The notes under the pieces: generated by a model
Databases searched by the model: none
Told to the model about the DNA's origin: nothing
The model's input: the letters and a program-made list of their open reading frames with translations, nothing else
Program-made: the position numbers and the translations under genes
Part shown: in pieces, positions 1 to 64,000 of the stretch
Numbering within the stretch: the first letter of the stretch is position 1
Layout of the letters: each line of letters begins with the position of its first letter
Assembly: GCA_947450545.1 (NCBI GenBank)
Contig: CANFVU010000002.1
Coordinates: 15,266 to 79,265 of the forward strand
Origin: Actinomycetota bacterium
Lineage (GTDB): Bacteria > Actinomycetota > Actinomycetes > Nanopelagicales > Nanopelagicaceae
Direction: 5' to 3'
DNA length: 64,000 bases

Positions 1-985
1 GAACCAGAATACCCGTCCATGCGCGCGCAATGGAAGCCTCAGTTCCTGAACCGAAAGCTTTCCAAATATATGTAGGCAGCGTTCCCATTGGCCCTTTGAA
101 GATGTTCCATTGAGTTCCATCGCCACCACCGGTGAGCAAAACAACTGGTGCGGTTTCGCCAGCAACGCGAGCTACACCCAAGATCAGCGCGGTTACAAGG
201 CCGCTTCGTGCTGCAGGAAGAACGATCTGTTGAACAGTGCGCCATTGAGTTCCACCAAGTGCCACACCAGACTCACGTAGGTCTTGTGGAATCAAAAGAA
301 GAACTTCTTCAGCAGTACGCGCAATTGTAGGAATCATCAGAATTGCGAGTGCAAGTGAACCTTCGAATGATGAATAAAATTTTGTCAGCGGATAAACAAT
401 TGCAGCAAGGATAAATAAACCTGCAACGATTGAAGGGACGCCAGACATTGATTGAACTAAGAATTTAATAGGACGCGCAAATTTTCCGCGGATTTCTGTC
501 ATGTAAATCGCAGTCAAAATTCCAATCGGCAAACTAATAACTAATGCTGTTGCAACAATAAGAATTGATCCGATAATCGCGTGCTTCAACCCACCTGCCG
601 CAAGGTTTTCATCAGTGAAAGCTGCGTTCTGCATATCAGTGGTGAAAAGTGATAAGTGCAAACCTTTATAACCTCGAACAACCACCGAAACTAAAATACT
701 TATAATTGGCAGTACCGCAACACCAATCGCCATTGTTACAAGTCCACGAAAGAAGGCATCCACACCTGCCGATTTTCCATGGTTAAGTCGCACCACCACA
801 TAATCAATGATTAAGTAGATAACGACAAAAGCGCCGACGTAGCCAAGCTTTCCTTTGAGAGGTGAAACCGCAACGAGCAACACTGCAAGCAACACTGAAA
901 TAAGTAAAATGCTGCCAGTTTCAATCCGTTGGCGTGGAGTCGCTTTCCACGGCTTTTGTGGCTTTGGAATAGTCACTGTGCTCAT
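1..985 (-). CDS. pstA: Phosphate ABC transporter permease PstA (3' end runs off the left edge of the window)
   Basis: The minus-strand frame is open from the ATG at 983-985 to position 1. It is absent from the ORF track because its stop lies outside the window. My translation starts MSTVTIPKPQKPWKATPRQRIETGS. It contains the ABC-permease loop LMIPTIARTAEEVLLLIPQDLRESGVALGGTQW, typical of PstA. The start overlaps the pstC stop by 4 nt. Confidence 0.85.
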   Translation of the reverse strand, partial: MSTVTIPKPQKPWKATPRQRIETGSILLISVLLAVLLVAVSPLKGKLGYVGAFVVIYLIIDYVVVRLNHGKSAGVDAFFRGLVTMAIGVAVLPIISILVSVVVRGYKGLHLSLFTTDMQNAAFTDENLAAGGLKHAIIGSILIVATALVISLPIGILTAIYMTEIRGKFARPIKFLVQSMSGVPSIVAGLFILAAIVYPLTKFYSSFEGSLALAILMIPTIARTAEEVLLLIPQDLRESGVALGGTQWRTVQQIVLPAARSGLVTALILGVARVAGETAPVVLLTGGGDGTQWNIFKGPMGTLPTYIWKAFGSGTEASIARAWTGILV

Positions 986-1983
986 CGGCCGCTCTTTCCA
1001 GATTTCGCGACAATCACGTCAGCAATTGAGTTCACGATCAGAGTCACAAGGAACAAAATCAATCCGGCAGCCATAAGTGCTTTAATTTCAAGCGGAGTAG
1101 CTTCACCGAACTTCATCAAAATCATCGATGCGACGTTGCCACCTGCGCCGAGCAATACATGCCAGTTAATTTGATAAACAATGTTGAGTACGGTGTAAAC
1201 AGCAACGGTTTCACCCATCGCGCGGCCCAAGCCAAGCATCGCTCCGCCAACAATTCCTGAGCGCGCATATGGAAACGCAACTGCGCGAATCATTCCCCAA
1301 CGAGTCGAACCAAGAGCATATGCGGCTTGAATTCGATCGAGTGGAGTTTGTCCAAAGATTTCGCGAGAAATCGATGTGACGATAGGAATAATCATGATGG
1401 ATAAAACAACACCGGCAACGAATGGTGAACGATCAAAAACCGGTGCTTGCATGTTGAAGAATGGGATCCAGCCAAAGAATTTATGAAGCAGCTTTGCCCA
1501 GTAAACAGCGCTCGGCATCAAAACGAAGAATCCCCACAAACCATAAAGAATGGATGGGAAAGCGGCCATGAGATCGACGAGAGTTACCATGATCTTTTTA
1601 ATAGATGAAGGCGCGTAGAACGTTAAAAAGAGCGCCGTGAAAACAGAAATTGGAACGGCAATTGAGACGGCAATCGTCGAGCAAACCAGAGTTCCGATAA
1701 GCATTGCAGCAATTCCGAAATGCGATTGAGAAGGAACGGGAACGTTGTTGTCATCAACAACGGCGTTCCAATCACTCGTCGATATGAAATGAAAACCTTG
1801 TGATTGCAAAATTGAGAAGCCCTGATAAAGAAGAAAGATGAAGATCATTCCCAAAATAATGAGCGAAGATAATCCGCCACTCGTTACAACGGTGCGAAAA
1901 ACCTTGTCAGAAAATCTGGGCTTTGTCGTTAACTGTCGCTTCGCGGGCAGGGCCGGGCGCTCGGTTACTTGGGATGAACTCAC
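982..1983 (-). CDS. pstC: Phosphate ABC transporter permease PstC
   Basis: The ORF-track product is a multi-TM ABC permease (FPSILYGLWGFFVL, ALGSTRWGMIRAVAFPYARSGIVGG) directly upstream of pstA. The track start (TTG at 2025) lies inside the predicted -10 box. I prefer GTG at 1981-1983, which has AAGGGGGAG 9 nt upstream. The maximal ORF is 982..2025. Confidence 0.85.
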   Translation of the reverse strand: MSSSQVTERPALPAKRQLTTKPRFSDKVFRTVVTSGGLSSLIILGMIFIFLLYQGFSILQSQGFHFISTSDWNAVVDDNNVPVPSQSHFGIAAMLIGTLVCSTIAVSIAVPISVFTALFLTFYAPSSIKKIMVTLVDLMAAFPSILYGLWGFFVLMPSAVYWAKLLHKFFGWIPFFNMQAPVFDRSPFVAGVVLSIMIIPIVTSISREIFGQTPLDRIQAAYALGSTRWGMIRAVAFPYARSGIVGGAMLGLGRAMGETVAVYTVLNIVYQINWHVLLGAGGNVASMILMKFGEATPLEIKALMAAGLILFLVTLIVNSIADVIVAKSGKSGR

Positions 1984-2024
1984 GCACGGATACTCCCCCT
2001 TTTCGGGGGTTGTTAGTTGGCTCA

Positions 2025-2055
2025 AAAGTAAACGGAAGGTGAACGAATGGTGAAA
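2025..2055 (-). promoter_or_regulatory. PHO-box-like direct repeats overlapping a sigma70-type promoter for pstCA
   Basis: Two contiguous 11-nt direct repeats lie on the minus strand: TTTCACCATTC (2055-2045) and GTTCACCTTCC (2044-2034). Both carry the (G/T)TTCACC core described for actinobacterial PhoP boxes. TTCACC (2054-2049) can serve as the -35, followed by an 18-nt spacer and a -10 TACTTT (2030-2025). Confidence 0.5.
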
Positions 2056-2083
2056 TAAGGTCGAGACGGCTTAAGGTGGGGCT

Positions 2084-2638
2084 ATGGCAAACGAGGCTCC
2101 CAACCTGATCTGGGTTGACTGCGAAATGACGGGCTTGAGCATCGAAAACGATGCGCTGGTCGAAATCGCTGTCCTCGTTACCGATTCACAATTAAATGTC
2201 TTGGGTGAAGGCGTTGACCTTGTCATCAAAACAACCCAAGAGAAGCTCGATGCGATGAATGATTTCGTCCGCGAAATGCACACCTCGTCAGGTCTCATCA
2301 CAGAGATCCCTAACGGCGTCTCTCTCGAAGAAGCATCAACCAAGATTCTTGAATACCTCAATAAATATGCGCCTGGCGCTGGTAAATCACCGCTGGCTGG
2401 AAACTCTGTTTATGTTGATCGCCTCTTCATTGCCCGCGATCTTCCTGAAGTCCATGCCTATCTTCATTACCGAACCGTTGATGTCTCATCCATTAAAGAG
2501 CTTGCTCGACGGTGGTATCCACGTGCCTATTTCGCAGCGCCAAAGAAGACCGGCAATCACCGCGCTCTTGGCGATATTCGGGATTCCATCGATGAGTTGG
2601 ACTACTACCGCGCTCAGATTTTCGTTCCGGCGCCCTAG
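2084..2638 (+). CDS. orn: Oligoribonuclease
   Basis: 184 aa. It has the DEDDh exonuclease pattern NLIWVDCEMTGL ... GNSVYVDRLFI ... HRALGDIRDSIDEL. AAGGTGGGG lies upstream of the ATG. Confidence 0.9.
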   Translation: MANEAPNLIWVDCEMTGLSIENDALVEIAVLVTDSQLNVLGEGVDLVIKTTQEKLDAMNDFVREMHTSSGLITEIPNGVSLEEASTKILEYLNKYAPGAGKSPLAGNSVYVDRLFIARDLPEVHAYLHYRTVDVSSIKELARRWYPRAYFAAPKKTGNHRALGDIRDSIDELDYYRAQIFVPAP

Positions 2639-2674
2639 TTCTGTCCCGTATAATTAGCCTTTCCAGTGCAACAT

Positions 2675-2751
2675 GGTGGTCGTAGCTCAGCTGGTAGAGC
2701 ATCCGGTTGTGGTCCGGAATGTCGCGGGTTCGAGCCCCGTCGATCACCCCA
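2675..2751 (+). tRNA. tRNA-His (anticodon GTG), with encoded G-1 and CCA
   Basis: A hand-folded cloverleaf. The acceptor is GTGGTCG/CGATCAC with an extra 5' G. The anticodon stem is TCCGG/CCGGA with loop TTGTGGT. The T-arm is GGGTTCGAGCCCC. The discriminator is C, followed by CCA. Confidence 0.9.
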
Positions 2752-2792
2752 ATTTTTAACGCAGATCTCTGCGTCTATTTAAGGGAGTTCGA

Positions 2793-3287
2793 ATGCCTCA
2801 CATGATTTTCGATGTTGTCATCGAAATCCCTGCCGGAAGTCGCAACAAATACGAGATCGATCACAAGACCGGTGAAATTCGCCTTGATCGCATGCTCTTC
2901 ACATCAACTCGTTATCCCTATGACTACGGCTTTGTAAAGAACAGCCTCTCACTTGATGGCGATCCACTTGATGCACTTGTCCTTCTTGATGAGCCAACAT
3001 TCCCTGGTTGTGTTGTGAGCTGTCGCGTTGTCGGCATGTATCACATGCAAGATGAAGCTGGCGGAGATGACAAACTTCTCTGTGTTGCAGCGGGAGATAT
3101 TCGTAAGAATGATTTACAAGATCTCGATGACGTTGCTGAATACGATCTCAATGAAATCAGCCACTTCTTCCAGGTCTACAAAGCTCTTGAGCCAGGAAAG
3201 AAAGTTTTCGGCGGCGAATGGGTTGGCCACGTTGCAGCTGAAAATGAAATCAACGCAAGCTACGCACGTTACAAAGAAACACATTAG
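2793..3287 (+). CDS. ppa: Inorganic pyrophosphatase (family I)
   Basis: 164 aa with IEIPAGSRNKYE, YPYDYGF and DGDPLDALVL motifs of soluble PPase. Confidence 0.92.
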   Translation: MPHMIFDVVIEIPAGSRNKYEIDHKTGEIRLDRMLFTSTRYPYDYGFVKNSLSLDGDPLDALVLLDEPTFPGCVVSCRVVGMYHMQDEAGGDDKLLCVAAGDIRKNDLQDLDDVAEYDLNEISHFFQVYKALEPGKKVFGGEWVGHVAAENEINASYARYKETH

Positions 3288-3312
3288 TCCCTTTCACTAA
3301 CTCGGAGAGATA

Positions 3313-4554
3313 ATGGCAATTAACGCTGGCGATACTGCCTGGGTACTAGCAAGTGGTGCACTCGTTCTATTTATGACACCAGGTCTTGCAATCTTTTACG
3401 GCGGCATGGTTCGCGCAAAGAGCACCCTCAACATGATGATGATGTCTTTCTCAGCAATGGGAATCACCACAATTTTGTGGACTGCTTATGCCTACTCGCT
3501 CGCATTCAGCAAAGATGTTGGACACGGACTTCTTGGAAATCTCAGCCACATTGGTTTAGCAGGCACCATCGACTCCGTGACGGGAGCGCCGGGACACGCG
3601 ATTCCAGAACTCGCTTTCGTTATGTTCCAAATGACTTTTGCGATCATCACCGTTGCACTTCTTTCAGGTGCGATTGCAGATCGTGCCAAGTTCAGCGCAT
3701 GGATCATCTTCGTTATTGCATGGATAACAATCGTCTACTCCCCTGTTGCGCACTGGGCTTTTGCATCCGATGGTTGGATTTACGGCAAGCTCCACGCGCT
3801 TGATTTCGCAGGTGGAACAGTTGTTGAGATTAACTCTGGCGCAGCTGCACTTGCTCTAGCTCTCGTTCTTGGAAAGCGCGAAGGTTTCAAGCGCGATCGT
3901 ATGCGTCCTCACAATATGCCTCTCGTACTACTAGGCGCAGGCATGCTCTGGTTTGGTTGGTTCGGTTTCAATGCCGGTTCAGCTCTTGCAGCAAATCACA
4001 CTGCAGCACTTGCGATGATCAACACTCAAATTGCAACAGCTGCGGCGGTTCTCTCTTGGGTTGGATACGAAAAGATTCGCGAAGGTAAAGCCACCACTCT
4101 TGGCGCTGCATCTGGTGCGATTGCAGGAGCAGTTGGAATTACACCTGCTTGCGGATTCGTAACACCGCTAGGCGCACTCCTCATTGGACTTATTGCTGGC
4201 GCTGTTTCTGCATATGGTGTAAGCCTCAAGTACAAACTCAATTATGACGATTCACTCGACGTTGTTGGAGTTCATGGACTTTCAGGACTCGTTGGAATGT
4301 TGTCGATTGGATTCATCGCAACTCTTAAAGCGAACTCAGCCGGAGCAGATGGCCTCTTCATTTCAGGATCCCCATCACTTCTTGGAAAGCAAGCGATTGC
4401 CTCCATCGCAGTATTGGCTTATTCCTTTATCGCGACCTACATCATCGCAACCATTATTCAAAAGACAATCGGATTCCGCGTTCATCGCGATGTGGAAATC
4501 GAAGGCGTTGACACAGCAATTCATGCCGAGTCCGCTTACGAATTAGGCCGTTAA
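3313..4554 (+). CDS. amt: Ammonium transporter (Amt family)
   Basis: 413 aa, about 11 TM segments. Amt signatures DFAGGTVVEINSG, FGWFGFNAGS and VGVHGLSGLVGML are present. A PII gene follows directly. Confidence 0.92.
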   Translation: MAINAGDTAWVLASGALVLFMTPGLAIFYGGMVRAKSTLNMMMMSFSAMGITTILWTAYAYSLAFSKDVGHGLLGNLSHIGLAGTIDSVTGAPGHAIPELAFVMFQMTFAIITVALLSGAIADRAKFSAWIIFVIAWITIVYSPVAHWAFASDGWIYGKLHALDFAGGTVVEINSGAAALALALVLGKREGFKRDRMRPHNMPLVLLGAGMLWFGWFGFNAGSALAANHTAALAMINTQIATAAAVLSWVGYEKIREGKATTLGAASGAIAGAVGITPACGFVTPLGALLIGLIAGAVSAYGVSLKYKLNYDDSLDVVGVHGLSGLVGMLSIGFIATLKANSAGADGLFISGSPSLLGKQAIASIAVLAYSFIATYIIATIIQKTIGFRVHRDVEIEGVDTAIHAESAYELGR

Positions 4555-4582
4555 CAAGTCGCCGAGAAAAGAGTAGGGTTAA

Positions 4583-4924
<342 letters not shown>

Positions 4925-4988
4925 TGGGTTTTCGCAGAACCAGCCTTGGATGGTAGGTTCTGCCGTTGAAGTAAAGCAGTAAAACTTT

Positions 4989-5064
4989 GGGTTGTTAGCT
5001 CAGTCGGTAGAGCAAGTGACTCTTAATCACTGGGTCGGGGGTTCGAATCCCTCACAACCCACCA
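4989..5064 (+). tRNA. tRNA-Lys (anticodon CTT), CCA encoded
   Basis: Acceptor GGGTTGT/ACAACCC, anticodon stem AGTGA/TCACT with loop CTCTTAA, and T-arm GGGGGTTCGAATCCCTC. Confidence 0.9.
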
Positions 5065-5072
5065 AAGTAAAC

Positions 5073-5101
5073 GCCCCTCAAGAATCCTGAGGGGCTTTTT
5101 T
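5073..5101 (+). terminator. Rho-independent terminator after tRNA-Lys
   Basis: Stem GCCCCTCA (5073-5080) pairs with TGAGGGGC (5088-5095) around a 7-nt loop. Six T residues follow (5096-5101). Confidence 0.8.
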
Positions 5102-5187
5102 AATCCTCTGTGGCATTTGCTTGCATGGAACTTTGGTGAGGGCTGTGCCGATGTTGCGTCAAACCCTTTAAAACTAGAATATTGAAC

Positions 5188-5718
5188 TCAACCCTTAGAT
5201 GACACCGGAATCACGATTTCGTTGTACTGCATGAAGCCAGGTTTAAATGGCGGATCAAATCGACAGATTCGGGTTTCGTCAGAGAGTGCAATGTTGGCTA
5301 TCGATGCACTTAAGCGAAGCTCCTCAGCAATCTTTCGTGATAGTTCTTCGGTTGCTCTGCCGCGGAATGATTTAGCAACGCATCTTTCGGTACCTACTTC
5401 GCGCAATGTGACGTTCGAATCGCTGGGGTCTGGCAAGTGACCAAAGGTGCTGCCTGATGGCATTACAAAGGAGACATACCAATCATTGGATTCCGGCTTC
5501 TCTGTTTTTTGCGCGGCTATTACGGGGGCAGTCATTGCGATTTTTTCTGAGGACTTATTTCCCTTTGAAATGTAATTGAATAACGAAGCGAAAGCGCTGC
5601 TTGTTGCGCTTGAATACTGAGCATAAACTTTCACCTCTGCAATGACGCAAGGGAGATATTCACGAAGCTCAAATTCATCATACTTTTGTAGAAGATAAAA
5701 TTCTTGCCGCTTAGTCAT
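5188..5718 (-). CDS. SOUL/HEBP heme-binding family protein
   Basis: 176 aa. The N-terminal YDEFELREYLPCVIAEVKV and the overall length and pattern resemble the SOUL heme-binding fold. No signal peptide is seen. Confidence 0.6.
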   Translation of the reverse strand: MTKRQEFYLLQKYDEFELREYLPCVIAEVKVYAQYSSATSSAFASLFNYISKGNKSSEKIAMTAPVIAAQKTEKPESNDWYVSFVMPSGSTFGHLPDPSDSNVTLREVGTERCVAKSFRGRATEELSRKIAEELRLSASIANIALSDETRICRFDPPFKPGFMQYNEIVIPVSSKG

Positions 5719-5855
5719 AAATCCAGCCTACTCTTACATGGCGCTCGATTAGTCGCAGTTTTATCAAGAAATGTTGTTGCTCAAATGTGCTGTAAGAATT
5801 AGGCCGTATAGCCTCGAAAACGAATTTTGCTGACTCTTCTTAAAGTGGCTACTAA

Positions 5856-5999
5856 TTATTTTGTGGGTGCTGGGGATGCCATTGTTTCGTTAGAGCTTGA
5901 GTTTCCAATTACTTTTACTTCTGGAGCTTTTGAACCGCAAGAGCTCAGCAGGAGCGCCGAAAGCACTCCTACAGCAGCAATGGCCACGATTTTCTTCAT
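5856..5999 (-). CDS. Small putative lipoprotein (47 aa), below the ORF-track size cutoff
   Basis: My translation is MKKIVAIAAVGVLSALLLSSCGSKAPEVKVIGNSSSNETMASPAPTK. It has a basic N-terminus, a hydrophobic core and a lipobox-like LSSC. Its ATG lies 2 nt after the stop of the upstream 335-aa gene (TAGATATG), which suggests coupling. Confidence 0.4.
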   Translation of the reverse strand: MKKIVAIAAVGVLSALLLSSCGSKAPEVKVIGNSSSNETMASPAPTK

Positions 6000-6001
6000 A
6001 T

Positions 6002-7009
6002 CTATGACCGCGCACAACCCTTTGCCGAATTACTCCACTCGGTCTGAACAGAGTATGCGCCAACTTTTGTTGATCCGTAATTCCATGAACACTTGTCGCC
6101 AATTTCGGCGCCATTAGCATCGAACCAAGCATTTAATTGTGGGTCTGTAATGGTTTCGTAAATTTCATGGCTTGCAACGTTAGCAACTGCATCTACACCA
6201 GAGATTGTTGATCCAACTGTGTAGCCAGCCATATAGCTTGCAGCACAACCAGCCATCGTTCCTAGGTATGGCTGATATGCGATTGTGAATGGCTTGCCAT
6301 TAACAGAACCGGCACCGTGCCATGCGCAGAAGTTTGCACGAGCTGGGAAATTATTTGTGAAAACCATATACAAGCCTGCTGGGTCCATCGTTCCACCGTT
6401 TTGAGTAACAACTACTTTGTATGCCTCAGCAAGAATTGAAGCAGTTGTAGGTGCAGAAGTTGGTGGAGTCGATGTTGTGTCCGTGTAACTGCGAACGAAA
6501 GACATAGCGTTTTTCGCAGGTGAGACAAAGTATTGGTTGGTTACGCTATTAAGAGCATTTGATGGAGATGAAATTACTCCAAGATAGGAATCTACGGCTG
6601 CCTGGTATCCCGCTGGGAATCCTGTGCCCCAATAGATAGCAACAATTTTTGTCACTGGCATTGGGTTGCCTGTGTGTTTTGTGAGGTTCAAAACTGTTGT
6701 GGCTGGTCGTGGTGCAGCAGCATTGGATACACGAGTCTCAAAGACGCGTGAACCTGTGATTGCAACGCCGGTGATTCCACCATCTTGAGCGTCATAGTCG
6801 CGCTGATCTGCATCACTGCCGATTGTGCGAGAAGGATTACCAAAGCGAACTTCTGGACCTTTTTCACCTTGTTTTGCTTGCGCAGGTGCATCAGATTGTC
6901 CGTTCGCGTTCTTTTGCGCTGGGTTATCAGCGAGAGCGACGAAGCTGGTTCCGGAAAATGCAATTGCAGTAAGTGCAATGGCGAGCTTTCCTCGTGTTCT
7001 CTTTAGCAT
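6002..7009 (-). CDS. Secreted protein with PHI-1/EXORDIUM-like pattern
   Basis: 335 aa. The signal peptide is MLKRTRGKLAIALTAIAFSGTSFVALA, and AGGAGG lies upstream. Blocks IVAIYWGTGFP...YQAAVDSYL, LYMVFTNNF...FCAWHG, GCAASY and SGVDAVANVASHEIYETITDP run parallel to conserved blocks of plant EXORDIUM/phosphate-induced protein 1, as I remember them. Confidence 0.4.
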   Translation of the reverse strand: MLKRTRGKLAIALTAIAFSGTSFVALADNPAQKNANGQSDAPAQAKQGEKGPEVRFGNPSRTIGSDADQRDYDAQDGGITGVAITGSRVFETRVSNAAAPRPATTVLNLTKHTGNPMPVTKIVAIYWGTGFPAGYQAAVDSYLGVISSPSNALNSVTNQYFVSPAKNAMSFVRSYTDTTSTPPTSAPTTASILAEAYKVVVTQNGGTMDPAGLYMVFTNNFPARANFCAWHGAGSVNGKPFTIAYQPYLGTMAGCAASYMAGYTVGSTISGVDAVANVASHEIYETITDPQLNAWFDANGAEIGDKCSWNYGSTKVGAYSVQTEWSNSAKGCARS

Positions 7010-7078
7010 TCTGCCTCCTGAGCAGTTGTGAAGGATGCGATGGTATCAGCGCTTCCTGAGTCCTTCAGTGTGGTCATT

Positions 7079-8824
7079 TTATTCACTTTGTCTCTTCATT
7101 GAAAGTGTGAAGATCGCTCCACCCTCGCTTTGTGCTTGTAAATCCCAGTTCTCTCCCCCGATGGAATCAAAGGTCTGGCTGCCCATTCCTTCTGCTCCTT
7201 CAAGAGGTCCAACTCCGTTATCGCTGACGCTCAGTATGAGACGATCTTTTGCGGCTTTGAGCGAGATCGTCACTTGGCTGGCTTTGCCATGACGAAAAGA
7301 ATTCGAAAGTGCTTCATCGAGAACTTGAGCCAACTTTTTGGTTTCTGAAGGCGTAGTCGTTTTTACTGTGCCAGTGACAGAGCTCTTTACTTTCATGAGC
7401 CCATCCCAATTTTGTTTGGCACTTCGCAAAGTTGAGTCGAGTGAATGTTCAGGTTCTTGATGGTCGATTGACCCTGGAAGATGAAGTAATTCCTGCACTT
7501 TTGCTAACTCTAATCGAATGGCGTCAACATCCCCACGTGCAGTCGCACGGTCAATAACGTTGGCGGAGTTGATTAACGCGGTCTGCATATTGGTGTGGAG
7601 GAAGCGTGCAAGGTCGCGGCTAGCTCCGGAATTGGCAACTTTTGCACCGGCGACCGCGAGCTCTTCATCTGTAATGATGGACTTCAAGCTCTCAATAACT
7701 GCTTCTTCACGCGTAAAAACAGTGATTGTCGTGCTTACGAAATAAACCAAAAAGAGAATCCACACAATATCGGTTATACGATTTGCCAAAAGATCCACAC
7801 GCAATTGAAGAATTTTATAGATCCAATTTACAACGAGGTCATTGATAATCAAGACTAAAATTGTGAAGAGAAATTTTGGATATAGCTTACGAATCTTAAA
7901 TTTGTTTATACAGAGTTCTGATAGGTAGAGAATCGCTGCGAGAACCAAGAGATGAAATGTGAATCGCTCGATGGAGTCTGGAAAATAATCACGCTTAAAA
8001 AAAGAAGGTAAGGCCGTAATTGCATATCCGATAACAATGGCACCCCGGAAAATAGTCATATTCAAGATGCCCCATTTGATAGCGCTTCGAATTCGATGCG
8101 CTCCAATTCCCTGTGCGCGTGGATCAAAAAGTGAGTGACTGAGAGGACGGATTGATGTACTTGTACGATTTCTCAGATAATTTGCAATTTGCATGCCATC
8201 GATAGCACGACCGCTCGCAATCAATTCTTGAAGAACAGCCCTTGTTTCAGCAAGGTCTTTTTCAATACGTGCGTTGATGCGGCCATCAACAATTCCATCA
8301 GGCAACGTTGTCGCTTCATCTACTGCCGCAGCGAGAGTGTTCTGCGAAAGTGCTTGGCGCAACAGCTTGTTTCGTTGAATTGAGTATCTGTCGTAGCCAG
8401 CAATGAGAAAAGTGATGATTGGGAAAAGGCAAGCACCGATTAAGAAATTGTTGCCTATGCGCTTTTCCATGTCGGTACTAAACGGCTCGGTGAGCAAACC
8501 CCATTTATAGCCAACATACGTCATCAAATAACCCTTGATTCCTCCCAAAATCCCTCCAATTACGAGGATCCACCACCAAGGGCGGGGTCGAATCGAGCGG
8601 TGACGGTAGAGCGAGATGCTCAACAAGGCAAGAAGCCCGATGGGCGGGAGGGCTGAAATCGAAGATACTAATGTCCAACGCGCGAAAGGGAAATCAGAAG
8701 CTCCAACTGAATTTCCTAAAGGAGCGGCGAGAATAACCCAAGGTAAAGCTATCAATGAGCCTCTCAACGACATTGCCCACTTGCCGCCTAAAAGGTAATC
8801 GAGTTGCTTCCGATTTGTATTCAT
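7079..8824 (-). CDS. Membrane sensor histidine kinase (atypical, two TM blocks)
   Basis: 581 aa. The C-terminus is GHKL-like (EALSNSFRHG ... LILSVSDNGVGP ... GMGSQ). Candidate phospho-His sites are IRPLSHSLF, between the two multi-TM blocks, or ARFLHTNMQTAL. It overlaps the response-regulator stop by 4 nt. Confidence 0.7.
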   Translation of the reverse strand: MNTNRKQLDYLLGGKWAMSLRGSLIALPWVILAAPLGNSVGASDFPFARWTLVSSISALPPIGLLALLSISLYRHRSIRPRPWWWILVIGGILGGIKGYLMTYVGYKWGLLTEPFSTDMEKRIGNNFLIGACLFPIITFLIAGYDRYSIQRNKLLRQALSQNTLAAAVDEATTLPDGIVDGRINARIEKDLAETRAVLQELIASGRAIDGMQIANYLRNRTSTSIRPLSHSLFDPRAQGIGAHRIRSAIKWGILNMTIFRGAIVIGYAITALPSFFKRDYFPDSIERFTFHLLVLAAILYLSELCINKFKIRKLYPKFLFTILVLIINDLVVNWIYKILQLRVDLLANRITDIVWILFLVYFVSTTITVFTREEAVIESLKSIITDEELAVAGAKVANSGASRDLARFLHTNMQTALINSANVIDRATARGDVDAIRLELAKVQELLHLPGSIDHQEPEHSLDSTLRSAKQNWDGLMKVKSSVTGTVKTTTPSETKKLAQVLDEALSNSFRHGKASQVTISLKAAKDRLILSVSDNGVGPLEGAEGMGSQTFDSIGGENWDLQAQSEGGAIFTLSMKRQSE

Positions 8825-9480
8825 CGATCTCCAGCAATCAAACCAGAAAGTTGGTTATATCTATTTGTGATTTCAACTCGTTGATTCTTCTCTTTGTTGC
8901 TTTTAATTCCAAAGATTGCAGCAAGACGAGAGATTGTTTGCTCAACAGATTTTTCACTGACATTACGAGTACTCGCAATTTGCGCATTAGATAATCCTTG
9001 GGCGACAAGTCGCATTGTTTCAATCTGAACATCGGTAAAAGATGCCAATTCAGATTTTCTTGCAGGTTCTGTGTCAACAATTTTTCCGCGCTTCACTGAA
9101 TAATCCAAGGCCTTGTTAACCGCTTTAATTAAAACTTCGACTTTTGAGACATCGCCTTTTTTCATATAAATCGAACCGGCTGGGAGTTGAGGAAGGTTGG
9201 GACGATGAAGTCGTGGATCTTCATACGATGTTAAAAGAACAATTCCAATTCTTGGAAGCACACCACGTAATGCAATTGCTAAATCGATTCCAGTCGGTCC
9301 GCTTCCTAAATTCAAATCAAGGATTGCAATATCCGGACGAATGAGTGATGCGGTCTTCATTGCAAAACTTGCTGATTGGGATTCTGCAACAACATCCATG
9401 TCTTGCATTTGTAATGCGCTAATAACCATAGAGCGCATGAAGCTGTCATCTTCGACAACCATTACTCGGGTTCTAGCCAT
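8821..9480 (-). CDS. Response regulator, NarL/LuxR family
   Basis: It has a REC domain (RVMVVEDDSFM ... ILDLNLG) and a C-terminal LuxR HTH (ETMRLVAQGLSNAQIASTRNVSEKSVEQTISRL). I prefer the start at MARTRV (ATG 9478-9480). The ORF-track start is 9498. Confidence 0.85.
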   Translation of the reverse strand: MARTRVMVVEDDSFMRSMVISALQMQDMDVVAESQSASFAMKTASLIRPDIAILDLNLGSGPTGIDLAIALRGVLPRIGIVLLTSYEDPRLHRPNLPQLPAGSIYMKKGDVSKVEVLIKAVNKALDYSVKRGKIVDTEPARKSELASFTDVQIETMRLVAQGLSNAQIASTRNVSEKSVEQTISRLAAIFGIKSNKEKNQRVEITNRYNQLSGLIAGDR

Positions 9481-9682
9481 AAAGTAATTATGGCGCACTT
9501 ATTTCAGATGTCACTACTCAAGTACTCAAGTCTATTTTGTGTACTAGGGATATCCCTACTCCGCGACTCGGTAATAGGTATGCATACTTGATGAAAAATT
9601 ACGTGCGCAATAAATAAGCGTTGACTACTCCTTGTCCCAGGGAGCGTGCCGCTCCCTATCTTTACAAGTATGGAGTAGCGCA

Positions 9683-12600
9683 ATGTCCAGGAACAAAACA
9701 ACCATGTATAAGTGGAATAAATTCTTAGATGAAAAAATAGACTGGTATCGAAAATTACGAATACCGCGATCGCAAAGGATCGCTTCTACTCTCGTTGGAG
9801 CATTGGTGCTCACGGGAATTGTTGGTGCGCCTAGCGCAATCAGTGCTGCAGAACGTAAGGCTGCAACAACTGCAATCCAATCTACAAAAGTAACAACAAC
9901 AGGTACATCCGGCACGAATGGACCTCTTACAGGCAAGACCTCTGGGACAAAGAAAGTTGTAACAAAGAACGGAACACTTGGACCTGCAACAGGTACGAAG
10001 GCAACAACACAATCAACAGATGTAGTTGTTATTCATTCAACAACAGGATCTGGATCATCAACAAAGACAACAACAAAAGTTGTTGAAGGTCCAGCGGGAG
10101 CTGCAGGAATTCAAGGACCTACAGGACTTCCAGGAATCCCTGGTATCCCCGGCCTTAATGGAACAGACGGGATAACTCCGTCAATTTCTGTCGGAACAGT
10201 TACAACAGGAAGTACTCCTGCAGTTGTTAAAGATGCGAAGTCAACACAAACAAATGCAATTTTGAATTTCGTATTACCTGAACCAGTTGCATCAAGTGGT
10301 GGAAGTGGTGGCGGAGGCGCAGGAACACCAGGTGCTCCAGGTGCTCCAGGTGCTCCCGGTGCTCCCGGTGCTCCCGGTGCAAAGGGAGACACTGGTGCGC
10401 AAGGTCCTCAAGGGGACAAGGGCGACAAGGGCGACAAGGGTGATACCGGTGCACAAGGCGAGCAAGGAATTCAAGGTATCCAAGGAAATCAAGGCGTGAA
10501 AGGTGACACCGGATCACAAGGTGCGCAGGGAATTCAAGGTGAACGCGGTTTGCAAGGCGACCAAGGAATTCAAGGTGTCAAAGGTGATACGGGATCACAA
10601 GGTGCGCAGGGAATTCAAGGTGTGAAGGGTGATAAAGGTGATACCGGATTAACTCCTTACATCACCATAGGAACCGTTCAGACTGGAGTTGCAGGAACAA
10701 ATGCAACGGTAACTGTCACTGGAACAACTGATGCGCCGATATTTAATTTCGTCATTCCTCGTGGAGCTGATGGAACGAATGGCACGAATGGTTCGGGAGG
10801 TGGTGGCATCGAGTTCTATAGTGGAAACGGATATCCATCAACTGGAACAAGTGCCGCTGCGAATATTGGTGATCTGTATTTGAGAACTGTTTCAAATCAA
10901 CAGCTTTACCAGTGTAAAACAACCACTTGCGCGACTGCTACTTCGCTATCAACTTCTGGCTTACACGGTTGGACTTTGATTACAACACTCGGAGGAAGTG
11001 GAAACTTCCGTAATTTCGATAATTACGGCGGATCACACTTCGATTCAGGAGATTCAAGCGCACAAGTACTTTCTTGTTCTAACAATCAACAGGTGGTTGG
11101 GTTAGCACTTGATAGCAATGGAGTGATGTCGGTTCGTTGTTCTTCATCGGGTTCTAGCAGCTACAGCTATAACAGTGGAGAAAACGGTAGCAATGGAAAT
11201 AGCTACGGAAATAGCAATAACTCATCAAACACCACGAGCTCGAATACTGTTTCTACAGCTTCGACTTTGGCATCAACTTCTCCAAGTGCTGTGACTGGAT
11301 TTGGAGCTCTTACGTGTGACGCGGGAACGAAGTTCTCATCGATTGCAGTCGATGCGAATGGAATTCTTTCGGTTGTTTGTGTGGCTGAGACTGTTCCAGT
11401 TCCTACGATTCAAGTAGTAAGTAACCCTGTCATCCAGACCACATCGAAGACAGAGATTGTCACTCCTGTTATTTCAGTGAACACTGTTGTTGATACAAGT
11501 ACGGTTACATCTGATTCCTCGACTGTAACTGTTTATGACACTCATACAGTGACTACGTATGGACCTCCACAAACACTCACAACGATCACAAACACAATGT
11601 TGATCCCGGGCCCACAAGGTGCTCAAGGATTAGCTGGTGCTACTGGTCCAAAGGGCGATCCTGGTGCAACCGGTCCTCAAGGACTTCAAGGTTTGCAAGG
11701 ACTTCAAGGAATTCAAGGCATCCAAGGTGCTACTGGTGCTGCTGGTAAAGATGGAACTAACGGCACTAACGGAGTTGATGGCAAAAGTATGTTGAGTGGG
11801 GCCAGAGCTCCGTATTCCAGTGATGGAAACATAGGAGACTTCTGGGTAAATACATCCACTGACATGTTGTATGGACCAAAGACATCAAGTGGCTGGGGTA
11901 CCGCCCAATTCAGCATGGTTGGAACACCAGGTGCAACTGGTCGCAGTTTGCTCAGCGGTTCACGTGTTCCTGGAGTCAATGACGGAAACGTTGGTGATTT
12001 CTGGGTAAATACAACAACCTGGTTGTTGTACGGACCAAAGGCATCAAATAACTCTTGGCCAACAGGTGTAACAATGGTTGGAAGTGCTGGTGCTACAGGT
12101 GCAACTGGAGCGAAGGGTGACACCGGAGCATCGGGTGCAACCGGTCCTGCTGGTGCAGATGGAAACACAATTCTGTCTGGTACTTCATCACCAAGCAGAA
12201 CTCTTGGTGCAGTCGGCGACTATTACATCAATACAAACACCAACATGATCTATGGACCAAAGACATCAAGTGGATGGCCTTCAAGTGGAACATCTCTTGT
12301 TGGTACTGCTGGCGCGCAAGGTGCTCAGGGATTGCAAGGTATCCAAGGAGTTGCAGGACCAACAGGTCCTACCGGTGCAACTGGAGCAACAGGACGAAGT
12401 GTTCTTAATGGAACAGGTCCGCAATCATCTGATGGAAACGTTGGTGATTTCTATATCAACACATCTACCAACAAGATCTACGGGCCAAAGACTTCGAGTG
12501 GATGGCCATCAACCGGTCTTTCAATGGTGGGAGTTGCTGGAGCTACAGGTTCTGCGGGTGCAGATGGAAACTCTGTTCTCTCTGGGACCTCGAATCCAAC

Positions 12601-13243
12601 ATCAAACGTTGGTAGCCAAGGTGACTTCTACTTCAACACCGCCAACTCAACAATGTGGGGACCAAAAGGTGCAACAAGTTGGCCTGCAGCAGGTGTAAGT
12701 CTTATTGGTGCAACTGGCGCAAAGGGTGACACCGGAGCCGCTGGTGCTGCTGGTGCTGCTGGCGTTGCTGGAGCTACAGGTGCAACTGGACCTGCTGGTA
12801 AGAGCACGCTGAATGGAACATCAGGCCCAACATCTGCTGATGGAAACGTTGGTGATTTCTTCATCAATACATCTACAAACAAGATCTATGGACCTAAGAC
12901 TGCTGGTGGATGGCCTTCAACAGGAATCTCAATGGTGGGCACCGCTGGTGTCACAACCATTGGCACAGGTACTTGTGGAGCTGGACAATTGATGAATGGA
13001 ATTTCTCTCACCGGAACATCGCTCAGCGTTCAATGCCAAACTGTTTCACAAGTAAAAATCAACGGCGTCAGCTATTTGAAGACTCAAGGCGCTTCTGACG
13101 CAGCACTCGGTGCAGTTCCAAATACCCCAATCTTCCAGGGCTACATGGAGATGAATCTCTGTGTATCCAAGAAGGGCACAATCACCATCGGAGTTTGTGC
13201 AAAGGGCACCAAGAAATTGACCGTATTCGCAAAGACAAACTAG
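9683..13243 (+). CDS. Secreted modular collagen-like repeat protein (about 1,186 aa)
   Basis: ATG at 9683 has GGAG 8 nt upstream; the track ORF opens at 9632. The signal/TM segment is IASTLVGALVLTGIVGAPSAISA. There are three long Gly-X-Y tracts (ORF aa 153-180, 223-339 and 660-717) plus five shorter interspersed ones. Two small beta-type domains follow the first two tracts. Six tandem GDF(Y/W)xNT...YGPK...GWP modules are present. No LPXTG or lipobox is seen. Confidence 0.85.
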   Translation: MSRNKTTMYKWNKFLDEKIDWYRKLRIPRSQRIASTLVGALVLTGIVGAPSAISAAERKAATTAIQSTKVTTTGTSGTNGPLTGKTSGTKKVVTKNGTLGPATGTKATTQSTDVVVIHSTTGSGSSTKTTTKVVEGPAGAAGIQGPTGLPGIPGIPGLNGTDGITPSISVGTVTTGSTPAVVKDAKSTQTNAILNFVLPEPVASSGGSGGGGAGTPGAPGAPGAPGAPGAPGAKGDTGAQGPQGDKGDKGDKGDTGAQGEQGIQGIQGNQGVKGDTGSQGAQGIQGERGLQGDQGIQGVKGDTGSQGAQGIQGVKGDKGDTGLTPYITIGTVQTGVAGTNATVTVTGTTDAPIFNFVIPRGADGTNGTNGSGGGGIEFYSGNGYPSTGTSAAANIGDLYLRTVSNQQLYQCKTTTCATATSLSTSGLHGWTLITTLGGSGNFRNFDNYGGSHFDSGDSSAQVLSCSNNQQVVGLALDSNGVMSVRCSSSGSSSYSYNSGENGSNGNSYGNSNNSSNTTSSNTVSTASTLASTSPSAVTGFGALTCDAGTKFSSIAVDANGILSVVCVAETVPVPTIQVVSNPVIQTTSKTEIVTPVISVNTVVDTSTVTSDSSTVTVYDTHTVTTYGPPQTLTTITNTMLIPGPQGAQGLAGATGPKGDPGATGPQGLQGLQGLQGIQGIQGATGAAGKDGTNGTNGVDGKSMLSGARAPYSSDGNIGDFWVNTSTDMLYGPKTSSGWGTAQFSMVGTPGATGRSLLSGSRVPGVNDGNVGDFWVNTTTWLLYGPKASNNSWPTGVTMVGSAGATGATGAKGDTGASGATGPAGADGNTILSGTSSPSRTLGAVGDYYINTNTNMIYGPKTSSGWPSSGTSLVGTAGAQGAQGLQGIQGVAGPTGPTGATGATGRSVLNGTGPQSSDGNVGDFYINTSTNKIYGPKTSSGWPSTGLSMVGVAGATGSAGADGNSVLSGTSNPTSNVGSQGDFYFNTANSTMWGPKGATSWPAAGVSLIGATGAKGDTGAAGAAGAAGVAGATGATGPAGKSTLNGTSGPTSADGNVGDFFINTSTNKIYGPKTAGGWPSTGISMVGTAGVTTIGTGTCGAGQLMNGISLTGTSLSVQCQTVSQVKINGVSYLKTQGASDAALGAVPNTPIFQGYMEMNLCVSKKGTITIGVCAKGTKKLTVFAKTN
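10328..10444 (+). repeat. In-frame 9-bp tandem repeats inside the collagen-like gene
   Basis: CCAGGTGCT/CCCGGTGCT occurs five times, followed by a sixth, variant unit CCCGGTGCA (10328-10381, encoding PGAPGAPGAPGAPGAPGA). GACAAGGG(C/T) occurs three times (about 10412-10444, encoding GDKGDKGDK). A further imperfect ~81-bp duplication gives GDTGSQGAQGIQG twice. Confidence 0.9.
11783..12949 (+). repeat. Six tandem ~46-aa protein modules separated by short Gly-X-Y linkers
   Basis: The module pattern is S(V/L/I)L(S/N)G...P....G..GD(F/Y)(W/Y/F)(V/I/F)NT.T...(Y/W)GPK....(W)P..G.S(M/L)(V/I)G. It occurs at ORF aa 718-764, 771-817, 846-891, 922-967, 980-1026 and 1057-1104. Modules 4 and 6 are nearly identical at the DNA level. 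Confidence 0.9.
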
Positions 13244-13268
13244 TCTGACAAAAGGTAAGGAGGAAGCT

Positions 13269-14150
13269 ATGGCAACAGAAAAGAAAGCAGCTGTGAAGAA
13301 AACGGCTGTCAAGAAGGCTCCGGTTAAAAAAGCGGCTGTCAAAAAGACCGTTGCAAAGAAAGCGGTAGCTAAGAAAGCAACTGTTAAGAAGGTTGCATCG
13401 ACAACGACGACATCGGTCACGACCGACAAGTTTGCCTTTCCTCTTTCATTTGAGGAGGAGCTAGCGAAACCCTTCATTCCAGCTGGAATAAAGCCAGAAC
13501 CAATGACAGGCAAAGTCATTCCTCGATCTTTTGTGGGACAACTTGAAAGTGCACAATTTGGAAAGATTGAAGATAACCGCAAGAAGACAACACAACGTTT
13601 TGGAAAGCTTGGATTAATCTTCGCTTTTGTTGCGACCGCAGTTTTGTCTGCAGGCATCACATTCTTTATTACCAAGCCAGCACCTATTCAGTTCTCTGCG
13701 CAGACCACCGAACAAGCAAAAATTTCTGGTGGTGTTCTGCTGACTGAAGTAGAACTCAAAGCTGCTGTTAAGAAATTGAAGCGCACCGTCTTCTGGTCAG
13801 GTCCAATCAAGGATGCTAAATACACCTTGAACGCCAGCGACCTCAAGCAGATCTATGTTCGCTACCTTCCAAAAGGCAAAGGCCTTGAGGATGTCAAGCG
13901 TAATTACCGTGTTATTGCTACCTACGTTGTGCCCGGCGCTTTTGCCTCGACAGCGGCGGCTGGCAATCAATCAAATGGAGTAACGCTTTCACGAGCCGAT
14001 GGAGCTGTCGTTTATTACAACAAGCTTGAGCCAACTAACGTTTATCTTGCTCAGAAAGATTCTGACTTCCAGATCGAAGTTTTCGATCCAGATCCAACGA
14101 CTTCTCTCCAACTCGCCACTACGCTTAAGACCGTTATTCCGGTTCTGTAG
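13269..14150 (+). CDS. Single-pass membrane protein with N-terminal lysine/alanine-rich (histone H1/HU-tail-like) repeats
   Basis: 293 aa, with a strong SD (AAGGAGGA, 13256-13263). The N-terminus is ATEKKAAVKKTAVKKAPVKKAAVKKTVAKKAVAKKATVKKVAS. The TM segment is LGLIFAFVATAVLSAGITFFIT (aa ~113-135). A C-terminal ~155-aa extracytoplasmic domain follows. Confidence 0.75.
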   Translation: MATEKKAAVKKTAVKKAPVKKAAVKKTVAKKAVAKKATVKKVASTTTTSVTTDKFAFPLSFEEELAKPFIPAGIKPEPMTGKVIPRSFVGQLESAQFGKIEDNRKKTTQRFGKLGLIFAFVATAVLSAGITFFITKPAPIQFSAQTTEQAKISGGVLLTEVELKAAVKKLKRTVFWSGPIKDAKYTLNASDLKQIYVRYLPKGKGLEDVKRNYRVIATYVVPGAFASTAAAGNQSNGVTLSRADGAVVYYNKLEPTNVYLAQKDSDFQIEVFDPDPTTSLQLATTLKTVIPVL

Positions 14151-14181
14151 CCCGTACTCGGTAAATAAGGGATGAAAATTT

Positions 14182-14958
14182 ATGGCTTCCAACAATGATC
14201 TGATTGCAGCGCAAGTTCTTGCTGAGCAATTGACCAACTGGGCAATTCAATCTGACGTCACTGATGATCCCTACGTTCTAGGGCTCTTGAACGCAGTGGA
14301 AACTCGCAAAGGCCTGGATATGTGGTCGACTCTCGATCCCTTCGAGATGCTCCCCCATCCTGAAGGACGTGCAGGTGTACGTGAACTTCGATGGGGACAC
14401 ATCATCGCGATCTTGCGAAACATTCTTGTCTTCGTTCCCGTTGCTCTCACCTGGGAAGCAGTAAGCCAAGCAACAAAAGCTTTCTCAACATTCGTTGAAC
14501 TCAACGGGGCCACAACAGTGAATTTCCTCGAGTTCTGGCAGAACGGTTACAAAATTCTTCCTTCGTTCTGGCAGATCGCCAATATTGCTCAAGTCGACTT
14601 CTTCATCATCCTTGCCGTAATTGTTATGTCTCTCGTTGCTTCAGGAATGAATGAGCGCGGAAATAGAGCACACGATAAAGAGGTCGAATTCCTTGAAAAG
14701 GATCGCATCCGCCTCGGCATTTTGATTATGGAATACCTCTTTACTAAGGGGCGTATCACTCCAGCAAATATCAATACCAAACTTGCCTCATCCATTCGCA
14801 ATCTCATCGCTGCATCTGGATCTCTTTCTGAAACAACCCGCCGAATTGAACGCACGAACAAAACGCTCTTCTCTCAAAAAGGTGTTCGTAAGGAAATCAA
14901 AAAGCTTTATGCAGAGGGCGAAAGTAAAGCTCTCGAATATCGAGAGAAAAACGAATAA
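14182..14958 (+). CDS. Two-TM membrane protein with charged/coiled-coil C-terminal region, unknown function
   Basis: 258 aa. The predicted TMs are IIAILRNILVFVPVALTW and VDFFIILAVIVMSLVASGM. The C-terminal ~100 aa are rich in K/E/R heptad-like sequence. It lies 31 nt after the previous gene and 5 nt before the next. Confidence 0.7.
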   Translation: MASNNDLIAAQVLAEQLTNWAIQSDVTDDPYVLGLLNAVETRKGLDMWSTLDPFEMLPHPEGRAGVRELRWGHIIAILRNILVFVPVALTWEAVSQATKAFSTFVELNGATTVNFLEFWQNGYKILPSFWQIANIAQVDFFIILAVIVMSLVASGMNERGNRAHDKEVEFLEKDRIRLGILIMEYLFTKGRITPANINTKLASSIRNLIAASGSLSETTRRIERTNKTLFSQKGVRKEIKKLYAEGESKALEYREKNE

Positions 14959-14963
14959 CCAAA

Positions 14964-15485
14964 ATGCGCCGTCGCCCCGCCACCCGTCCTCAAGAGGACA
15001 CAACCGCCCAAGCAGGTTGGATGTATGCCGACTTGTTCTTGGCGCTCATGGTAGTTTTTTTGGCGACAATCTCATTCGTGCCAACATTTAATGGCAATCA
15101 AAATCTCTTACAAAAACAGGATCAGCTCGGCGCAACCGAATTTACCTATTCTCAGATCTATAACAAGCATCTCGATATTCTTTATGACAACTTCGATTCT
15201 GCGCTGATTAAGCAAGATGTAGACCAATTCATTGCACGCGAAAAGTTGCCATCCACAACCGATGTCGTTTTCGCTCAAGTTATTGGCGGATATGACTCTC
15301 GCACAGAACAGCCAACAACGGCGATTTCAAGGGCTGTGGCCTTCTCAAATCGTCTCGATAAAGAGTTGCCTGAACTACTCAAGCACTCAGCCTCGACTAT
15401 GAGTTCGAGCAAGACAATTGACCCTAATCAAATCGTTCTGCGTCTGACTTTCGCCCAAAAAGTGGTCGTCAGCAAGAACCGATAA
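14964..15485 (+). CDS. MotB/OmpA-like membrane protein (stator-type TM segment with conserved Asp)
   Basis: 173 aa. A basic N-terminus is followed by AGWMYADLFLALMVVFLATISF, which matches the MotB-type TM segment (E. coli MotB [20 protein letters not shown]). This includes the Asp (D23, nt 15030-15032). The C-terminus has weak OmpA-like traces (AISRAVAFSNRL, NQIVLRLTF). Confidence 0.5.
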   Translation: MRRRPATRPQEDTTAQAGWMYADLFLALMVVFLATISFVPTFNGNQNLLQKQDQLGATEFTYSQIYNKHLDILYDNFDSALIKQDVDQFIAREKLPSTTDVVFAQVIGGYDSRTEQPTTAISRAVAFSNRLDKELPELLKHSASTMSSSKTIDPNQIVLRLTFAQKVVVSKNR

Positions 15486-15528
15486 ATCCCGCTTTTGCGC
15501 TCTTGGTGAGCGCCTCTAGAATGCAGGC

Positions 15529-16437
15529 ATGGAACTCCAAAAGGTCATTCTGTATTACGGGTTTACTCCCGTCGCAGATCCTGTCGCAATGAAGATGTGG
15601 CAGAAGAATCTTTGTGAGACCTTGGGGCTCAAAGGCAGAATCTTGATTTCAGAACATGGAATCAACGGAACTCTCGGCGGCAATATGTCCGACCTCAAGA
15701 AATATATTCGTCAGACGAAGGAATACCCGGGCTTTAAGAAAATTGATTTTAAATGGTCTGAAGGCAAAGGCGATGAATTCCCCCGCTTAAGCGTTAAAGT
15801 GAAGAAAGAACTCGTTGCATTCTCTAGCCCGACTGAAATTCAAGTCGACGAAAATGGCGTCGTTAACGGCGGCAAGCATTTACGCCCTGAAGAGGTAAAC
15901 AAGCTGGTTGAAGAACGCGGCGATGATGTGACTTTCTTCGATGGCCGAAATGCGTTCGAAGCAAAAATTGGAAAATTCCGCGGCGCCCTTGTCCCAGATG
16001 TTTTAACTTCTCATGACTTTGTTGGCGAAATCGAGTCCGGTAAATACGACCACCTCAAAGATAAGCCAGTAGTCACATATTGCACCGGTGGAATTCGTTG
16101 TGAAATTCTCTCAGCGGTTATGGTCAACCGCGGATTCAAAGAGGTCTACCAAGTCAAAGGTGGAATCGTTCGTTACGGTGAAAAGTTTGGTAACGATGGT
16201 CTTTGGGATGGATCTCTCTACGTCTTCGACAAGCGCATGGTCCAAGACTTCAGCGAGAATCCAGAGATTATTGGTGAATGCGAAAAGTGCTCTGGCAAAA
16301 CAAAGAGCTTCCGCAATTGTGCAAATAAGTCTTGCTATCAACTCATCCTTCTTTGTGATGAGTGCGCCTCAGTCCAGTCGAATACTGAATGTGGCCACGC
16401 TCCCTCAAAGATCAATCACAAAGAAATGGTTGGCTAA
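15529..16437 (+). CDS. trhO: Rhodanese-domain tRNA uridine(34) hydroxylase (UPF0176/YceA family)
   Basis: 302 aa. [13 protein letters not shown], the rhodanese active-site loop YCTGGIRCE and a C-terminal Cys-rich tail CEKCSGK...CDECA are present. Confidence 0.8.
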
Positions 16438-17916
16438 TTGAGCACTTTCCGCGCTGTTAACCCTCACTCAGGCGAAGAATTCGGTCCAGAATTCACCAAC
16501 GCATCGAACGCAGATGTCTCCAAGACCATCGATTCAGCTCGCGCTCCACACCTCTCACCTACAGATCGCTCAGCGTTGCTCAGCAATATCGCTACAGCAA
16601 TCGAATCTGACAGAGCTTCCATCGTTGAGATTGCGCTCCAGGAATCCGGATTGCCAGAAGCTCGCCTCAACGGCGAACTCACGCGCACAGTCTTTCAAAT
16701 CAACACTTTTGCTCAATTAGTGGCAACAGGTGCTCACCTTGGCGTCAAAATCGATAAAGCCGACCCTAACTATGGAATGGGTCCTCGCCCAGATATTCGT
16801 AAACAGAATCAACCTTTAGGAACTGTTGCAATCTTTGCTGCTTCTAATTTTCCTCTCGCTTTCTCAACTGCAGGCGGAGATTCAGTAAGTGCACTTGCAG
16901 CAGGATGCGCAGTTGTTCTTAAAGCACATCCTTCACATCCGGGCACAACGCGCGCAGTCTTTAACGCAATCCAAAAAGGAATCAAAGCCTCTGGCCAACC
17001 TCAAGAAATCTTTTCACTGGTTGAAGGAAATGATCCTCATATAACACATTGGCTCGCAAACCATCCCAAAATTACTGCTATCGGATTTACTGGTTCAGGC
17101 CCCGTCGGTAAATTGCTTGTCGAACTTGCATCAAAGCGCGAAGTTCCAATTCCCGTCTATGCAGAAATGGGCTCCATCAATCCTGTTTTCGTTACATCGG
17201 CGGCAATTGCTGAACGTGCAGAAGCTCTTGCAAAAGGATCTGTTGATTCAGCTCTCCTTGGTTCTGGGCAATTTTGCACAAAGCCGGGACTTTTCATTCT
17301 TCCTGCATCCCATGCCGATGCATTCTTAAGTGAAATTGAAAAATATCTTGCAACCTTGTCTGTCGGTCCGCTTTTGAATAAGGGAATTGCAGATCGATAC
17401 TCATCTGCCATCACCAAGCTCTCATCACTCGGGTCAATCAAAGTTTATTCGGGCACAAACTCAGGTAATGGACTAGCGGTTACCCCAACGTTCTTTGTCG
17501 GAGATTGGAAGACCATCGCTTCACACTCTGAACTTCTCGAAGAACATTTCGGTCCCACCACAGTCATGGCGATTGCCAATGAGAGCGATTACGAATCGAT
17601 CGCCCTCACCTTGGAAGGCCAGCTGACAGCTACGATCCAGGGTGCTGAATCAGATTCTCTCAAAGGGCTTATTTCAATACTTTCTGAGCGTGCAGGACGC
17701 GTGGTGTGGAATGGCTTCCCTACAGGAGTCTCGGTAACCGCTGCGATGCAACATGGAGGCCAATGGCCATCCTCATCCTCACACACAACTTCTGTGGGCA
17801 CGGATGCGATTTATCGCTTTATGCGACCAGTTTCGTATCAAGGTCTGAGCCAAAGTAATTTGCCAGAGGCGCTTCACGATTCAAATCCGTGGAACGTGCC
17901 ACAACAAATCTCGTAA
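16438..17916 (+). CDS. Aldehyde dehydrogenase, alpha-ketoglutarate semialdehyde dehydrogenase-like
   Basis: 492 aa. The TTG start abuts the trhO stop. ALDH motifs FTGSGPVGK, EMGSINPVF and GQFCTKPG are present. It lies next to hydroxyproline-pathway genes. Confidence 0.8.
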   Translation: MSTFRAVNPHSGEEFGPEFTNASNADVSKTIDSARAPHLSPTDRSALLSNIATAIESDRASIVEIALQESGLPEARLNGELTRTVFQINTFAQLVATGAHLGVKIDKADPNYGMGPRPDIRKQNQPLGTVAIFAASNFPLAFSTAGGDSVSALAAGCAVVLKAHPSHPGTTRAVFNAIQKGIKASGQPQEIFSLVEGNDPHITHWLANHPKITAIGFTGSGPVGKLLVELASKREVPIPVYAEMGSINPVFVTSAAIAERAEALAKGSVDSALLGSGQFCTKPGLFILPASHADAFLSEIEKYLATLSVGPLLNKGIADRYSSAITKLSSLGSIKVYSGTNSGNGLAVTPTFFVGDWKTIASHSELLEEHFGPTTVMAIANESDYESIALTLEGQLTATIQGAESDSLKGLISILSERAGRVVWNGFPTGVSVTAAMQHGGQWPSSSSHTTSVGTDAIYRFMRPVSYQGLSQSNLPEALHDSNPWNVPQQIS

Positions 17917-18921
17917 TTAAACGATAAAGCCGTTTGGAAAAGGATCTTCTGGATCCAATAACCATGTGGCTTCGCCCATGACCCATGCACGTCCGGTAAT
18001 CATTGGAACAATCGCATCGAAGTCGCCAACTTTTGTACGTTCTTTAATACGTCCTTCGAAGTGCGACCCAATCCATGATTCATTAATGAGGACATCGCCC
18101 TCTTTAAATTCTCCGCGAGCGACCATCTGTGCAAGGCGTGCACTCGTACCGGTGCCGCAAGGAGAGCGATCAAACCAACCTGGATAAATTGCCATCGCAT
18201 TCTTCCAATGGTGTTCGCTATCGCCTGGAGAAATAAAATCAATATGGTGGCACACAGCAATGTCAGGATTCTCGGGATGCACCGGACGATTTTGTTCGTT
18301 GATGGCATCAGAAATAATTAATCCAAGGTCAAGAAGTTTTTGACCGTTCTCTCTCTTAAATTCTATTCCTACACGATCGATAGGAACGATGGCATAAAAG
18401 TTTCCGCCGTATGCCATGTCGTATTTCAATACACCAAGTCCCGGGACGGTAACGGTTTGATCTAAAGCATACGAGAATGATGGAACGTTTATGATGGTTA
18501 CATTCTCTGCTTTTCCATCTTTCACTTTCACATCAACGACGACCAAGCCAGCTGGAGTATCAAGACGAATTGTGGTGACTGGCTCGACAACAGGAACTAA
18601 CTTCTTTTCAACAAGAGCTGTCGCAACACCAATAGTTCCGTGCCCGCACATCGGTAAACAACCTGAAACTTCTATATAAACAACGCCCCAATCAGCATCA
18701 GGACGTGTGGGTTTCTGAAGAATTGCACCGCTCATGGCGCTATGGCCACGAGGTTCAAACATGAGCCACTCGCGTATGTAATCCAAGTTCTGCATGAAAT
18801 AGCGACGTTTTTCAAACATCGTTTTGCCTGGAATCTCCCCCACACCTGAAGTCACAACTCGAGTGGGCATTCCCTCGGTATGAGTTTCAACTGTGGTGAC
18901 AGTTCTCAAGCTGTCGTTCAT
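17917..18921 (-). CDS. 4-hydroxyproline 2-epimerase (proline racemase family, Cys/Cys type)
   Basis: 334 aa. HTEGMPTRVV and the two catalytic Cys contexts MCGHGTIG and DRSPCGTGTSA are present. Confidence 0.8.
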   Translation of the reverse strand: MNDSLRTVTTVETHTEGMPTRVVTSGVGEIPGKTMFEKRRYFMQNLDYIREWLMFEPRGHSAMSGAILQKPTRPDADWGVVYIEVSGCLPMCGHGTIGVATALVEKKLVPVVEPVTTIRLDTPAGLVVVDVKVKDGKAENVTIINVPSFSYALDQTVTVPGLGVLKYDMAYGGNFYAIVPIDRVGIEFKRENGQKLLDLGLIISDAINEQNRPVHPENPDIAVCHHIDFISPGDSEHHWKNAMAIYPGWFDRSPCGTGTSARLAQMVARGEFKEGDVLINESWIGSHFEGRIKERTKVGDFDAIVPMITGRAWVMGEATWLLDPEDPFPNGFIV

Positions 18922-19808
18922 TTGCCGAAATACTCCTTAACGGCTGCAACTTCTCGCTTGATCTTCTCTTGATCAGCAGCTGGAAGAGCTAGACGAGGCA
19001 GACGTGTTGGCCCACCGTAACGACCAAGCAGATCCATCGCGAGTTTAATTGCTTGAATAAATTCCTTTTGAGAATCCCAGTGGAAGAGGTCATGAAGGGC
19101 TGCATACATAGGAGCAGCTTTCTTGTAATCACCTTCGATAGCAGCGTTATAAAGCGCAGCTGATTCAGCGGGAAGGGCATTTGGAAATCCTGCGATCCAA
19201 CCGGAAATGCCTGCTGTCGAAAGTTCGAGAAGTACATCATCCGCTCCGACAATGACATCGATGCGTGGCGCTGATTTCTTAATCTGCCAAATTCGGCGAA
19301 CATCGCCAGAGAACTCCTTGATTGCGACAACGCCAGGAACTTCATCAGCGATTCGCCCAACCAACTTAGGTGTGAGATCTACTTTTGTGTCGAAGGGGTT
19401 GTTGTAGGCAATGATTGGGATACCAACTTTTGCAACTTCCTTATAGTGAGCAACAACTTCATCATCGTTCGCGCGATACGCGTTAGGTGGAAGTAACATC
19501 ACTGCTGCTGCGCCATTCTTCGCTGCTTGTTCTGTCCATCGAACAGATTCACCAGCGCCATACGCGCCTACGCCTGGAACAACATGGAAACCTTTTGGTG
19601 AAGCTTCGACTGCAACTTCAACCATGCGAGCACGCTCTTCAGCGGTCAGAACTTGGTATTCACCTAGTGAACCATTGGGAATAACGCCATGCGTTCCGTT
19701 GACTGCGAGCCATTGAACGTGTTCGGCATATTTATCGTAATCGATTGAAAGATCAGCCTTAAATGGCGTCGCCGTTGCTGTCAGAATTCCATTCCATGCA
19801 TGTGTCAT
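18918..19808 (-). CDS. DapA/DHDPS-family lyase, probable pyrroline-4-hydroxy-2-carboxylate deaminase
   Basis: It shows the DHDPS-like fold pattern (GILTATATPF, VIPNGSLGEY, AIKEFSGD). I prefer the start at MTHAWNG (19808), which avoids overlapping the upstream stop. The track ORF extends to 19844. Confidence 0.75.
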   Translation of the reverse strand: MTHAWNGILTATATPFKADLSIDYDKYAEHVQWLAVNGTHGVIPNGSLGEYQVLTAEERARMVEVAVEASPKGFHVVPGVGAYGAGESVRWTEQAAKNGAAAVMLLPPNAYRANDDEVVAHYKEVAKVGIPIIAYNNPFDTKVDLTPKLVGRIADEVPGVVAIKEFSGDVRRIWQIKKSAPRIDVIVGADDVLLELSTAGISGWIAGFPNALPAESAALYNAAIEGDYKKAAPMYAALHDLFHWDSQKEFIQAIKLAMDLLGRYGGPTRLPRLALPAADQEKIKREVAAVKEYFGK

Positions 19809-19821
19809 ACACGCACAATAA

Positions 19822-21126
19822 CTAGAACTTCTTCTGTAATCCATCTCCTAGTTCACCTAATGAGATTGGCCCAGCTGTTGGGCGTTGTGCGCCACCCATG
19901 CGCTCAGAATCATGCACTTTTTCTGCTCGCTTCGCTGCAACTATTTCACTGACGTTGCGGCCACAGACTCTGCCCTGGCAGAGACCCATTCCCGCTCGAG
20001 TGAAGAGTTTGGCCGTCCGACCATTCTCTGCGCCTAGCTCATCAACTGAAGAACAGATATCGCCAAGTGTTACTTCCTCGCAACGGCAGATGATTGTTTG
20101 ATCGTTCAACTTTGCTTGCCAATTGGTAGGAACTGGATAGACGCGTTGGAGACCTCGGGCGAAAACTTGTGCGCGCCATCGGGCAAACTTTCCTTTGCCC
20201 CCGGCAGCTATCACACCTTCAATCATCGAGAGAGTCGAGCCGCCGATACCAGTGGATTCGCCGGCTGCAAATAACCCTGGGACGCTCGTCTCTTGATGTG
20301 AATCTACAGCGACAACAACAGTGCCATCACCATCGACTTTTAATTGCGCTCCGAGAATTCCTGCCAGCGAAAGATCAGGAACAAATCCCCAACCAACCGC
20401 GACAACATCACAATCAACGCGTTTGCCATTAACGGTTGCAAAACCCTTCGAAGTTGAATCGACTGATTTACCGAAACGAATAGAGATTCTATGTTTACGA
20501 AGTTTCTTCATGTAGTAGAGGGCTTCAGCAATTTTGGATGGATTGAGAATGAAGCCATGAAGATTTAACAACCAACGAATCGGATTATTTGCCTCATACA
20601 GCCCGACAATTTCGGCACCAGAATCAGCTAAACCTGCAGCAACCGGAAGAATGAACGGTCCAGTGCCAGCAACAACAACCCTCTTTCCGACAAGCACTCC
20701 GTGGGATTTGAGCATCGCTTGCGCAGCTCCAGGAGTCATAACGCCAGGCAGAGTCCATCCAGGAAAAGGAATCGAGCGATCGTATGCACCTGTTGCAAGA
20801 ATGACTTTATCCGCAATAACTTTCTCCTCAACGCCATCGCGCACCACAAAAAGCGTAAATACCCCATCGTTTTTCTCTGCTTGCCAAACATGTGCGTTGG
20901 AATGGCGAGTAATCAATGGGTTTGTGAGGACTCGATCAAAGAGAGCCTGAGCCTTTGAAAAATCGTAATGAAGGGATCGATCATCGTTCCAATTGCTGGG
21001 AAGGTGGCGCCAGTATTGACCGCCAAGTCGTGGGGATGAATCAATTAACAAAACTTTTTCACCGCGCTCGGCTGCAGTTGCCGCAGCAGAAAGTCCCGCA
21101 GGACCCGCACCAATGACAGCAATCAT
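19822..21126 (-). CDS. FAD/NAD(P)-binding oxidoreductase subunit with C-terminal BFD-like [2Fe-2S] motif (D-hydroxyproline dehydrogenase alpha-like / OoxA/HcnB-like)
   Basis: 434 aa. MIAVIGAGPAGLSAA and a second dinucleotide fold VVVAGTGPF are present. The C-terminus reads CRCEEVTLGDI...CQGRVCG. Confidence 0.75.
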   Translation of the reverse strand: MIAVIGAGPAGLSAAATAAERGEKVLLIDSSPRLGGQYWRHLPSNWNDDRSLHYDFSKAQALFDRVLTNPLITRHSNAHVWQAEKNDGVFTLFVVRDGVEEKVIADKVILATGAYDRSIPFPGWTLPGVMTPGAAQAMLKSHGVLVGKRVVVAGTGPFILPVAAGLADSGAEIVGLYEANNPIRWLLNLHGFILNPSKIAEALYYMKKLRKHRISIRFGKSVDSTSKGFATVNGKRVDCDVVAVGWGFVPDLSLAGILGAQLKVDGDGTVVVAVDSHQETSVPGLFAAGESTGIGGSTLSMIEGVIAAGGKGKFARWRAQVFARGLQRVYPVPTNWQAKLNDQTIICRCEEVTLGDICSSVDELGAENGRTAKLFTRAGMGLCQGRVCGRNVSEIVAAKRAEKVHDSERMGGAQRPTAGPISLGELGDGLQKKF

Positions 21127-21377
21127 GATTGCACCACCATGCTATCGACGACTTCAATGATGCATGCACGTTGATTACTTATTCCGTTAACAGTCACAAC
21201 GCAATCCCAACAAATTCCAATTCCGCAGAAAATTGAACGATCTTCGCCGCCCATCCGGGTCTTACGCAATACTTTTTGATTGGCGCTGAAAAGGGCTGCA
21301 GCAATCGTTTGGCCCGGTACGGCGGAAACTTTTTCATCGTTAAAAGTAAAAGTGATTGATGCTGCCGGTTGAGTCAT
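21123..21377 (-). CDS. Small (2Fe-2S)-binding subunit (HcnA/OoxA-small/gamma-like)
   Basis: 84 aa with CGIGICWDC. It overlaps both flanking oxidoreductase genes by 4 nt. Confidence 0.7.
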   Translation of the reverse strand: MTQPAASITFTFNDEKVSAVPGQTIAAALFSANQKVLRKTRMGGEDRSIFCGIGICWDCVVTVNGISNQRACIIEVVDSMVVQS

Positions 21378-22516
21378 GCGACACCTACTTGAAAACGTCG
21401 TGGAGAGAATGGAGTGGAGTCCATAAAAGGCGTAACACCCGTAATTTGTTGGGTAATCAAATGTGCACTTCCAGGAGCTAAACCAATTCCAGCACCTTCA
21501 TGCCCAGCTGAGTGCCAGAGCCCAGATACCAGTGCATCTTCGCCGATCACAGGTAGATGATCGGGTGCGTAGGGGCGAAAACCACGATACGCGCGGAGCA
21601 ATTGAATGTCACGTAGAATTGGAAATAGTGAAGTTGCTTGCGCAGCTAAACGACGCAAAATGTCCACGTTCATACGACCGTCAAAACCAATTCTTTCTCT
21701 ACTTGCACCAATGAGAATTGTTCCAGCGCGAGTGCCTTCTACAACGGTAGAAGTCTGTAAATCAGCATCGCTACTAGCGACATTTGCAACGTAATCTGAA
21801 TCGTAAACTTTGTGGTGGATCAACTTTGGAGCGGGCGCTGTCACAAGGATGAACCCCTTGCGTGGCGCTATCGGTAAATGGGAGCCCGCCATCTGTGCAA
21901 TTTCACCCGCCCACGTGCCTGTTGCATTCACAACGATGGGCGATGAATAAGAACCCTTAGAAGTCTCTACTCCTACAACTTTTCCATCCACAGTCTTGAT
22001 AGATGTAACTGTCGCTCCGGTTACGACTTCTCCCCCGCGCTGCCTAACTGTTTGAAGCACATGAGCTGCAGCCAGCATCGGTTGGCATTGCGAATCTTGA
22101 GGATAGAGAATTCCTGATGTTATGTCTCGGGTCAGATGTGGCTCAAGTTCGTGTAACTCTTTATCTCCCACTTCGATCGCATCCACTTCTGCTGATCGCT
22201 GTTTCGATGCAAATGCTTTGAGCGGCGCATCATCCAGTCGTGCAACGACAATTCCACCTTTGGCTTCAAGTTCAAATGAATCACCAACATCGGCTTGCAT
22301 CTCAAACCACAGATCGCGTGAACGAAGTGCCAACGTTAACTCTGGTCCCGGATCCTTATCTGAAACAAGAATGTTTCCTTCTCCAGCACCTGTTGTTCCG
22401 CCAGCAACCGGTCCTCGGTCAAGAACTAAAACTTTAAGACCGGCATTTGTAAGAGCAAGCGCACAGGATGCCCCGACAATGCCTGCGCCAATAACGATGG
22501 CATCTGCGGTCTGCAT
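21374..22516 (-). CDS. FAD-dependent oxidoreductase (DadA/HcnC/OoxB-like; D-hydroxyproline dehydrogenase beta-like)
   Basis: 380 aa. It has the N-terminal DAIVIGAGIVGASCALAL Rossmann motif and the C-terminal GHEGAGIGLAP. Confidence 0.8.
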   Translation of the reverse strand: MQTADAIVIGAGIVGASCALALTNAGLKVLVLDRGPVAGGTTGAGEGNILVSDKDPGPELTLALRSRDLWFEMQADVGDSFELEAKGGIVVARLDDAPLKAFASKQRSAEVDAIEVGDKELHELEPHLTRDITSGILYPQDSQCQPMLAAAHVLQTVRQRGGEVVTGATVTSIKTVDGKVVGVETSKGSYSSPIVVNATGTWAGEIAQMAGSHLPIAPRKGFILVTAPAPKLIHHKVYDSDYVANVASSDADLQTSTVVEGTRAGTILIGASRERIGFDGRMNVDILRRLAAQATSLFPILRDIQLLRAYRGFRPYAPDHLPVIGEDALVSGLWHSAGHEGAGIGLAPGSAHLITQQITGVTPFMDSTPFSPRRFQVGVA

Positions 22517-22533
22517 ATGTAAAAGGATAGTGG

Positions 22534-24297
22534 TTAGATGCTAGGAAGTACCGCTAAAAGTTTTCCGTACAGCGCTAAAGCAGTATGAACGCTGATATGC
22601 GTAGCATCTCTGTAGGTATTGGTGCCGGCATATCGAATAGGGCATGTATCTGTGCAGAGCCACGATGCAGTGTCAATATATTGTGCGCCTAGCTTTTTAG
22701 CGAGCTCTTCTGATTGAAGTGACACTTTACTTCTCGTTGGGAGAAAATCAATCACTGAGCTCGTTGGCTTTGGAGTATCCCCAATCAAAATATATGGGGA
22801 TCGAATCTGGCTTACAAAGGAAGCAAGGCCTCTCTTCCAAGAGGCAAGGTAGTTTCCAGAGGGTTTATTGAGTGGATATTGATACTCAGTAAAATTAGAG
22901 ATGAGTACAAACTTCGGTTTATCCATATTGATCTTTGTAATCAGTTTTACTTGCCAAATAGCACATGAAGAATCAAGTTTGCCATTACGAACTGTCTCAA
23001 GTGTTGTGGCAGGACATGAAGACTTCGTGAGGTTTAAGAGTTTCCAATGACGAGTCTTTGCAATCTTCTCGACAACAGGAAACCATTGAGCTGCGTGCGA
23101 ATCACCCGCGAGAATAATTTCGGTTGTGCTGCTCATATCTCCGTATATACAAGGCTTAGTTGGCCATGCTTTACCGAATGGGAGATGACATCCATCAGCA
23201 TATGTTGCTGGCAGCGATGTATCGAGAGCCTGGGATGTGGATGCTGTTGCAGCCAATGATCCAAAACTCACGATGCTCCCTGCAAGTACTACAACAGTCC
23301 ATTGCGTCAGAGATAACGTCAATCGCTTTTTGAATCTAAACGGCTTCTCAACAAAGTGAGTGAGAAGAAATGAAAAGAGAAGTGAAATGAGAATGATTTC
23401 AACTTTTGCAATCGACGTAAGGGTTGAATTTCGAGCTAAGAAGAAGACGACTATTGGCCAATGCACGAGGTAGAGCGAGAATGAATAATCTCCTAAGCGT
23501 GGTAAGAGAAATTCTTGTTTCACGTCTATGCGTGCTAGCAGCACCAACATCGCACCAGCAACAGCGATAATCGTTGTAAATCCAGGAGTTGCATCGTGTA
23601 TAGAGATAAAGAGGGTGGCGCACGAAATTGTTACCCAGCCAATTATGGCCGTTGGCAGGGCCAATCTCCTTGGAACCCGGAAAGCAGGATTCATCGCAAG
23701 AATAATACCTGCAAAAAATTCCCAAAATCGTGTGAAGGGAATATAAAAAGAGAGGACGGGATTGATCGAGGTAAACCAGAACGCAAAAAGTGTCGTGACG
23801 AGGAGCGTAGGAAATAACCACTTCTTATTACGCTTGTACAAAAGAAGAAAGAGTATTGGCCAGACTACATAGAACTGTTCTTCTACTCCCAACGACCAAT
23901 AATGGAGGAATGGAGATGGGTCAGATGATTGAGCCAAATAATCGTTACCTAATCGTGCAAAGTGGAGATTTGTTGAGAATAGCGCCGATGAAAGCGCATC
24001 TAGCGAGAGGCGTGATCGTGCAACGGCAGGGAGAAAGAAGATCGCAAGAACAGCAGTAAGGATCGAGACTGTGAGACTTGCAGGCAATATTCGTTTTGCT
24101 CTTCGAAGGTAGAACTCTTTGACCTGCTTTCCAAGAGTCCCATCACCTTCCATAAGTTTAGAAGTGATAACAAAACCCGAAATAACGAAGAAGATATCTA
24201 CGCCCAAGAAGCCGCCTTTAAGCCACCCAAATTGTGCGTGATAAAGAAGAACGACGAGAATGGAGAATCCACGTAGCGCTTGGATATCACTTCTCAT
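22534..24297 (-). CDS. Acyltransferase-3 family membrane O-acyltransferase with C-terminal SGNH-like domain
   Basis: 587 aa. The N-terminus is RSDIQALRGFSILVVLLYHA, followed by about 10 TM segments. An extracytoplasmic domain containing ILAGDSHA follows. Confidence 0.8.
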   Translation of the reverse strand: MRSDIQALRGFSILVVLLYHAQFGWLKGGFLGVDIFFVISGFVITSKLMEGDGTLGKQVKEFYLRRAKRILPASLTVSILTAVLAIFFLPAVARSRLSLDALSSALFSTNLHFARLGNDYLAQSSDPSPFLHYWSLGVEEQFYVVWPILFLLLYKRNKKWLFPTLLVTTLFAFWFTSINPVLSFYIPFTRFWEFFAGIILAMNPAFRVPRRLALPTAIIGWVTISCATLFISIHDATPGFTTIIAVAGAMLVLLARIDVKQEFLLPRLGDYSFSLYLVHWPIVVFFLARNSTLTSIAKVEIILISLLFSFLLTHFVEKPFRFKKRLTLSLTQWTVVVLAGSIVSFGSLAATASTSQALDTSLPATYADGCHLPFGKAWPTKPCIYGDMSSTTEIILAGDSHAAQWFPVVEKIAKTRHWKLLNLTKSSCPATTLETVRNGKLDSSCAIWQVKLITKINMDKPKFVLISNFTEYQYPLNKPSGNYLASWKRGLASFVSQIRSPYILIGDTPKPTSSVIDFLPTRSKVSLQSEELAKKLGAQYIDTASWLCTDTCPIRYAGTNTYRDATHISVHTALALYGKLLAVLPSI

Positions 24298-24315
24298 TCG
24301 AGAAGGGTACTTCTT

Positions 24316-25959
24316 TTACTTTTCGAGAACTGCTTTTGCGAGCAATTCGGCTTCTTCAGCGCTCATTGCATTCACTGCTTGGTTAGCTGCCTCGACACAT
24401 TGTGCGAAATCCACAGTCGAGAGGAATCCACGGACTTCCGAGACTGCGCTTGGTGCCATGGAAAGTGAATTCACGCCTAGCCCCAACAAAACCGCTGCAA
24501 GGTATGGGTTTGCTGCTGATTCTCCGCACACACCTGTCGACTTATTGAGCGTCTTGGCGCTGTTGCACGCAATCTGAATCGTGCGCAAAACTGCTGGATG
24601 CCACGTAGTTGTCATATCCGATAATCGTGAATCTAGACGATCTGATGCCATGACATATTGAGTGAGGTCATTTGTGCCGAAAGATCCAAAGTTCACTTCA
24701 GCCAAAACTTTATCTGCATGTAAAGCTGCTGCAGGAGTTTCAATCATTACTCCCACTTTTTTAATTCCAACAGCGCGAGCACGTGTAGCAAAATCTTGTG
24801 CTTCTGCTGGAGTATTGATCATTGGAGCCATCACCCACAGATCGATATCAATTCCTTTTGCTGCTTCAGCAATCGCTTCGAGCTGGCGGCTTAATACATC
24901 GTTGCTGGTACGTGTAAGGCGCCAACCGCGAACTCCTAGCGCTGGGTTCTCTTCGTGTATTGCATTGATGTAAGGAACTGGCTTATCGCTACCTGCATCA
25001 AGTGTGCGAACTACAACGCGCAAACCTTTCATTGGTTCAAAAACGCTCTTGTACATAGCAACTTGCTCAGCAACAGTGGGTTCAGTCTGACTATCAAGGA
25101 AGAGAAGTTCGGTGCGGAAAAGACCAATTCCTTCAGTTCCTACAGAGGCTGCAGCAAGTGCTCCTGCTGCATCACCGGCATTGGCAAGAAGAGTGACGTG
25201 CGTTCCATCTTTCAATCGACCGGGGCCAACCACTGCAGCAGCTCGCGCACGCAAAGCTTCTTCGCGATGTTGGCGTGATTCAATATCGGAATCAGTCGGG
25301 TTGAGATAGACCTTTCCTTCGCGGCCATCAACGAGCAGCGTGGTTCCTTCTTCTAAATCTAGGATGCCCGCGCATCCAACAATAGCTGGGATACCAAGAC
25401 CACGCGCCACAATTGCTGTGTGAGAGGTAGGACCGCCTTTTTCGACAACGAGAGCAAGAGCGAATTGAAGATTGAGTTGGGCTGTATCAGATGGTGTGAG
25501 ATCTTCAGCCACAATGATGCTTGGAGCAGTTAATACCAGCGCTTCTTGTTCAGTGCCTGAAAGTTTTGCAAGTAAACGATTCATGATCTCATCGAGATCA
25601 GCAGTACGTTCAGCAAAATAGCCGCCAAGCGCAGTCAGCGCAGCTTTAAATCCGCTAAATGAATCGGTGACGTGTGGGCGAACATCTGGATAGGTGATGT
25701 CATCAGTAAGTCGAGCACCGATTGCTTCGACAAGAGCAGGGTCGCCGGCCATCATGGCTTGAGCGCCTAAAACATCTTTAGCTATATCTAATTCGATGTG
25801 ATGCGCAGCATTTTCTAAATCAGCTGCGACTTTTTCGAGTGCGTTAAAAACTTCGCGAGGCGTTGCAGCAATCGGTTCATCTGAAGTTACTTGGACTATT
25901 CGACGAATAGGACCAACTGCAACTCCAGGTGATACACCGATTCCGGCAAGGTTATTCAT
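24316..25959 (-). CDS. ptsI: Phosphoenolpyruvate-protein phosphotransferase (PTS Enzyme I)
   Basis: GGPTSHTAIVARGLGIPA (active His) and the PEP-utilising TIM-barrel block are present. I prefer the start MNNLAGIGVSPG (25959), which overlaps the ptsH stop by 8 nt. The track ORF extends to 25977. Confidence 0.9.
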   Translation of the reverse strand: MNNLAGIGVSPGVAVGPIRRIVQVTSDEPIAATPREVFNALEKVAADLENAAHHIELDIAKDVLGAQAMMAGDPALVEAIGARLTDDITYPDVRPHVTDSFSGFKAALTALGGYFAERTADLDEIMNRLLAKLSGTEQEALVLTAPSIIVAEDLTPSDTAQLNLQFALALVVEKGGPTSHTAIVARGLGIPAIVGCAGILDLEEGTTLLVDGREGKVYLNPTDSDIESRQHREEALRARAAAVVGPGRLKDGTHVTLLANAGDAAGALAAASVGTEGIGLFRTELLFLDSQTEPTVAEQVAMYKSVFEPMKGLRVVVRTLDAGSDKPVPYINAIHEENPALGVRGWRLTRTSNDVLSRQLEAIAEAAKGIDIDLWVMAPMINTPAEAQDFATRARAVGIKKVGVMIETPAAALHADKVLAEVNFGSFGTNDLTQYVMASDRLDSRLSDMTTTWHPAVLRTIQIACNSAKTLNKSTGVCGESAANPYLAAVLLGLGVNSLSMAPSAVSEVRGFLSTVDFAQCVEAANQAVNAMSAEEAELLAKAVLEK

Positions 25960-26221
25960 CGTGGTCAGTTGCCACAATCTCTACGAGTTGAGCTAAAACA
26001 GAGTCAGAGTTATCTCCGTCAGCAACGGTGATTTCAACGGAGTCGCCATTCTTTACTCCAAGAGCAAGAACCGAGAGAAGAGATGCAGCATTTACTGCTT
26101 TCTCTCCTGGCTTACCAACTGTTACAGAGAGGCCAGATCCACCAGCAGCTTTTACGAGTAACGATGCAGGACGAGCATGAAGACCAACTTTGCTACCTAC
26201 AACAACTGTCTGACTTGGCAT
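25952..26221 (-). CDS. ptsH: Phosphocarrier protein HPr
   Basis: 89 aa with the GLHARPA His15 motif. Confidence 0.9.
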   Translation of the reverse strand: MPSQTVVVGSKVGLHARPASLLVKAAGGSGLSVTVGKPGEKAVNAASLLSVLALGVKNGDSVEITVADGDNSDSVLAQLVEIVATDHDE

Positions 26222-26287
26222 TAAAACTCCTAGAAGATAAAAGGTTCTGGACGAGTACGGTTGAATCCTAATAATTCCTTGCGAGTA

Positions 26288-26325
26288 ATGAAAATCGAGC
26301 CCCAGGTTGTCCTGGAGCTCGATTT
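26288..26325 (-). terminator. Rho-independent terminator between PTS IIC and ptsH
   Basis: The minus-strand RNA is AAAUCGAGCUCCAGG-ACAA-CCUGGGGCUCGAUUU. This gives a 15-bp stem with one G-U pair, running into UUUUCAUU. Confidence 0.7.
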
Positions 26326-26346
26326 ATCAACGCTAATCGACAGTAA

Positions 26347-27435
26347 TTAGTCGACCTTTGCGCCGCCCATGCTCTTAGCAGCGATGACGCAGACTGCTGA
26401 AACAACAGTTCCTACGGCAATTGCCAAGACATAAGTAGCTACGCCACCAACAAGTCCGAATACCCAGATTCCACCATGTGGAGCGCGGAGGGTATTTCCG
26501 AATGCTTCAACCAATGCACCGGTTACAGCAGAACCGATCATGATTGATGGGATGACGCGGATTGGGTCAGCAGCAGCGAATGGGATAGCGCCTTCAGTAA
26601 TGAAGGAAGCACCAAGAACCCAAGCAGCCTTACCGTTTTCACGCTCTGACTCTGTGAAGAGGTTTTTGCGAACAACGGTTGCTAGAGCAAGACCTAGTGG
26701 AGGAACCATTCCAGCTGCCATAACTGCAGCCATAACTGTCCATTCCTTTGCATCTGTTGCGCCTGCTGCAACGTTTGCAAGACCACCGGTTGCGAATGTG
26801 TATGCAACTTTGTTAACAGGTCCGCCCATATCGAATGCCATCATCAAACCAAGGACGATGCCAAGAACGATTGCTGAACCAGTTCCCATTGTTGCCAACC
26901 AGCTTGTAAGACTCTTGTTAAGAGATGCAACTGGCTTGCCGACCACGTAAAGCATTACGAAACCAATAATGATTGTTGTAACGAGGGGAGTCACGACGAT
27001 AGGCATGATGCTACGGATAGCACCCGGTACGTTCTGATCAGAGATCCACTTTGCAATAAGACCTGCAAGAAGACCGCCGACGAGACCGCCGAGGTAACCA
27101 GCGCCCATGGCACCGGAGATTGCACCTGCTGCGAAGCCTGGTGCGATACCTGGACGATCAGCAATTGCGAATGCGATGAAGCCTGCAAGAACTGGTACCA
27201 AGAATCCGAACAAGGTAGCGCCGAGTCGGAAGATAAGTGCTGGAATATTGTTGTCAGCTAGTGCCTGATCAAGGCTTGGCTTAACAACATCTACTGGGTC
27301 ATGAAGCATGAAGCCAATAGCGATCAAAATACCGCCGGCTGCGACGAATGGAATCATGTAACTGACACCAGTCATCAACCAACGACGTACGTTAGAAGCA
27401 GAACTCACTGAAGTTCCTTCCTGTATACAGGCCAC
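26347..27435 (-). CDS. PTS fructose-family transporter subunit IIC
   Basis: 362 aa, about 9-10 TM segments. SYMIPFVAAGGILIA and the glycine-rich IIC pattern are present. Confidence 0.85.
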   Translation of the reverse strand: MACIQEGTSVSSASNVRRWLMTGVSYMIPFVAAGGILIAIGFMLHDPVDVVKPSLDQALADNNIPALIFRLGATLFGFLVPVLAGFIAFAIADRPGIAPGFAAGAISGAMGAGYLGGLVGGLLAGLIAKWISDQNVPGAIRSIMPIVVTPLVTTIIIGFVMLYVVGKPVASLNKSLTSWLATMGTGSAIVLGIVLGLMMAFDMGGPVNKVAYTFATGGLANVAAGATDAKEWTVMAAVMAAGMVPPLGLALATVVRKNLFTESERENGKAAWVLGASFITEGAIPFAAADPIRVIPSIMIGSAVTGALVEAFGNTLRAPHGGIWVFGLVGGVATYVLAIAVGTVVSAVCVIAAKSMGGAKVD

Positions 27436-27522
27436 TCACAACCATTGCGAGTGGGAGGTATTTCTCGATATTCAGTTGTTTTTCTTTCTTGGGGGCGCGC
27501 CACCAAGAAACCTAGTGTGGGT

Positions 27523-27831
27523 TTACTTACCCGCTAACTCCACCGCTTCCTCAATCAATTTCTTTGCATCTTTGATTGCTGTCTTTGGAATGGTCTGGAG
27601 AATCTTGCAACCATCGAAACGATCAAGGTCACGAATTCCGACATCATTCGCGAAGATCACAACATCTGCTGAATCAATAACATCTTTAGAAAGAGGCTTA
27701 TAGCCACCAGCGCCCTGAGTTTCGATGATCATTTCATGGCCTGCTGCCTTTCCTGCACGAGAAAGGGACTCTGCTGCCATATATGTGTGCGCGATACCTG
27801 TTGCGCAACTTGTTACTGCGATGATCTTCAT
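27523..27831 (-). CDS. PTS fructose-family subunit IIB
   Basis: 102 aa. The N-terminus MKIIAVTSCATGIAHTYMAAE carries the active-site Cys. Confidence 0.85.
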   Translation of the reverse strand: MKIIAVTSCATGIAHTYMAAESLSRAGKAAGHEMIIETQGAGGYKPLSKDVIDSADVVIFANDVGIRDLDRFDGCKILQTIPKTAIKDAKKLIEEAVELAGK

Positions 27832-28265
27832 TCGTTTCCGCTTTCTAGTAGTTGAACCAAGGTTGCTGCATCATTCGTTGTGCGAAGTGCTGCTGTGAAA
27901 TCTGGATCCATAAGTCGACGAGCAAGTCCAGAGAGAATTTGAATGTGCTCATCCCCCGCATCATTCGGAACAAGAATCATGAAGAGAATTTCTGCTGGGC
28001 CTTCACTCTCATCAAAGAGGACGCCGTTGGTGCGAGCAATTGCAACGGATGATTGAGTGACGCCTGCACTACGTGCATGTGGAATTGCAACGCCATCCAC
28101 TTGTGGCGTTCCCATCGCATCACGAGCGAGGACATCTGCAGTAATTTGCGCTGCATCGATTCCGCGGCCAGCTTTCACAACCATAGCTGCGAGCTTTGAA
28201 ATTGCATCTTTTTTATCTGTGGCTGTTAAGTTGAAATCAATCAACTCTGTTGAAAATACTGACAT
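27828..28265 (-). CDS. PTS subunit IIA (fructose/mannitol type)
   Basis: 145 aa with the GVAIPHARS phosphorylation-site His motif. Confidence 0.85.
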   Translation of the reverse strand: MSVFSTELIDFNLTATDKKDAISKLAAMVVKAGRGIDAAQITADVLARDAMGTPQVDGVAIPHARSAGVTQSSVAIARTNGVLFDESEGPAEILFMILVPNDAGDEHIQILSGLARRLMDPDFTAALRTTNDAATLVQLLESGNE

Positions 28266-29206
28266 TAATGAACCTCCGCGAGTTCTCGTAAAGCTGGAGG
28301 TGTCGTGCTCTCTTTAACCCCAACAGCAGCAGCCTGAGCTTTAGTTGGAATGGCTGTACCTTCCAACGGGACAGATGCTGCAGACCAAGCAATTGCATCC
28401 TTGAGGGCGCTCGGTTGAGCACCACCACCTAAATAGATTGCGAGCAAAATATCTCCCGCACCAACGGGAGTTCCTTGTGCGACGTGTTCTGGCTCACAAT
28501 GAACAACGCCTTGAGGTGAAATCAAAACTGCTCCATCAACTCCCAAACTACAGAGAACTTGACCTATGCCGAGCTCAATAACCTCATGTGCAGCATCAAT
28601 CACACTATCGAGAGTTAAAAGTTCGCGGCCAACTAGCTCGCCGAGTTCAAATTGATTAGGTTTGATGAGATCGGGCTTCATCGACATCGCTGCCTTAAAT
28701 TCAGGACCGCTTCCATCCATTGCAATTTTGGCGCCGAGTGAGCGGGCATATTCAGCTAAATCTTTATAAGTATTAACGTCTGCACCCGGGTTGAGTCGAC
28801 CTGCAAAGAGAACCCATGCTCCCTTGAGGTCAAGTGCAGCGAGCGCACTTCGAACTTCACTCACGATCTTTTGTGTGAGTTCAAAACCAGGTTCATTAAA
28901 TTTAGTTACAGCGCCACGTGAATCGACGACAGTTACATTGCTTCGCGTTATGCCATCCGCTTTGATAACCGAATGAGCGATACCTAATTTAGTGAGCGAT
29001 GAAGCAAACCAGGTATCTCCTAAATCTCCGCAGACGAGAACTGCATGAGTCTTTGCACCGAATGAAGCAAGTGCTCGAGATACGTTGACACCTTTGCCGC
29101 CTGGATCAACAGCGATGAGCTGAGCACGATTGATGGAGCCGACCTCGACCTGTGGGACGGAAATGGTCCGATCCACGGATGGGTTGAGCGTCACGGTAAC
29201 AATCAC
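28265..29206 (-). CDS. fruK: 1-phosphofructokinase (PfkB family)
   Basis: 313 aa. MIVTVTLNPSVDRT, DPGGKGVNVS and the C-terminal GAGD motif are present. It is the first gene of the fructose PTS operon. Confidence 0.85.
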   Translation of the reverse strand: MIVTVTLNPSVDRTISVPQVEVGSINRAQLIAVDPGGKGVNVSRALASFGAKTHAVLVCGDLGDTWFASSLTKLGIAHSVIKADGITRSNVTVVDSRGAVTKFNEPGFELTQKIVSEVRSALAALDLKGAWVLFAGRLNPGADVNTYKDLAEYARSLGAKIAMDGSGPEFKAAMSMKPDLIKPNQFELGELVGRELLTLDSVIDAAHEVIELGIGQVLCSLGVDGAVLISPQGVVHCEPEHVAQGTPVGAGDILLAIYLGGGAQPSALKDAIAWSAASVPLEGTAIPTKAQAAAVGVKESTTPPALRELAEVH

Positions 29207-29319
29207 GGATTAATGGTCGCGTGAATTGCACCCCTTTGTCAGTTATAAGGGGGTCAATTTTCAGAAATTTTCAGAAAAATCCCGCGTAATTCCGCGTACT
29301 GGGGAGTATTTGAAGCGTC

Positions 29320-30738
29320 TTACAAAGTGCCAGCGATGAAGTCGACAGCTTGTGCTGCACTCCACCCATCAGCATATGCCGCCGCTAATTCACGGCAACC
29401 ATCGACATCAGAACCTAGCGTCACAATTGGCGCTTCGTCATAACCGTCACGACGATGTTGACCTAAACCGATATTTGAAAAGAGTCCATTACACAAACAC
29501 TTGCGCCCGACCGTCTCTTCCATCGTGCCATCTTTTTTCAGATACGGCTTTTCAGGTTCACTTGGACAACGATAATCAACGCGACCACTCTTCAACATAA
29601 TTGGTTCGCGCAGATATCCCATGTCACACAACTTTGGACGAGCTGCGAAAACATCTGGCATAGCCGTTGTGCCAGGCAAGCTGACGATTTTGATTGGAAA
29701 GCCCGTTGGTGAAGCTTTCATATCGGTATGAATCTCAAATGAGCCGTCGCGCAGAGAATCGATGATTTGTTGGCGAATTTCATGGGTAAATCCAGAGTCA
29801 TTGCATAGTGCGAAGAGAGTTCCGACTTGAACGCCAGCAGCACCAAGAGCAAGTGCATCTTTGAGTTTACCTCGTGCACCAAATCCTCCAGCGAGCCAAT
29901 ATGGATAACCATACTTTTGCATTTTCTCGAGGTTTGCAAGATCACGTGGACCATAAATAGGTTCATTATCTGCATCGAATTCAATTTTGCCGCGAGGCGG
30001 AGCGTTGTGCCCACCAGCAGACGGACCTTCAATGATGAAACCATCTGGGCGGCTTGATTCATCGCGTGCAAGATATGCAGCGAGAATATCGCTAATGATA
30101 ATTGCAAGGAACATTGGGCGAACAAATTCAAATTTTGTTACATCAATAAAATCTGCTGGATCGATGGTGATGCGCTGTGCATCTCCATTCACGATATCAA
30201 TGGTGATGTAACTTGCTTTCTTCTGTGCAATATCTGTGATGTAGCGCGGAATTTCGCGTGGGATACCAGCGCCCATGATTACGTAATCTACTTTTGCAAT
30301 CATTGCGCCGAGGATTCCTGCAGCAGAACCCATCTGGATTTTTTCGAGGAAGTTAATGCCTACAGGGCCATCGTGGGCTTCTTTTGCAAGCCATACTTCA
30401 ACGAATGCACCAAGAATCAAGAGATCATTTGAATGTCGCGAAGCATCAATCAATAACTTCGGAGCATTGGAATATGAAATATCGGCAGCTTTGCCGCCTT
30501 CAATAAAATACTTATCAACGATGTGTTGTGCAGTTTCTTGATTCGGGAATGCAGCTAATGCGCGGCGTACGTGCCCACCTTTATCGCCACTTTCAAGTCG
30601 ACGAATCAGAACCGCATCGATTGCTGTTCCTGAAACAACACCCATGCCGCCATGTTGTGAAACAGCTTTTGCTAGCTCCCAATTGGAAACAGCAACGCCC
30701 ATGCCACCTTGAATGATCTGAGGCAGCATTTTGGTCAT
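29320..30738 (-). CDS. Nitronate monooxygenase / FMN-dependent enoyl-reductase-like protein
   Basis: 472 aa. The N-terminus IIQGGMGVAVSNWELAKAVS and the GGFG / AAGVQVGT blocks indicate the NMO family. Confidence 0.7.
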   Translation of the reverse strand: MTKMLPQIIQGGMGVAVSNWELAKAVSQHGGMGVVSGTAIDAVLIRRLESGDKGGHVRRALAAFPNQETAQHIVDKYFIEGGKAADISYSNAPKLLIDASRHSNDLLILGAFVEVWLAKEAHDGPVGINFLEKIQMGSAAGILGAMIAKVDYVIMGAGIPREIPRYITDIAQKKASYITIDIVNGDAQRITIDPADFIDVTKFEFVRPMFLAIIISDILAAYLARDESSRPDGFIIEGPSAGGHNAPPRGKIEFDADNEPIYGPRDLANLEKMQKYGYPYWLAGGFGARGKLKDALALGAAGVQVGTLFALCNDSGFTHEIRQQIIDSLRDGSFEIHTDMKASPTGFPIKIVSLPGTTAMPDVFAARPKLCDMGYLREPIMLKSGRVDYRCPSEPEKPYLKKDGTMEETVGRKCLCNGLFSNIGLGQHRRDGYDEAPIVTLGSDVDGCRELAAAYADGWSAAQAVDFIAGTL

Positions 30739-30820
30739 AAGCGCAATTCTGACTTAGAAAGGCCGTACCCACGAGTACCAACTCTCATCGATGGAGATAT
30801 ATGGCCTCTAGAATGAAGGT

Positions 30821-31408
30821 ATGAGTAAATATGTTGAGACCCACATTGAAATCGCATTTGAAAACCGCAACCGCCAAACTGTTCTCTTTCGCTGGATCCT
30901 TGCAGCTCCTGCAGTTGTCTTCGTCGCACTCTTCGCCCAGATGTCCCATTGGGGAATCTCCTCAGTTTTGATAGTCGCCCCTGTTGCACTCACTTTGCTC
31001 GTCCGAGGTGTCTACCCAAGTTATGCGCTCTCTTTCAATCATGCGATTCTTGAACTCTCCACACGTATCGGTGCTTACGCGTTATTGCTCACCGATGATT
31101 ACCCTTCCATAGAACGCAATCCAAAAATCGCAGTTATTTTCCCTGATGTAGAAGGTGGCAAGAAACTCAGCCGCGTTCTTCCACTCGTGAAGTGGCTCTT
31201 TGCCATTCCGCTCTACATCGTTGGGGCGATTTACTTGTTGCTCTCAGCTGTTGTCACAATTTTTGCATGGATCTCAACTGCTGCAAGCGGTACCTATCCT
31301 GATTGGGCAGCAAATATTGTTATCGGGACAATTCAATATTGGAACCGCGTATACGGTTATTCAGTCGCACTCGTGAGTGACGACTACCCACCATTTACTT
31401 TGAAGTAG
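30821..31408 (+). CDS. DUF4389-like membrane protein
   Basis: 195 aa. NRQTVLFRWILAAPAVVFV and the C-terminal SGTYPDW...DDYPPFTL pattern are present. Confidence 0.6.
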   Translation: MSKYVETHIEIAFENRNRQTVLFRWILAAPAVVFVALFAQMSHWGISSVLIVAPVALTLLVRGVYPSYALSFNHAILELSTRIGAYALLLTDDYPSIERNPKIAVIFPDVEGGKKLSRVLPLVKWLFAIPLYIVGAIYLLLSAVVTIFAWISTAASGTYPDWAANIVIGTIQYWNRVYGYSVALVSDDYPPFTLK

Positions 31409-32873
31409 GCGCAGGAAAAGTCAGAATGGCTTGAGTTTCATTTCCAACTCGAGCTAACTTAATCTGTCCCTTAAGTTCGTTCTCTGTGAGAGTTCGAACA
31501 ATTTGCAAACCTAAATTTGATGATCCTTCATAGGTAAATCCATCGGGTAAGCCAATGCCGTTGTCGATGACTTTCACGGTCACAATCGCATCTGTACTGG
31601 TGACTTCAACATGTAACAAATCTCCAGACTTTGCCAATCCATGCTCCAGCGAATTGTGAATGAGCTCGGTAATCACAAGAGCAAGTGGTGTTGCTTGTTG
31701 AGCGCCGAAAACTCCAAATTCACCGGTCTTGCGGTGCTGAACTGGTCGCTCGCTCAGCTCAATCGCATTACGAATAATGCGGTCGTATACCTCATCAAAG
31801 AGCACAGTCTCTGCTGAGCTGGTCGACAACGTTTCATGCACAATGGCAATCGAAGCCACGCGGCGAACCGCTTCAGCAAGAGCTTGGGAAGCTTCAGGGT
31901 CATCAACTCTGCGAGATTGCAAGCGCAATAACGCCGAAACTGTTTGGAGGTTGTTCTTTACGCGGTGATGGATTTCGCGGATAGTTGCATCTTTCGTTAA
32001 GAGCGCGCGATCTCGGCGGCGAAGTTCGGTGACATCACGAATTAGAACAATTGCTCCAATTCGATCAGAACCTTCGATAAGCGGCATAACAAGCAAATCA
32101 AGAATCGCTCTGCCGTTATCTAAATCTGTTCTACGCAAACTCTTGCCGCTAAATATTGTGGACCACGTTTCATCGGTTGCTTCACCGTCATGAATCGCAA
32201 TCGCTTCTAATACATTTCCAAAAATATGGTCTTCGAGTTCTGCATCCCAGCCTGCTCGACTCATGGCTGAGCGAGCATTAGGACTTGCATAAATGATGGA
32301 TGCGTTGGGATCAAGACGAATCAATCCATCGCCAACACGCGGAGCAGATTCAGCGCGGTAGATACTGTTTTGAATCGGAAATGTTCCTTCAGAGATCATT
32401 CGATAAATCTTGTGAGCAATTTCGCGATAGTTAATCTCAAGACGTGAAGCAGATCGCATTTGTACTGCATCACGATGTCGAGAAATAACAGCGATAATGT
32501 GGCCATTGAAAAGAACAGGGACTGTCTCTTCTTTAATGAGAAGATCGCCTACTTGTTCAGGCTCGGTGTCACGAACAATTTCACCTTGAGATAAAGCTTG
32601 ATCCAGTCGCGGATTATCGCCCCAATTGAGCTCTTCACCAATCACGTCATATGCAAAAACCGTTGCAGCAGTTGTTGGGCGAATATGAGCTGTAGCGATA
32701 AAACCTTCAGGCCAGCTCTGGTAATCCTTGCGCTTTGGAATCCACAAAATGAGATCTGCAAAGGAGAGATCAGAAAGAAGTTGCCACTCCGCAATCAATT
32801 CCGAGAGGCGGTCTTTATCTTCAGCGGTCAGAGCAGTATGCGCATAGGCGCTTTCCACTCGTGAGGTCGACAT
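31395..32873 (-). CDS. pdtaS: Cytoplasmic sensor histidine kinase PdtaS-like (GAF/PAS + HisKA_2 + HATPase)
   Basis: 492 aa with no TM segment. The H-box is EIHHRVKNNLQTVSALLRLQ and the ATPase block is VKVIDNGIGLP. Its position near secA matches the situation in other actinobacteria. Confidence 0.75.
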   Translation of the reverse strand: MSTSRVESAYAHTALTAEDKDRLSELIAEWQLLSDLSFADLILWIPKRKDYQSWPEGFIATAHIRPTTAATVFAYDVIGEELNWGDNPRLDQALSQGEIVRDTEPEQVGDLLIKEETVPVLFNGHIIAVISRHRDAVQMRSASRLEINYREIAHKIYRMISEGTFPIQNSIYRAESAPRVGDGLIRLDPNASIIYASPNARSAMSRAGWDAELEDHIFGNVLEAIAIHDGEATDETWSTIFSGKSLRRTDLDNGRAILDLLVMPLIEGSDRIGAIVLIRDVTELRRRDRALLTKDATIREIHHRVKNNLQTVSALLRLQSRRVDDPEASQALAEAVRRVASIAIVHETLSTSSAETVLFDEVYDRIIRNAIELSERPVQHRKTGEFGVFGAQQATPLALVITELIHNSLEHGLAKSGDLLHVEVTSTDAIVTVKVIDNGIGLPDGFTYEGSSNLGLQIVRTLTENELKGQIKLARVGNETQAILTFPAPTSK

Positions 32874-32903
32874 TGACCGCCCTTTCTATCCATTCTCTAC
32901 ATG

Positions 32904-33914
32904 TTAGAGAAGTGAGGCAGCGATACTACCAATCTCTTTCTTTCCCTTGCCGCCTCCTGAAAGCCAAGCGTTAACTGCTCCTGAAGCGGCAGGACGAAGT
33001 GCGGATTCCGGCAATTGATACTGCTTCTCCCCCGAGACTAAGCGATTGAAAGCAGATTGGGCGTCACGCAACTCTTTCGATCCGCCCTTTGATATGCAGA
33101 CATAAGTAGGAGCCACTTTCTTCATCAAGATTGGAAACTCCTTAATAAATTGATCGAGCTGCATCAAACTCGACTTTGTTGTCTGGCAAACGTACACGAG
33201 TGAAGTAGCCACATCGAAAATATTATTGCGCAAAATAGCTTGCCATCGTCTGTCATTTACAACTTCCCCTAGCGAAGGCAAGACGCCGACATCCACAATA
33301 AGCAGCTCCTTTGAATCTGTGTCGGGAAGTTGGGTCGGCTTATCACTAACAGCGAGAGAGACGACTGTGAAATCCTGAGGCTGAAGATAATGATCGAGCG
33401 GAATACTTCTGAAATCAGCATCGACGTAGGTCACTTTTCGAGATGTGCTGAGCTCATTTGCCAACTCGCAGCCCAAGAGAGTTATTCCAGGTGCACCCGA
33501 GCTTCCGGTCACAATGATTACTTTTCTAGCGCTCTCCTTAATTTTCGGAGAATTCTCCTGAGATACGATTTTTGAACCACCAGTGTGCACCAAGGGAATT
33601 CGAAGCTGTCCCCTCACTTTTTGCATAATTTCATGAGCAGTCGCGGAGATGCCATCAAGTGAAATGAAAGTAAGCGTAGGACTAGAAAGTTCATCCAGGA
33701 GTTTGAGTGAGAACTCCGGTAAATCCGCTGTGTAAACAATAACGGTGCGAAGCTCAAGTGAGCGCGAACTCATGAATTCTTGTAATGATGTGGCGCTGAA
33801 AGCTCTAAAAATTATGCTCCAGCCTTGCGTAAAGAGCAGTTGAGAAACATAGTCTTCAAGATCGGCATCTCCGATGGCGGTGATTACTTCAATTTGTGGA
33901 ATTTCAGAGCGCAT
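32904..33914 (-). CDS. CpaE/TadZ-like ParA/MinD-superfamily protein with lysine-less Walker A
   Basis: It has a receiver-like N-terminal half and then KVIIVTGSSGAPGITLLGCELANEL in place of KGGxGK(S/T). I prefer the start at MRSEIPQ (33914). The track ORF extends to 33980. Confidence 0.5.
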   Translation of the reverse strand: MRSEIPQIEVITAIGDADLEDYVSQLLFTQGWSIIFRAFSATSLQEFMSSRSLELRTVIVYTADLPEFSLKLLDELSSPTLTFISLDGISATAHEIMQKVRGQLRIPLVHTGGSKIVSQENSPKIKESARKVIIVTGSSGAPGITLLGCELANELSTSRKVTYVDADFRSIPLDHYLQPQDFTVVSLAVSDKPTQLPDTDSKELLIVDVGVLPSLGEVVNDRRWQAILRNNIFDVATSLVYVCQTTKSSLMQLDQFIKEFPILMKKVAPTYVCISKGGSKELRDAQSAFNRLVSGEKQYQLPESALRPAASGAVNAWLSGGGKGKKEIGSIAASLL

Positions 33915-34500
33915 CGCGTACCAACACAATCCGCCCCATCGAAATGGCGTCGGTAATTTGCAAGAGGGACTTTTCATCAACTCCCAATAAGACGTTTACT
34001 ACTCCACCCATATTCTGCGATTGTGTATCAATAGCAGCAACTCGCGCTTTGAGTATCACCAGCGTCGTGAGCGCTTTGGGATCCTTTACTGGAATTGAAT
34101 AGAGATCAACGCTCTCTCCGATACGTAAATTTGCAGGTAGATCACTTTTGGAGATACCAAGTGGAATCTCTTTGAGGCGGCTGGTCGGAGAATTCTTTGT
34201 CACTGCACTCACCGGAATGATTTCGCCTTGAGAAATATTTCTTGTCACAAAGCTCCCAATGAGTTTTGCTTTGCTTGAAAAATATTTGGGAGCTTGATTG
34301 CCCAGTGAAACTTTTACTGTTTCTAGATCGGAACTTTTTAACGCTGTTCCTGGTGAGAGTGAGTACTTTGCACTCCACATCGAAACTGAGGAATCGGCTT
34401 GTCCAGCAAGTCCAATAGCTGCAAAGAGAGAGATAAGGAGAATTCCAATTCCCAATATTTTTCGGGAATGTCTTTGAATGATTGATTGAATATCGGCCAT
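33904..34500 (-). CDS. SAF-domain (CpaB/RcpC-like) membrane-anchored protein
   Basis: The TM segment is ILGIGILLISLFAAIGLAG, followed by a SAF-like segment GTALKSSDLETVKV ... NISQGEIIPVSAV. I prefer the start at MADIQSI (34500). The track ORF extends to 34602. Confidence 0.55.
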   Translation of the reverse strand: MADIQSIIQRHSRKILGIGILLISLFAAIGLAGQADSSVSMWSAKYSLSPGTALKSSDLETVKVSLGNQAPKYFSSKAKLIGSFVTRNISQGEIIPVSAVTKNSPTSRLKEIPLGISKSDLPANLRIGESVDLYSIPVKDPKALTTLVILKARVAAIDTQSQNMGGVVNVLLGVDEKSLLQITDAISMGRIVLVRDAL

Positions 34501-34631
34501 AGGAGATGAGTAACCAATATGAGGGTGTTGTGATTTCCATTGTCCACAAGAGAAAGAGATTTTCAACGATTGGTGAAAAATCATCCCTTGGGAGGAAGCC
34601 ACAAGGTAGGGCCGAACTTAAAACTGCGCTC

Positions 34632-35180
34632 ATGAGCGATGAAATAACTATCAAACCCCTAATCCTGCGTCCTGTCTCCTTTGAGCGGGGAAGTGAAAAT
34701 CAAAGACGATTCCATAAAGGGTGGCACGAACCGCTATTAGATCTCTACTCCAGACCCGTGACTTTCCCACCAAAAACACCTGAGATCCCAAAGCTCTACC
34801 TTGTGCCCACTCCAGATTTTCTGGAAGGCGAAGAAGGTGACCCTGATGCAGTTCGAAAAGCTACGCCTTTAACGGAGTTACCCAAACTAGATGAGTGGGT
34901 CGGTAAGTATTTGGTGAGCGTTGTAGAAATATATGGAGGCAAGCGGCCATTACATCAAGTTGCACGTTGGACCCATCGGTTGATTTACCAGCAATTAGCA
35001 GTAGCTGTCGGAAGTTGGAAAGTTCTCCCCAAAATCAGAAAGATGTATATCTCAGAACCTCTTGAAGGAATTGCAGAAGTATCTGTCACACTACGATTTG
35101 ATCAGCGCGTGCGCTCGTTGGTTATGCGTTTTGAAGGCGTTGACCATCGATGGTTGTGCACAAAGCTTGAACTAATTTAA
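34632..35180 (+). CDS. Rv3235-family conserved actinobacterial protein
   Basis: The C-terminal pattern is VVEIYGGKRPLHQVARWTHRLIYQQL ... AEVSVTLRFDQRVRSLVMRFEGVDHRWLCTKLEL. It lies adjacent to and convergent with secA. I prefer the internal ATG at 34632, which avoids overlapping the divergent gene. Confidence 0.6.
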   Translation: MSDEITIKPLILRPVSFERGSENQRRFHKGWHEPLLDLYSRPVTFPPKTPEIPKLYLVPTPDFLEGEEGDPDAVRKATPLTELPKLDEWVGKYLVSVVEIYGGKRPLHQVARWTHRLIYQQLAVAVGSWKVLPKIRKMYISEPLEGIAEVSVTLRFDQRVRSLVMRFEGVDHRWLCTKLELI

Positions 35181-35183
35181 GAG

Positions 35184-37850
35184 TTAAGCAGCTCCGTGGC
35201 ATCGCTTGTACTTGCGGCCTGAACCACATGGACAAGGTGCGTTACGCGATGTTCCACCTGATTCAACTGCGCTTCCATCTACATCAGCTGCGGTGTAGCG
35301 AAGTTGTTGTTCTTGCTTAGGTGGAGTTGCTAAACCTTTAGCTTCAATTTCATCGTTTTGAATATTCACTTCGACGTGGAAGAGGAAACCAATCATCTCT
35401 TCTGCAATCGAATCCATCATCGCAGCGAATAAGTCATAACCTTCGCGTTGGTACTCAACAAGTGGGTCACGTTGAGCCATCGCACGAAGACCAATACCTT
35501 CTTGCAAGTAATCCATTTCGTAAAGATGCTCGCGCCATTTGCGATCTAGAACTTGAAGCAAAACTTTGCGCTCAAGTTCGCGCATCACTTCACTTGTGAG
35601 AGACTCTTCACGAGCAACATATGCTGCTTGTGCATCTGCAATAACACGACTGAGTAGGAAGTCATGGTCAAGGCCAGCTTTTCCATTCACTTCAGCGACA
35701 AGCTGATCGAATGTGAAAGAGATTGGGTAGAGCGATTTAAGCGCTGTATAGAGGGTGTCGAGATCCCAATCCTCTGCATAGCCTTCACTTGTTGCACCAG
35801 CAACATAAGCGCTGACAGTCTCAACGAGGAATTCTTGGACTTGATCCTTAATGTCGCGTCCTTCAAGGACTTCGCGGCGCTCACCGTAAATGACTTCACG
35901 TTGGCGGTTCATGACGTCGTCATACTTCAAGACGTTCTTACGCATTTCAAAGTTGAGAGATTCAACTTGAGTCTGCGCTGAACGAATTGCATTTGAAACC
36001 ATTTTGGATTCGATAGGCATATCTTCAGGCAAGCCTGCAGCACCGAGGAAACGTTCAACTAAACCGGAATTAAATCGACGCATCAAATCATCTTGAAGTG
36101 AGAGATAGAAACGAGATTCACCTGGGTCACCTTGACGACCTGAGCGGCCACGGAGCTGATTATCAATACGCCGAGATTCATGTCGCTCTGTTCCAAGAAC
36201 GTAAAGTCCCCCGAGAGCCACAACTTCTTCGTGTTGCTTCTTTACAGCAGCTTTCTGTTTCTCAATTTCTGGACCCCATGCAGCTTCATACTCTGTTGGG
36301 TTGTCGACTGGACTGATGCCACGTTGTTGAATTGCAAAGTCCGCCATAAATTCTGGGTTGCCACCGAGCATGATGTCAGTTCCGCGGCCCGCCATATTTG
36401 TGGAAACAGTTACAGCGCCAAGTGTTCCCGCGCGGGCGATGATTGCCGCTTCACGTTCGTGGTGTTTAGCGTTAAGGACTTCATGAGGAATTCCGCGACG
36501 CTTGAGAAGTGCAGAAAGTTCCTCTGATTTTTCAACAGAGACGGTACCAATCAGAACTGGTTGACCCTTTTTGTGACGTTCTGCAATGTCGTTAGCGACA
36601 GCTTCGAATTTACCGAGCTCGGTCTTATAGATGTAATCAGATTGATCCACACGCTGCGAATTGCGATTTGTTGGGATTGGAATAACACCCAACTTATAAA
36701 TCTGCATGAATTCAGCGGCTTCAGTCATTGCAGTACCGGTCATGCCGCCAAGCTTGTTATAGAGGCGAAAGTAGTTCTGCAAAGTAATCGTTGCAAGAGT
36801 CTGGTTCTCATCCTTAATTTCAATGCGTTCTTTAGCTTCAAGGGCTTGGTGGAGCCCTTCAGAGTAGCGACGGCCTGCAAGAACGCGGCCTGTGTGCTCA
36901 TCAACGATGAGGAGCTCACCGTTCATCACAACATAATCTTTGTCGCGCTTGAAAAGTTCTTTCGCGCGTACGGAGTTATTGAGATAGCCAATCATCGGAG
37001 TATTTACAGCTTCGTAAAGGTTGTCGATGCCGAGAAGTTCTTCAACTTTTGTGACGCCTTCTTCGTGAATACCAATCGTGCGCTTCTTCTCATCGATTTC
37101 GTAGTGAACATCGCGAGTAAGTTTTTCAGCAATGATGGCGAATTCTTGATACCACTTGGTGGCTTTATCAGCAGGTCCACTGATGATCAAAGGCGTACGG
37201 GCTTCATCGATCAAAATTGAGTCAACTTCATCGACGATCGCAAAGTTGTGTTCGCGCTGTACGCAATCTTCAAGGCTCCACGCCATGTTGTTGCGAAGGT
37301 AATCGAAACCAAATTCATTATTTGTTCCGTACGTAATGTCAGATCCATATTGTTCGCGGCGCTCAGCAGGTGACATGTTTGAAAGAATCACGCCGACTTT
37401 AAGGCCCAGGAATCGGTGAATACGACCCATCCACTCGCTATCGCGCTCAGCTAAGTAATCGTTTGTAGTAACAATGTGAACGCCCTTGCCAGTCAAAGCA
37501 TTGAGGTAGGCAGGAAGAGTTGAGACGAGAGTCTTACCTTCACCTGTACGCATTTCTGCGATATTGCCTTTGTGAAGCGCAGCTCCACCCATCAGCTGAA
37601 CATCGTAATGTCGTTGACCAAGTGTGCGTTTTGCTGCTTCACGAACTGTTGCGAAAGCTTCAGGAAGTAAATCGTCGAGAGTTTCACCTTGTGCTAATCG
37701 CGCACGAAAGAGATCAGTTTGGGCACGTAAAGCCTCATCGGAGAGAGCAGATACTTTAGGTTCAAAGGAATTTACTTCTGCTGCGATTTTCTCAAGGGCC
37801 TTTACGGCACGACCTTCGCCCGCGCGAAGAATCTTGTCTAAAACTGACAC
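35184..37850 (-). CDS. secA: Preprotein translocase ATPase SecA
   Basis: 888 aa. MRTGEGKTL (Walker A), the [19 protein letters not shown] motif and the C-terminal zinc finger [14 protein letters not shown] are present. Confidence 0.97.
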
Positions 37851-37890
37851 TGGTCCTCTTTCTTCATTTCACTCATCAACCGATTCAAAG

Positions 37891-38523
37891 TTAGGTGCTA
37901 ATCGTATTGGGTAAGTGGTGGGTGGCTATACAGGCTGAAATTGCCGCTTTTGGGGCTATTTCCGCTCCTCGGAGTACTCGGAGGGCCTCCCTCAAGGAAG
38001 CACCTGTGGTTACTAGGTCATCGATGAGAACAATCTTTTGTGATGGTGCATTCCCGATTATCTGTTGAGATAACGCATAAGACCCTGAGAGATTTGTGAA
38101 ACGTTGGGCATGGGATAACGCTGTCTGATCTTTCACTCGCCTTGTCACATATAAGCCGTTCCATACTGTGCTTTCACATAATCGCGCTACTTCGCGGGCA
38201 AGCAAAAGCGCGTGGTCGTATCCCCTGCGACGGTTCGAACTTTTGCTCGACGGGATTGGAATGACTATCGATTCATTCTCGATAAAGGTGGCAATGGAGT
38301 TCGCCAATACTCGCCTTGCACGTGAATCATTATTCTCCTTTGCTCGAAGGACGATATGCGAAATAGAGCGCGAATAATACGCCGATGAGACCAAGGGAAT
38401 ATTTTCGATTCGATTATGAATTGGCCGTGACCATTCTCGCGAACATTGCTTGCATAGAAGTCCTGAAGAACCCGAGCATCCAACACATCGTTCAGGATAT
38501 AAGAGTTGAAGAATTTCTCCCAT
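37891..38523 (-). CDS. ComF-family phosphoribosyltransferase-domain protein
   Basis: 210 aa. The N-terminus has a CxxC...CxxC motif (CVGCSG...CKQC). The PRTase loop is VLIDDLVTTGASL. Confidence 0.8.
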   Translation of the reverse strand: MGEILQLLYPERCVGCSGSSGLLCKQCSREWSRPIHNRIENIPLVSSAYYSRSISHIVLRAKENNDSRARRVLANSIATFIENESIVIPIPSSKSSNRRRGYDHALLLAREVARLCESTVWNGLYVTRRVKDQTALSHAQRFTNLSGSYALSQQIIGNAPSQKIVLIDDLVTTGASLREALRVLRGAEIAPKAAISACIATHHLPNTIST

Positions 38524-38541
38524 GAGGAGATTTTGAATTAT

Positions 38542-40110
38542 TTAAATATCTTCCGGATCTAATTCAAAGAGTGCTGTGGAAGGAGCATCTGTCGGGATAA
38601 CATCAATTGGCTCAGAACTAATTGGAATCCCTGGAGATTTCGGAAGAGTCAAGACAAAATGAGCGCCTTGATTAGGGCGACCCCAAGCTTTCAAAGTTCC
38701 TTCGTGAAGCTGTGCATCTTCGAGTGCAATCGCAAGGCCGAGTCCAGTTCCACCACGGAGACGCGAGCGCGAAGGATCTGCGCGCCAGAATCGGTCAAAG
38801 AGACGTTCACCTTCTCTCTCACTAAACCCAATTCCATAATCTCTGACGGCGACAGATACTTCACGATCGCTTTGTGCCACGCGAACGAGAACACCTTTTC
38901 CTTCGCTGTGGTCAATTGCATTGGCGATGAGATTTCGCAGAATTCTTTCAATTCGACGTGGGTCCACTTGAGCATTTACAGGCTCTTCGGGTGCTTCTAT
39001 GCGTAAATCTCCTGGTGCATGAAGCTGATCAGAAACTTGGCGCACAAGGTTGGTGATATTCACTTCTTGAGTTTCAAGGATCGCCGCACGAGCATCAAAA
39101 CGGCTCACTTCGAGCAAATCGGTGAGCAAAGTTTCAAATCGTTCAATCTGCGCAATAAGAAGTTCTGCGCTTCTAGACGATGCTGGATCGAGGTTATGAC
39201 GCGCATCAAATAAGACTTGGGATGCCATGCGAATTGTGGTGAGAGGCGTTCGAAGCTCATGGGACACATCGGATACGAAACGTTGTTGAAGTCTTGAAAG
39301 ATTTTCAAGTCGCGAAATCTGTTGTTGCAGTGAAACGGCCATCTCATTAAAGGCGATGGCTAAACGACCGAGTTCATCTTCACCGCGCACTGCAAGGCGT
39401 CGCCCTAAGTCTCCAGCAGTCAGCTCTTCGGCAATTTCAGCAGCTTCGCGGACTGGACGCACGATGCGACCGGTTACGTACCAAGTGATGAGAGCAATAA
39501 GGAAAATTAATACGGCACCAGAAATCCAGAGAAGTACATCGATCAAACTAATAAGTTGTTGTTGCTGAGTGAGAGGAAAGAGATAATAAATTTCATAATC
39601 TTGGTTGCTTGGAATAGTGATGACAGAGCCAACAGCGATTCCCTTGACTTGGATACCCGTCAAATATTTGATGGTGACATATTCGGATTGAACCGAGAAA
39701 TGTTTGCGTACTTTAGCCCGAAAATCTGAATCGATCATTGAAAAATCTAAAAAGTTAGAGCTGCCTTGATATTTATTAGAAACTTTTGATGTCTTCGGGG
39801 TAGGGAGCAAAATGACTTCGCGTTGGATGATATTTGGATTGGTATCTCCCACTCGCAAAATATTGTCGAGAACAGTTTTCAATTTAATATCTGTTCGATA
39901 CGTGGTTGCATCAAGCTGTCCTTGAGAAAAGTTAACAAGTGAGTCAGTTTCAGAAAGTGAGGCAGTGAGCTTCTCTCGGTAAACGCCGCTGGTGATTTGC
40001 GTTGAAAGGAGAGTTCCAACGACCAAGATGAGAAGGGTTGATAAGGCAATTGTGAGCGCTGAAACGCGCACAAGAATGGAACGTCGCCAGCTACGAAGTA
40101 GCTTGGTCAT
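38542..40110 (-). CDS. mtrB: Sensor histidine kinase MtrB
   Basis: 522 aa. It has two TM segments, a HAMP domain, the H-box FVSDVSHELRTPLTT, and the N/G boxes RNLIANAIDH and GGTGLGLAIA. It lies directly downstream of mtrA. Confidence 0.88.
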   Translation of the reverse strand: MTKLLRSWRRSILVRVSALTIALSTLLILVVGTLLSTQITSGVYREKLTASLSETDSLVNFSQGQLDATTYRTDIKLKTVLDNILRVGDTNPNIIQREVILLPTPKTSKVSNKYQGSSNFLDFSMIDSDFRAKVRKHFSVQSEYVTIKYLTGIQVKGIAVGSVITIPSNQDYEIYYLFPLTQQQQLISLIDVLLWISGAVLIFLIALITWYVTGRIVRPVREAAEIAEELTAGDLGRRLAVRGEDELGRLAIAFNEMAVSLQQQISRLENLSRLQQRFVSDVSHELRTPLTTIRMASQVLFDARHNLDPASSRSAELLIAQIERFETLLTDLLEVSRFDARAAILETQEVNITNLVRQVSDQLHAPGDLRIEAPEEPVNAQVDPRRIERILRNLIANAIDHSEGKGVLVRVAQSDREVSVAVRDYGIGFSEREGERLFDRFWRADPSRSRLRGGTGLGLAIALEDAQLHEGTLKAWGRPNQGAHFVLTLPKSPGIPISSEPIDVIPTDAPSTALFELDPEDI

Positions 40111-40113
40111 TTT

Positions 40114-40790
40114 TCACCCTACAGATCCAGCTTTGTAGCCGACTCCGCGCACAGTCAAAATAAGTTCTGGGTTATCGGCATCTCGCTCAATTTTCGAGCG
40201 CAAACGTTGGATATGAACATTGACCAAACGAGTATCCGTCGCGTGCTGGTATCCCCACACTTCACTGAGCAGTGCTTCGCGGGTAAAGACTCGTCCTGGT
40301 TCTTTTGCAAGAGCAACGAGAAGGTCAAATTCAAGACGTGTGAGAGGAATAGATTTTCCGTCGCGAGCAATCGTGTGAGCGACTTGATCGATTGCAAGAT
40401 CACCGATACGAAGTGAAGTAACTGGCTCCACCGCGGTGCGACGCAAACGGACTTTAAGACGGGCAACAAGTTCAGAAGGATTAAATGGTTTGACCATGTA
40501 ATCATCAGCGCCAGCTTCTAAGCCGAGCACGACATCTTGGGTATCGCCTTTTGCTGTGAGCATGACAATCGGAACCATAGATTCTTGACGAATACGTCGA
40601 CAGACTTCAATGCCATCAATTCCTGGCAACATCACATCGAGAAGAACTAAATCTGGGGTGTTGGCGCGAAAGATTTCCATCACGCCATCACCATTGTTTA
40701 CTAAATCAACTTCAAAACCAGAGCCGTTGAGAACAATTCCCAACATCTCTGCTAAATCTTGGTCGTCATCGACGACCATAATGAGTGGCA

Positions 40791-40791
<1 letters not shown>
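40114..40791 (-). CDS. mtrA: OmpR-family response regulator MtrA
   Basis: The sequence IMVVDDDQDLAEML ... LLDVMLPGIDGIEVCRRIRQESMVPIVMLTAKGDTQDVVLGLEAGADDYMVKPF closely matches MtrA. I prefer the start MPLIMVV (40791), which overlaps the ahcY stop by 1 nt. Confidence 0.9.
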
Positions 40792-43486
<2,695 letters not shown>

Positions 43487-43527
43487 ATTCCTAACCTACA
43501 GGGTGAGTTAGTGAGTTACTAGCCAGA

Positions 43528-43905
43528 TTAATTAGAAGGAAGCGCGCGTAAGTGACCGCGACGACCAATCTCTTGTGTTGTTTCGTGATTTTCTACTGGT
43601 TGTTGGGAGTATGACTGGGCAACTTCGCGAACAGCGTCAGCGATTGCCATCAAATCATCGTCAGTGGGACCTGCACTCTCGCCTTCAGGTTCGTTCTTAA
43701 TAACGTTCCAACCATTGGGAACTGTCAACGTCAAACTATGTTGAAGACACAAGTCGTACGAATGTGGTTCTGCAAAAGTTGCAAGCGGACCAAGGACGGC
43801 TGTGGAATCAGCATAAATATATGTGAGTGTTTTGCTGGCAGATGATCGACAACTTGCACGTGAGCATGTTCGCCCTGTGCGTTGAAGATTTCTTGCGCTA
43901 CTCAT
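43528..43905 (-). CDS. DUF3499-family protein
   Basis: 125 aa. CSRASCRSSASKTLTYIYADSTAVLGPL ... YDLCLQHSLTLTVPNGW is the conserved actinobacterial pattern next to manB. Confidence 0.75.
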   Translation of the reverse strand: MSSARNLQRTGRTCSRASCRSSASKTLTYIYADSTAVLGPLATFAEPHSYDLCLQHSLTLTVPNGWNVIKNEPEGESAGPTDDDLMAIADAVREVAQSYSQQPVENHETTQEIGRRGHLRALPSN

Positions 43906-43945
43906 AATGAGAGATTAGCGCGCCTTACCTGAAAAGTTGTGCATT

Positions 43946-45280
43946 TCAGCGAGAGAGTGTGTGAACGTCCACCAGTGGCAAGGTGGACTTTTCAAGTGCA
44001 GCGCCAGCTGAAAGTGGAAGATAAGCAATACGACCCGATGAAGTGCGCAGGATTACTCCGGCGTACACAGGCTTCTTCACATCCGCCGTGAAAGTGACGC
44101 TCTTGATCCCGCCTTTTCCTGGGCTCCAAAACGCTATATCGCTTCCTGTTACGCGTGTACGTAGTTTCTTGCCATTGAGATTTTTCCATGTAATTCCAAC
44201 GTTGATATCGGTACCCGTGAAGACTAACTGCGGGGATAAACCGGTGAAGTTAAGCGCAACTGTATTAAGTGGAGCGACAGGAGTAGCCCAAGCGAAATCT
44301 CCTCCCGTAAGACGAGTCAGAGCTGAAGCAACCACAGGTTGGTCAGAATCGATGATGATCGACATTGGAGTCGTCGATGTCAGATCAGCGAGTGGAATAT
44401 CTAAAACTTTTCCATGTGGAACGGTTCGACCATCAAATCCCAGCGGAGTAAACGCTCCGTCTCCCGAGTTAATAGTGAGCTTTACATTTGCATCAAGATT
44501 GCCAGGAACCAAAATTCGCAGAGTGGACGATACATTTCCATTTGATGATCGCATCAAAGTAGGAATTACTAACTTCCTTTGAGGTTCGGCTTGAGAGTTA
44601 ACAAAATCTGAACCTAAAGCTGCAAGACCTTTACGGCGTTGATCAAAGAGGAAACTCGTCACACGTCCTGATCGAGTTACTACGTGAAGGACTACTGAAT
44701 CTTCTCCGGGAACAAGTGCATCGAGAAATACGGTTCGGTCTGAATTTGCTTTAACAGTCACTGTGACTTTTGGGATGACCGTCTTCGATGAATAACCCGT
44801 AATCTCAACAACTGCTGGACTTAGACCGCTATTGATAATGTCGAGCTGCGCTTTGCTCGTTAATCCACCCGAACCGCCAACAAACCATTGATCTGGGCTA
44901 CCTGAATCGCAGATAACAGAACCCAATCCATTTGCAGAAGTATTGATTGCAAAGGACGTTCCTGGATTGCTATCGATGAGCAGAGCGCTGGAGAGAATGT
45001 TTTCCGTTGAGCCCTGAGAGTTGTAAAACTTCAGTGATTTCTTTGCAACGTGACGAACCGCTGTTTTGCTCTTGGGTAGAAAGGCAGTGCTTGTGCCATC
45101 TCCCAGCTTTGCAGGACACGTTGTTGCAGGGAAGGCGCTCTGAGATTTACCAAAATTTTGGGCAGCTGGAGCTGCATATGAAATGGCTAAAGCCACTAGC
45201 AAAATTGCGGTGATAGCAAGGATTCGCTCATCGATTTGATTACTTGAATTATGAATGAAATTACGGAGGCGGCTAATCAT
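43946..45280 (-). CDS. Membrane-anchored extracytoplasmic protein (DUF5719-like) coupled to the large glycosyltransferase
   Basis: 444 aa. It has an N-terminal TM (ILAITAILLVALAISYA) followed by beta-rich repeats. Its start overlaps the stop of the GT2 gene at 45280. Confidence 0.5.
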   Translation of the reverse strand: MISRLRNFIHNSSNQIDERILAITAILLVALAISYAAPAAQNFGKSQSAFPATTCPAKLGDGTSTAFLPKSKTAVRHVAKKSLKFYNSQGSTENILSSALLIDSNPGTSFAINTSANGLGSVICDSGSPDQWFVGGSGGLTSKAQLDIINSGLSPAVVEITGYSSKTVIPKVTVTVKANSDRTVFLDALVPGEDSVVLHVVTRSGRVTSFLFDQRRKGLAALGSDFVNSQAEPQRKLVIPTLMRSSNGNVSSTLRILVPGNLDANVKLTINSGDGAFTPLGFDGRTVPHGKVLDIPLADLTSTTPMSIIIDSDQPVVASALTRLTGGDFAWATPVAPLNTVALNFTGLSPQLVFTGTDINVGITWKNLNGKKLRTRVTGSDIAFWSPGKGGIKSVTFTADVKKPVYAGVILRTSSGRIAYLPLSAGAALEKSTLPLVDVHTLSR

Positions 45281-48200
45281 TACACCAACTCCTCTAACGG
45301 AACTTCGCGCTTACGGCGACCGGCAGGCAGAGAGAGAACAATCACTGCAAGCAAAACTATTAACTGAAGAGAGATTAAAGAACGATGCAGTGTTCCATCA
45401 TGAAGTACGGTCACATGTCCACTATGAGAAATTGTAAATACTGGTAAACCATTAGCTGCATGTTGGAGTGGGACACGTTGTCCATCCAATAACAACCTCC
45501 AGTTTTGGTCATACTTTTCTGCAACCACAATCATTCCCGGTTTAGCAACGTCACCTTCAGCGCTGATATCAGTCGATGGAATAACTTGGCTCGTTCCATC
45601 TTGCCCAACGAAGAGAACTCGAGGAGATGCGCCGACAACTTTCCAAACGATTCCATTAGATGTTGATGACATGCGGTTGAATCCACCGCTACCGTCAATT
45701 GTTCGAATCAAACTTTCATTGTCGATTGACTTCAAAAAGAGATATTGAATTCCAAATTGTCCAAGGATTCGCGCTGATGCAATTCCGGCACCAGATACTA
45801 GATCGTTCATCGTTAAGACAATTTCACGTGGTGGCGCGATGGATACATCGGCATCTCCCAAGCGAATATCACTACCTCGCGAAACTTCATACATCGTTTG
45901 ACCATTAACAACATTTATAACCATTGTCTTCGGTTTGGACGGAGTATCAGCAAGGGAGGTCACGAAAGCAGGAACGATTTGTTCTTGATTAGCTCGCACT
46001 AGAGATTGAGATCCGCCCGTCATTGCCCAGATAGGCGTACCTACAAGGGAAAAAGTAGTGACTGCTGCAATTAATGCCGTAACAGCATGGCGCTTGCCTA
46101 ATGGAATCTCGCGAAGAGTCGGGATGAAAGTTTCAGCGTAAAGAAGAACACCGGGAATCAACAGCGCTGTTGCGATTGCGATAATCGGGCCGGTCCATAT
46201 ATTTGCAGTACTTCCGTGCCCTTGAATGTTAAATGAACTGAGCGCAATTGCAGCTGCAATCACCGAGGTCGCCATCAAGCTTGCAGTTCTGAGTTCATTG
46301 ATAGCAAATGCTGCAAGAGCAAAGAGGAGAATTGGTGAAATGAGCCAAAGTGGTGGCGCGCCATTCCCACCCGGATTAGCCAAGAACTCAGACCATCTCG
46401 TTGCCGATGAAAGTGGAATCCCTGGCTCAAGGAAAAATTGTGTTGGATGGAGAACCATTGCAATAGACCACGGCGCTGTGATCAACCACGGCGTTATAAA
46501 AAGCGTGAAGCGACGTTTTACAGCTCCGGATTCAGGAGCAAAAATAAGTTTTTGGAAACCCATCTCTTGGTATTGATGGCGCAATTCGTAGAGCGCCACT
46601 CCCAAGCGATATCCCTGAAGTACTAACCATCCAGCGAGAATGATGGGATTGAATGCACAGAAGACTCCAATCAAAAGTGTGATGGCAAAAATTCGGCGCC
46701 ATGAAGCTTTCTCGTTATCCCGAGTGAAAGGCGAGACGAAGTACAACGATGGTGCAATCAAAATGATAATGATTGTGCCAAGTCGACCTTGATTAATGGA
46801 AGCCCACAACACTGGTGAGAAAGCATAAATACCTGCGCCAATCAGGGCGTAATAGCGTGTAGAGCCGAGCTTGGTAAGAACTCTAAAGAAAATATAGAAA
46901 GCTAAAATCGGGGCGAATAAAAAGAGCAGAGTGATAAAGAGTGGAAGATTGAAAAGCGTTACAGCGCTCGCAAGACCCAAGATGGGAATCCATGGAGGCA
47001 TTGTGGCTGCAGATCCAAGCCCCACTAGATGCCATGACTCTGCATACTGTCGAAGCAAATCAATTCCGCTATTCGGTGCGACTGCTAGCGCCCCACCAGA
47101 AAGAGTTCCCAGCCTGCTGCGCGCAGCTAAAACCGAAATGAGAGTCATAACAAAAAAGAGGATGAAGTGAGGCTTCTTTGCGATCAACCGCCACAGAGGC
47201 TCTTCTTTTACTTGGACAGATTCTGGATCGTCAAAGCTTTCACCGATAACACCGATATCTGAGAACGATTGCGCTCCCCCATGTGTATCTTCGCGCTTTT
47301 CGGGGCGAATGGCATTGGAAATAAATCCTGCTAGCCCTTCGCTCGCCATTCTAAATTGCGACCAACGTGGTGGGATGAATCTACGAATAATCCGAGGCGA
47401 TATAAGTCGCTTCTTCTTTCGATAGCGGCGTGCTTGGAAGATTTCTTTTGGATTTACGAGCAGAAGTCCAACTGCGGCAATTTCATCACCAGCATAGCCA
47501 GGCAACTTTGCAAGCAAATTAATAATGGCACGTGCAATGCTGGTTGTGAGAAGTTGCAAAGAAATCCATGGCAATACCCACCAGGAGGAATTAACGAGCA
47601 ACACGTATGCAGCGTTACGACGATCCAATAAAAGTGGGCGATGCAGAAAAGCTTCCGAGACATCCACTGCTCGACGTTCAGATGATGACGCTTCTGCGTG
47701 ATAAGCGACGGCGCCTGGTACCGCAATGACGGAATGGCCTGCTACATATGCGCGCCAACCTAAATCAATATCGTCGCGGAAAAGTGCAAGGTTTGTATCG
47801 AGTCCACCGAGTTCCTCATAAACACTTCGACGAATTAACGCTCCAGCTGTACTAACGGCCAACACTTCGCGCACACCATCGTGTTGACCCTGATCTTGTT
47901 CGCGACGTTCTAAACCAGTCCAGCGGGCACCATTGGATGCAATAGAGACGCCGATTTCTAATAGATGGTCGCGGTCATACCAACCACGAAGTTTTGGTCC
48001 AGCGATTGCCACTTGTGGACGATCTTCAATAGCCGAAAGCAATTCAGCAAGCGCATTGTTATCGGGTGCAACGTCATCATGGATCAACCAGATCCATTCA
48101 TTTTCATCCGCGGTTGGTGTTAATTCAAGTGCGTGCTCAACAGCATCGCCATAACCCATCTCGCGATCTTCTTCGAAGAAAGGAATTCCTGCCGATTTTA

Positions 48201-48354
48201 AAAGTTTGACTGAGTTATCGGTTGATCCCGTATCAACTGCTATCGAACGATCCACTTTACGAGTCTGTGATCCCACAGCTGCAATTACTTGAGGCAGCCA
48301 GGTCGCGCCATCGTGAGTCACGATGACTGCGGTGACGAAAAACTTATCTGCCAT
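45280..48354 (-). CDS. Family-2 glycosyltransferase fused to a large polytopic membrane domain and C-terminal extracytoplasmic domain
   Basis: 1,024 aa. The N-terminal GT-A domain carries VTAVIVTHDG, DTGSTD and IWLIHDD. More than 10 TM segments follow. The gene is located downstream of whiB. Confidence 0.8.
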   Translation of the reverse strand: MADKFFVTAVIVTHDGATWLPQVIAAVGSQTRKVDRSIAVDTGSTDNSVKLLKSAGIPFFEEDREMGYGDAVEHALELTPTADENEWIWLIHDDVAPDNNALAELLSAIEDRPQVAIAGPKLRGWYDRDHLLEIGVSIASNGARWTGLERREQDQGQHDGVREVLAVSTAGALIRRSVYEELGGLDTNLALFRDDIDLGWRAYVAGHSVIAVPGAVAYHAEASSSERRAVDVSEAFLHRPLLLDRRNAAYVLLVNSSWWVLPWISLQLLTTSIARAIINLLAKLPGYAGDEIAAVGLLLVNPKEIFQARRYRKKKRLISPRIIRRFIPPRWSQFRMASEGLAGFISNAIRPEKREDTHGGAQSFSDIGVIGESFDDPESVQVKEEPLWRLIAKKPHFILFFVMTLISVLAARSRLGTLSGGALAVAPNSGIDLLRQYAESWHLVGLGSAATMPPWIPILGLASAVTLFNLPLFITLLFLFAPILAFYIFFRVLTKLGSTRYYALIGAGIYAFSPVLWASINQGRLGTIIIILIAPSLYFVSPFTRDNEKASWRRIFAITLLIGVFCAFNPIILAGWLVLQGYRLGVALYELRHQYQEMGFQKLIFAPESGAVKRRFTLFITPWLITAPWSIAMVLHPTQFFLEPGIPLSSATRWSEFLANPGGNGAPPLWLISPILLFALAAFAINELRTASLMATSVIAAAIALSSFNIQGHGSTANIWTGPIIAIATALLIPGVLLYAETFIPTLREIPLGKRHAVTALIAAVTTFSLVGTPIWAMTGGSQSLVRANQEQIVPAFVTSLADTPSKPKTMVINVVNGQTMYEVSRGSDIRLGDADVSIAPPREIVLTMNDLVSGAGIASARILGQFGIQYLFLKSIDNESLIRTIDGSGGFNRMSSTSNGIVWKVVGASPRVLFVGQDGTSQVIPSTDISAEGDVAKPGMIVVAEKYDQNWRLLLDGQRVPLQHAANGLPVFTISHSGHVTVLHDGTLHRSLISLQLIVLLAVIVLSLPAGRRKREVPLEELV

Positions 48355-48404
48355 TTAAAGAGCCTATAGACAGAGTCCTAGCGACTCCAACTATTGGGAA
48401 AAAA

Positions 48405-48686
48405 TTACGCTGAACGACGCTTAAGGCGACGGCGTTCACGCTCAGAAAGGCCACCCCAGATACCGAAGCGCTCATCATGTTGAAGAGCGTATTCAAGGCA
48501 TTCTCCGCGAACATCGCATGAGAGGCATACGCGCTTTGCTTCGCGAGTAGAACCACCTTTTTCAGGGAAGAAAGCTTCTGGATCGGTTTGTGCGCAAAGT
48601 GCGCGCTCCTGCCAAGAAAGTTCTACGTCATCGTTAGATGATGATGGGATTGCAACTGAGGAAAAGTCACTCTTGCGTTCTGTCAT
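48405..48686 (-). CDS. whiB: WhiB-family [4Fe-4S] transcription factor (WhiB2/WhmD-like)
   Basis: 93 aa. The motifs are CAQTDPEAFFPEKGGS...AKRVCLSCDVRGECLEYAL and the GIWGG turn, plus a basic tail RRRLKRR. Confidence 0.9.
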   Translation of the reverse strand: MTERKSDFSSVAIPSSSNDDVELSWQERALCAQTDPEAFFPEKGGSTREAKRVCLSCDVRGECLEYALQHDERFGIWGGLSERERRRLKRRSA

Positions 48687-48876
48687 AAAACTAGCTCCTA
48701 CCTTTATCTAGTAATAAAGCTCCCTGGCCCTCTTACTAGAGACCCGCAGGCTTACCCCCGGGTTCGTTAAGGAGAATTACACGGGTGTAACCCCCTCTGA
48801 GTCAAGTCCTCAGGGGTACTAATTTCCCAATAAAAAAAGCTTTTTTTCTCTAATTTGTCAGTAAATGTTCAGTCAT

Positions 48877-49893
48877 TTAAGGGCGCGAAAAACCAAGAAA
48901 AATATTCTCGGCAAGAGTTGCAGCAGGCACTTTAAAACCAGGTGCTACAAAAGTATTGATTAATACTGACTTTTCACCAATTTGGGCACCGTCGCCAATA
49001 ATGCAATTCGATAAAGTTGAATCACTTCCAACTACAACATCGTCACCGAGATAGCAACCTGAATCTTGGGTTGAGGGTTCTTCAATAAGAATATTTTTCC
49101 CGTGAAATACCTCTGAATTCTTCTTAAAAACTCGATTCATCGCGAGTGCTGAAGTAAGAGCTGCAGATGTTGCCTTGCCAGAGATGAGATCTCGAGTAGC
49201 AGTAAGCAGAGCACCCGGGTTTCCAATATCTAACCAATACCCCGAATCAACAAAACCAAAGAGTCGACCACCGTTTTGAAGCAAAGTGGGAAATGTTTCG
49301 CGCTCCACAGAAACAACTTTTCCTGTCGGAATGGATTCGATGACATCTCGATTGAAAATATAGCAACCAGCATTGATCATATTGGTTGGAGGATTCTCCA
49401 TTTTTTCATTAAAGGAGAGAATCTTCTTTTCATTGTCGAGTTCAACAACGCCAAAAGCACGAGCATCAGGGACTTCGGTGAGATACAACGTTGCATCTGC
49501 GCTTTTCTCGGCATGAAAGTTCATTTGCTCAGTTAAATCATGGCTGCTCAGGACATCCCCATTAAAAATCACAACTGGGCCAGTACCAGTCAATTTTGAT
49601 GCTGCGTTTCGAATGGCTCCCCCAGTGCCCAGCGCGCTCTCTTCAACTGCATATGAGATCCGTATTCCAAATTTTTCGCCGTTTCCAAAATAAGGCTCAA
49701 AGATTTCTGCCATAAAGCTTGTTGCAAGAACAATCTCTTTCACGCCTGCTTCACGTGCTTTAACAATTTGATGCTCTGTGAAAGGAATCCCGACAACTTT
49801 GAGCATTGGCTTGGGCGTTGTAAAAGTCAGCGGTTGCATGCGAGTGCCCATGCCACCAACGAGAAGAATTGCAGATGTAACAGGCTGGGTCAT
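48877..49893 (-). CDS. manC: Mannose-1-phosphate guanylyltransferase-like NDP-sugar pyrophosphorylase
   Basis: 338 aa. The N-terminal motif LVGGMGTRMQPLTFTTPKPML is present, together with a C-terminal left-handed beta-helix region. Confidence 0.75.
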   Translation of the reverse strand: MTQPVTSAILLVGGMGTRMQPLTFTTPKPMLKVVGIPFTEHQIVKAREAGVKEIVLATSFMAEIFEPYFGNGEKFGIRISYAVEESALGTGGAIRNAASKLTGTGPVVIFNGDVLSSHDLTEQMNFHAEKSADATLYLTEVPDARAFGVVELDNEKKILSFNEKMENPPTNMINAGCYIFNRDVIESIPTGKVVSVERETFPTLLQNGGRLFGFVDSGYWLDIGNPGALLTATRDLISGKATSAALTSALAMNRVFKKNSEVFHGKNILIEEPSTQDSGCYLGDDVVVGSDSTLSNCIIGDGAQIGEKSVLINTFVAPGFKVPAATLAENIFLGFSRP

Positions 49894-50958
49894 TTATGCA
49901 GTGATTCTCTGTGCTGCTTCGTGAATCTGAGCATCTGTAGATGTGAGGGCAATGCGAATGTGCTGTTTGCCTGCATCTCCATAGAAGTGGCCTGGAGTAG
50001 CGAGAATTCCGCGCTCAGCAAGCCAATTCACTGAATCCCAATCACTTTCATTGCGAGTGCACCAGATATAGAGACCTGCAACGCTCTCCTCAATCGTAAA
50101 TCCTGCTTGAAGAAGAGCAGGTCGAAGAATTTCGCGGCGTGCTGCATAACGAGATGCTTGCTCAACAACATGAGCTTCATCTGAAAGTGCGACAGCCATT
50201 GCTCGTTGCACCGGTGCAGGCACCAGCATTCCAGCATGCTTTCTAATTTCGCGAATCTTTCCAATCAGTACAGGATCTCCAACTACAAGTCCTGCGCGAT
50301 ACCCAGCAAGGTTGCTGCGCTTTGAGAGTGAATAGACAGAGAGAAGATTGCGATTATCTCCGGCAGCTACTGTGAGAAGTGAGACGGGATTTTGAGCACC
50401 AGCTGCAGGGAAATTGAGATAACACTCATCCGAAGCAACAACCGCGTTATTACTTCTGCTGTAATCAATAACAGCTTGCAATTCAGAGACAGAATGCACG
50501 CGGCCAGTTGGATTCGAAGGTGTGTTAATCCACGTGAGGTCGCTTTTGCGCCATCTTTCAGGAGAAATTCCAACAGTCTTCGCTTCCGCGCCAGCGATGA
50601 GCGCACCTACAAGATAGGTGGGATATGCGATATCAGGATAATTAACGGTTTTCGCTTCAAGGAAAGTTGGGAGCCATGCGACCAGTTCTTTTGAGCCAAT
50701 CGTTGGCAAGAGATCAAAGTCGCCTGTAACGCCGAGAACTTTCTCTGCCCAAGTTTTCATGGATGAGCGAAGTTCAGTTGAGCCAATCGTGAGCGGGTAA
50801 CCCGGTGAATTGGAAGCGCGAACTAACTCTTCCTGAATAAAAGAGGGTGTTGGGTCGACAGGGGTTCCAACAGAGAGATCAATTGCTCCACCTGGATATT
50901 GCTTAGCCTTATCTCCGTAGGGAGCGAGCGCATCCCAGGGAAAATCTGGCAGCTTCAC
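49894..50958 (-). CDS. dapC: Succinyldiaminopimelate aminotransferase (class I PLP aminotransferase)
   Basis: 354 aa. The N-terminus is LPDFPWDALAPYGDKA...DLSVGTPVDP and the PLP-Lys context is SLSKRSNLAGYR. It is coupled to the upstream ferredoxin gene, as in mycobacterial fdxC-Rv1178. Confidence 0.8.
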   Translation of the reverse strand: MKLPDFPWDALAPYGDKAKQYPGGAIDLSVGTPVDPTPSFIQEELVRASNSPGYPLTIGSTELRSSMKTWAEKVLGVTGDFDLLPTIGSKELVAWLPTFLEAKTVNYPDIAYPTYLVGALIAGAEAKTVGISPERWRKSDLTWINTPSNPTGRVHSVSELQAVIDYSRSNNAVVASDECYLNFPAAGAQNPVSLLTVAAGDNRNLLSVYSLSKRSNLAGYRAGLVVGDPVLIGKIREIRKHAGMLVPAPVQRAMAVALSDEAHVVEQASRYAARREILRPALLQAGFTIEESVAGLYIWCTRNESDWDSVNWLAERGILATPGHFYGDAGKQHIRIALTSTDAQIHEAAQRITA

Positions 50959-51269
50959 TTTGCGGGAGCTGCAACGACCTTTGCGTGGTCGGTATTTGTT
51001 GCGCCTACCTTGCTTGCTCCTCCAGGAGAACCGAGTTCGACGAAGAACTCTGTGTTGACGCTCTTAAAATCTTTCCATGCGCCTGGAACATCATCTTCGT
51101 AGTAAATAGCTTCAACAGGGCAGACAGGTTCACAAGCACCACAGTCCACGCACTCGTCAGGTTGGATATAAAGCATGCGGTTACCTTCGTAGATGCAATC
51201 CACTGGGCATTCCTCAATACAGGACTTGTCCTTAACGTCGATGCAAGGTTCTGCGATTACGTAGGTCAT
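50955..51269 (-). CDS. fdxA: 7Fe-type ferredoxin
   Basis: 104 aa starting MTYVIAEPCIDVKDKSCIEECPVDCIY...CVDCGACEPVCP. The 211-aa track ORF (to 51590) merely extends the frame upstream. Confidence 0.9.
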   Translation of the reverse strand: MTYVIAEPCIDVKDKSCIEECPVDCIYEGNRMLYIQPDECVDCGACEPVCPVEAIYYEDDVPGAWKDFKSVNTEFFVELGSPGGASKVGATNTDHAKVVAAPAK

Positions 51270-51339
51270 GGCACGCCTTTCGATCTTTAAAGAAGATGAG
51301 GGTTGAATTCTAAACTTATTTAAAGTTATTGCCAGCCAT

Positions 51340-52788
51340 TTGGAGAGGTTTTTTCCCACAAGGATGGCGATGCGCTTAAATGGCCATATGGAACAGCCTG
51401 GCTTGGATGCGATTGGATCCAAAGTCACAATTCGCCTGCATAACGAGAAGCCCGAAGAAGGCTTATTTCGAGACATTCTTGGAATATTGGAATCACCTAC
51501 CTCTGTCCGCAAGAAGAGCGGTGAGCTCGTCTCCTTTGATCCAACGCGAATCGCGGTATGGAAAATGATTGAAGAGAGCCAAGAAAGCACTGGGCTTTTC
51601 CTCTACAACACACAGACTCGTGTAATCGATGAAGTCATTCCACAAATCGGAAAGCGAATACACATTTACTGTTGTGGTCCAACGGTCTATCGCGATGCAC
51701 ATGTGGGAAACCTTCGAACGTTTCTACTTCCAGATCTCGTTTCGCGAATTCTTACTTTTGATGGATGGCGCCCCATCATCGTTCAGAACATCACAGATGT
51801 CGGGCATATGGCCGATAACTTTGATGACAAAATGTTGGCAGAAGCGCATGCTACAAAACGAGATCCCTTTGAGATTGCCCGAGAGTATGAAAGTAAGTTC
51901 TTCAACGATTTAACGTCGCTCAATATCCAGCATGCAGATAAATCTCCGCGTGCAAGTGAATCGATTACTTTAATGCAAGAGATGATCTCCTCCCTTATTG
52001 AAGAGGACCATGCGTATGTAGGCACTGACGGGTCGGTGTATTTTTCTGCAGAATCATTTGAGGGCTACGGAGCAATCAGTGGAAACAAATTAGATTCACT
52101 CAAACCTGGACATCGGTATGAATACACCGATGACGGCGATAAACGCTTCCATGCTGATTGGGCGCTATGGAAAGCAGCTGGCGATCGCGACGAAATGATT
52201 TGGGATTCACCATGGGGTAAAGGTTTTCCTGGGTGGCATATCGAATGCTCGGCCATGTCGATGAAGTACCTCGATTCACGGGTCGATATTCATATCGGAG
52301 GAATCGATCTTCGCTTCCCTCACCACGAAAATGAGCGTGCGCAATCCAATTCCATCGCACATCGCGAAGTCGTAGGACTGTGGCTTCATGGCGAGCACCT
52401 CCTCTTTGAGGGCAAGAAGATGGCGAAAAGCTCGGGAAATGTTCTACTCGTGAGAGATGTGATCGAAGCAGGGCTCGATCCCCTCTCTCTGCGCTTAGTT
52501 TTTCTTGAGAGCAAATATCGCAATCAACTCGATCTCTCGTGGGATGCGCTTCGAGCAGCAGATAAGACGATTAGACGTTGGCGCCTACGAATGAGCGAGT
52601 GGGGCGCATCAACCGATGACGTAAACATTGATGACTATATGGCGCTGATTCGAAACGATTTAGATTTTCCACGCGCTCTTGTAAAGCTACGTGCACTTGA
52701 AAAAGATTCAACGATTTCTGCGTCGCAGAAGAGTGCAACATTTGCCACACTCGATCAGATTTTAGGACTTAATCTTCAATCCCGTTAA
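51340..52788 (+). CDS. Cysteine ligase of the CysRS/MshC family, with an in-frame N-terminal extension and a short C-terminus
   Basis: The class-I core carries [13 protein letters not shown] (HIGH), [26 protein letters not shown] and KMAKS. The catalytic motifs look CysRS-like, but only ~115 aa follow KMAKS, which is an MshC-like length. Possible starts are TTG 51340, ATG 51364 and ATG 51565 ([15 protein letters not shown]). Confidence 0.7.
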
Positions 52789-53638
52789 AGAGATCTGTTT
52801 CGCGACCTAAAGCATCGTATGGGCCGGCTTTCTCGCCTTTAACCAAGATGTAGTACTCATCTCCCAAAACTTCAACGCCGAGATTATTAGAGAGTGCGAA
52901 GAATGGGCCATCGAGTGACATCTGAGTTGGATGTGCTTTCATTGCTGCGATTTTTTGAGGTGCGTATTCACTTGCATTCATCACAGTCGTAACAAGAGCA
53001 TCATCTTTTACAAATGGCAGATCATCTGCGCTTTCAACGCCAAAGAAATCAGAACCAATCTCTTTCATCTTTTCAATTCCGTGAGCGATCACAGATCGAG
53101 GCATGGTGTTCCAATAAATCTTTGAAATCTCCCAATGCGGTGCAGCAATTTCAGCAGCGCGCATTGCAACTCGGTGAGCTTGAATGTGATCGGGATGTCC
53201 GTACCCACCAAACTCATCATAAGTAACAAGAACCTGTGGCCGAACTTCGAGAATTACTTTTACGAGTTCAGCAGCAGCTTCCTCAAGATCCGCTTGCCAA
53301 AAAACATCGGGGCGCTTATTGGGTTCGGTATCCATCATGCCGCTATCACGATACTTCTTTGTGGGTGCTCCGAGAAAACGAAAATCAGTCACGCCGAGAG
53401 CAGCCATCGCATTTGCAAGTTCCGTCTCGCGATGATCACCGAGTTCATCGTTGTGATGGCTTGCTAAATGAGCTAAATCTGGAACGAGAACTTCGCCCTC
53501 TTCGCCTCGCGTACAGGTAATGAGAGTGACCCCAACTCCTTCAGCGACATATTTCGCCATCGTGGCGCCATTGTTGATGGTCTCGTCATCAGGGTGGGCA
53601 TGCACCAGCAAGAGACGGCGGTTGGCTACTGAATTCAC
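52769..53638 (-). CDS. mshB: LmbE/PIG-L family deacetylase, MshB/Mca-like
   Basis: [33 protein letters not shown] and [11 protein letters not shown] are present. I prefer GTG at 53638, because the track start at 53719 would overlap the divergent TetR gene. Confidence 0.75.
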
Positions 53639-53703
53639 TGCTCTATTTTGCTTGATTGCCCAATAGGGTGCAATTTGGCCCGTATGACCATACGATTCCC
53701 CCA

Positions 53704-54309
53704 ATGAGTACCGACGCAAAGAACCGCCTACCTCGCGATGAGCGACGTGCCCAACTCTTGAACGCTGCCCTTGAGGTCTTTACTCAAGCTGGTTATCACT
53801 CTGCACCGATGGATGAAATTGCCGATCGAGCAAGTGTGAGCAAGCCTGTTCTCTACCAACATTTTCCTTCCAAACTTGATCTCTATCTAGCAGTACTCGA
53901 TCTTCATATTGATTCACTTCTCTTTGACATTCAAAAAGCAGTTGCATCAAAGAGCGATAATGGCGATCGCGTCGATGCAACAGTTGCCGCTTATTTTGAT
54001 TTCATCAATCACGAAGGCGAAGCATTTAGACTGCTCTTTGAAAGCGATATGGCAATTGAGCCAAAAGTTCGTGAACGTCTCACGCGCATGACATATGACT
54101 GTGCCGCGGCTTTTTCTGCAGTTATCTCACTCGAAACTGGCATGAGTAAAGAAGTCTCGATGATGCTCGCGACGGGTTTGATTGGCAATGTTCAATCAGC
54201 CGCACGTCATTGGTTAGAGCGCGATCAGAAAATTTCTCGTGATGAAGCAGTGAAACTTATCTCAGGCCAAATATGGCGAGGCATTTCTGGTTTTCCCCGT
54301 CATGAATAA
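53704..54309 (+). CDS. TetR/AcrR-family transcriptional regulator
   Basis: The HTH is [42 protein letters not shown] prefer the start at MSTDAKN (53704). Confidence 0.85.
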
Positions 54310-54325
54310 CGAGTAAACTTCACAC

Positions 54326-54580
54326 ATGGCAACTAAGAAAAGTGAAACTCAAAATACTGATGTACGTATTGGCATCAGTGACTCCCCAACCGATTTACGT
54401 ATCGAAACTGCTTTAACGTCGGACCAAGTCCTTGCTCTCGTTGAAGCTGCTCTCAAAGGTGGATCACATTTGGTTATCACCGACACCAAGAATATGAAGA
54501 CTCTTGTGCCAGCGGCCAAGATTGCTTTCGTTGAATTCGGCAGCGCTCCTGAGCGCCGCGTCGGTTTCACAACTCTTTAA
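54326..54580 (+). CDS. DUF3107-family protein
   Basis: 84 aa. DVRIGISDSPTDLRIET...LVITDTKNMKTLVPAAKIAFVEFGS matches the conserved actinobacterial DUF3107 pattern that follows a TetR gene. Confidence 0.75.
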   Translation: MATKKSETQNTDVRIGISDSPTDLRIETALTSDQVLALVEAALKGGSHLVITDTKNMKTLVPAAKIAFVEFGSAPERRVGFTTL

Positions 54581-55422
54581 GCGCGCACGACTCTTCGAGC
54601 GTCCGCTCTGGCCTCTAAAGCCAGCCACTGATCGATTTCCGTCGTATTTTCAGCGAGTTCATTGATCTTTCCACTGCCGTGATAATCGCTTGAACCGGTT
54701 CGCAGGACTCCTAAGTCATTGGCTATCTGCGTCAGTAAAACTCTTTGATCTGCTGTGTGATCGCGATGGAATACTTCAATTCCATCTAATCCTGCATCGA
54801 CAAAAGATGTGAAACTCTCCACCGATACAGTTCGTCCACGAAGAGATGCCATGGGATGAGCAATGACAGCGACTCCGCCCGCAGCCTTAATTAACTCAAT
54901 CGCACGTTCTGGAGTTGGCGAATAATGTGCCACGTAATACGGAGAATTATTGTGGAGCCACTTCTCAAATATTTCATCGCGGCTCTTCGCTAAACCTTTT
55001 GCAACCATTGCATCTGCTAAATGTGGACGACCCAAAGTTGCACCTTCTGAGAGTTGTGCAAGAACTTCCTCCATGCTGATTTCGATTCCCGCATCATTCA
55101 TTCGAACAATAATTCTTTCCATGCGACCATAACGATTGTCGCGCGTTTGAGCTAAGACATCTTGGAGCTCTTGATTTCCTCGATCGAACAGCAACCCGAG
55201 CATATGGACGCTGATTCCATCTTCTGTCTGGCAAGATATTTCAGATCCGAGAACTAAATCCATACCCGGGCGAAGGTGAGCGGATGCTTCATCCCATCCC
55301 GCAATGCTGTCGTGATCGGTGAGAGCTAAAATTTTTATTCCAGATGCCAGAGCTTTATTGATGAGCTCCGAAGGTGAATCCGTTCCATCGCTGACATTTG
55401 TGTGGGTGTGGAGATCAATCAT
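54577..55422 (-). CDS. PHP-domain metal-dependent phosphoesterase (TrpH/YciV-like)
   Basis: MIDLHTHTNVSDGTDSP, ALTDHDS and the C-terminal GSSDYHG are present. I prefer the start at 55422, which overlaps the EamA stop by 4 nt. Confidence 0.8.
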   Translation of the reverse strand: MIDLHTHTNVSDGTDSPSELINKALASGIKILALTDHDSIAGWDEASAHLRPGMDLVLGSEISCQTEDGISVHMLGLLFDRGNQELQDVLAQTRDNRYGRMERIIVRMNDAGIEISMEEVLAQLSEGATLGRPHLADAMVAKGLAKSRDEIFEKWLHNNSPYYVAHYSPTPERAIELIKAAGGVAVIAHPMASLRGRTVSVESFTSFVDAGLDGIEVFHRDHTADQRVLLTQIANDLGVLRTGSSDYHGSGKINELAENTTEIDQWLALEARADARRVVRA

Positions 55423-56306
55423 TTCTTTCCGCCAAGAACAAAAATTATGCAACCAGTCAATATTCCAATAATTCCGATCCAAAGCCCGCCTGAAGGAACT
55501 TGTCCCAACCACTTCCACGCCACGATCCCTGCAACAGGAATTTCATAAAAGACAATCATGGAGACCACTACGGGAGAAACTCTCTTTAAAACCACGTTCA
55601 TCAAAGTGTGCCCCATGAATTGAGCGCCGATGATCAAGAGAGCAAGAATGACCCACTCTCCCGCTGAAAAGTGAAGGAAATTCATCCCTCCCAATGCAAT
55701 TACAGGGAGCACAGTGAGAGCACATGCCCCGTAACAGACGTTTGTATATGTGGCGGTAGCTAACTCTCTTTGGACTTGTGAACCTATTTGTAAATAGGTT
55801 GCTGAAAGAACGGCGCATACCAAACCAAAAAGGTCGCCATAGAAAGCGCGTAATGAGAGCGAGAAGTCCACACCTGTTATTACTAACACTGATGCGAATG
55901 CAATAAACATGCCGACAAAAGAGAACGTTGAAATATGTTGTCCTCGGGAGCGAACATAAATAGCTGCGAAAATGGGTTGTAGCGAAGCGAGAGCGGTTCC
56001 AGCAGCAACAGAAGTAAATCGCATCGCAAGAAAGAAAGTAATAAAGTGGAAAGAGAGGAAAACTCCAGCAAGCGCGGAACGGGCAATCAATTTCCGCTTT
56101 GTAGAATCTTTGAAATCTCCTGTGCGAAGTGCAAAGGGAAGCATGATCATTGAGCCAATAAAGTTTCGCCAGAAAACTAAAACAGGAACCGGCATGGTGC
56201 TCTTTGCAATGAGCGGACCGGAAGTTCCTACGCCAATAATTCCAAGAAGCAGATAGGGAATATCTCGACCTTTAGGAAGAGCTGCGTGATCGTGATGTTT
56301 TGTCAC
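55419..56306 (-). CDS. EamA/DMT-family transporter
   Basis: 295 aa with 10 TM segments in two EamA-like halves. The GTG start overlaps the NRAMP stop (GTGA). Confidence 0.75.
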   Translation of the reverse strand: MTKHHDHAALPKGRDIPYLLLGIIGVGTSGPLIAKSTMPVPVLVFWRNFIGSMIMLPFALRTGDFKDSTKRKLIARSALAGVFLSFHFITFFLAMRFTSVAAGTALASLQPIFAAIYVRSRGQHISTFSFVGMFIAFASVLVITGVDFSLSLRAFYGDLFGLVCAVLSATYLQIGSQVQRELATATYTNVCYGACALTVLPVIALGGMNFLHFSAGEWVILALLIIGAQFMGHTLMNVVLKRVSPVVVSMIVFYEIPVAGIVAWKWLGQVPSGGLWIGIIGILTGCIIFVLGGKK

Positions 56307-57538
56307 GGATGTACGGTAAACCAGAGAAGAGCGATGACACAGATTGCGACCAGCGAAATAATAATTCCATAAACAAAACGCATTCTTTGCGTTGAAGCGA
56401 ATTCACCCATCAATCGAGTATCGCGAGAAATTCCATACATAAAGAAGAGCAGAGGCAACAATAAAATCGCGTTGAGAATCTGCGTTAATACGAGAACACG
56501 AATGAGTGGAACACCCGGTAGCAAAATAAGTCCCGCAGCAAAGAGCGTCATGAAACCAAACGTTGCATAGAAGAGTGGCGCATCTTTAGGACCGTCATCG
56601 AGAGCAGCTGGTTGCCCAGTGAGATCCCCAACGGAATAAGCTGTCGATAGAGGCAAAATGGATGCTGCAAGAAGTGCTGCACCGACTAAACCGATAGCAA
56701 AGAGAGCTTTAGCGAGCGTGCCAGCAAGAGGTTCGAGCGCTTTCGCTGCTTGAGAAGCATCGGTGATGTTGGTCTGGCCTTCTTTATTGAGCGTCGCTGC
56801 GCATGTGACGATAACGAAAAAGCCAATGATCCCTGTGAGCAGTGAACCGGTCCACACATCAACGCGAAGAAGCTTCAAATCATCGCGCGTTAAACGCTTA
56901 TCGACTGCATACGATTGAATGAAAGCTAAGCCCCACGGTGCCAACGTTGTTCCCAGCGTCGCTGTGGCAATGTAAATCGCATCGTGATTGAAGGGCATTG
57001 AAGGCACAACAACTCCGTGAAGTGCTTTACCCCAATTGGGATGTGCCATAAATCCAGCAACGACATATGCAATAAAGACTGCAGAGAGCGCGAAGAAAAC
57101 TTTTTCAACGCGAGCAAAAGAACCGCGAAGCACTAAGAATGAAACGACAAGTGCAGCGGCCGGCACAGTAAGAAAACGGGAGTACCCAAAGAGCTGACCA
57201 GCTGCTGCGATACCTGCAAACTCTGCAGTCAACGTTCCGAAATTTGCGACGAGCAGCGCAACGGCGCTGAGCGTTCCAGAGCGAGCTCCATACTTTTGAC
57301 GGACTAACCCAATTAAACCTTGACGCGTTACAACACCGATTCGTGCACCTAAATCCTGAAAAAGGACAAGAGCGATAGTTGAGATAACGAGTACCCACAA
57401 CATTTGGTAAGCAAACTTCGCGCCCAACTGAGAGTACGTAGTGATACCGGCTGGATCATCATCAGAAAGTCCTGCAATAACTCCAGGCCCCATGACGGAA
57501 AGAAGCGCGCCAATTCGAATTTTGCGTTGCGTGGTCAT
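56303..57538 (-). CDS. NRAMP/SLC11-family transporter with non-canonical metal site (possible NRMT-type Mg2+ transporter)
   Basis: 411 aa with 11 TM segments. The TM1 motif reads GLSDDDPAGITTYS where canonical NRAMPs have DPGN. The TM6 motif reads GTTLAPWGLAFIQS where canonical NRAMPs have A..MPHNLYLHS. Confidence 0.75.
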   Translation of the reverse strand: MTTQRKIRIGALLSVMGPGVIAGLSDDDPAGITTYSQLGAKFAYQMLWVLVISTIALVLFQDLGARIGVVTRQGLIGLVRQKYGARSGTLSAVALLVANFGTLTAEFAGIAAAGQLFGYSRFLTVPAAALVVSFLVLRGSFARVEKVFFALSAVFIAYVVAGFMAHPNWGKALHGVVVPSMPFNHDAIYIATATLGTTLAPWGLAFIQSYAVDKRLTRDDLKLLRVDVWTGSLLTGIIGFFVIVTCAATLNKEGQTNITDASQAAKALEPLAGTLAKALFAIGLVGAALLAASILPLSTAYSVGDLTGQPAALDDGPKDAPLFYATFGFMTLFAAGLILLPGVPLIRVLVLTQILNAILLLPLLFFMYGISRDTRLMGEFASTQRMRFVYGIIISLVAICVIALLWFTVHP

Positions 57539-58872
57539 TAGAGAGCACCCGTTCCTTTTGAAAGTCCGTGTTGCTCTTCTGGTTTGAGTGCATCAACCAA
57601 GTCATCGGCAAGAATACGTCCTACAGGTTTTCCCTTTTCGTCGATGACGACAATCGAAGCTCCTCGGTTATTCGAGAATTCTTCAATAACTTCTTCGAGA
57701 GGTGAATCAATATTGACCGCAGTTGGGTATGGAGGTCCAATGAGAGTCGCCAGCAAATCTGAAGATTTTGCAGCAACTAACTCGATGATTTGAATGTGAT
57801 CGCGCAATTTACCTTTGGCATCGACGATGACAACTCCGTCGGAGATATCTCGATCGCGGCTTTCTACGAGTGCTTTAAGCGCTGAGGAGACCGTATCTTC
57901 TTCATGGGCAATGACCATATGCGTGGTCATAATTCCGCCTGCAAGAGTTTCATCAAATGAAATCAATTGGCGAAGTTGCTTTGCCATCTTGGTATCCATG
58001 GCTTTCAAAATATCTTCACGGTGTTCATCATCCAAGTCACGCAGAACTTCAGCAGATTCATCTGGTTCCATGCGACTGAGGAGTTCGGCAGCGCGATCTT
58101 CAGACATACCGCGGAGCAAACCTTGGAGTTCGTCGTCTTCCATTTCCTCAAGTGCGTCAGCAGCAAGCTCAGGGTCCAACATTTCAATCAGAGCGCTTTG
58201 TTCCCGGCCAGCTAAGTCTTCAATCAAGTCAGCAAGGTCTGCAGGACGAAGTTGTGAAAGCGCAGTTTTTGAGCCAGAAGTTTTTACAACACCTGAAGTA
58301 TCAGCAAGCGACGCAACTGTGGACCAATCCAAAACATGTTGAGGAGTTGCGCGACGGCCGAGAGCACCTGGAAAGATACGGCGCAAGAAAGTAACAAAGG
58401 AAATATCTACACCAACAACGCGAATTTCTTTATCGAGTGGGGCAAGATAAAGGTCAGATGAGCGAACAACTCGAAGGCCATTCACATCAACAATTTGGTG
58501 ATCCAAAACATCGCCATCAAGAAGTGACTCACCTTCACGTCGTTGGTAATCCGTAAGGTTGATAGTGGTCGATGAAAGGCGAATTTCATTGTGCGTCAGT
58601 TTTGCAATACGTGCGCCATCAATAAATGATTTACGTTGCCCAACTTTGACAATCAACCCTGATACTGGCGGATATGCATCGTGGCCATGTCGCACAACAA
58701 CATCTACAAGACGACCAATGTCGCGACCATCTTCATTTCGAACTGGGCAGCCAATCAAACCGGCGAGAGATACAAGTGAGTCCCGAATGCTCTTGCGCGC
58801 AAGAACGCGATCGACTTTTGTGTTCGATTGGGTTGCCACCTTGGCGGTTGCGAGCTTCGGTGACTTTTGCAT
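57538..58872 (-). CDS. Soluble PRC-barrel + MgtE N-terminal domain + CBS-pair protein (no membrane domain)
   Basis: 444 aa. It has a PRC-like segment VRNEDGRDIGRLVDVVV and an acidic MgtE_N-like helical segment (LADLIEDL...EMLDPELAADALEEMEDDEL...AELLSRMEPDESAEVL). Two CBS-like repeats follow. Its stop overlaps the NRAMP start (TAATG). Confidence 0.7.
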   Translation of the reverse strand: MQKSPKLATAKVATQSNTKVDRVLARKSIRDSLVSLAGLIGCPVRNEDGRDIGRLVDVVVRHGHDAYPPVSGLIVKVGQRKSFIDGARIAKLTHNEIRLSSTTINLTDYQRREGESLLDGDVLDHQIVDVNGLRVVRSSDLYLAPLDKEIRVVGVDISFVTFLRRIFPGALGRRATPQHVLDWSTVASLADTSGVVKTSGSKTALSQLRPADLADLIEDLAGREQSALIEMLDPELAADALEEMEDDELQGLLRGMSEDRAAELLSRMEPDESAEVLRDLDDEHREDILKAMDTKMAKQLRQLISFDETLAGGIMTTHMVIAHEEDTVSSALKALVESRDRDISDGVVIVDAKGKLRDHIQIIELVAAKSSDLLATLIGPPYPTAVNIDSPLEEVIEEFSNNRGASIVVIDEKGKPVGRILADDLVDALKPEEQHGLSKGTGAL

Positions 58873-58893
58873 GGGTAAATCTTACGTGCAGGA

Positions 58894-60021
58894 TCAGGTA
58901 TGAAGCGAAAGGGGCACTCCCACTAGCGAGCGGCGCTGCTTCATCAACTGATCAACAATTGAATATATGGCAACGGCTGCATGACTTTCTGGCGCTGAGA
59001 GCACTATTGGCTGGCCATCATCGCCTCCAACACGGAGGGCAGGGTCGAATGGGACGCTACCTAATAGAGAAACATCTGCTCCAACGAGAGTGGATAGGCG
59101 TCGCGCAGTTTCTGCGCCGCCTCCTGAGCCAAAGAGAGAGATTGATTCGCCGCACTTTGGACAATTGATATCAGACATATTTTCTACAACGCCGACAATA
59201 TGTTGCTTCAATTGATGAGCAATACGTCCTGCGCGTTCTGCAACTTCAGCAGCGGCAATTTGTGGAGTTGTGACAACTAAAATTTCTGATGCTGGAATCA
59301 ATTGACCCAAGCTAATTGCAATATCGCCAGTTCCAGGTGGAAGATCAAGAAGAAGTAAATCTAAATCTCCCCAGTATGCATCGCTCAATAGTTGCTCAAG
59401 CACTCTATGCAAAAGTGGTCCGCGGTAAGCAACAGGATCTGCTCGGTCAGGCTTGAACATCTCCATCGACACAACTTTGACTCCATTGCTTTCCAATGGA
59501 ATAAATGTTTGATCGATTGCAGTTGGGCGTTGACCCACAAGATTCATCAATCGAGGAACGGAGTGTCCATAAACATCGGCATCCAAGATTCCAACTTTGA
59601 GACCTCGTTTTGCTGCAGCAACCGCGAGATTGACGGTAAGAGAAGATTTACCGACTCCCCCTTTGCCAGAGGCAATGCCAATAACGCGTGTTAACGAATC
59701 AGGTTGGGCAAAAGGAATGAATTTTTCAACGCCACCGTGAAGTAATTTCTTCACGTTGTTGCGCTGCTCTTCATTCATCACGCCAAATTCAAGTTCTACC
59801 TTTGCAATCTCTTCGATGCGGGCAAGAGCTGCTTCAACATCGTTCTTTAATCGATCGCGCATTGGACAACCTGAAATAGTGAGAAGCACTTTGATGCTGG
59901 CAACTCCGCCGTTGAAAGCGACGCTTTCAATCATTCCTAAATCAGGAAGAGGTCTGCGTAATTCAGGATCTGAGACTGTCGCTAATTCAGCATGAATACG
60001 TTCAATAATTGTCTGTGTCAT
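58894..60021 (-). CDS. mrp: Mrp/ApbC Fe-S cluster carrier ATPase
   Basis: 375 aa. It has an N-terminal DUF59-like domain, the motif IASGKGGVGKSSLTVNLA and a CPKCG motif. Confidence 0.9.
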   Translation of the reverse strand: MTQTIIERIHAELATVSDPELRRPLPDLGMIESVAFNGGVASIKVLLTISGCPMRDRLKNDVEAALARIEEIAKVELEFGVMNEEQRNNVKKLLHGGVEKFIPFAQPDSLTRVIGIASGKGGVGKSSLTVNLAVAAAKRGLKVGILDADVYGHSVPRLMNLVGQRPTAIDQTFIPLESNGVKVVSMEMFKPDRADPVAYRGPLLHRVLEQLLSDAYWGDLDLLLLDLPPGTGDIAISLGQLIPASEILVVTTPQIAAAEVAERAGRIAHQLKQHIVGVVENMSDINCPKCGESISLFGSGGGAETARRLSTLVGADVSLLGSVPFDPALRVGGDDGQPIVLSAPESHAAVAIYSIVDQLMKQRRSLVGVPLSLHT

Positions 60022-60335
60022 AGGAGGTCAGGATCAATCTGAGCTTTCTTCTTATCGAGCGTGAGCCCGGTGTTGAGCTCAGATGTGATGTCATCCAAGG
60101 AATTTCCAAGCGTTTTCTTAATAAGTTTCTTTGGATGAAGATCAGTTACCTGCAAATCTTCAAAGCCAGGTCCTAAATTTTCTCGAAGCTCTGCAGTTGC
60201 TGCATTCGCAATTCCGCGAAGTCGTTTCACAAGCTTTGCAGCATCTGTTGCAACATGTGGAAGTCGATCAGGGCCAATGAGAAAAAGCGCCAAGACAAGA
60301 AGAGTGAGAAACTCACCAGCGCCGATACCGAACAT
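60018..60335 (-). CDS. tatB: Twin-arginine translocase subunit TatB/TatA-family
   Basis: 105 aa. The N-terminus MFGIGAGEFLTLLVLALFLIGPDRLP is followed by an amphipathic helix. It is coupled to mrp. Confidence 0.8.
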   Translation of the reverse strand: MFGIGAGEFLTLLVLALFLIGPDRLPHVATDAAKLVKRLRGIANAATAELRENLGPGFEDLQVTDLHPKKLIKKTLGNSLDDITSELNTGLTLDKKKAQIDPDLL

Positions 60336-60360
60336 AGAGAAAGCCTACCGCTTGCTGGCC

Positions 60361-60969
60361 TTACGACTTAGTGGCGAGCAGCACACCTTGGCCGATAGGA
60401 AGGAGCGTAGATGTCCAACGAGAATCTTCTTTTACGAAACGGATTCCGTCGCGTCGAGAGATACTTTCAAAATCGCGTTGGGTGGGGTCAGCGACTTTAC
60501 CTCCGCTAAGAGCATGATCGATGAAGAGTGTGCCACCAGAGCGCAGTAAGCGATGGGCTTCTTGAACAAAATCCATTAGATCTGCGGCAGGGCGCACAAC
60601 AACTAAATCATAATTTCCGTCAGCAAGCTTGCTTACTACTTCCAAAATATTTCCTGTTATCAATCGATATCTCGCAGCGGCAATGCCGTTTTCATCGAAA
60701 GAATCTCGGGCACTCGCTGAATGTTCGCGTTCAGTGTCGATAGAAGTTAAAACTCCATCTTTTGGCATGCCTTGGAAGAGCCACAAACCGCTTACGCCAG
60801 AGCCTGTACCGATTTCAACAACTGATTTTGCGTTGAGAGATTTAGCTACATACTGAAGCAGTGCTCCCACCGCAGGCGATGGATCGCTTGCACCCATTTC
60901 AACGCCATTCGCGCGCGCTTGCTGTAAATGAATTTCTTCGCGTGCAAAAGATTCTGAGTATGCAGTCAT
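60361..60969 (-). CDS. Class I SAM-dependent O-methyltransferase (caffeoyl-CoA OMT-like)
   Basis: The SAM motif VVEIGTGSGVSGLWL is present, with a DxD-type metal-site context. I prefer the start at MTAYSES (60969), which avoids overlapping pepA. The track ORF extends to 61008. Confidence 0.75.
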   Translation of the reverse strand: MTAYSESFAREEIHLQQARANGVEMGASDPSPAVGALLQYVAKSLNAKSVVEIGTGSGVSGLWLFQGMPKDGVLTSIDTEREHSASARDSFDENGIAAARYRLITGNILEVVSKLADGNYDLVVVRPAADLMDFVQEAHRLLRSGGTLFIDHALSGGKVADPTQRDFESISRRDGIRFVKEDSRWTSTLLPIGQGVLLATKS

Positions 60970-60989
60970 ATCACCGCGGTTGTGAAGCG

Positions 60990-62489
60990 TCATAGTGAAG
61001 CAATCCATTCAATAAGAAGGCGTGGTCCAAATCCAGTTCCACCTTTGACAAATTCACCGGCATCAACATCTGAGCGGCCAGTACCTGCAATATCCAAATG
61101 AACCCAATTTCTCTTACCTACAAACTTTTCAAGGAAGAGCGCTGCAGTAATTGATCCCCCGCTGAAATGACCCTTTGATGCGATATGACTTACATCAGCA
61201 ATATCGCTCTCGAGGCCAGGTGAATAATCATCGACCAGTGGCATATGCCAAACGCGATCACCACTTGCGATACCAGCTTCAAAGAGTTTCTTTGCGAGTT
61301 TCTTATCGCGTGTGTACATCGCTGCGTAGTGACGACCAAGTCCCAACGTTGCAGCACCTGTAAGAGTTGCAACATCAATTAAATAATCAGGATTGAGTTC
61401 GAGATTTGCATATCCGAGTCCATCCGCGAGAACGAGGCGACCTTCTGCATCGGTATCAAGAACTTCCACAGTGGTGCCGTCATATTGAGTGATGACATCA
61501 GATGGGCGCTGTGACGTGCCAGAAAGAGCGTTTTCAGCGCACATCATCAAGGCAGTTACACGCACTTTTGGTTTGATATCTGGCATCGCCATAACAGTTG
61601 ATAACACTGCAGCAGCTCCCGCCATATCGCTTTTCATTGCAGTCATGATGTCGTAGGGGCGCTTTAAAGAAACTCCGCCAGTATCGAATGTGATTCCTTT
61701 TCCAACCAAGACGACAAGCGGCCATCTGCTTGAACCTTTGGGTGCATATGAAATTTCAATCATTCGAGGACCTGGGTTAGGTGAAGATCCGCCGACTGCA
61801 CGCAACCCACCAAATTTATCGAGCTCTCGACCGGAGAGAACTTTGACAGCAATACCGTTCTTCTTCGCTGCGATTGATTTTGCTTGCGTTGCGAGCCATG
61901 CCGGAGTTTTAATATTTGAAGGCGTATGAATTAAATCCCGAGCTGTGTAAATCGCATCGACCAGAACTCTTGCTTTCTCCATCTCGGCAGAAAAATCGCC
62001 AAAGAAAGTTATAGTGCAAGTCTTTTTAGAAGTAGATTTCTTGTCGGTCTTTAAACTCCATACATATTGCGAAAGAGAGAGCGCAACTGCGCAAGCTGTG
62101 ACATTCTCGCGCTTCGCAATCATGCCATTGAGAATATGAAAACCAGTGCCTTTAACTTTTCTACCAAGCGAAGCTCCTGCTTTACGAAGATCATCGCGGC
62201 TCTCTGAACCAACACCGACAAGATAGATGCGTGCAATTCCATCGTCAGCACCAACAGGCAGCTCGATAATTTCTCCTGCTTTTCCAGTGAAGTCAGGCCA
62301 CAAAGAAATTTCTGTTGCAAGATTGACGCCAAAGCGATCGACGACAGATTTGCTGACAGCGTTGGTGAGCGCAACAGGGCCATCCTCCGTGAGTTTTACT
62401 CCGATAGCGATAGCGTCGAGACCATTCCAGGTCGCGAGGAGTTTAGAATCATCGCTAGAGGCAAGTACGGGAGAGATGGCTTTTTTCAC
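60990..62489 (-). CDS. pepA: Leucyl aminopeptidase (M17)
   Basis: 499 aa. VGKGITFDTGG, DMAGAAAV and the DTDAEGRLVLAD motifs are present. Confidence 0.92.
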   Translation of the reverse strand: MKKAISPVLASSDDSKLLATWNGLDAIAIGVKLTEDGPVALTNAVSKSVVDRFGVNLATEISLWPDFTGKAGEIIELPVGADDGIARIYLVGVGSESRDDLRKAGASLGRKVKGTGFHILNGMIAKRENVTACAVALSLSQYVWSLKTDKKSTSKKTCTITFFGDFSAEMEKARVLVDAIYTARDLIHTPSNIKTPAWLATQAKSIAAKKNGIAVKVLSGRELDKFGGLRAVGGSSPNPGPRMIEISYAPKGSSRWPLVVLVGKGITFDTGGVSLKRPYDIMTAMKSDMAGAAAVLSTVMAMPDIKPKVRVTALMMCAENALSGTSQRPSDVITQYDGTTVEVLDTDAEGRLVLADGLGYANLELNPDYLIDVATLTGAATLGLGRHYAAMYTRDKKLAKKLFEAGIASGDRVWHMPLVDDYSPGLESDIADVSHIASKGHFSGGSITAALFLEKFVGKRNWVHLDIAGTGRSDVDAGEFVKGGTGFGPRLLIEWIASL

Positions 62490-62509
62490 ATCTCCGAACT
62501 TAACGAATT

Positions 62510-63370
62510 ATGGAGGTGAATGTGAACTGGATGGACCCCGTGTGGCGCGATTGGTTGCTCACGTGGCCTCTTCTCCTCTTTTTCTTCGCAATCGGACAAG
62601 AACTTCGAATTGAAGCATCGCGGCATACTGATCGACGTCACCTCATCGCACCTATCGCTGCCGCTGCAGGCGGGATGCTGATTCCTGCGCTCACATATCT
62701 TGCACTCTCACATTTCACAGATGCACCTCGCGAAGCATGGGGTATTCCGATGGCAACTGACCTGCCTTTTGTGCTGATTGCCCTCGCTCTCTTCCCAACC
62801 CGGATTCAAAAGCGGCTACGCATCTTTCTCTTAACGTTGGCTATCGCCGATGACATCGGCTCAATTCTCGTATTAGGTGTTGTGACTTCTTCCCAAGGTG
62901 GAATTCACCCAACAATTCTCGGCACGATTCTTGGACTTGCATGGGGCGCTCGAGGTTATGCAATAATGAAAAAAATTGCGTACTACTTTATTTTGCCAAT
63001 CTTTTTGGCTGCTAGTTTCTCAACGACATTTATTTTTACATGGAATTCGATAAGCAACCCACTTGTCTGGCAATTAATCGTTGCCCGAATCGTTGGCAAG
63101 CCAATTGGTATCGCATTAGGGGCTCTTCTTGGTTACGTGTTACTGCGCATGGCACACGAGCATGCGATGAGATTGAAACTTCGAGAATTGATCATCGCTG
63201 GTTTGATTGCCACATTTGGACTTGATGTAGCTTTGATCTTTGCAAACGTTGCTTTGCACAGCCCAGCAGAAAAATCTTTAGCAATTATGGGAATTGTGCT
63301 GACTATTCCAGTTTCAATAGTCGGAGTGTTTTTTGCTCGTTACTTTTTAACGAGAGCAACAGCCGCCTGA
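62510..63370 (+). CDS. Shortened NhaA-like Na+/H+ antiporter homologue (possibly decaying)
   Basis: 286 aa against about 390 aa for canonical NhaA. Conserved blocks FFFAIGQELRIE, GIPMATDLPF, LAIADDIGSILVL and IVGKPIGI are present. The first ~58 aa (TM I-II) and a ~40-aa segment after the DD motif have no counterpart here. An in-frame stop lies at 62501-62503. Confidence 0.55.
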   Translation: MEVNVNWMDPVWRDWLLTWPLLLFFFAIGQELRIEASRHTDRRHLIAPIAAAAGGMLIPALTYLALSHFTDAPREAWGIPMATDLPFVLIALALFPTRIQKRLRIFLLTLAIADDIGSILVLGVVTSSQGGIHPTILGTILGLAWGARGYAIMKKIAYYFILPIFLAASFSTTFIFTWNSISNPLVWQLIVARIVGKPIGIALGALLGYVLLRMAHEHAMRLKLRELIIAGLIATFGLDVALIFANVALHSPAEKSLAIMGIVLTIPVSIVGVFFARYFLTRATAA

Positions 63371-63519
63371 AGAACGTTACCAAGGTTGGTCGCTTCTTCG
63401 AGGTTGAGCTCAACTACAAGGCGTCCTCCGCCTTCTAGAGGAATACGCATGATGTATGAGCGCGCTTCCTTTGTTACTTCCATGGGTCCATCACCAGTAC
63501 GTGGCTTCATGGCTGCCAT
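63340..63519 (-). CDS. DUF3117-family small protein (59 aa, below ORF-track cutoff)
   Basis: My translation is MAAMKPRTGDGPMEVTKEARSYIMRIPLEGGGRLVVELNLEEATNLGNVLQAAVALVKK. AAAGGAG lies upstream. The pattern MAAMKPRTGDGP...PLEGGGRLVVEL is highly conserved in actinobacteria. Confidence 0.8.
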   Translation of the reverse strand: MAAMKPRTGDGPMEVTKEARSYIMRIPLEGGGRLVVELNLEEATNLGNVLQAAVALVKK

Positions 63520-63643
63520 GTCGAACTCCTTTATTTAGTAAACGCTGTAAATGAATCTCGTTTAAGGGGAGAAGTATCTCAAAGAGATGGCCTACAAGTG
63601 AAATCGGCAAAATCGCTCCGAAAATTAAGCGTGAAATCCCGCC

Positions 63644-63823
63644 TTACTTGAGGGCTTTTAAGAGTTGTGCTTTGCCAAGTGCGATAACAGTTTCAACCGC
63701 TTTCTGTGGTACACCAAGTGCCGCAGCAATTTCCTCAGGACTTTTCCCCCGCAGATAATGCGCAGTCAAAATTATTCGTTGCTCCTCGGGAAGGCTGTCG
63801 AGCAGCTGTGCGAGGGTAGGCAT
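63644..63823 (-). CDS. Stand-alone sigma-70 region-4-like HTH miniprotein (59 aa)
   Basis: My translation is MPTLAQLLDSLPEEQRIILTAHYLRGKSPEEIAAALGVPQKAVETVIALGKAQLLKALK. It resembles ECF sigma region 4.2 (LPE.QR..L...Y..G.S..EIA..LG). No region 2 is found upstream. Confidence 0.55.
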   Translation of the reverse strand: MPTLAQLLDSLPEEQRIILTAHYLRGKSPEEIAAALGVPQKAVETVIALGKAQLLKALK

Positions 63824-63852
63824 ATGACTAGGTTACTCGTCGTTACTAGTCG

Positions 63853-64000
63853 CTACTTGCCGGCACAGGCGTCGAGCGCCTCATTTACCTGAGTAGTCCA
63901 TGAGACTAAGTGCGCCTGACCACTCTTCATAAAATTGAGTGATGCCAGATGATCGAGAGCTGTTTGGAGAGGTCCATAAGCACCAGTGGGATCGCAGACT
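63853..64000 (-). CDS. C-terminal end of an unidentified protein (gene continues beyond the window)
   Basis: The minus-strand frame is open from the window edge and ends ...VCDPTGAYGPLQTALDHLASLNFMKSGQAHLVSWTTQVNEALDACAGK, with the stop at 63853-63855. No family was recognised. Confidence 0.3.
   Translation of the reverse strand, partial: VCDPTGAYGPLQTALDHLASLNFMKSGQAHLVSWTTQVNEALDACAGK

Follow-up and report, generated by a model that had tools for sequence, protein, structure and literature searches.

Gene content of the locus

We analysed the window (the whole 64-kb stretch of DNA) and found, on one strand, genes for a polytopic histidine kinase (HK) and a response regulator (RR), and, divergent from them, a run of four genes encoding a collagen-like fibre protein and three further proteins, here termed g2, g3 and g4 (Table 1). 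All six open reading frames listed by a first-pass annotation were present. The reported gaps of 25, 31 and 5 nt within the run were read off the junction sequences, and the Shine-Dalgarno sequence proposed before g2 was located at 13257-13264 (AAGGAGGA), just 5' of the g2 ATG. The descriptions given there for the four products also held under Pfam and a KD scan. The order fibre-g2-g3-g4 was found again in at least eight related loci having sufficient upstream sequence, and this order and the pairing of g3 with g4 extended across dozens of species, indicating more than a chance arrangement. In the examined parts of the window, no flagellar, pilus, sortase or phage genes were seen. The locus resembled a variable island adjoining tRNA-Lys.

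Table 1. Positions of genes and candidate regulatory elements at the locus
Feature	Position	Strand	Description
Phi_1/EXORDIUM-like secreted protein	6002..7009	-	335 aa; Pfam Phi_1 sub-threshold, E 0.0017
HK	7079-8824	-	581 aa
RR	8821-9480	-	4-nt overlap with HK start
Palindrome AGGGATATCCCT	9546..9557	.	Core of TAGGGAT/ATCCCTA; candidate RR operator 1
Inverted repeat AGGGAGCG-TGC-CGCTCCCT	9639..9657	.	Candidate operator 2 or 5'-UTR hairpin
Collagen-like gene	9683-13243	+	1186 aa
g2	13269-14150	+	293 aa
g3	14182-14958	+	258 aa
g4	14964-15485	+	173 aa

The Phi_1-like gene lay on the same strand as the HK gene, 69 nt downstream of it, and its product carried a signal peptide (signal-like TM at 9-27 in the KD scan). 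Homologues adjoined g3-g4 in nine loci, directly 3' of g4 in L006 and L009-L011 and upstream in L026, L030 and L034, and the protein is a possible accessory member of the module.

Two-component system and promoter palindromes

The HK contained seven TM segments (KD scan) and a C-terminal HATPase_c domain (Pfam E 3e-8). No sensor domain was recognised by Pfam or the KD scan, and the nearest NCBIfam models, NarX/UhpB/LiaS-type kinases, were every one far below cutoff. The RR was of the NarL/LuxR type (Pfam Response_reg E 4e-10, GerE E 6e-7). Among related loci, the HK family adjoined g3-g4 in 14 and the RR family in 13, with tight RR-HK-g3-g4 operons of overlapping genes in L033, L080 and L090.

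Two palindromes with the same half-site were present in the divergent promoter region, the second of them 26 nt 5' of the collagen-like ATG. The pattern AGGGA-N(0-12)-TCCCT had two matches in the 64 kb, both in this region, against 0.4 expected. Related loci carried paired palindromes of differing sequence at the same place, and palindromes were present also upstream of pilin-like genes. The earlier proposal that the two-component system (TCS) is tied to the gene set was borne out by the repeated linkage of the same TCS family and by these candidate operators. The divergent NarL-type TCS would probably use the two AGGGA/TCCCT palindromes to control the operon.

The collagen-like fibre and its candidate anchor

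The fibre protein matched Pfam Collagen (E 4e-38) and had an N-terminal signal-like hydrophobic segment. A repeat census showed 330 aa of Gly-X-Y runs, together with six modules of about 55 aa, 'GDF(W/Y)(V/I/F)NT...(Y/W)GPK...W', and a Cys-containing module at the C-terminus; period-9 tandem repeats ran through the gene. An LPXTG motif and a C-terminal TM were absent from the protein. It also matched PHROG tail-fibre families, with E down to 4e-64. Counterparts of variable length lay 5' of g2 in L001, L003, L006 and L012. A collagen-like ORF was found within 7 kb of the g3-g4 pair in 47 of 61 loci, and the density of such ORFs was 0.071 per kb near the pair versus 0.006 per kb further off, an approximately 12-fold enrichment that upheld the suggested co-occurrence. 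Each of two distinct g3-g4 contexts held a collagen-like gene.

The g2 protein had one TM at 116-134 and a cytoplasmic Lys/Ala-rich KKA/V tail encoded by a tandem 15-nt repeat (13281-13390). Its alignment (A5) contained 42 invariant columns, all within an external domain of about 150 aa, and the tail was variable or missing. The family comprised about 1190 matches; one of the 120 listed had a precomputed Pfam match, to a Lys-rich HC2 tail. The g2 protein may hold the secreted fibre at the membrane.

Pairing and spread of g3 and g4

That g3 and g4 belong together was supported by their neighbourhood: in about 80 of 82 related loci, the gene directly 5' of g4 was g3. From g3 stop to g4 start, the median distance was -1 nt (66 of 74 values from -14 to +9), and the two genes are probably translationally coupled. 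The pair was chromosomal in at least 125 species, the genomes being labelled Nanopelagicales/Planktophila or unclassified Actinomycetota, and related pairs with 4-nt overlaps occurred on metagenome contigs of 37-62% GC. No g4 relatives were found on viral contigs (IMG/VR), and phage and plasmid records yielded no g3 relatives. In GC-rich relatives, the pair came after a membrane-spanning kinase-like protein, near FHA, PP2C and VWA genes. The pair was also found beside kinases without collagen genes, so its link may be to signalling and not to fibre movement.

The g4 protein carries a MotB-type helix with an invariant Asp

The g4 protein began with a basic cytoplasmic N-terminus and a single TM (AGWMYADLFLALMVVFLATISFVP) bearing D23; a disordered linker joined these to an external domain with the element order beta-alpha-beta-alpha-beta-beta. 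The membrane Asp was conserved in 120 of 120 homologues and in 76 of 77 loci. We compared the g4 profile with 177,635 PDB sequences, and the ZorB TM helix came first in both searches (E 0.083 and 0.096), with the MotB-family YAD motif, which bears the conserved Asp, aligned. MotB_plug was the commonest Pfam match of the g4 family, over the TM of 9 of 29 members, at a sub-threshold score of about 12 bits (cutoff 24). With hhalign, D23 fell opposite D32 of E. coli MotB (P 7.8e-4, probability 25%) and, in E. coli TolR, opposite the Asp conserved in the TM (P 0.008).

The external domain was modelled by AF2 with a pLDDT of about 90 and an OmpA-type element order. The six best Foldseek matches were OmpA-like peptidoglycan-binding domains (E 1e-4), and SiiA (6qvp) was also among the top matches; these were weak (TM-score 0.3-0.47), and Rid/IspF folds scored alike. 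Pfam OmpA matched no g4 relative, close or distant, and no plug helix was predicted after the TM in the AF2 model. The MotB-type helix reported by the first-pass annotation is real, with ZorB and MotB_plug as its best objective matches, and no similarity of g4 to a MotB-type protein reaches significance.

The g3 protein is a 2-TM protein outside known families

The g3 protein had TMs at 72-90 and 135-153 (KD scan) in an N-in/C-in arrangement, with an external loop of about 40 residues. Among 32 sequences with identities as low as 24%, R79, N80, P86, T90 and W91 in TM1 and F115 and W119 were invariant. Alignments A2 and A6 showed that the external helix NFLEFWQ(N)G is invariant, as is D139, where TM2 starts. 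Long helices continued from the TMs into the cytoplasm, where the helical tail varied in length (AF2 model, pLDDT 75.6). The family comprised 705 representative clusters, and searches of Pfam, NCBIfam, PADLOC and PHROGs gave no match. Comparison with MotA/ExbB/TolQ, GldL and ZorA revealed neither sequence similarity nor a significant likeness of fold; ExbB and TolQ recurred among the weak fold matches. Of the stator-type pair suggested earlier, the MotB-type helix of g4 was upheld, and no kinship of g3 with MotA, ExbB or TolQ was detectable.

Discussion

The locus encodes a real, previously undescribed envelope module that is conserved in freshwater actinobacteria of the Nanopelagicales type. 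We give about half of our confidence to the reading in which g3 and g4 form a membrane complex that, under TCS control, links wall and fibre state to the cytoplasm. The pair would make up the last two genes of an operon of four, of which the first two products are the secreted fibre and g2, and g3 and g4 would probably assemble on a MotAB/ExbBD/ZorAB-type stator plan. The N-in, single-pass g4, with its invariant Asp one third into the membrane, may serve as the axle-like subunit, and its external domain would probably grip the cell wall. Around it, g3 would act as a minimal subunit of a novel kind, with two TMs, an invariant intramembrane Arg-Asn roughly level with the g4 Asp, and a long helical tail that extends into the cytoplasm. 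Ion flow through the pair, or wall and fibre strain on it, would couple wall and fibre state to the cytoplasm, and the outcome may be either work on the fibre or a signal to the kinase. A stator-like ion-coupled mechanism is plausible. The comparisons show the gene structure, its conservation, the g3-g4 pairing, the invariant residues and the linkage to collagen-like genes and the TCS; we infer that g3 and g4 form a complex, that it binds the wall and conducts ions, and which way the coupling runs. Ion coupling as such, the stoichiometry and any action on the fibre are purely conjectural. Besides the sub-threshold matches of g4, its missing OmpA match and plug helix, the low TM-scores and the lack of similarity of g3 to A-type subunits, two further points speak against a stator: the intramembrane Arg-Asp pair could be purely structural, and the external loop of g3 is unlike the short loops of known stator hairpins.

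The g4 protein resembles the B subunit of MotAB/PomAB in its topology, in the conserved Asp that the helix bears close to its cytoplasmic end, in the element order of the external domain and in the position of its gene directly 3' of a polytopic partner gene. The systems differ in that g3 has two TMs instead of four and no MotA_ExbB signature, and in that g4 lacks a predicted plug helix and an OmpA sequence match. The described Nanopelagicales are not known to be motile. ZorAB (PDB 8QYD) senses envelope perturbation, and ZorA, like g3, has a long cytoplasmic helical tail; ZorB supplied the best PDB match of g4. However, g3, with two TMs, is unrelated in sequence, PADLOC found no ZorA/B/C/D match, and the neighbours here are surface-fibre and TCS genes, with no effector genes seen. 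In Salmonella SPI-4, the MotAB-like pair SiiAB is encoded alongside a giant adhesin of repetitive sequence, and the peptidoglycan-binding domain of SiiA was among the top g4 fold matches. SiiAB, however, accompany a diderm's type 1 secretion system, for which there are no genes here, and neither SiiB nor MotA is related to g3. For a surrounding subunit with two TMs and a cytoplasmic domain, GldL of the type IX secretion/gliding system provides a precedent, and the GldLM mechanism centres on an intersubunit intramembrane acid-base pair. There the charges sit on the opposite subunits to those here (Arg on g3, Asp on g4); moreover, no sequence or fold match was found, the host is a monoderm without T9SS, and the g4 external domain is small. 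The GldLM motor has been reported to act on a giant adhesin built of repeats (PMC8986121). ExbBD/TolQR share the aligned TolR Asp and the weak fold matches of g3, but they energise outer-membrane processes via TonB/TolA, whereas here there is no outer membrane and no TonB/TolA partner, and similarity to g3 and g4 is not significant.

The main rival of the stator-like reading, possible if on the doubtful side, is that g3 and g4 are accessory sensor subunits of the HK in a three- or four-component system like LiaF-LiaS or CseA-CseC, reporting wall or fibre status to the kinase, with the Arg-Asp pair as a structural salt bridge and with neither ion flow nor work. LiaFSR and CseABC likewise combine a NarL-type RR and an intramembrane-type kinase with small membrane proteins, and several g3-g4 relatives form one operon of four, as in L090, L080 and L033. 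The polytopic HK without a recognised sensor domain, the long helical g3 tail that could touch a kinase, and the kinase-like neighbours of the GC-rich pairs also fit this role. However, g3 and g4 are not homologous to LiaF or CseA, the pair has spread far wider than the TCS linkage, most type-B loci have no TCS within 10 kb, and a pure scaffold leaves unexplained the MotB/ZorB-like helix with its Asp at canonical depth. ZorAB are both a stator-like complex and a sensor, and the accessory-sensor and stator readings are not mutually exclusive.

An unlikely alternative, in our view, is that g4 resembles MotB through the chance properties of a hydrophobic helix. Under this reading, the g3-g4 pair would be ordinary envelope proteins specific to the lineage, for example structural or assembly factors at the wall that serve surface proteins, and would have no stator kinship. 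The sub-threshold matches, the absent OmpA sequence signal and the lack of any A-subunit relative of g3 are consistent with this, but a specific function is favoured by an acidic residue that stays invariant within a single-pass helix in over 700 sequences, distant lineages included. MotB/ExbD/ZorB-type proteins are a tiny share of the 177,635 PDB sequences and one of 24,736 Pfam families, yet they were the top match in three independent ways with the Asp aligned. The partner gene also lies directly 5' of the B-like gene, which is the reported rule for MotAB homologues (PMC12505986). A Zorya-kind anti-phage system or a prophage remnant, with the fibre as a tail fibre and g3-g4 as a lysis or defence pair, is very improbable. 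The PHROG matches of the fibre, the ZorB match, the island-like setting next to tRNA-Lys and the distant pair in L089, among GmrSD and SNF2/DEAD genes, would suit such an origin; against it, PADLOC had no match for g2, g3, g4 or the fibre, g2-g4 had no PHROG match, no ZorC/ZorD-like or other effector genes were seen, nor any capsid, terminase or integrase gene in the vicinity of the locus, and the pair is chromosomal in at least 125 species, with g4 relatives absent from IMG/VR and g3 relatives from the phage and plasmid records searched. With the stator-like envelope module as the preferred reading, the MotB-like subunit near a fibre hints at a new envelope machine in a non-motile Gram-positive lineage.

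Layout of the locus and conservation of the g3-g4 pair

The first-pass annotation had described a histidine kinase (HK) and a response regulator (RR) transcribed divergently from a same-strand run that encodes a collagen-like fibre, g2, g3 and g4. The coordinates of all six ORFs proved exact, as did the gaps of 25, 31 and 5 nt within the run, read from the junction sequences, and the Shine-Dalgarno sequence (AAGGAGGA) just 5' of the g2 ATG; RR and the start of HK (8824) overlap by 4 nt. An intrinsic terminator scan found no terminator-like site above chance within the run, a result that neither helps nor hurts the case for an operon. The 43-nt gap 3' of g4 holds a hairpin without a T-run, a possible weak terminator or processing site ahead of a UPF0176/rhodanese gene.

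Coordinates of the features discussed
Feature	Locus	Position	Strand	Description
tRNA-His	window	2676-2751		just upstream of the locus
tRNA-Lys	window	4989-5064		just upstream of the locus
Stretch compared with L030	window	2084-7009		flanking genes
Phi_1/EXORDIUM-like gene	window	6002-7009	-	secreted protein
HK	window	7079-8824	-	polytopic histidine kinase
RR	window	8821-9480	-	NarL/LuxR-type response regulator
Tandem direct repeat	window	9515-9530		TACTCAAG x2, perfect
Same-strand run	window	9683-15485	+	fibre to g4
Fibre	window	9683-13243	+	collagen-like, 1186 aa
g2	window	13269-14150	+	single-pass, Lys/Ala tail
Lys/Ala tail of g2	window	13281-13390		N-terminus of g2
g3	window	14182-14958	+	258 aa, 2-TM
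g4	window	14964-15485	+	173 aa, MotB-like
Hairpin	window	15497-15513		GCGCTC-TTGGT-GAGCGC
SipW-type operon	L048	10486-17861		type-B example
Lys/Ala tail protein	L048	10848-11507		tail at C-terminus of ~216-aa SipW-type-operon protein
GTTGGG-N4-CCCAAC	L008	741		intergenic
GTTGGG-N4-CCCAAC	L015	2173, 3573, 8063		intergenic
GTTGGG-N4-CCCAAC	L027	130, 4416		intergenic
Distant g3-g4 pair	L088	11011-19362		followed by giant protein gene
Distant g3-g4 pair	L089	6051-19251		between restriction and helicase genes

The pair g3-g4 forms the conserved unit, to which the fibre, g2 and the two-component system are frequent but exchangeable partners. Homologues in a large protein collection numbered 725 for g4 and 411 for g3, all unnamed or hypothetical, and a one-genome-per-species scan returned at least 125 g4 relatives. 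All g4 loci listed belong to genomes of Nanopelagicaceae, Planktophila or the acI type, or to MAGs with no finer label than Actinomycetota. We clustered the ORFs of 82 related loci, with genes called by a simple longest-ORF caller. The results showed that g3 lies immediately upstream of g4 in about 80/82, with a median of -1 nt from the g3 stop to the g4 start (-14 to +9 in 66/74), as expected for subunits that are produced in a fixed ratio.

In type-A loci (the window, L001-L007, L010-L012, L020 and L052), HK and RR are divergent from the collagen-like gene, g2, g3 and g4, and a gene for a Phi_1-like secreted protein often comes next. In type B (53 loci), g3-g4 is convergent or divergent to an operon with a signal peptidase of the SipW/archaeal type (TIGR02228, score above cutoff). 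The probable substrates of this peptidase, 2-4 paralogues of ~200 aa with anchor-like segments at the N-terminus, are encoded in the same operon, as are a polytopic membrane protein of 528 aa, a collagen-like protein of ~300 aa, a membrane protein of 118 aa and a protein that ends in a Lys/Ala tail; a Wzy_C-like protein is often present too. The SipW-type operon has the look of an undescribed surface-fibre system that depends on SipW; it occurs, for example, in L013, L017, L028, L048, L064 and about 50 other loci, and is absent from the 64-kb window.

We also measured how often collagen-like genes accompany the pair. In 47 of the 61 loci with enough flank, a collagen-like ORF lay no more than 7 kb from g3-g4, at a density of 0.071 per kb near the pair versus 0.006 per kb further off. 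Because of these counts, the complete lack of co-occurrence that the first-pass annotation had named as fatal to its idea is clearly not the case.

A g3-core profile recovered 705 clusters at 50% identity, 130 of them with E below 1e-30, and the pair was kept in all of the wider contexts sampled (37-62% GC). In one set of wider relatives, the gene before the pair encodes a membrane-spanning kinase-like protein, and FHA, VWA and PP2C genes are neighbours. In L088, a distant pair precedes a protein of >4132 aa that combines DUF285 (BspA-like) repeats with Ig-like domains, a giant surface protein that is not collagen-like.

Several observations concern the surroundings of the locus. The Phi_1/EXORDIUM-like gene lies 69 nt downstream of HK; its homologues lie directly 3' of g4 in L006 and L009-L011 and 5' of g3 in L026, L030 and L034, and the motif HEI-x-E-x2-TDP is present in both sequences inspected (window and L006). 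This protein may be a further component of the system. The genes flanking the locus are 70-79% identical to those of L030 (Nanopelagicaceae RE-3), where g3-g4 reach merely 38-40% and a SipW-type cluster stands in place of the two-component system, fibre and g2. Two tRNA genes also lie nearby, and the window locus behaves like a variable surface island.

Comparison of g4 with stator B subunits

The first-pass annotation had matched the N-terminus of g4 to the MotB transmembrane (TM) helix, including its Asp. A basic N-terminus precedes a single, N-in TM at about 17-40, with an Asp (D23) near the cytoplasmic end. D23 was invariant in 120/120 homologues and 76/77 loci, and also in distant relatives; in having this single TM with its conserved Asp, g4 agrees with MotB/OmpA-type stator B subunits. 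The motif GW(M/V)Y(A/T)DL was universal. We then compared the g4 profile with all PDB sequences. The ZorB TM helix (8qyd_F) ranked first with the Asp aligned, at E 0.083 and 0.096 with the full and TM-only profiles, respectively. In hhalign, with the TM alone aligned against full-length E. coli MotB, D23 corresponded to MotB D32 (P 7.8e-4, probability 25%), and in TolR the counterpart of D23 was the conserved TM Asp (P 0.008). The Pfam family matched by most g4 members was MotB_plug (9/29), through the TM part and at ~12 bits against a cutoff of 24; the g4 of the window gave no match to this family (PF13677) at its curated cutoff. Every one of these matches is sub-threshold.

In the AF2 monomer model of g4, the TM helix leads through a disordered linker to a domain of beta-alpha-beta-alpha-beta-beta order at pLDDT ~90. 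No plug helix was predicted after the TM, where residues 37-57 are disordered (pLDDT below 50) and variable in sequence. The best six Foldseek matches were OmpA-like peptidoglycan-binding domains (E 1e-4 to 9e-4), followed by SiiA, with TM-scores of merely 0.3-0.47 and with Rid and IspF folds close behind the OmpA-like domains. Pfam OmpA matched neither close nor distant g4 relatives, and Pfam, NCBIfam, PADLOC, PHROGs and a single-sequence PDB search returned nothing for g4 or for g3.

Features of g3

Directly upstream of g4 we found no MotA/ExbB/TolQ-family gene; g3, conserved and tightly coupled, occupies that place. As had been proposed, g3 has two TMs and a coiled-coil-like tail, which matched just coiled-coil or apolipoprotein-like sequences and ranges from about 60 to 300 residues among homologues. 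Its AF2 monomer model (pLDDT 75.6) is helical throughout, and long helices extend from the membrane into the cytoplasm.

We considered g3 as a MotA/ExbB/TolQ relative and rejected this at the sequence level. Such A subunits have 3-4 TMs and the MotA_ExbB signature PF01618; g3 has two TMs, and the 25 Pfam families with the most matches among 32 diverse g3 members (E up to 10) did not include PF01618. In hhalign, the probability was below 1% against E. coli MotA and TolQ, and the g3 profile gave coiled-coil noise alone against the PDB. Foldseek returned no match with E < 0.1 for the g3 model, with ExbB and TolQ chains in the top 50 at probability of at most 0.47 and TM-score ~0.3. One g3 homologue (P0181) is listed with the precomputed Pfam accession PF28544.1, which our local Pfam scan did not return; a very recent Pfam entry may touch the family.

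In 32 g3 sequences, down to 24% identity, R79, N80, P86, T90 and W91 in TM1 and F115 and W119 in the external helix were invariant, and D139 at the start of TM2 was nearly so. Counted from the cytoplasmic face, R79/N80 sit roughly a third of the way into the membrane, at about the depth estimated for g4 D23 from the hydrophobic segments. We infer an inter-subunit Arg-Asp pair between g3 and g4.

Exchangeable partners: fibre, g2 and two-component system

The predicted secreted collagen-like fibre was confirmed by a Pfam Collagen match (E 4e-38) and a signal-like hydrophobic N-terminal segment at 33-51. It carries 330 aa within Gly-X-Y runs of at least 5 triplets, six ~55-residue 'GDF(W/Y)(V/I/F)NT...(Y/W)GPK...W' modules and a Cys-containing C-terminal module; in its secretion signal and Gly-X-Y repeats, it agrees with bacterial collagen-like surface proteins of the Scl/Bcl/Lcl type. 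The NCBIfam SclB, Lcl and SclA models scored 122-132 bits against cutoffs of 325-500, which places the fibre outside these named adhesin families, and its C-terminus, ending ...GTKKLTVFAKTN, has neither an LPXTG motif nor a TM. Among type-A loci, fibre genes encode about 440-1186 aa and keep the N- and C-terminal motifs. Many PHROGs of phage tail fibres matched the fibre strongly (E as low as 4e-64), and for its C-terminal half a Sinorhizobium jumbo phage was the one phage record with a match; this similarity is generic. Collagen-like proteins have been reported in a variable host-recognition island of Nanopelagicales phages (PMC10202952).

For g2, the Lys/Ala tail and single TM that had been claimed are present, and the external domain is conserved. 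Pfam, NCBIfam, PADLOC and PHROGs gave just sub-threshold histone-H1-like matches to the tail, and the g2 profile had no meaningful match in the PDB. Histone-H1-like tails rich in Lys and Ala are found on two unrelated proteins, one per cluster type, and the g2 tail is missing from some orthologues (L012).

HK and RR form a NarL/LuxR-type two-component system, with Response_reg and GerE in RR and HATPase_c in HK above Pfam cutoffs. HK has ~7 hydrophobic segments and lacks a recognised sensor domain, and Pfam did not detect its dimerisation/His domain. The two families recur at 13-14 loci.

We then searched for candidate operators. AGGGA-N(0-12)-TCCCT occurred just twice in the 64-kb window, at 9546-9557 and 9639-9657, both times in the 200-nt divergent promoter region, with 0.4 sites expected window-wide. 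At the corresponding promoter position, type-A relatives have a pair of GTTG-N7-CCAAC palindromes spaced 23 nt apart. GTTGGG-N4-CCCAAC occurred six times in 978 kb of loci, in L008, L015 and L027, every time between genes, with three sites directly upstream of pilin-like genes and one upstream of the RR gene. This palindrome is a candidate regulon operator of the linked RR. The tandem repeat near the RR start, also in the divergent promoter region, overlaps an imperfect palindrome.

Interpretation

By analogy, the g3-g4 module would work most like the MotAB, ZorAB, GldLM and SiiAB pairs; it differs from them in that sequence-level family membership fails, g3 belonging to none of these families. 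The GldLM structure reportedly contains an intramembrane Glu-Arg pair, which the proposed Arg-Asp pair would resemble, with the charges on opposite subunits. The best-supported reading, to which we give roughly even chances, is a stator-like, wall-anchored envelope complex that links the state of a surface fibre or the wall to the cytoplasm. Within this reading, an unrecognised ion-driven stator-type (5:2-like) family, the first in a non-motile monoderm actinobacterium, is unlikely. In such a motor, a minimal 2-TM g3 would surround a MotB-like, wall-anchored g4 axle, the intramembrane Arg of g3 pairing with the g4 Asp; the membrane potential would be used to act on or sense collagen-like and pilin-like surface fibres, and the complex would talk to a dedicated two-component system.

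That g3-g4 is a pure sensor accessory signalling to kinases is less likely than the stator-like complex. L033, L080 and L090 hold RR-HK-g3-g4 operons with overlapping genes, and in one of the wider contexts sampled g3-g4 comes after an RR-HK pair. The resemblance of g4 to stator subunits could also be fortuitous, its matches being weak, but B-type stator subunits make up a very small fraction of both libraries searched, and because of this, top matches that fall there repeatedly, and with the Asp aligned, would hardly arise by chance; we regard coincidence as quite improbable. A defence system or prophage is the least probable of the explanations. The distant pair of L089, with a GmrSD-type restriction gene on one side and SNF2/DEAD helicase genes of very large size on the other, has a defence-island-like setting, unlike the others. 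Membership in the Zorya system (ZorA, ZorB and ZorC/ZorD or type II/III effectors) was rejected: PADLOC gave no match for g2, g3, g4 or their neighbours, and no effector-like genes were seen in the neighbourhoods. A prophage or tail-fibre remnant was likewise rejected, since g4 relatives are missing from viral contigs and g3 relatives from phage and plasmid records, g2-g4 have no PHROG matches and the fibre similarity is generic.

We found no description of the g3-g4/fibre/two-component system in the literature, and no paper on this part of the Nanopelagicales cell surface; a 2025 survey of MotAB homologues (PMC12505986) makes no mention of Actinobacteria, Actinomycetota or monoderm. Nanopelagicales (acI) are reported to be abundant freshwater bacteria worldwide (PMC10202952), and the module is of interest as an unannotated part of an ecologically dominant lineage that suggests clear experiments. 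The locus links three protein families that lack curated annotation (g2, g3 and g4, with hundreds to >1000 homologues in protein searches) with a specific regulator and with surface proteins of the collagen-like and SipW-dependent kinds. If g3-g4 is an ion-coupled complex, it would extend the stator/5:2 motor principle to Gram-positives without flagella or an outer membrane, in a new minimal architecture; a wall-anchored sensor would provide bacterial kinases with a new kind of input device. In either case, D23, R79/N80 and the two palindromes are concrete targets for the study of surface fibres, possibly including their interactions with phages.

Follow-up and report, generated by a model that had tools for sequence, protein, structure and literature searches.

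A MotB/ZorB-like membrane protein and its partner of a new family in Nanopelagicales, a candidate ion-conducting complex

Can a MotB-like protein operate with a partner that resembles none of the known motor subunits? To our knowledge, every established ion-driven 5:2 motor has an A subunit of either the MotA/ExbB type or the GldL type, and most of these motors come from diderm bacteria. The question is raised by two adjacent genes, here called A and B, in a stretch of DNA of 64,000 nucleotides (the window) from the Nanopelagicales, an order of non-motile bacteria. The original prediction saw two possibilities, a stator-type pair that had escaped recognition and whose A subunit is novel, or a membrane anchor that derives from MotB and has lost its motor function. 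Our analysis supports a MotB/ZorB-like B with a genuinely novel partner A, and to that extent the proposal held; a link from A to MotA, ExbB, ZorA or GldL was looked for and not found.

Layout and spread of the locus

Genes A and B lie on the plus strand with 5 nt between them, and an ORF check returned both reading frames at the coordinates that had been predicted. The features of the locus, in window coordinates, are the following.

7079-9498, minus strand: two-component system, divergent from the block that contains A and B (Pfam HATPase_c, Response_reg, GerE)
7079-8824, minus strand: histidine kinase of this system
8821-9498, minus strand: LuxR-type response regulator of this system
9632-13243, plus strand: collagen-repeat surface protein gene that opens the co-oriented block (Pfam Collagen, E 4.9e-38)
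13269-14150, plus strand: gene for a 293-aa protein, 5′ of gene A and co-oriented with it (ORF, family scans, relatives' loci)
14182-14958, plus strand: gene A, a 258-aa ORF encoding a two-helix membrane protein of a previously undescribed family; residues 1-60 are the N-terminal cytoplasmic domain
14401-14472, plus strand: A helix 1, residues 74-97, IIAILRNILVFVPVALTWEAVSQA
14521-14550, plus strand: A outer-loop motif, N114-F-L-E-F-W119-Q-N-G-Y
14575-14652, plus strand: A helix 2, residues 132-157, running on into the cytoplasm to about residue 190
14653-14955, plus strand: A cytoplasmic helical, coiled-coil-like tail
14964-15485, plus strand: gene B, a 173-aa ORF encoding a MotB/ZorB-like single-pass protein (basic N-terminus, Asp-bearing membrane helix, variable linker, alpha/beta outer domain, in this order)
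15018-15083, plus strand: B membrane helix, W19-P40, WMYADLFLALMVVFLATISFVP, with the D23 codon at 15030-15032
15144-15464, plus strand: B outer domain, residues 61-167, with elements in the order beta-alpha-beta-alpha-beta-beta

The collagen-repeat ORF is listed at 1203 aa; its equivalents in relatives measure 503-929 aa, and the true start is probably internal to the listed ORF. The 293-aa protein has a single membrane helix, its outer domain of about 140 aa is conserved, and its N-terminus is rich in Lys and Ala. About half of the Nanopelagicales loci have a homologue directly 5′ of A, and the gene stands alongside the pair only in loci of the window type. Scans of this protein against Pfam, NCBIfam, PADLOC and PHROG gave nothing above threshold, and a comparison with the PDB gave only low-complexity, histone-like matches. 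GC content is flat across the A-B region.

The two genes stay together elsewhere, as had been expected. A precedes B in all 43 loci in which both genes are readable, with a spacing of 5 nt or less or with overlapping genes, and these loci cover the Nanopelagicales and Acidimicrobiia-like contigs. Six complete Nanopelagicaceae chromosomes, all streamlined at 1.35-1.47 Mb, carry one copy each, in a conserved position. Most of the loci are next to signalling genes: a response-regulator homologue adjoins the block in loci L001-L005, L008, L010, L014 and L021, and more distant relatives adjoin vWA, PP2C, kinase-like and FHA genes, with one lying near an AbiEii gene. Genes for surface proteins also recur near the pair, among them a collagen-like protein and a SipW-type signal peptidase cluster, and variable surface proteins are found nearby. 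Searches of the 64-kb window by tblastn, an insensitive method for this purpose, gave chance-level matches only to MotA, ExbB, TolQ, MotB, ExbD and TolR. Covariation between the A and B helices was set aside as evidence, as variation among the 39 unique locus pairs tracks lineage only.

Protein B

B has 725 homologues, none of them named. Its N-terminus reads MRRRPATRPQEDTTAQAG-W19MYAD23LFLALMVVFLATISFVP, and the W19-MYAD23-LFLALMVVFL segment singled out by the original prediction is present in the translation. The protein has a single hydrophobic peak, at residues 24-35, and D23, which lies near the cytoplasmic end of what would be its only membrane helix, looks essential: the aspartate is invariant in 183 of 183 sequences, in keeping with the conservation among relatives that had been anticipated. 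Mean column entropy is 0.25 bit in the helix versus 1.6 in the outer domain and is low on all faces, as expected for a helix that is fully enclosed by protein.

The N-terminal profile of B, compared with 177,635 PDB sequences, found two matches only, both to ZorB and both with the aspartate aligned (8qyd_F, E 0.0059; 8vvn_B, E 0.71). Apart from one unrelated chemistry article, only the paper on Zorya modularity cites the second of these structures, PDB 8vvn. By hhalign, D23 falls on D32 of Escherichia coli MotB (P ~1e-3). The only recurrent weak family in Pfam is MotB_plug, which matches 54 of 121 B members with a best E of 0.059, all below threshold, and which has no match at E<=1 in the B protein of the window; Pfam ExbD gives a weak match in one of the 121. 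All of the MotB-type matches are short, about 20 residues, and lie below curated thresholds, and the window protein has nothing above threshold in Pfam, NCBIfam, PADLOC or PHROG. In a protein search at E<=10 with a diverse B alignment, the 120 matches listed are all close relatives, with no bridge to annotated MotB or OmpA proteins. These results bear out the MotB-like character that had been ascribed to the helix; as to a significant profile match to the MotB or OmpA families, the MotB side is borderline (ZorB at E 0.0059, MotB_plug at E 0.059) and the OmpA side is empty at the level of sequence.

The AlphaFold model of B has a pLDDT of 76. Residues 41-60, which follow the membrane helix, vary more than any other part of B (entropy 2.5 bits), and residues 43-60 have a pLDDT below 50 in the model; neither the entropy nor the model revealed an amphipathic plug helix of the MotB type in this position. 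The outer domain beyond this linker was said to hold weak OmpA-like remnants, a description that survives for the fold and fails for the sequence. Its top Foldseek matches are OmpA-like (3td4, E 1.1e-4; OprF, 5u1h; the SiiA peptidoglycan-binding domain, 6qvp), with TM-scores of 0.45-0.52 from one monomer model, in which Rid/YjgF and chorismate-mutase folds score nearly as well. Pfam, an hmmsearch of the PDB and an hhalign comparison with five E. coli OmpA-like domains yielded no OmpA sequence match, and we do not claim OmpA family membership given the empty result against the alignment of those five domains; the B profile against Pal alone gives a weak match in register (P 0.04). A canonical OmpA peptidoglycan-binding motif was not found in B. 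E115 (178 of 183 sequences) and R123 (169 of 183) are conserved, but an attempt to map them onto the canonical Asp/Arg pair gave no correspondence. The model thus suggests an OmpA-like topology for the outer domain, supported at the level of the fold only, and the domain probably holds the cell wall, with the flexible linker joining it to the membrane helix.

Protein A

A is a member of no known family, and its family has not been described before; a literature search returned no description of it, and the accession PF28544 appears in no paper. The protein has 411 close homologues, none named, and the family comprises 780 representative clusters at E<=1e-3. Scans of the window protein against Pfam, NCBIfam, PADLOC and PHROG gave no match, and neither it nor 17 relatives match any Pfam or NCBIfam family, including PF01618 (MotA_ExbB). 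Narrow and broad A profiles found nothing in hhalign comparisons with E. coli MotA, ExbB and TolQ, in line with the absence of a MotA/ExbB/TolQ signature that had been noted from the sequence. A profile of the membrane core matched only an RNA polymerase subunit in the PDB, which we discarded as chance.

As predicted at the outset, A has two membrane helices and a long helical tail. Hydrophobicity peaks twice, near residues 80-85 and 138-149, and the AlphaFold model (pLDDT 79.7) is all-helical, with helix 2 forming one long helix from residue 132 to residue 190, followed by two tail helices. A Foldseek search with this model returned no match at E<=0.001. No membrane-motor proteins other than ExbB and TolQ recur among its weak matches; the scores of these two, with probabilities of up to 0.54 at E 0.5-2 and TM ~0.3, are too weak to serve as evidence of homology. 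GldL and PorL are absent from the top 50 Foldseek matches and from the PDB profile search.

Helix 1 carries the near-invariant motif R79-N80-x3-F84-x-P86-V-A-x-T90-W91. Among 136 representatives of 50%-identity clusters, R79, P86 and W91 are conserved at 100%, F84 and T90 at 99% and N80 at 98%. Every face of this helix is conserved, and the B helix is its most likely packing partner. In helix 2 conservation has an i, i+3/4, i+7 periodicity that leaves one face conserved and the other variable, and this helix is probably peripheral; D139, near its outer end, is Asp in 116 of the 136 representatives, and 123 of them (90%) have Thr or Ser at position 150. The conserved Pro and Thr residues that were to be looked for in the helices of the partner are thus present, as P86, T90 and position 150. 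Between the membrane helices, the outer-loop motif (F115 99%, L116 93%, F118 94%, W119 99%) is predicted to form a short amphipathic helix, modelled at residues 115-121.

The tail is 60-170 residues longer in most relatives, as judged from alignments. It gives weak coiled-coil matches only, none significant, among them the ZorA tail of PDB 8qyk_A at E 3.9. On the tail of a distant relative (P0410), the NCBIfam model antiphage_ZorA_1 reaches E 0.017, with 13 bits against a cut-off of 190.

Possible workings of the pair and comparison with known motors

We hold with moderate confidence that A and B assemble into an ion-conducting complex of the Mot/Zorya kind, in which A is a minimal subunit of a new type. 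In such a complex, B, with its short basic N-terminus in the cytoplasm, would be distantly related to the B subunits of ion-driven 5:2 motors (MotB, PomB, ZorB), and A would be its obligate partner in one membrane assembly. The in-out-in hairpin of A would correspond to the core hairpin of MotA, ExbB, ZorA and GldL, with helix 2 extending as a long helix into the coiled-coil tail, as in ExbB and ZorA. The pattern of conserved helix faces in B and in A helices 1 and 2 may point, indirectly, to an A5B2 stoichiometry in which a ring of A would enclose the B helices. The ion path would run between D23 in B and the polar residues R79/N80, T90 and T/S150 in A; the passage of ions would shift A relative to B, which would be held at the wall, and partners would receive this movement through the N-domain and the tail that A has in the cytoplasm. 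The recurrent signalling neighbours (in the window a histidine kinase with its response regulator, in distant relatives vWA, PP2C, kinase-like and FHA proteins) suggest a sensor or transducer of envelope state in the style of ZorAB rather than motility. More tentatively, the pair may represent an unrecognised family of ion-driven 5:2-type motors in non-motile, streamlined, monoderm Actinomycetota, with a minimal two-helix A unrelated in sequence to MotA, ExbB or GldL, that couples membrane potential and wall state to phospho-signalling (two-component or kinase/PP2C) via a short ZorA-like tail. Counting against an ion-conducting complex of this kind, A has no detectable sequence relation and no significant structural relation to MotA, ExbB, TolQ, ZorA or GldL; the shortness of the MotB-type matches of B, the close scores of other folds for its outer domain and the missing OmpA motif weigh on the same side.

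An invariant arginine in the partner helix is not a feature of MotA or ExbB, and it could equally form a static salt bridge to D23. A rather doubtful alternative is that the complex conducts no ions and is a static, wall-tethered scaffold or sensor: B would be a MotB-derived anchor, D23 and R79 a buried structural salt bridge, and the cytoplasmic domains of A a platform that recruits either signalling proteins or factors for the assembly of surface proteins. The invariance of both R79 and D23 and their similar depth, each about five residues into its helix from the cytoplasmic side, fit such a bridge, as the lack of any MotA/ExbB signature in A and the adjoining surface-protein (collagen-like, SipW-type signal peptidase cluster) and signalling genes fit such a scaffold. 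A plain anchor, however, would have no need of an invariant Pro and Thr, of a Thr/Ser in helix 2 or of a B helix that is almost completely frozen, and the closest sequence relatives of that helix are active motors. A charge pair can, moreover, belong to a working cycle, as the Arg-Glu pair does in GldLM.

It is improbable that A and B serve as membrane core to an anti-phage or conflict system like Zorya, sensing envelope damage and signalling via the A tail to neighbouring effectors. Such a role would account for the ZorB identity of both PDB matches of the B helix, the lack of a plug in B, the weak ZorA-tail matches of the helical A tail, the vWA, PP2C, kinase-like and FHA modules beside distant relatives (and AbiEii near one) and the variable surface proteins nearby. 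Yet neither protein has a PADLOC match or an NCBIfam match to ZorA or ZorB above threshold, and no nuclease or helicase effector of the ZorC, ZorD or ZorE kind adjoins the pair, either in the window or among relatives from the Nanopelagicales. One copy at conserved positions in six Nanopelagicaceae chromosomes, with flat GC content across the region, has the look of a housekeeping pair and not of a mobile defence island.

Least probable of all is a chance or convergent likeness of a hydrophobic helix to MotB and ZorB, with the pair an unrelated two-component membrane system such as a transporter accessory or an envelope biogenesis factor: no match exceeds a curated family threshold, the likeness spans only about 20 residues and the profile comparison with the five E. 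coli OmpA-like domains is empty, but the only two matches among 177,635 PDB sequences are both stator-type B subunits with the aspartate in register, and the structure model independently shows B arranged as MotB is, from a basic N-terminus through the Asp helix and the linker to an OmpA-like fold.

The locus joins a clearly MotB/ZorB-like B to a partner that is under strong constraint and founds a new family. The pair is widespread in the acI/Nanopelagicales and Acidimicrobiia-like lineages, which rank among the most abundant bacteria of fresh water, have very small genomes and lack flagella. If it is a motor, it would widen the known structural range of these machines, extend them to signalling or envelope sensing in monoderms and, with about 250 aa in its A subunit, provide a model small enough to be tractable. 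Were it an anchor only, a stator B subunit would have found a new use beside an unrelated partner. In both cases, two large families of 'hypothetical proteins' acquire a testable role.

The pair shares some traits with each known system. In ExbD and TolR, as in B, the small subunit has one helix and this helix carries an Asp, and ExbB and TolQ resemble A in their long helices from the membrane into the cytoplasm; unlike ExbBD and TolQR, A-B has no recognised TonB or TolA partner and its host no outer membrane. GldL and PorL share with A two membrane helices followed by a cytoplasmic domain, the topology being the only point in common. We know of no other established 5:2 motor A subunit than the GldL type with just two membrane helices and a cytoplasmic domain. 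An interhelical charge pair is plausible in both GldLM and A-B, but with reversed polarity: in A-B the Arg belongs to A and the Asp to B, in GldLM the Glu belongs to GldL and the Arg to GldM. The outer parts differ as well, a long periplasmic rod in GldM and a compact alpha/beta domain, OmpA-like in the model, in B, and so does the phylum.

MotB and PomB share with B the order of parts and an aspartate aligned with D23 (D32 in MotB); B members give weak MotB_plug matches, the outer domain of B may have an OmpA-like fold as theirs does, and the MotAB genes are, like A and B, adjacent and tightly coupled. B lacks the plug helix of MotB, however, and A has two helices against the four of MotA, with neither PF01618 nor a torque-generating loop.

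ZorA differs from A in having three membrane helices rather than two; A has no MotA/ExbB-type domain and no ZorA family match, and its tail measures about 100-165 aa against about 500 in ZorA. No ZorC, ZorD or ZorE lies near A-B, which occurs in a monoderm actinobacterial host among signalling neighbours. ZorAB (8qyd, 8vvn) nevertheless provides the closest sequence to the B helix (FWISYADLMTAMMVLFL in B, GWMYADLFLALMVVFL in ZorB, with the Asp aligned). Both B and ZorB have an outer domain of a wall-binding type, putative in B, and no MotB-type plug, and the last membrane helix of ZorA, like that of A, runs on as a cytoplasmic helical tail. In ZorB the plug is likewise reported absent, Asp26 touches Thr and Ser residues of ZorA, and ZorAB signals through its tail (PMC11946911); in A, T90 and T/S150 are conserved.

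Genomic setting of the A–B pair

Genes A and B close a block of four co-oriented genes separated by short gaps (collagen-repeat, 293-aa, A and B). The features of the region are:

2676-2751 (+): tRNA-His(GTG), by Rfam
4989-5064 (+): tRNA-Lys(CTT), by Rfam
7079-8824 (−): histidine kinase, 581 aa, ATPase domain alone recognised; divergent from the A–B block
8821-9498 (−): LuxR-type response regulator; divergent from the A–B block
9632-13243 (+): collagen-repeat protein, 1203-aa ORF (Pfam Collagen, E 5e-38)
13269-14150 (+): 293-aa single-pass protein, Lys/Ala-rich N-terminus
14182-14958 (+): gene A, 258 aa
14964-15485 (+): gene B, 173 aa, starting 5 nt past the A stop codon
15529-16437 (+): UPF0176/rhodanese protein (Pfam UPF0176_N, Rhodanese, Rhodanese_C), 43 nt downstream of B

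GC content is flat over the region, and no convincing terminator or promoter was found within the four-gene block. At least nine related loci have a homologue of the response regulator adjoining A–B, and this suggests that the block is under two-component control. In related loci the UPF0176/rhodanese gene does not follow B, so it is unlikely to belong to the unit. The two tRNAs are the sole Rfam matches in the window. The collagen-repeat protein has a hydrophobic segment near its N-terminus and recurring GDF(W/Y)(V/I)NT...YGPK motifs; tandem repeats of 9, 18 and 45 nt lie within its gene, and its counterparts in relatives span 503-929 aa, marking it as a fast-changing surface protein. The N-terminus of the 293-aa protein, of histone-H1-like low complexity, is encoded by a 15-nt tandem repeat (13281-13390). 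Its well-conserved outer domain (~140 aa) matched no known family or PDB sequence, and the protein accompanies A–B solely in loci of the window's type.

Scanning for the pattern in a single genome of each species returned 37 loci. All come from Nanopelagicales or acI-type actinobacteria (Ca. Planktophila, Nanopelagicaceae) except for two metagenome bins that carry a Streptomycetaceae label; six complete chromosomes (1.35-1.47 Mb) are among them, with one match apiece. A is followed by a B homologue in the same orientation wherever the contig extends far enough. The original prediction had called for synteny in other genomes, and searching by motif gave 43 loci (39 distinct pairs) in which the B motif comes after that of A, including distant pairs at 25-32% identity. 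In relatives the two genes lie a few nucleotides apart or overlap.

What surrounds the pair differs by lineage. Loci of the window's type carry a two-component system, a collagen-like protein and a homologue of the 293-aa protein. In a second Nanopelagicaceae type, A–B stands alone; its neighbours are a signal peptidase I of archaeal type (TIGR02228, scoring above cut-off), a 2778-aa giant protein, a collagen-like protein and several proteins that are secreted. Acidimicrobiia-like relatives have a 500-770-aa membrane protein upstream of A–B, with weak kinase catalytic-loop matches. Since the surroundings vary while A–B stays, the pair is the invariant unit, with phospho-signalling and cell-surface proteins as the recurrent theme around it.

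One locus of the second type (L012 3400-18560, Ca. Nanopelagicaceae MRE-185) combines the TIGR02228 signal peptidase, three small secreted proteins and a 529-aa multi-pass protein with the collagen-like protein and the 2778-aa giant surface protein, and resembles a cluster for surface fibres or secretion. In the distant, Acidimicrobiia-like loci L046, L047/L048, L052 and L054, the 500-770-aa membrane protein always precedes A–B, and vWA, PP2C and kinase-like genes adjoin the pair, with FHA in three of the four contexts. An AbiEii gene lies near one Acidimicrobiia-like A–B locus.

Protein B: membrane helix and outer domain

Translation bore out the N-terminus first described for B, MRRRPATRPQEDTTAQAG-WMYAD23LFLALMVVFLATISFVP, with its Asp-bearing helix. 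B has 725 homologues at E<=1e-3, none of them named, and went unrecognised by Pfam, NCBIfam, PADLOC and PHROGs. Across 183 distinct relatives, mean column entropy is 0.25 bit over W19-P40, as against 2.5 bits in the linker (41-60) and 1.6 bits in the outer domain. W19, Y21, L24 and F32 are invariant, as is D23 (183/183), the residue whose conservation was originally in question. Every face of the helix is conserved, which is unusual for a lipid-exposed helix and would be expected of one wrapped by protein. One B homologue (P0017) is labelled by NCBI as from a Crocinitomicaceae (Bacteroidota) metagenome bin; its contig is probably mis-binned, as the protein has the exact helix motif and shares 46% identity with the B family of actinobacteria.

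Three independent sequence comparisons group the helix with those of stator B subunits. When 121 B members were each scanned against Pfam at E<=10, MotB_plug was matched by 54 (best E 0.059) and any other family by at most five. By hhalign, the B family profile aligned GW--MYADLFLALMVVFL with E. coli MotB, placing D23 on D32 (P about 1e-3). A profile of the first 48 residues of B alone, searched by hmmsearch against 177,635 distinct PDB sequences, found only two: 8qyd_F (E 0.0059), the ZorB of E. coli Zorya, and 8vvn_B (E 0.71), labelled 'MotB-related protein'. The latter we take to be another ZorB because, apart from a single unrelated paper in chemistry, only the paper on Zorya modularity cites the entry. 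The proposed MotB likeness holds in that the Asp aligns with MotB D32 and with ZorB, but every match falls below curated family thresholds. For this reason, and because the match spans only ~20 residues, homology of the helix to those of stator B subunits is probable, not proven.

In the AlphaFold model of B (pLDDT 76), the membrane helix (14-37) is followed by a disordered linker and an outer domain (61-167) of beta-alpha-beta-alpha-beta-beta order. Its best PDB matches by Foldseek were OmpA-like peptidoglycan-binding domains (TM-scores 0.45-0.52), comprising A. baumannii OmpA (3td4, E 1.1e-4), OprF (5u1h), Salmonella OmpA and the peptidoglycan-binding domain of SiiA, a MotB-like protein; Rid/YjgF and chorismate-mutase-type sandwiches scored almost equally. 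The OmpA-like remnants of the original prediction find an echo at the top of the Foldseek list, but sequence searches did not confirm them. Neither Pfam nor the PDB profile search found an OmpA domain, the B profile matched nothing when compared with five aligned E. coli OmpA-like domains, and the alignment with Pal was in register and weak (P 0.04). The order of parts is that of MotB and ZorB, but binding of B to the cell wall is putative. B has no conserved plug helix; nor does ZorB (PMC11946911).

Protein A: a two-helix family

As first described, A has two hydrophobic segments and a long helical tail. It has 411 close homologues, and searching its profile against 1.84 billion cluster representatives gave 780 clusters for the family at E<=1e-3 (292 when the limit is E<=1e-10). 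None of ten clusters looked up bore a functional name; one member was labelled Ilumatobacteraceae. Nanopelagicales forms are mostly 318-323 aa, with a longer tail, and distant forms, of 400-497 aa, carry an acidic linker and, at the N-terminus, a Cys-rich motif resembling a zinc ribbon. In four members of 440-480 aa (P0272, P0285, P0318 and P0410), this extra motif gave sub-threshold matches alone, to Pfam Zn_Ribbon_1/DZR and to NCBIfam 4Cys_prefix_kin; in P0318 and P0410, which were aligned, a long acidic disordered linker follows it. Another homologue, P0181, carries Pfam PF28544.1 in precomputed annotation. This accession is absent from the Pfam release scanned and from the literature searched, and a newer release may already have a model touching the A family.

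Among 136 full-length representatives, R79, P86 and W91 are conserved in 100%, F84, T90, F115 and W119 in 99%, N80 in 98%, R175 in 94%, Thr or Ser at position 150 in 90% and D139 in 86%; P86, T90 and Thr/Ser150 are of the Pro and Thr type that had been sought in the partner helices. Conservation extends over every face of helix 1 (79-94) and over a single face of helix 2 (period i, i+3/4, i+7), a pattern that fits helix 1 lying inside a complex and helix 2 at its periphery. In the AlphaFold model (pLDDT 79.7), helix 2 runs unbroken to residue 190 and two tail helices follow.

Pfam and NCBIfam found no family in the window's A or in 17 relatives, and hhalign with A profiles, including a broad one, gave no match to E. 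coli MotA, ExbB or TolQ, in keeping with the original view that A carries no such signature. The membrane-core profile found no sequence relative in the PDB, and the model retrieved nothing at E<=0.001 by Foldseek. A is a new family, and no known family related to it was found. ExbB/TolQ recurred among Foldseek matches too weak to support homology (E 0.5-2, probability <=0.54, TM about 0.3), and the ZorA tail appeared twice among weak coiled-coil matches to the A tail, without significance.

A possible stator-like complex and its rivals

A Mot/Zorya-like membrane complex is the most economical reading of A–B, and we give even chances to its being ion-conducting and stator-like. B would retain an ion-binding helix and a wall-directed outer domain, and A would be a new, minimal two-helix subunit. 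R79 of A and D23 of B lie at similar depth near the cytoplasmic leaflet, and might form a switchable charge pair of the working cycle. They could equally form an assembly salt bridge in a static anchor or sensor, the main rival, which we consider possible though doubtful given the Pro and Thr positions conserved in A. No MotA, ExbB or TolQ relative was found within the 64-kb window, an insensitive test.

As to output, the stator-like complex could signal on envelope state, as has been proposed for ZorAB; this is suggested by the signalling neighbours and by A's cytoplasmic N-domain and tail. A true Zorya-like defence role would suit the ZorB match and sits less well with B going unrecognised by PADLOC; we regard it as unlikely. 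Chance resemblance of the B helix to stator B subunits would fit the short length of the match, but both PDB matches are stator-type B subunits with the Asp in register, and it is the least credible reading.

We found no description of the A–B pair in the literature searched. The description that suits B best is that of a new, divergent protein of the MotB/ZorB kind, and A and B together are a new variant of stator-type pairing, which would be categorically new only if A built a motor whose fold is related neither to MotA/ExbB nor to GldL. A shares its in-out-in topology with the core hairpin of MotA, ExbB, ZorA and GldL, and the ion path of these motors is lined by Pro, Thr and Thr/Ser-type positions such as A conserves. 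In GldLM, an Arg-Glu pair serves as a switchable charge pair in the working cycle, a possible parallel to R79 and D23.

Follow-up and report, generated by a model that had tools for sequence, protein, structure and literature searches.

The closest described counterparts of the locus analysed here are the NrmT operons. Shin, Wakeman et al. (PLoS Genet, 2014; PMC4072509) reported that most NrmT genes adjoin a gene encoding an MgtE N-terminal domain, forming 'mgtE-nramp operons'. Control by an M-box riboswitch was the feature that first delimited NrmT, and M-boxes ahead of such gene pairs were reported in the same study; as riboswitch-less members were also included, this control is not obligatory. 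The MgtE-like fragment was proposed to exert cytoplasmic feedback regulation in trans or to act as a metal chaperone. In particular, the A. capsulatum pair Acp2977/Acp2976 was studied in B. subtilis, where the transporter fully relieved a lack of Mn2+, relieved a lack of Mg2+ partly and weakly, and behaved mainly as a Mn2+ importer. In this sole test of a pair, co-expression of the partner had no effect, and it was suggested that this partner may respond to Mn2+ (PMC4072509).

A transporter of this type with a solved structure is EleNRMT of Eggerthella lenta. Its substrates include Mg2+ and Mn2+ but exclude Ca2+, and transport is without H+ coupling. The ion-site signature of NRMTs is DxxG in TM1 and TxxA/T in TM6, versus DxxN and A/CxxM in classical Nramps (Ramanadane et al. 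2022, PMC8806188). The EleNRMT threonine of the TM6 motif is needed for interaction with Mg2+; when NRMT residues were introduced at the EcoDMT site, Mn2+ transport was retained and Mg2+ transport was not gained (PMC8806188). EleNRMT was studied alone, and as neither 'CBS' nor 'operon' occurs in that paper, a partner gene is not discussed there. Both CabNRMT and EleNRMT work without a partner, an observation that counts against the mechanism considered below.

The partner itself recalls MgtE of Thermus thermophilus (TtMgtE; 2YVX/2YVY), in which the inter-domain Mg2+ sites are formed by Asp91 and Asp247 (Mg4), Asp226 and Asp250 (Mg5), Asp95 (Mg6), and Glu59 (Mg7) (PMC5882242). ATP is bound through Tyr170, Arg187, Asp188, Asn203, and Phe227, the last of which is essential for binding (PMC5529423). 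A more general likeness exists to CNNM/CorB/CorC proteins, in which a Mg2+- or nucleotide-binding CBS pair also regulates a Mg2+ transport domain.

Gene layout and the transporter

The window, i.e., the whole 64,000-nucleotide stretch of actinobacterial DNA that was analysed, contains a partly overlapping string of genes on the minus strand in the order tatB, mrp, partner, NRMT, EamA, and PHP. The tatB and mrp genes overlap by ATGA. The gene for the Mrp/ApbC Fe-S carrier ATPase (58894..60021, from profile matches) is separated by 21 nt from the partner gene (57538..58872), which encodes a soluble PRC/MgtE_N/CBS protein of 444 amino acids, and neither a riboswitch nor a promoter-like signal was found in this gap. 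At the TAATG junction (57536..57540), the TAA stop of the partner shares one base with the ATG of the transporter gene (56303..57538; 411 amino acids). The transporter stop overlaps by 4 nt (GTGA, 56306-56303) the GTG start of an EamA-family (DMT) membrane protein gene (55419..56306; 295 amino acids, ORF and Pfam), and the stop of the latter overlaps by 4 nt (ATGA, 55422-55419) the ATG start of a gene for a PHP-domain phosphoesterase (54577..55422; 281 amino acids). A longer, GTG-started ORF for the PHP protein was rejected in favour of 55422-54577. Profile matches assign the PHP enzyme to a family of metal-dependent hydrolases. Genes called independently on the MAG contig from which the window derives include the same four, from the partner to PHP, and together with the ORFs they bear out the layout given in the initial annotation. 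The EamA gene follows the NRMT gene only in close relatives (loci L005-L012); EamA and PHP are lineage-specific neighbours outside the conserved module, and the partner and NRMT genes constitute a genuine two-gene unit.

The transporter matches the Pfam Nramp profile (PF01566; E 3.4e-81), of which NRMTs are a distant clade, and its top match among solved structures is EleNRMT (7QIA; 305 bits, E 8.6e-90, 41.6% identity over 399 positions), against at most 84 bits for DraNramp and other classical Nramps. In the unwound region of TM1, the motif DDDPAG (residues 26-31; 57446..57463, minus strand) aligns Asp28 with Asp55 of EleNRMT and Gly31, in place of the canonical Asn, with Gly58. In the unwound region of TM6, TTLAPWG (residues 197-203; 56930..56950, minus strand) aligns Thr197 with the Mg2+-interacting Thr224 and Ala200, in place of the canonical Met, with Ala227. 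Both motifs thus read as initially annotated, with the Asn and Met ligands replaced, and the NRMT signature is present as D28-P-A-G31 and T197-T-L-A200. All residues that were mutated in EleNRMT are conserved. The two proteins share the D/G/T/A/Q site residues, the TM3 Glu (Glu106 in the window), and the loss of both TM6b His of the Nramp proton path, the positions of which are occupied by Trp202 (the first, likewise kept) and Ile207 in the window transporter. They differ in TM1, where EleNRMT has DAGG and the window protein DPAG, with the canonical Pro kept, and in TM6b (WMMFFN versus WGLAFI). In a neighbour-joining tree rooted on DraNramp, built without support values and with CabNRMT left out, the window transporter groups with NRMT-type sequences and away from classical Nramps, in a separate DDDPAG/TTLAPWG subclade. 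The phylogenetic placement proposed as a check in the initial annotation therefore agrees with the structure match and the signature in favouring an NRMT-like permease. Judged from its sequence, the 411-residue protein is an NRMT, that is, an SLC11 relative without the Asn and Met ligands; by analogy, Mg2+ would be the physiological substrate of its subclade.

A stand-alone relative of the MgtE sensor

The partner protein matches the Pfam profiles MgtE_N (E 2.7e-23) and CBS (E 1.3e-10, in two stretches), and in a search of PDB sequences its residues 197-438 match the cytosolic domain of TtMgtE (2yvy; E 8.6e-18). The best Foldseek matches of its AlphaFold2 model, which is of moderate confidence (pLDDT 63), are MgtE cytosolic domains (8gpv/2yvy; E ~1e-14, TM-score normalised to the target 0.65), and weaker matches include a CorB CBS structure. 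No transmembrane segment was found, the maximum 19-residue Kyte-Doolittle mean being 1.37. Profile, fold, hydropathy, and charge hence agree with the initial description of a soluble protein with an acidic MgtE_N domain and a CBS pair. Identification as an MgtE channel was rejected, as the NCBIfam mgtE score is 86.6 against a cut-off of 232.75 and a membrane segment is missing. These matches identify the partner as a homologue of the cytosolic Mg2+ sensor of MgtE that exists as a separate protein.

Four regions can be distinguished. Residues 36-118 (58519..58767, minus strand) form a putative PRC-barrel-like domain: the window protein scores 19.3 bits against PF05239 over just 24 residues (Pfam cut-off 21.2), 21 of 26 diverse homologues match the profile (E 1e-14 at best), and the model is beta-rich at residues 43-117 (pLDDT about 75-83). 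PRC barrels are probably a constant of the partner family. Residues 119-190 (58303..58518) constitute a conserved middle region that is missing from MgtE itself and is modelled with low confidence. Within its motif, DxQ(I/V)VDxxGxxVxR.xD ... GVDxS/G ... LRR ... W, lie 6 of the 14 columns that are invariant in the family alignment (Asp124, Gln126, Asp129, Arg137, Arg164, and Trp183), and the region is a candidate for docking or specificity. Shin et al. called the partner small (PMC4072509), and this extension of approx. 200 residues, family-wide here, was not described there. The MgtE_N helical domain (residues 199-308; 57949..58278, from Pfam and alignment) is acidic, with 31 Asp/Glu versus 12 Lys/Arg in 110 residues, and is followed by the CBS pair (residues 313-430; 57583..57936), both likewise on the minus strand.

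In fold and order, the N domain and CBS pair match those of MgtE, and all but one of the acidic inter-domain ligands align with acidic residues. In particular, Asp239, Asp271, and Glu275 of the partner align with TtMgtE Glu59 (Mg7), Asp91 (Mg4), and Asp95 (Mg6), and Asp424 and Asp427 align with Asp247 (Mg4) and Asp250 (Mg5); the other Mg5 ligand, Asp226, is replaced by Arg403. By alignment only, 27-31 of the 32 partners that are linked to an NRMT have acidic residues at the Mg4, Mg6, and Mg7 sites. In contrast to MgtE, the partner ends 14 residues past the CBS pair and has no fused transmembrane pore; the plug helix is missing, and His435 and Gly436 stand where TtMgtE has the Mg2/Mg3 ligands Glu258 and Asp259. 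The ATP-site positions are occupied by Gly346, Ile363, Glu364, Gly379, and Gly404, the last in place of Phe227, with the loop alignment being uncertain. The partner gains the N-terminal PRC-like and middle domains, and the membrane protein is separately encoded and of an unrelated LeuT fold. CNNM/CorB/CorC proteins, in turn, have the CBS pair fused to DUF21 and bind Mg-ATP, whereas the window partner is separate, carries MgtE_N, and lacks the MgtE ATP-site residues.

Recurrence of the pair and its control

The partner gene lies directly upstream of the transporter gene, on the same strand, at 44 of 76 assessable NRMT genome loci, and in at least 12 of these 44 the start and stop overlap. Linked loci include Chloroflexia, Acidobacteriota, Patescibacteria, Smithella, and one Methanobacteriaceae archaeon. 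Moreover, the pair is plasmid-borne in Leifsonia, Alicyclobacillus, Citrobacter, Mycobacterium, and Rhodococcus, where it occurs in both gene orders with flanking transposases; the Leifsonia copy adjoins MgtC. Distance matrices of partner and transporter are correlated (Mantel r 0.69), a value reached in 0 of 2000 permutations. The pairing is far beyond chance, in line with the gene linkage that the initial annotation had expected in other genomes. The pairing itself was considered uncharacterised at that stage; this holds for its function, whereas both the pairing and the idea of trans-regulation were already published in 2014 (PMC4072509). Many genomes of the window's subclade have no partner or only a short form, so that the partner is dispensable. 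These short partners retain PRC, the middle-region motif, and MgtE_N and lack the whole CBS pair, so that half of each inter-domain Mg2+ site is lost.

M-box riboswitches directly precede the partner gene at two loci (L070 and L061; 127 and 115 bits). In the window, no Rfam family matched at its gathering score, and the upstream region gave no M-box (RF00380) match at E<=5; none was found at 11 loci of the window's own subclade. The locus thus has the architecture of the NrmT operons, with the gene for an MgtE cytoplasmic domain directly upstream, and invites the same trans hypothesis; it differs from them in having no M-box, in its separate transporter subclade, and in its longer string of overlapping genes.

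The co-occurrence with DUF1003 that had been put forward for examination was also found. On the chromosomes of Nonomuraea gerenzanensis and Nocardia farcinica, proteins of the same family, with the same domain order and Mg-site acidic residues, are paired with a small DUF1003 membrane protein, not with an NRMT. These partners form their own clade, and their middle-region motif has diverged or is partly deleted; in Nonomuraea, the Mrp neighbourhood is as in the window. A link between DUF1003 and Mg2+ was not found in the literature searched.

A candidate uptake unit with a proposed separate brake

We propose, with a probability of roughly 0.55, that the overlapping pair encodes a divalent-cation uptake unit in which a cytosolic Mg2+ sensor brakes an NRMT in trans. 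The widened, hard-ligand site (Asp28, Gly31, Thr197, Ala200, and Gln353) would accept largely hydrated Mg2+ and also Mn2+. Because both TM6b His are replaced, transport is probably not H+-coupled and would be driven by the membrane potential. As in MgtE, Mg2+ would bind the sensor where acidic residues of the N domain face those of the CBS pair (Asp239, Asp271, Glu275, Asp424, and Asp427) and should switch it between loose and compact states. Not being fused to a pore, the partner would dock on the transporter, presumably via the PRC barrel together with the middle region, and throttle uptake once cytosolic Mg2+ is sufficient. As no M-box precedes the operon, no Mg2+-responsive control other than such a brake at the protein level would be evident at the locus. 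A sensor role in trans fits the acidic residues retained at Mg4, Mg6, and Mg7 and the M-boxes in relatives; we infer the Mg2+ specificity and trans-gating of the pair, as well as the binding of the two proteins to each other and the sense in which regulation would act. Points against the proposal are the outcome for the A. capsulatum pair, the dispensability of the partner within the subclade, and the loss of the plug-helix Mg2 and Mg3 sites, of one Mg5 ligand, and of the MgtE ATP site.

It is rather unlikely that the pair is mainly an importer of Mn2+ or another transition metal whose partner senses Mn2+ and not Mg2+. Such a role would suit the A. capsulatum homologue, which rescued the Mn2+-uptake mutant fully and the Mg2+ mutant weakly and whose partner was suggested to respond to Mn2+ (PMC4072509), as well as the Mn2+ transport by EleNRMT and by EcoDMT with NRMT-site residues, which gained no Mg2+ transport (PMC8806188). 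The M-box is also absent from the window and the 11 clade loci, and the PHP gene that is co-transcribed with the pair encodes a member of a family of metal-dependent hydrolases. However, Thr197, the counterpart of the residue that EleNRMT needs for Mg2+, is present together with Gly31 and Ala200, the acidic, hard-ligand sites of the partner align with MgtE Mg2+ sites, relatives are controlled by Mg2+ riboswitches, and one plasmid copy adjoins MgtC.

A similarly low probability is assigned to a partner that does not gate the transporter and is co-expressed for another reason, for example to buffer or chaperone the imported cation in the cytosol, to aid assembly or stability, or to sense and signal to other targets. 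The sole characterised role of an MgtE_N/CBS pair is the gating of a Mg2+ pore; moreover, the tight, often overlapping, partner-first order is kept from archaea to Actinobacteria, the gene moves with the transporter on plasmids, and the middle region differs according to which membrane protein it accompanies, as a docking surface should. These points have to be set against the chaperone alternative of Shin et al. and the lack of any effect of co-expression on rescue (PMC4072509), the dispensability of the partner in many NRMT genomes, the short forms with half of each inter-domain site gone, and the association of the family with the unrelated DUF1003 membrane protein. That the adjacency is meaningless, a by-product of dense gene packing during genome streamlining, is highly improbable: the minus-strand run does include the tatB/mrp (ATGA), NRMT/EamA, and EamA/PHP overlaps, and EamA and PHP are merely lineage-specific neighbours, but the partner-NRMT pair recurs at 44 of 76 assessable loci, in many phyla and on plasmids, in some cases behind a shared M-box.

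The mgtE-nramp pairing and the idea of trans-regulation are due to Shin et al. (2014; PMC4072509); what is added here is the placement of the subclade, the probably family-wide PRC barrels, and the DUF1003 pairing in other Actinobacteria. NRMTs are the fourth class of bacterial Mg2+ importer and are not proton-coupled, which makes protection from overload a matter of interest, and since 2014 the MgtE-like protein has been the evident candidate for overload control. The locus offers a clear-cut case without a riboswitch, from freshwater Actinobacteria that are abundant, and the map of MgtE sensor sites that survive in the stand-alone partner, together with the candidate docking region, makes trans-gating directly testable; the DUF1003 pairing provides a functional lead for that membrane-protein family. 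More tentatively, the partner family may represent a self-contained Mg2+ sensor that can be combined with unrelated membrane proteins, docking via its PRC and middle regions on NRMTs in many phyla or on DUF1003 proteins in other Actinobacteria. MgtE would then be the fused version of a wider scheme of sensor plus conduit, DUF1003 might be a Mg2+ channel or transporter not yet recognised as such, and the sensor could provide the sole feedback on Mg2+ uptake in those streamlined freshwater Actinobacteria that have no riboswitch.

Gene organization and transporter identity

The window locus is built around two minus-strand genes, that of a soluble protein with PRC, MgtE_N, and CBS parts (the partner; 444 aa, 58872-57538, stop codon TAA) and that of an SLC11/Nramp-family transporter (NRMT; 411 aa, 57538-56303, start codon ATG). 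They meet in the minus-strand sequence TAATG (57540-57536), in which the last base of TAA is the A of ATG. On the same strand, NRMT shares GTGA (56306-56303) with an EamA gene (295 aa, start codon GTG), which in turn shares ATGA (55422-55419) with a PHP gene (281 aa, start codon ATG). An independent gene call on a public MAG contig encoding an identical protein agrees on all four lengths (444, 411, 295, and 281 aa). Together with our ORF calls, it bears out the two-gene unit and the overlaps with EamA and PHP described in the initial annotation, every element of which is present.

These genes lie in a co-directional minus-strand string (54577-62489) that comprises leucyl aminopeptidase, O-methyltransferase, tatB, mrp, partner, NRMT, EamA, and PHP genes, separated by tiny gaps or overlapping by 4 nt. 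The order tatB-mrp-partner-NRMT-EamA-PHP is kept in MAGs from related freshwater actinobacteria (L006, L009, L010, and L012). The PHP protein is closest to models of 3',5'-nucleoside bisphosphate phosphatase and RNase RNM, scoring under both cut-offs. EamA and PHP were rejected as members of the module because they are found downstream of NRMT only in close relatives (L005-L012). Promoter and terminator counts in 54000-62600 were not above those of shuffles; therefore, the transcription unit is not delimitable.

The 411-aa protein matches Pfam Nramp (E 3.4e-81), and its best structure match by far is EleNRMT, the Eggerthella lenta Mg2+/Mn2+ transporter (PDB 7QIA; E 8.6e-90, 305 bits, 41.6% identity over 399 aligned residues), compared with 84 bits or less for classical Nramps. 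NRMTs have been defined by Ramanadane et al. by the site signature DxxG-TxxA/T, which replaces DxxN-A/CxxM. The window protein carries this signature as D28-P-A-G31 and T197-T-L-A200, and the motifs DDDPAG (TM1) and TTLAPWG (TM6) had been read exactly. All EleNRMT residues tested by mutation are kept (D55, G58, T224, and Q379 correspond to D28, G31, T197, and Q353), as are A227 (A200), W229 (W202), and the TM3 glutamate (E106). W202 and I207 stand in place of the two TM6b histidines that belong to the Nramp proton path. EleNRMT transports Mg2+ and Mn2+ but not Ca2+, and it is not coupled to H+.

In a neighbor-joining tree of 90 sequences, rooted with DraNramp and leaving out the CabNRMT and A. 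capsulatum sequences, the window NRMT falls into a distinct subclade whose members all read DDDPAGI in TM1 and GTTLAPWG in TM6. In this tree, which carries no support values, the sister groups are of the EleNRMT type (DNDAGGI/GTTIAPWM) and a Chloroflexi type (GTTITPWG). One contig of a Microthrixaceae MAG (L021) holds two NRMT modules approx. 3 kb apart (456-3098 and 5102-7227): one combines a full-length partner with an EleNRMT-like site (GNDAGGI/GTTITPYM), and the other a short, CBS-less partner with the window-type site (DDDPAGI/GTTLAPWG). A Candidatus Angelobacter MAG (L068:4284-6887) carries tandem NRMT paralogues without a partner gene, one of which reads GATIAPWM in TM6, with Ala for the Mg2+-relevant Thr.

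The partner as a putative MgtE-type sensor

The partner matches Pfam MgtE_N (E 2.7e-23) and CBS (E 1.3e-10). As had been stated, it lacks a TM domain, since no hydrophobic segment reaches TM strength, and its MgtE_N region is acidic (31 acidic vs 12 basic per 110 residues). PRC is sub-threshold in the window protein (19.3 bits vs a cut-off of 21.2); the profile is matched in 21 of 26 diverse homologues (best E 1e-14), and the AlphaFold model shows a beta domain at residues 43-117. Profile and model thus indicate that the PRC barrel is real at the level of the partner family. Residues 197-438 align with the Thermus MgtE cytosolic domain (2yvy, E 8.6e-18), and the top ten Foldseek matches of the partner model (mean pLDDT 63, good over the MgtE_N and CBS parts) are all MgtE cytosolic domains (E about 1e-14).

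Thermus MgtE sites were carried over via a HMMER alignment, with Mg2+ sites taken from PMC5882242 and the ATP site from PMC5529423; the numbering is valid because all 14 reference residues matched expectation. Mg4 (D91/D247 to D271/D424), Mg6 (D95 to E275), and Mg7 (E59 to D239) are kept, and 27-31 of 32 NRMT-linked partners (24-89% identity) carry acidic residues at these positions. Mg5 is half kept (D250 to D427), its other ligand being lost (D226 to R403). Also lost are Mg2 and Mg3 of the plug helix (E258/D259 to H435/G436) and the ATP site (F227 to G404, R187 to I363, and Y170 to G346). The partner ends 14 residues past the CBS pair, where the plug helix of MgtE starts.

The most conserved stretch of the family is the middle region (residues 119-190; 58303-58518 of the window), which holds six of the 14 columns invariant among 26 diverse sequences (D124, Q126, D129, R137, R164, and W183); AlphaFold confidence is low here. 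In Actinomycetota and Mycobacterium MAGs and isolates (L015, L017-L027, and L037), the ORF directly upstream of NRMT encodes a short form of the partner (about 280-315 aa), start/stop-coupled to NRMTs of the window's subclade. According to Pfam, this form has both the PRC barrel and the middle region; its MgtE_N is truncated, and the entire CBS pair is absent. Searching with a profile for distant partners yielded almost exclusively Nanopelagicaceae-type sequences and added no diversity.

Linkage across genomes and plasmids

With a pattern derived from a 13-sequence alignment, at least 598 NRMT-like genes were detected in a set of genomes that represents each species once. The 80 most similar of these genes were retrieved together with their flanking DNA, in which ORFs were called and searched with purpose-built profiles. 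A partner homologue lies directly upstream on the same strand in 44 loci (at least 12 with a start/stop overlap), within 3 kb in two, and 5.6 kb away in one; it is absent from 29 loci with sufficient flank, and four were not assessable. Linked loci come from Actinomycetota, Chloroflexota, Acidobacteriota, Armatimonadota, Patescibacteria, Dormiibacterota, Smithella, and one Methanobacteriaceae archaeon. Partner-less loci have no common substitute, their neighbors being FemAB, hydrolase, kinase, LPG synthase, OsmC, and RecO genes. Long NRMT ORFs in high-GC loci were dismissed as start-codon artefacts. An 890-aa ORF of a Chloroflexia MAG (L082:4558-7230) was rejected as a natural partner-NRMT fusion; the last approx. 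70 partner residues lie in another frame (5663-5881), and a frameshift, an assembly error, or an open high-GC frame is more likely.

On plasmids, tblastn found the partner adjoining an annotated Nramp in Leifsonia, Alicyclobacillus, Citrobacter (IncHI1B), Mycobacterium, and Rhodococcus, in either gene order and frequently flanked by transposases; a profile search added a sixth case, S. clavuligerus pSCL4. In the Leifsonia shinshuensis plasmid (L085:2298-6053), Nramp precedes the partner, and an MgtC/SapB gene follows. The Citrobacter freundii IncHI1B pair (L087) has the same order and adjoins an ArsR regulator, a heavy-metal P-type ATPase, and a Tn3 transposase; therefore, the NRMT-partner module is mobile. 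Partner and transporter distance matrices are correlated (Mantel r 0.69, 0 of 2000 permutations), which indicates that the two proteins are co-inherited as a unit, with shared phylogeny also contributing to the correlation. That they are adjacent merely by chance is highly improbable.

An M-box (the Mg2+ riboswitch RF00380) directly precedes the partner gene in two of 11 diverse loci; the partner-NRMT pairs concerned belong to a Dormiibacterota MAG (L070:4545-4713, 127 bits) and an Acidobacteria MAG (L061:4438-4622, 115 bits). None was found in 11 loci of the window's clade. The window itself contains no M-box or other cis-regulatory RNA at the Rfam gathering score, nor any cis-regulatory RNA at E<=5 within 57400-61200.

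In Nonomuraea gerenzanensis (L092:3995-7420) and Nocardia farcinica (L089:4001-5925), chromosomal PRC/MgtE_N/CBS homologues are followed by an overlapping DUF1003 membrane protein gene (Pfam E 6e-39 and 1.6e-35, respectively), with no NRMT; in Nonomuraea, an Mrp/ApbC gene, the same neighbor as in the window, comes after DUF1003. The middle-region motif is diverged or deleted in both homologues. Judging from this arrangement, DUF1003 may conduct cations and be served by the same type of sensor; the literature searched contains no link between DUF1003 and Mg2+.

Proposed mechanism and relation to earlier work

The module most likely takes up Mg2+ and Mn2+ through an uncoupled carrier and includes a detachable sensor of the MgtE type, a reading that goes beyond residue conservation. 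The conserved inter-domain acidic sites suggest that the partner would keep a Mg2+-dependent open/compact switch, and the loss of the plug-helix sites would be consistent with a protein that has no pore fused to it. The partner may dock on the transporter through its middle region. This region is the best candidate for a docking surface because MgtE, unlike every stand-alone partner, has no counterpart of the PRC barrel and middle region, because both are kept in the CBS-less short form, and because the region has diverged in homologues paired with another membrane protein.

The main rival reading is that the window subclade acts chiefly on Mn2+. Shin et al. (2014; PMC4072509), who named NrmT, reported that the Acidobacterium capsulatum transporter fully rescued Mn2+ deficiency and partially rescued Mg2+ deficiency. 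The second rival assigns the partner a non-gating role. In the same study, co-expression of the A. capsulatum partner did not change rescue, and the MgtE-like ORF was not needed for Mg2+ rescue by Clostridium transporters. The partner is missing or truncated across much of the window's NRMT subclade, which argues against an obligatory role.

The initial annotation took the pairing, with a sensor acting in trans, to be uncharacterized. This hypothesis was already published by Shin et al. in 2014, and the central inference is therefore a rediscovery; the partner was not taken up in the later literature searched (EleNRMT 2022, Cellier 2022, and a 2026 review). Added to the 2014 description are the recognition of DDDPAG/TTLAPWG transporters as a separate subclade, the PRC/middle extension shared by the whole partner family, a map of which MgtE sites are retained and which are lost, the short partners that lack CBS, and the occurrence of the soluble partner family with DUF1003. 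These points are useful leads that leave the category of the locus unchanged.
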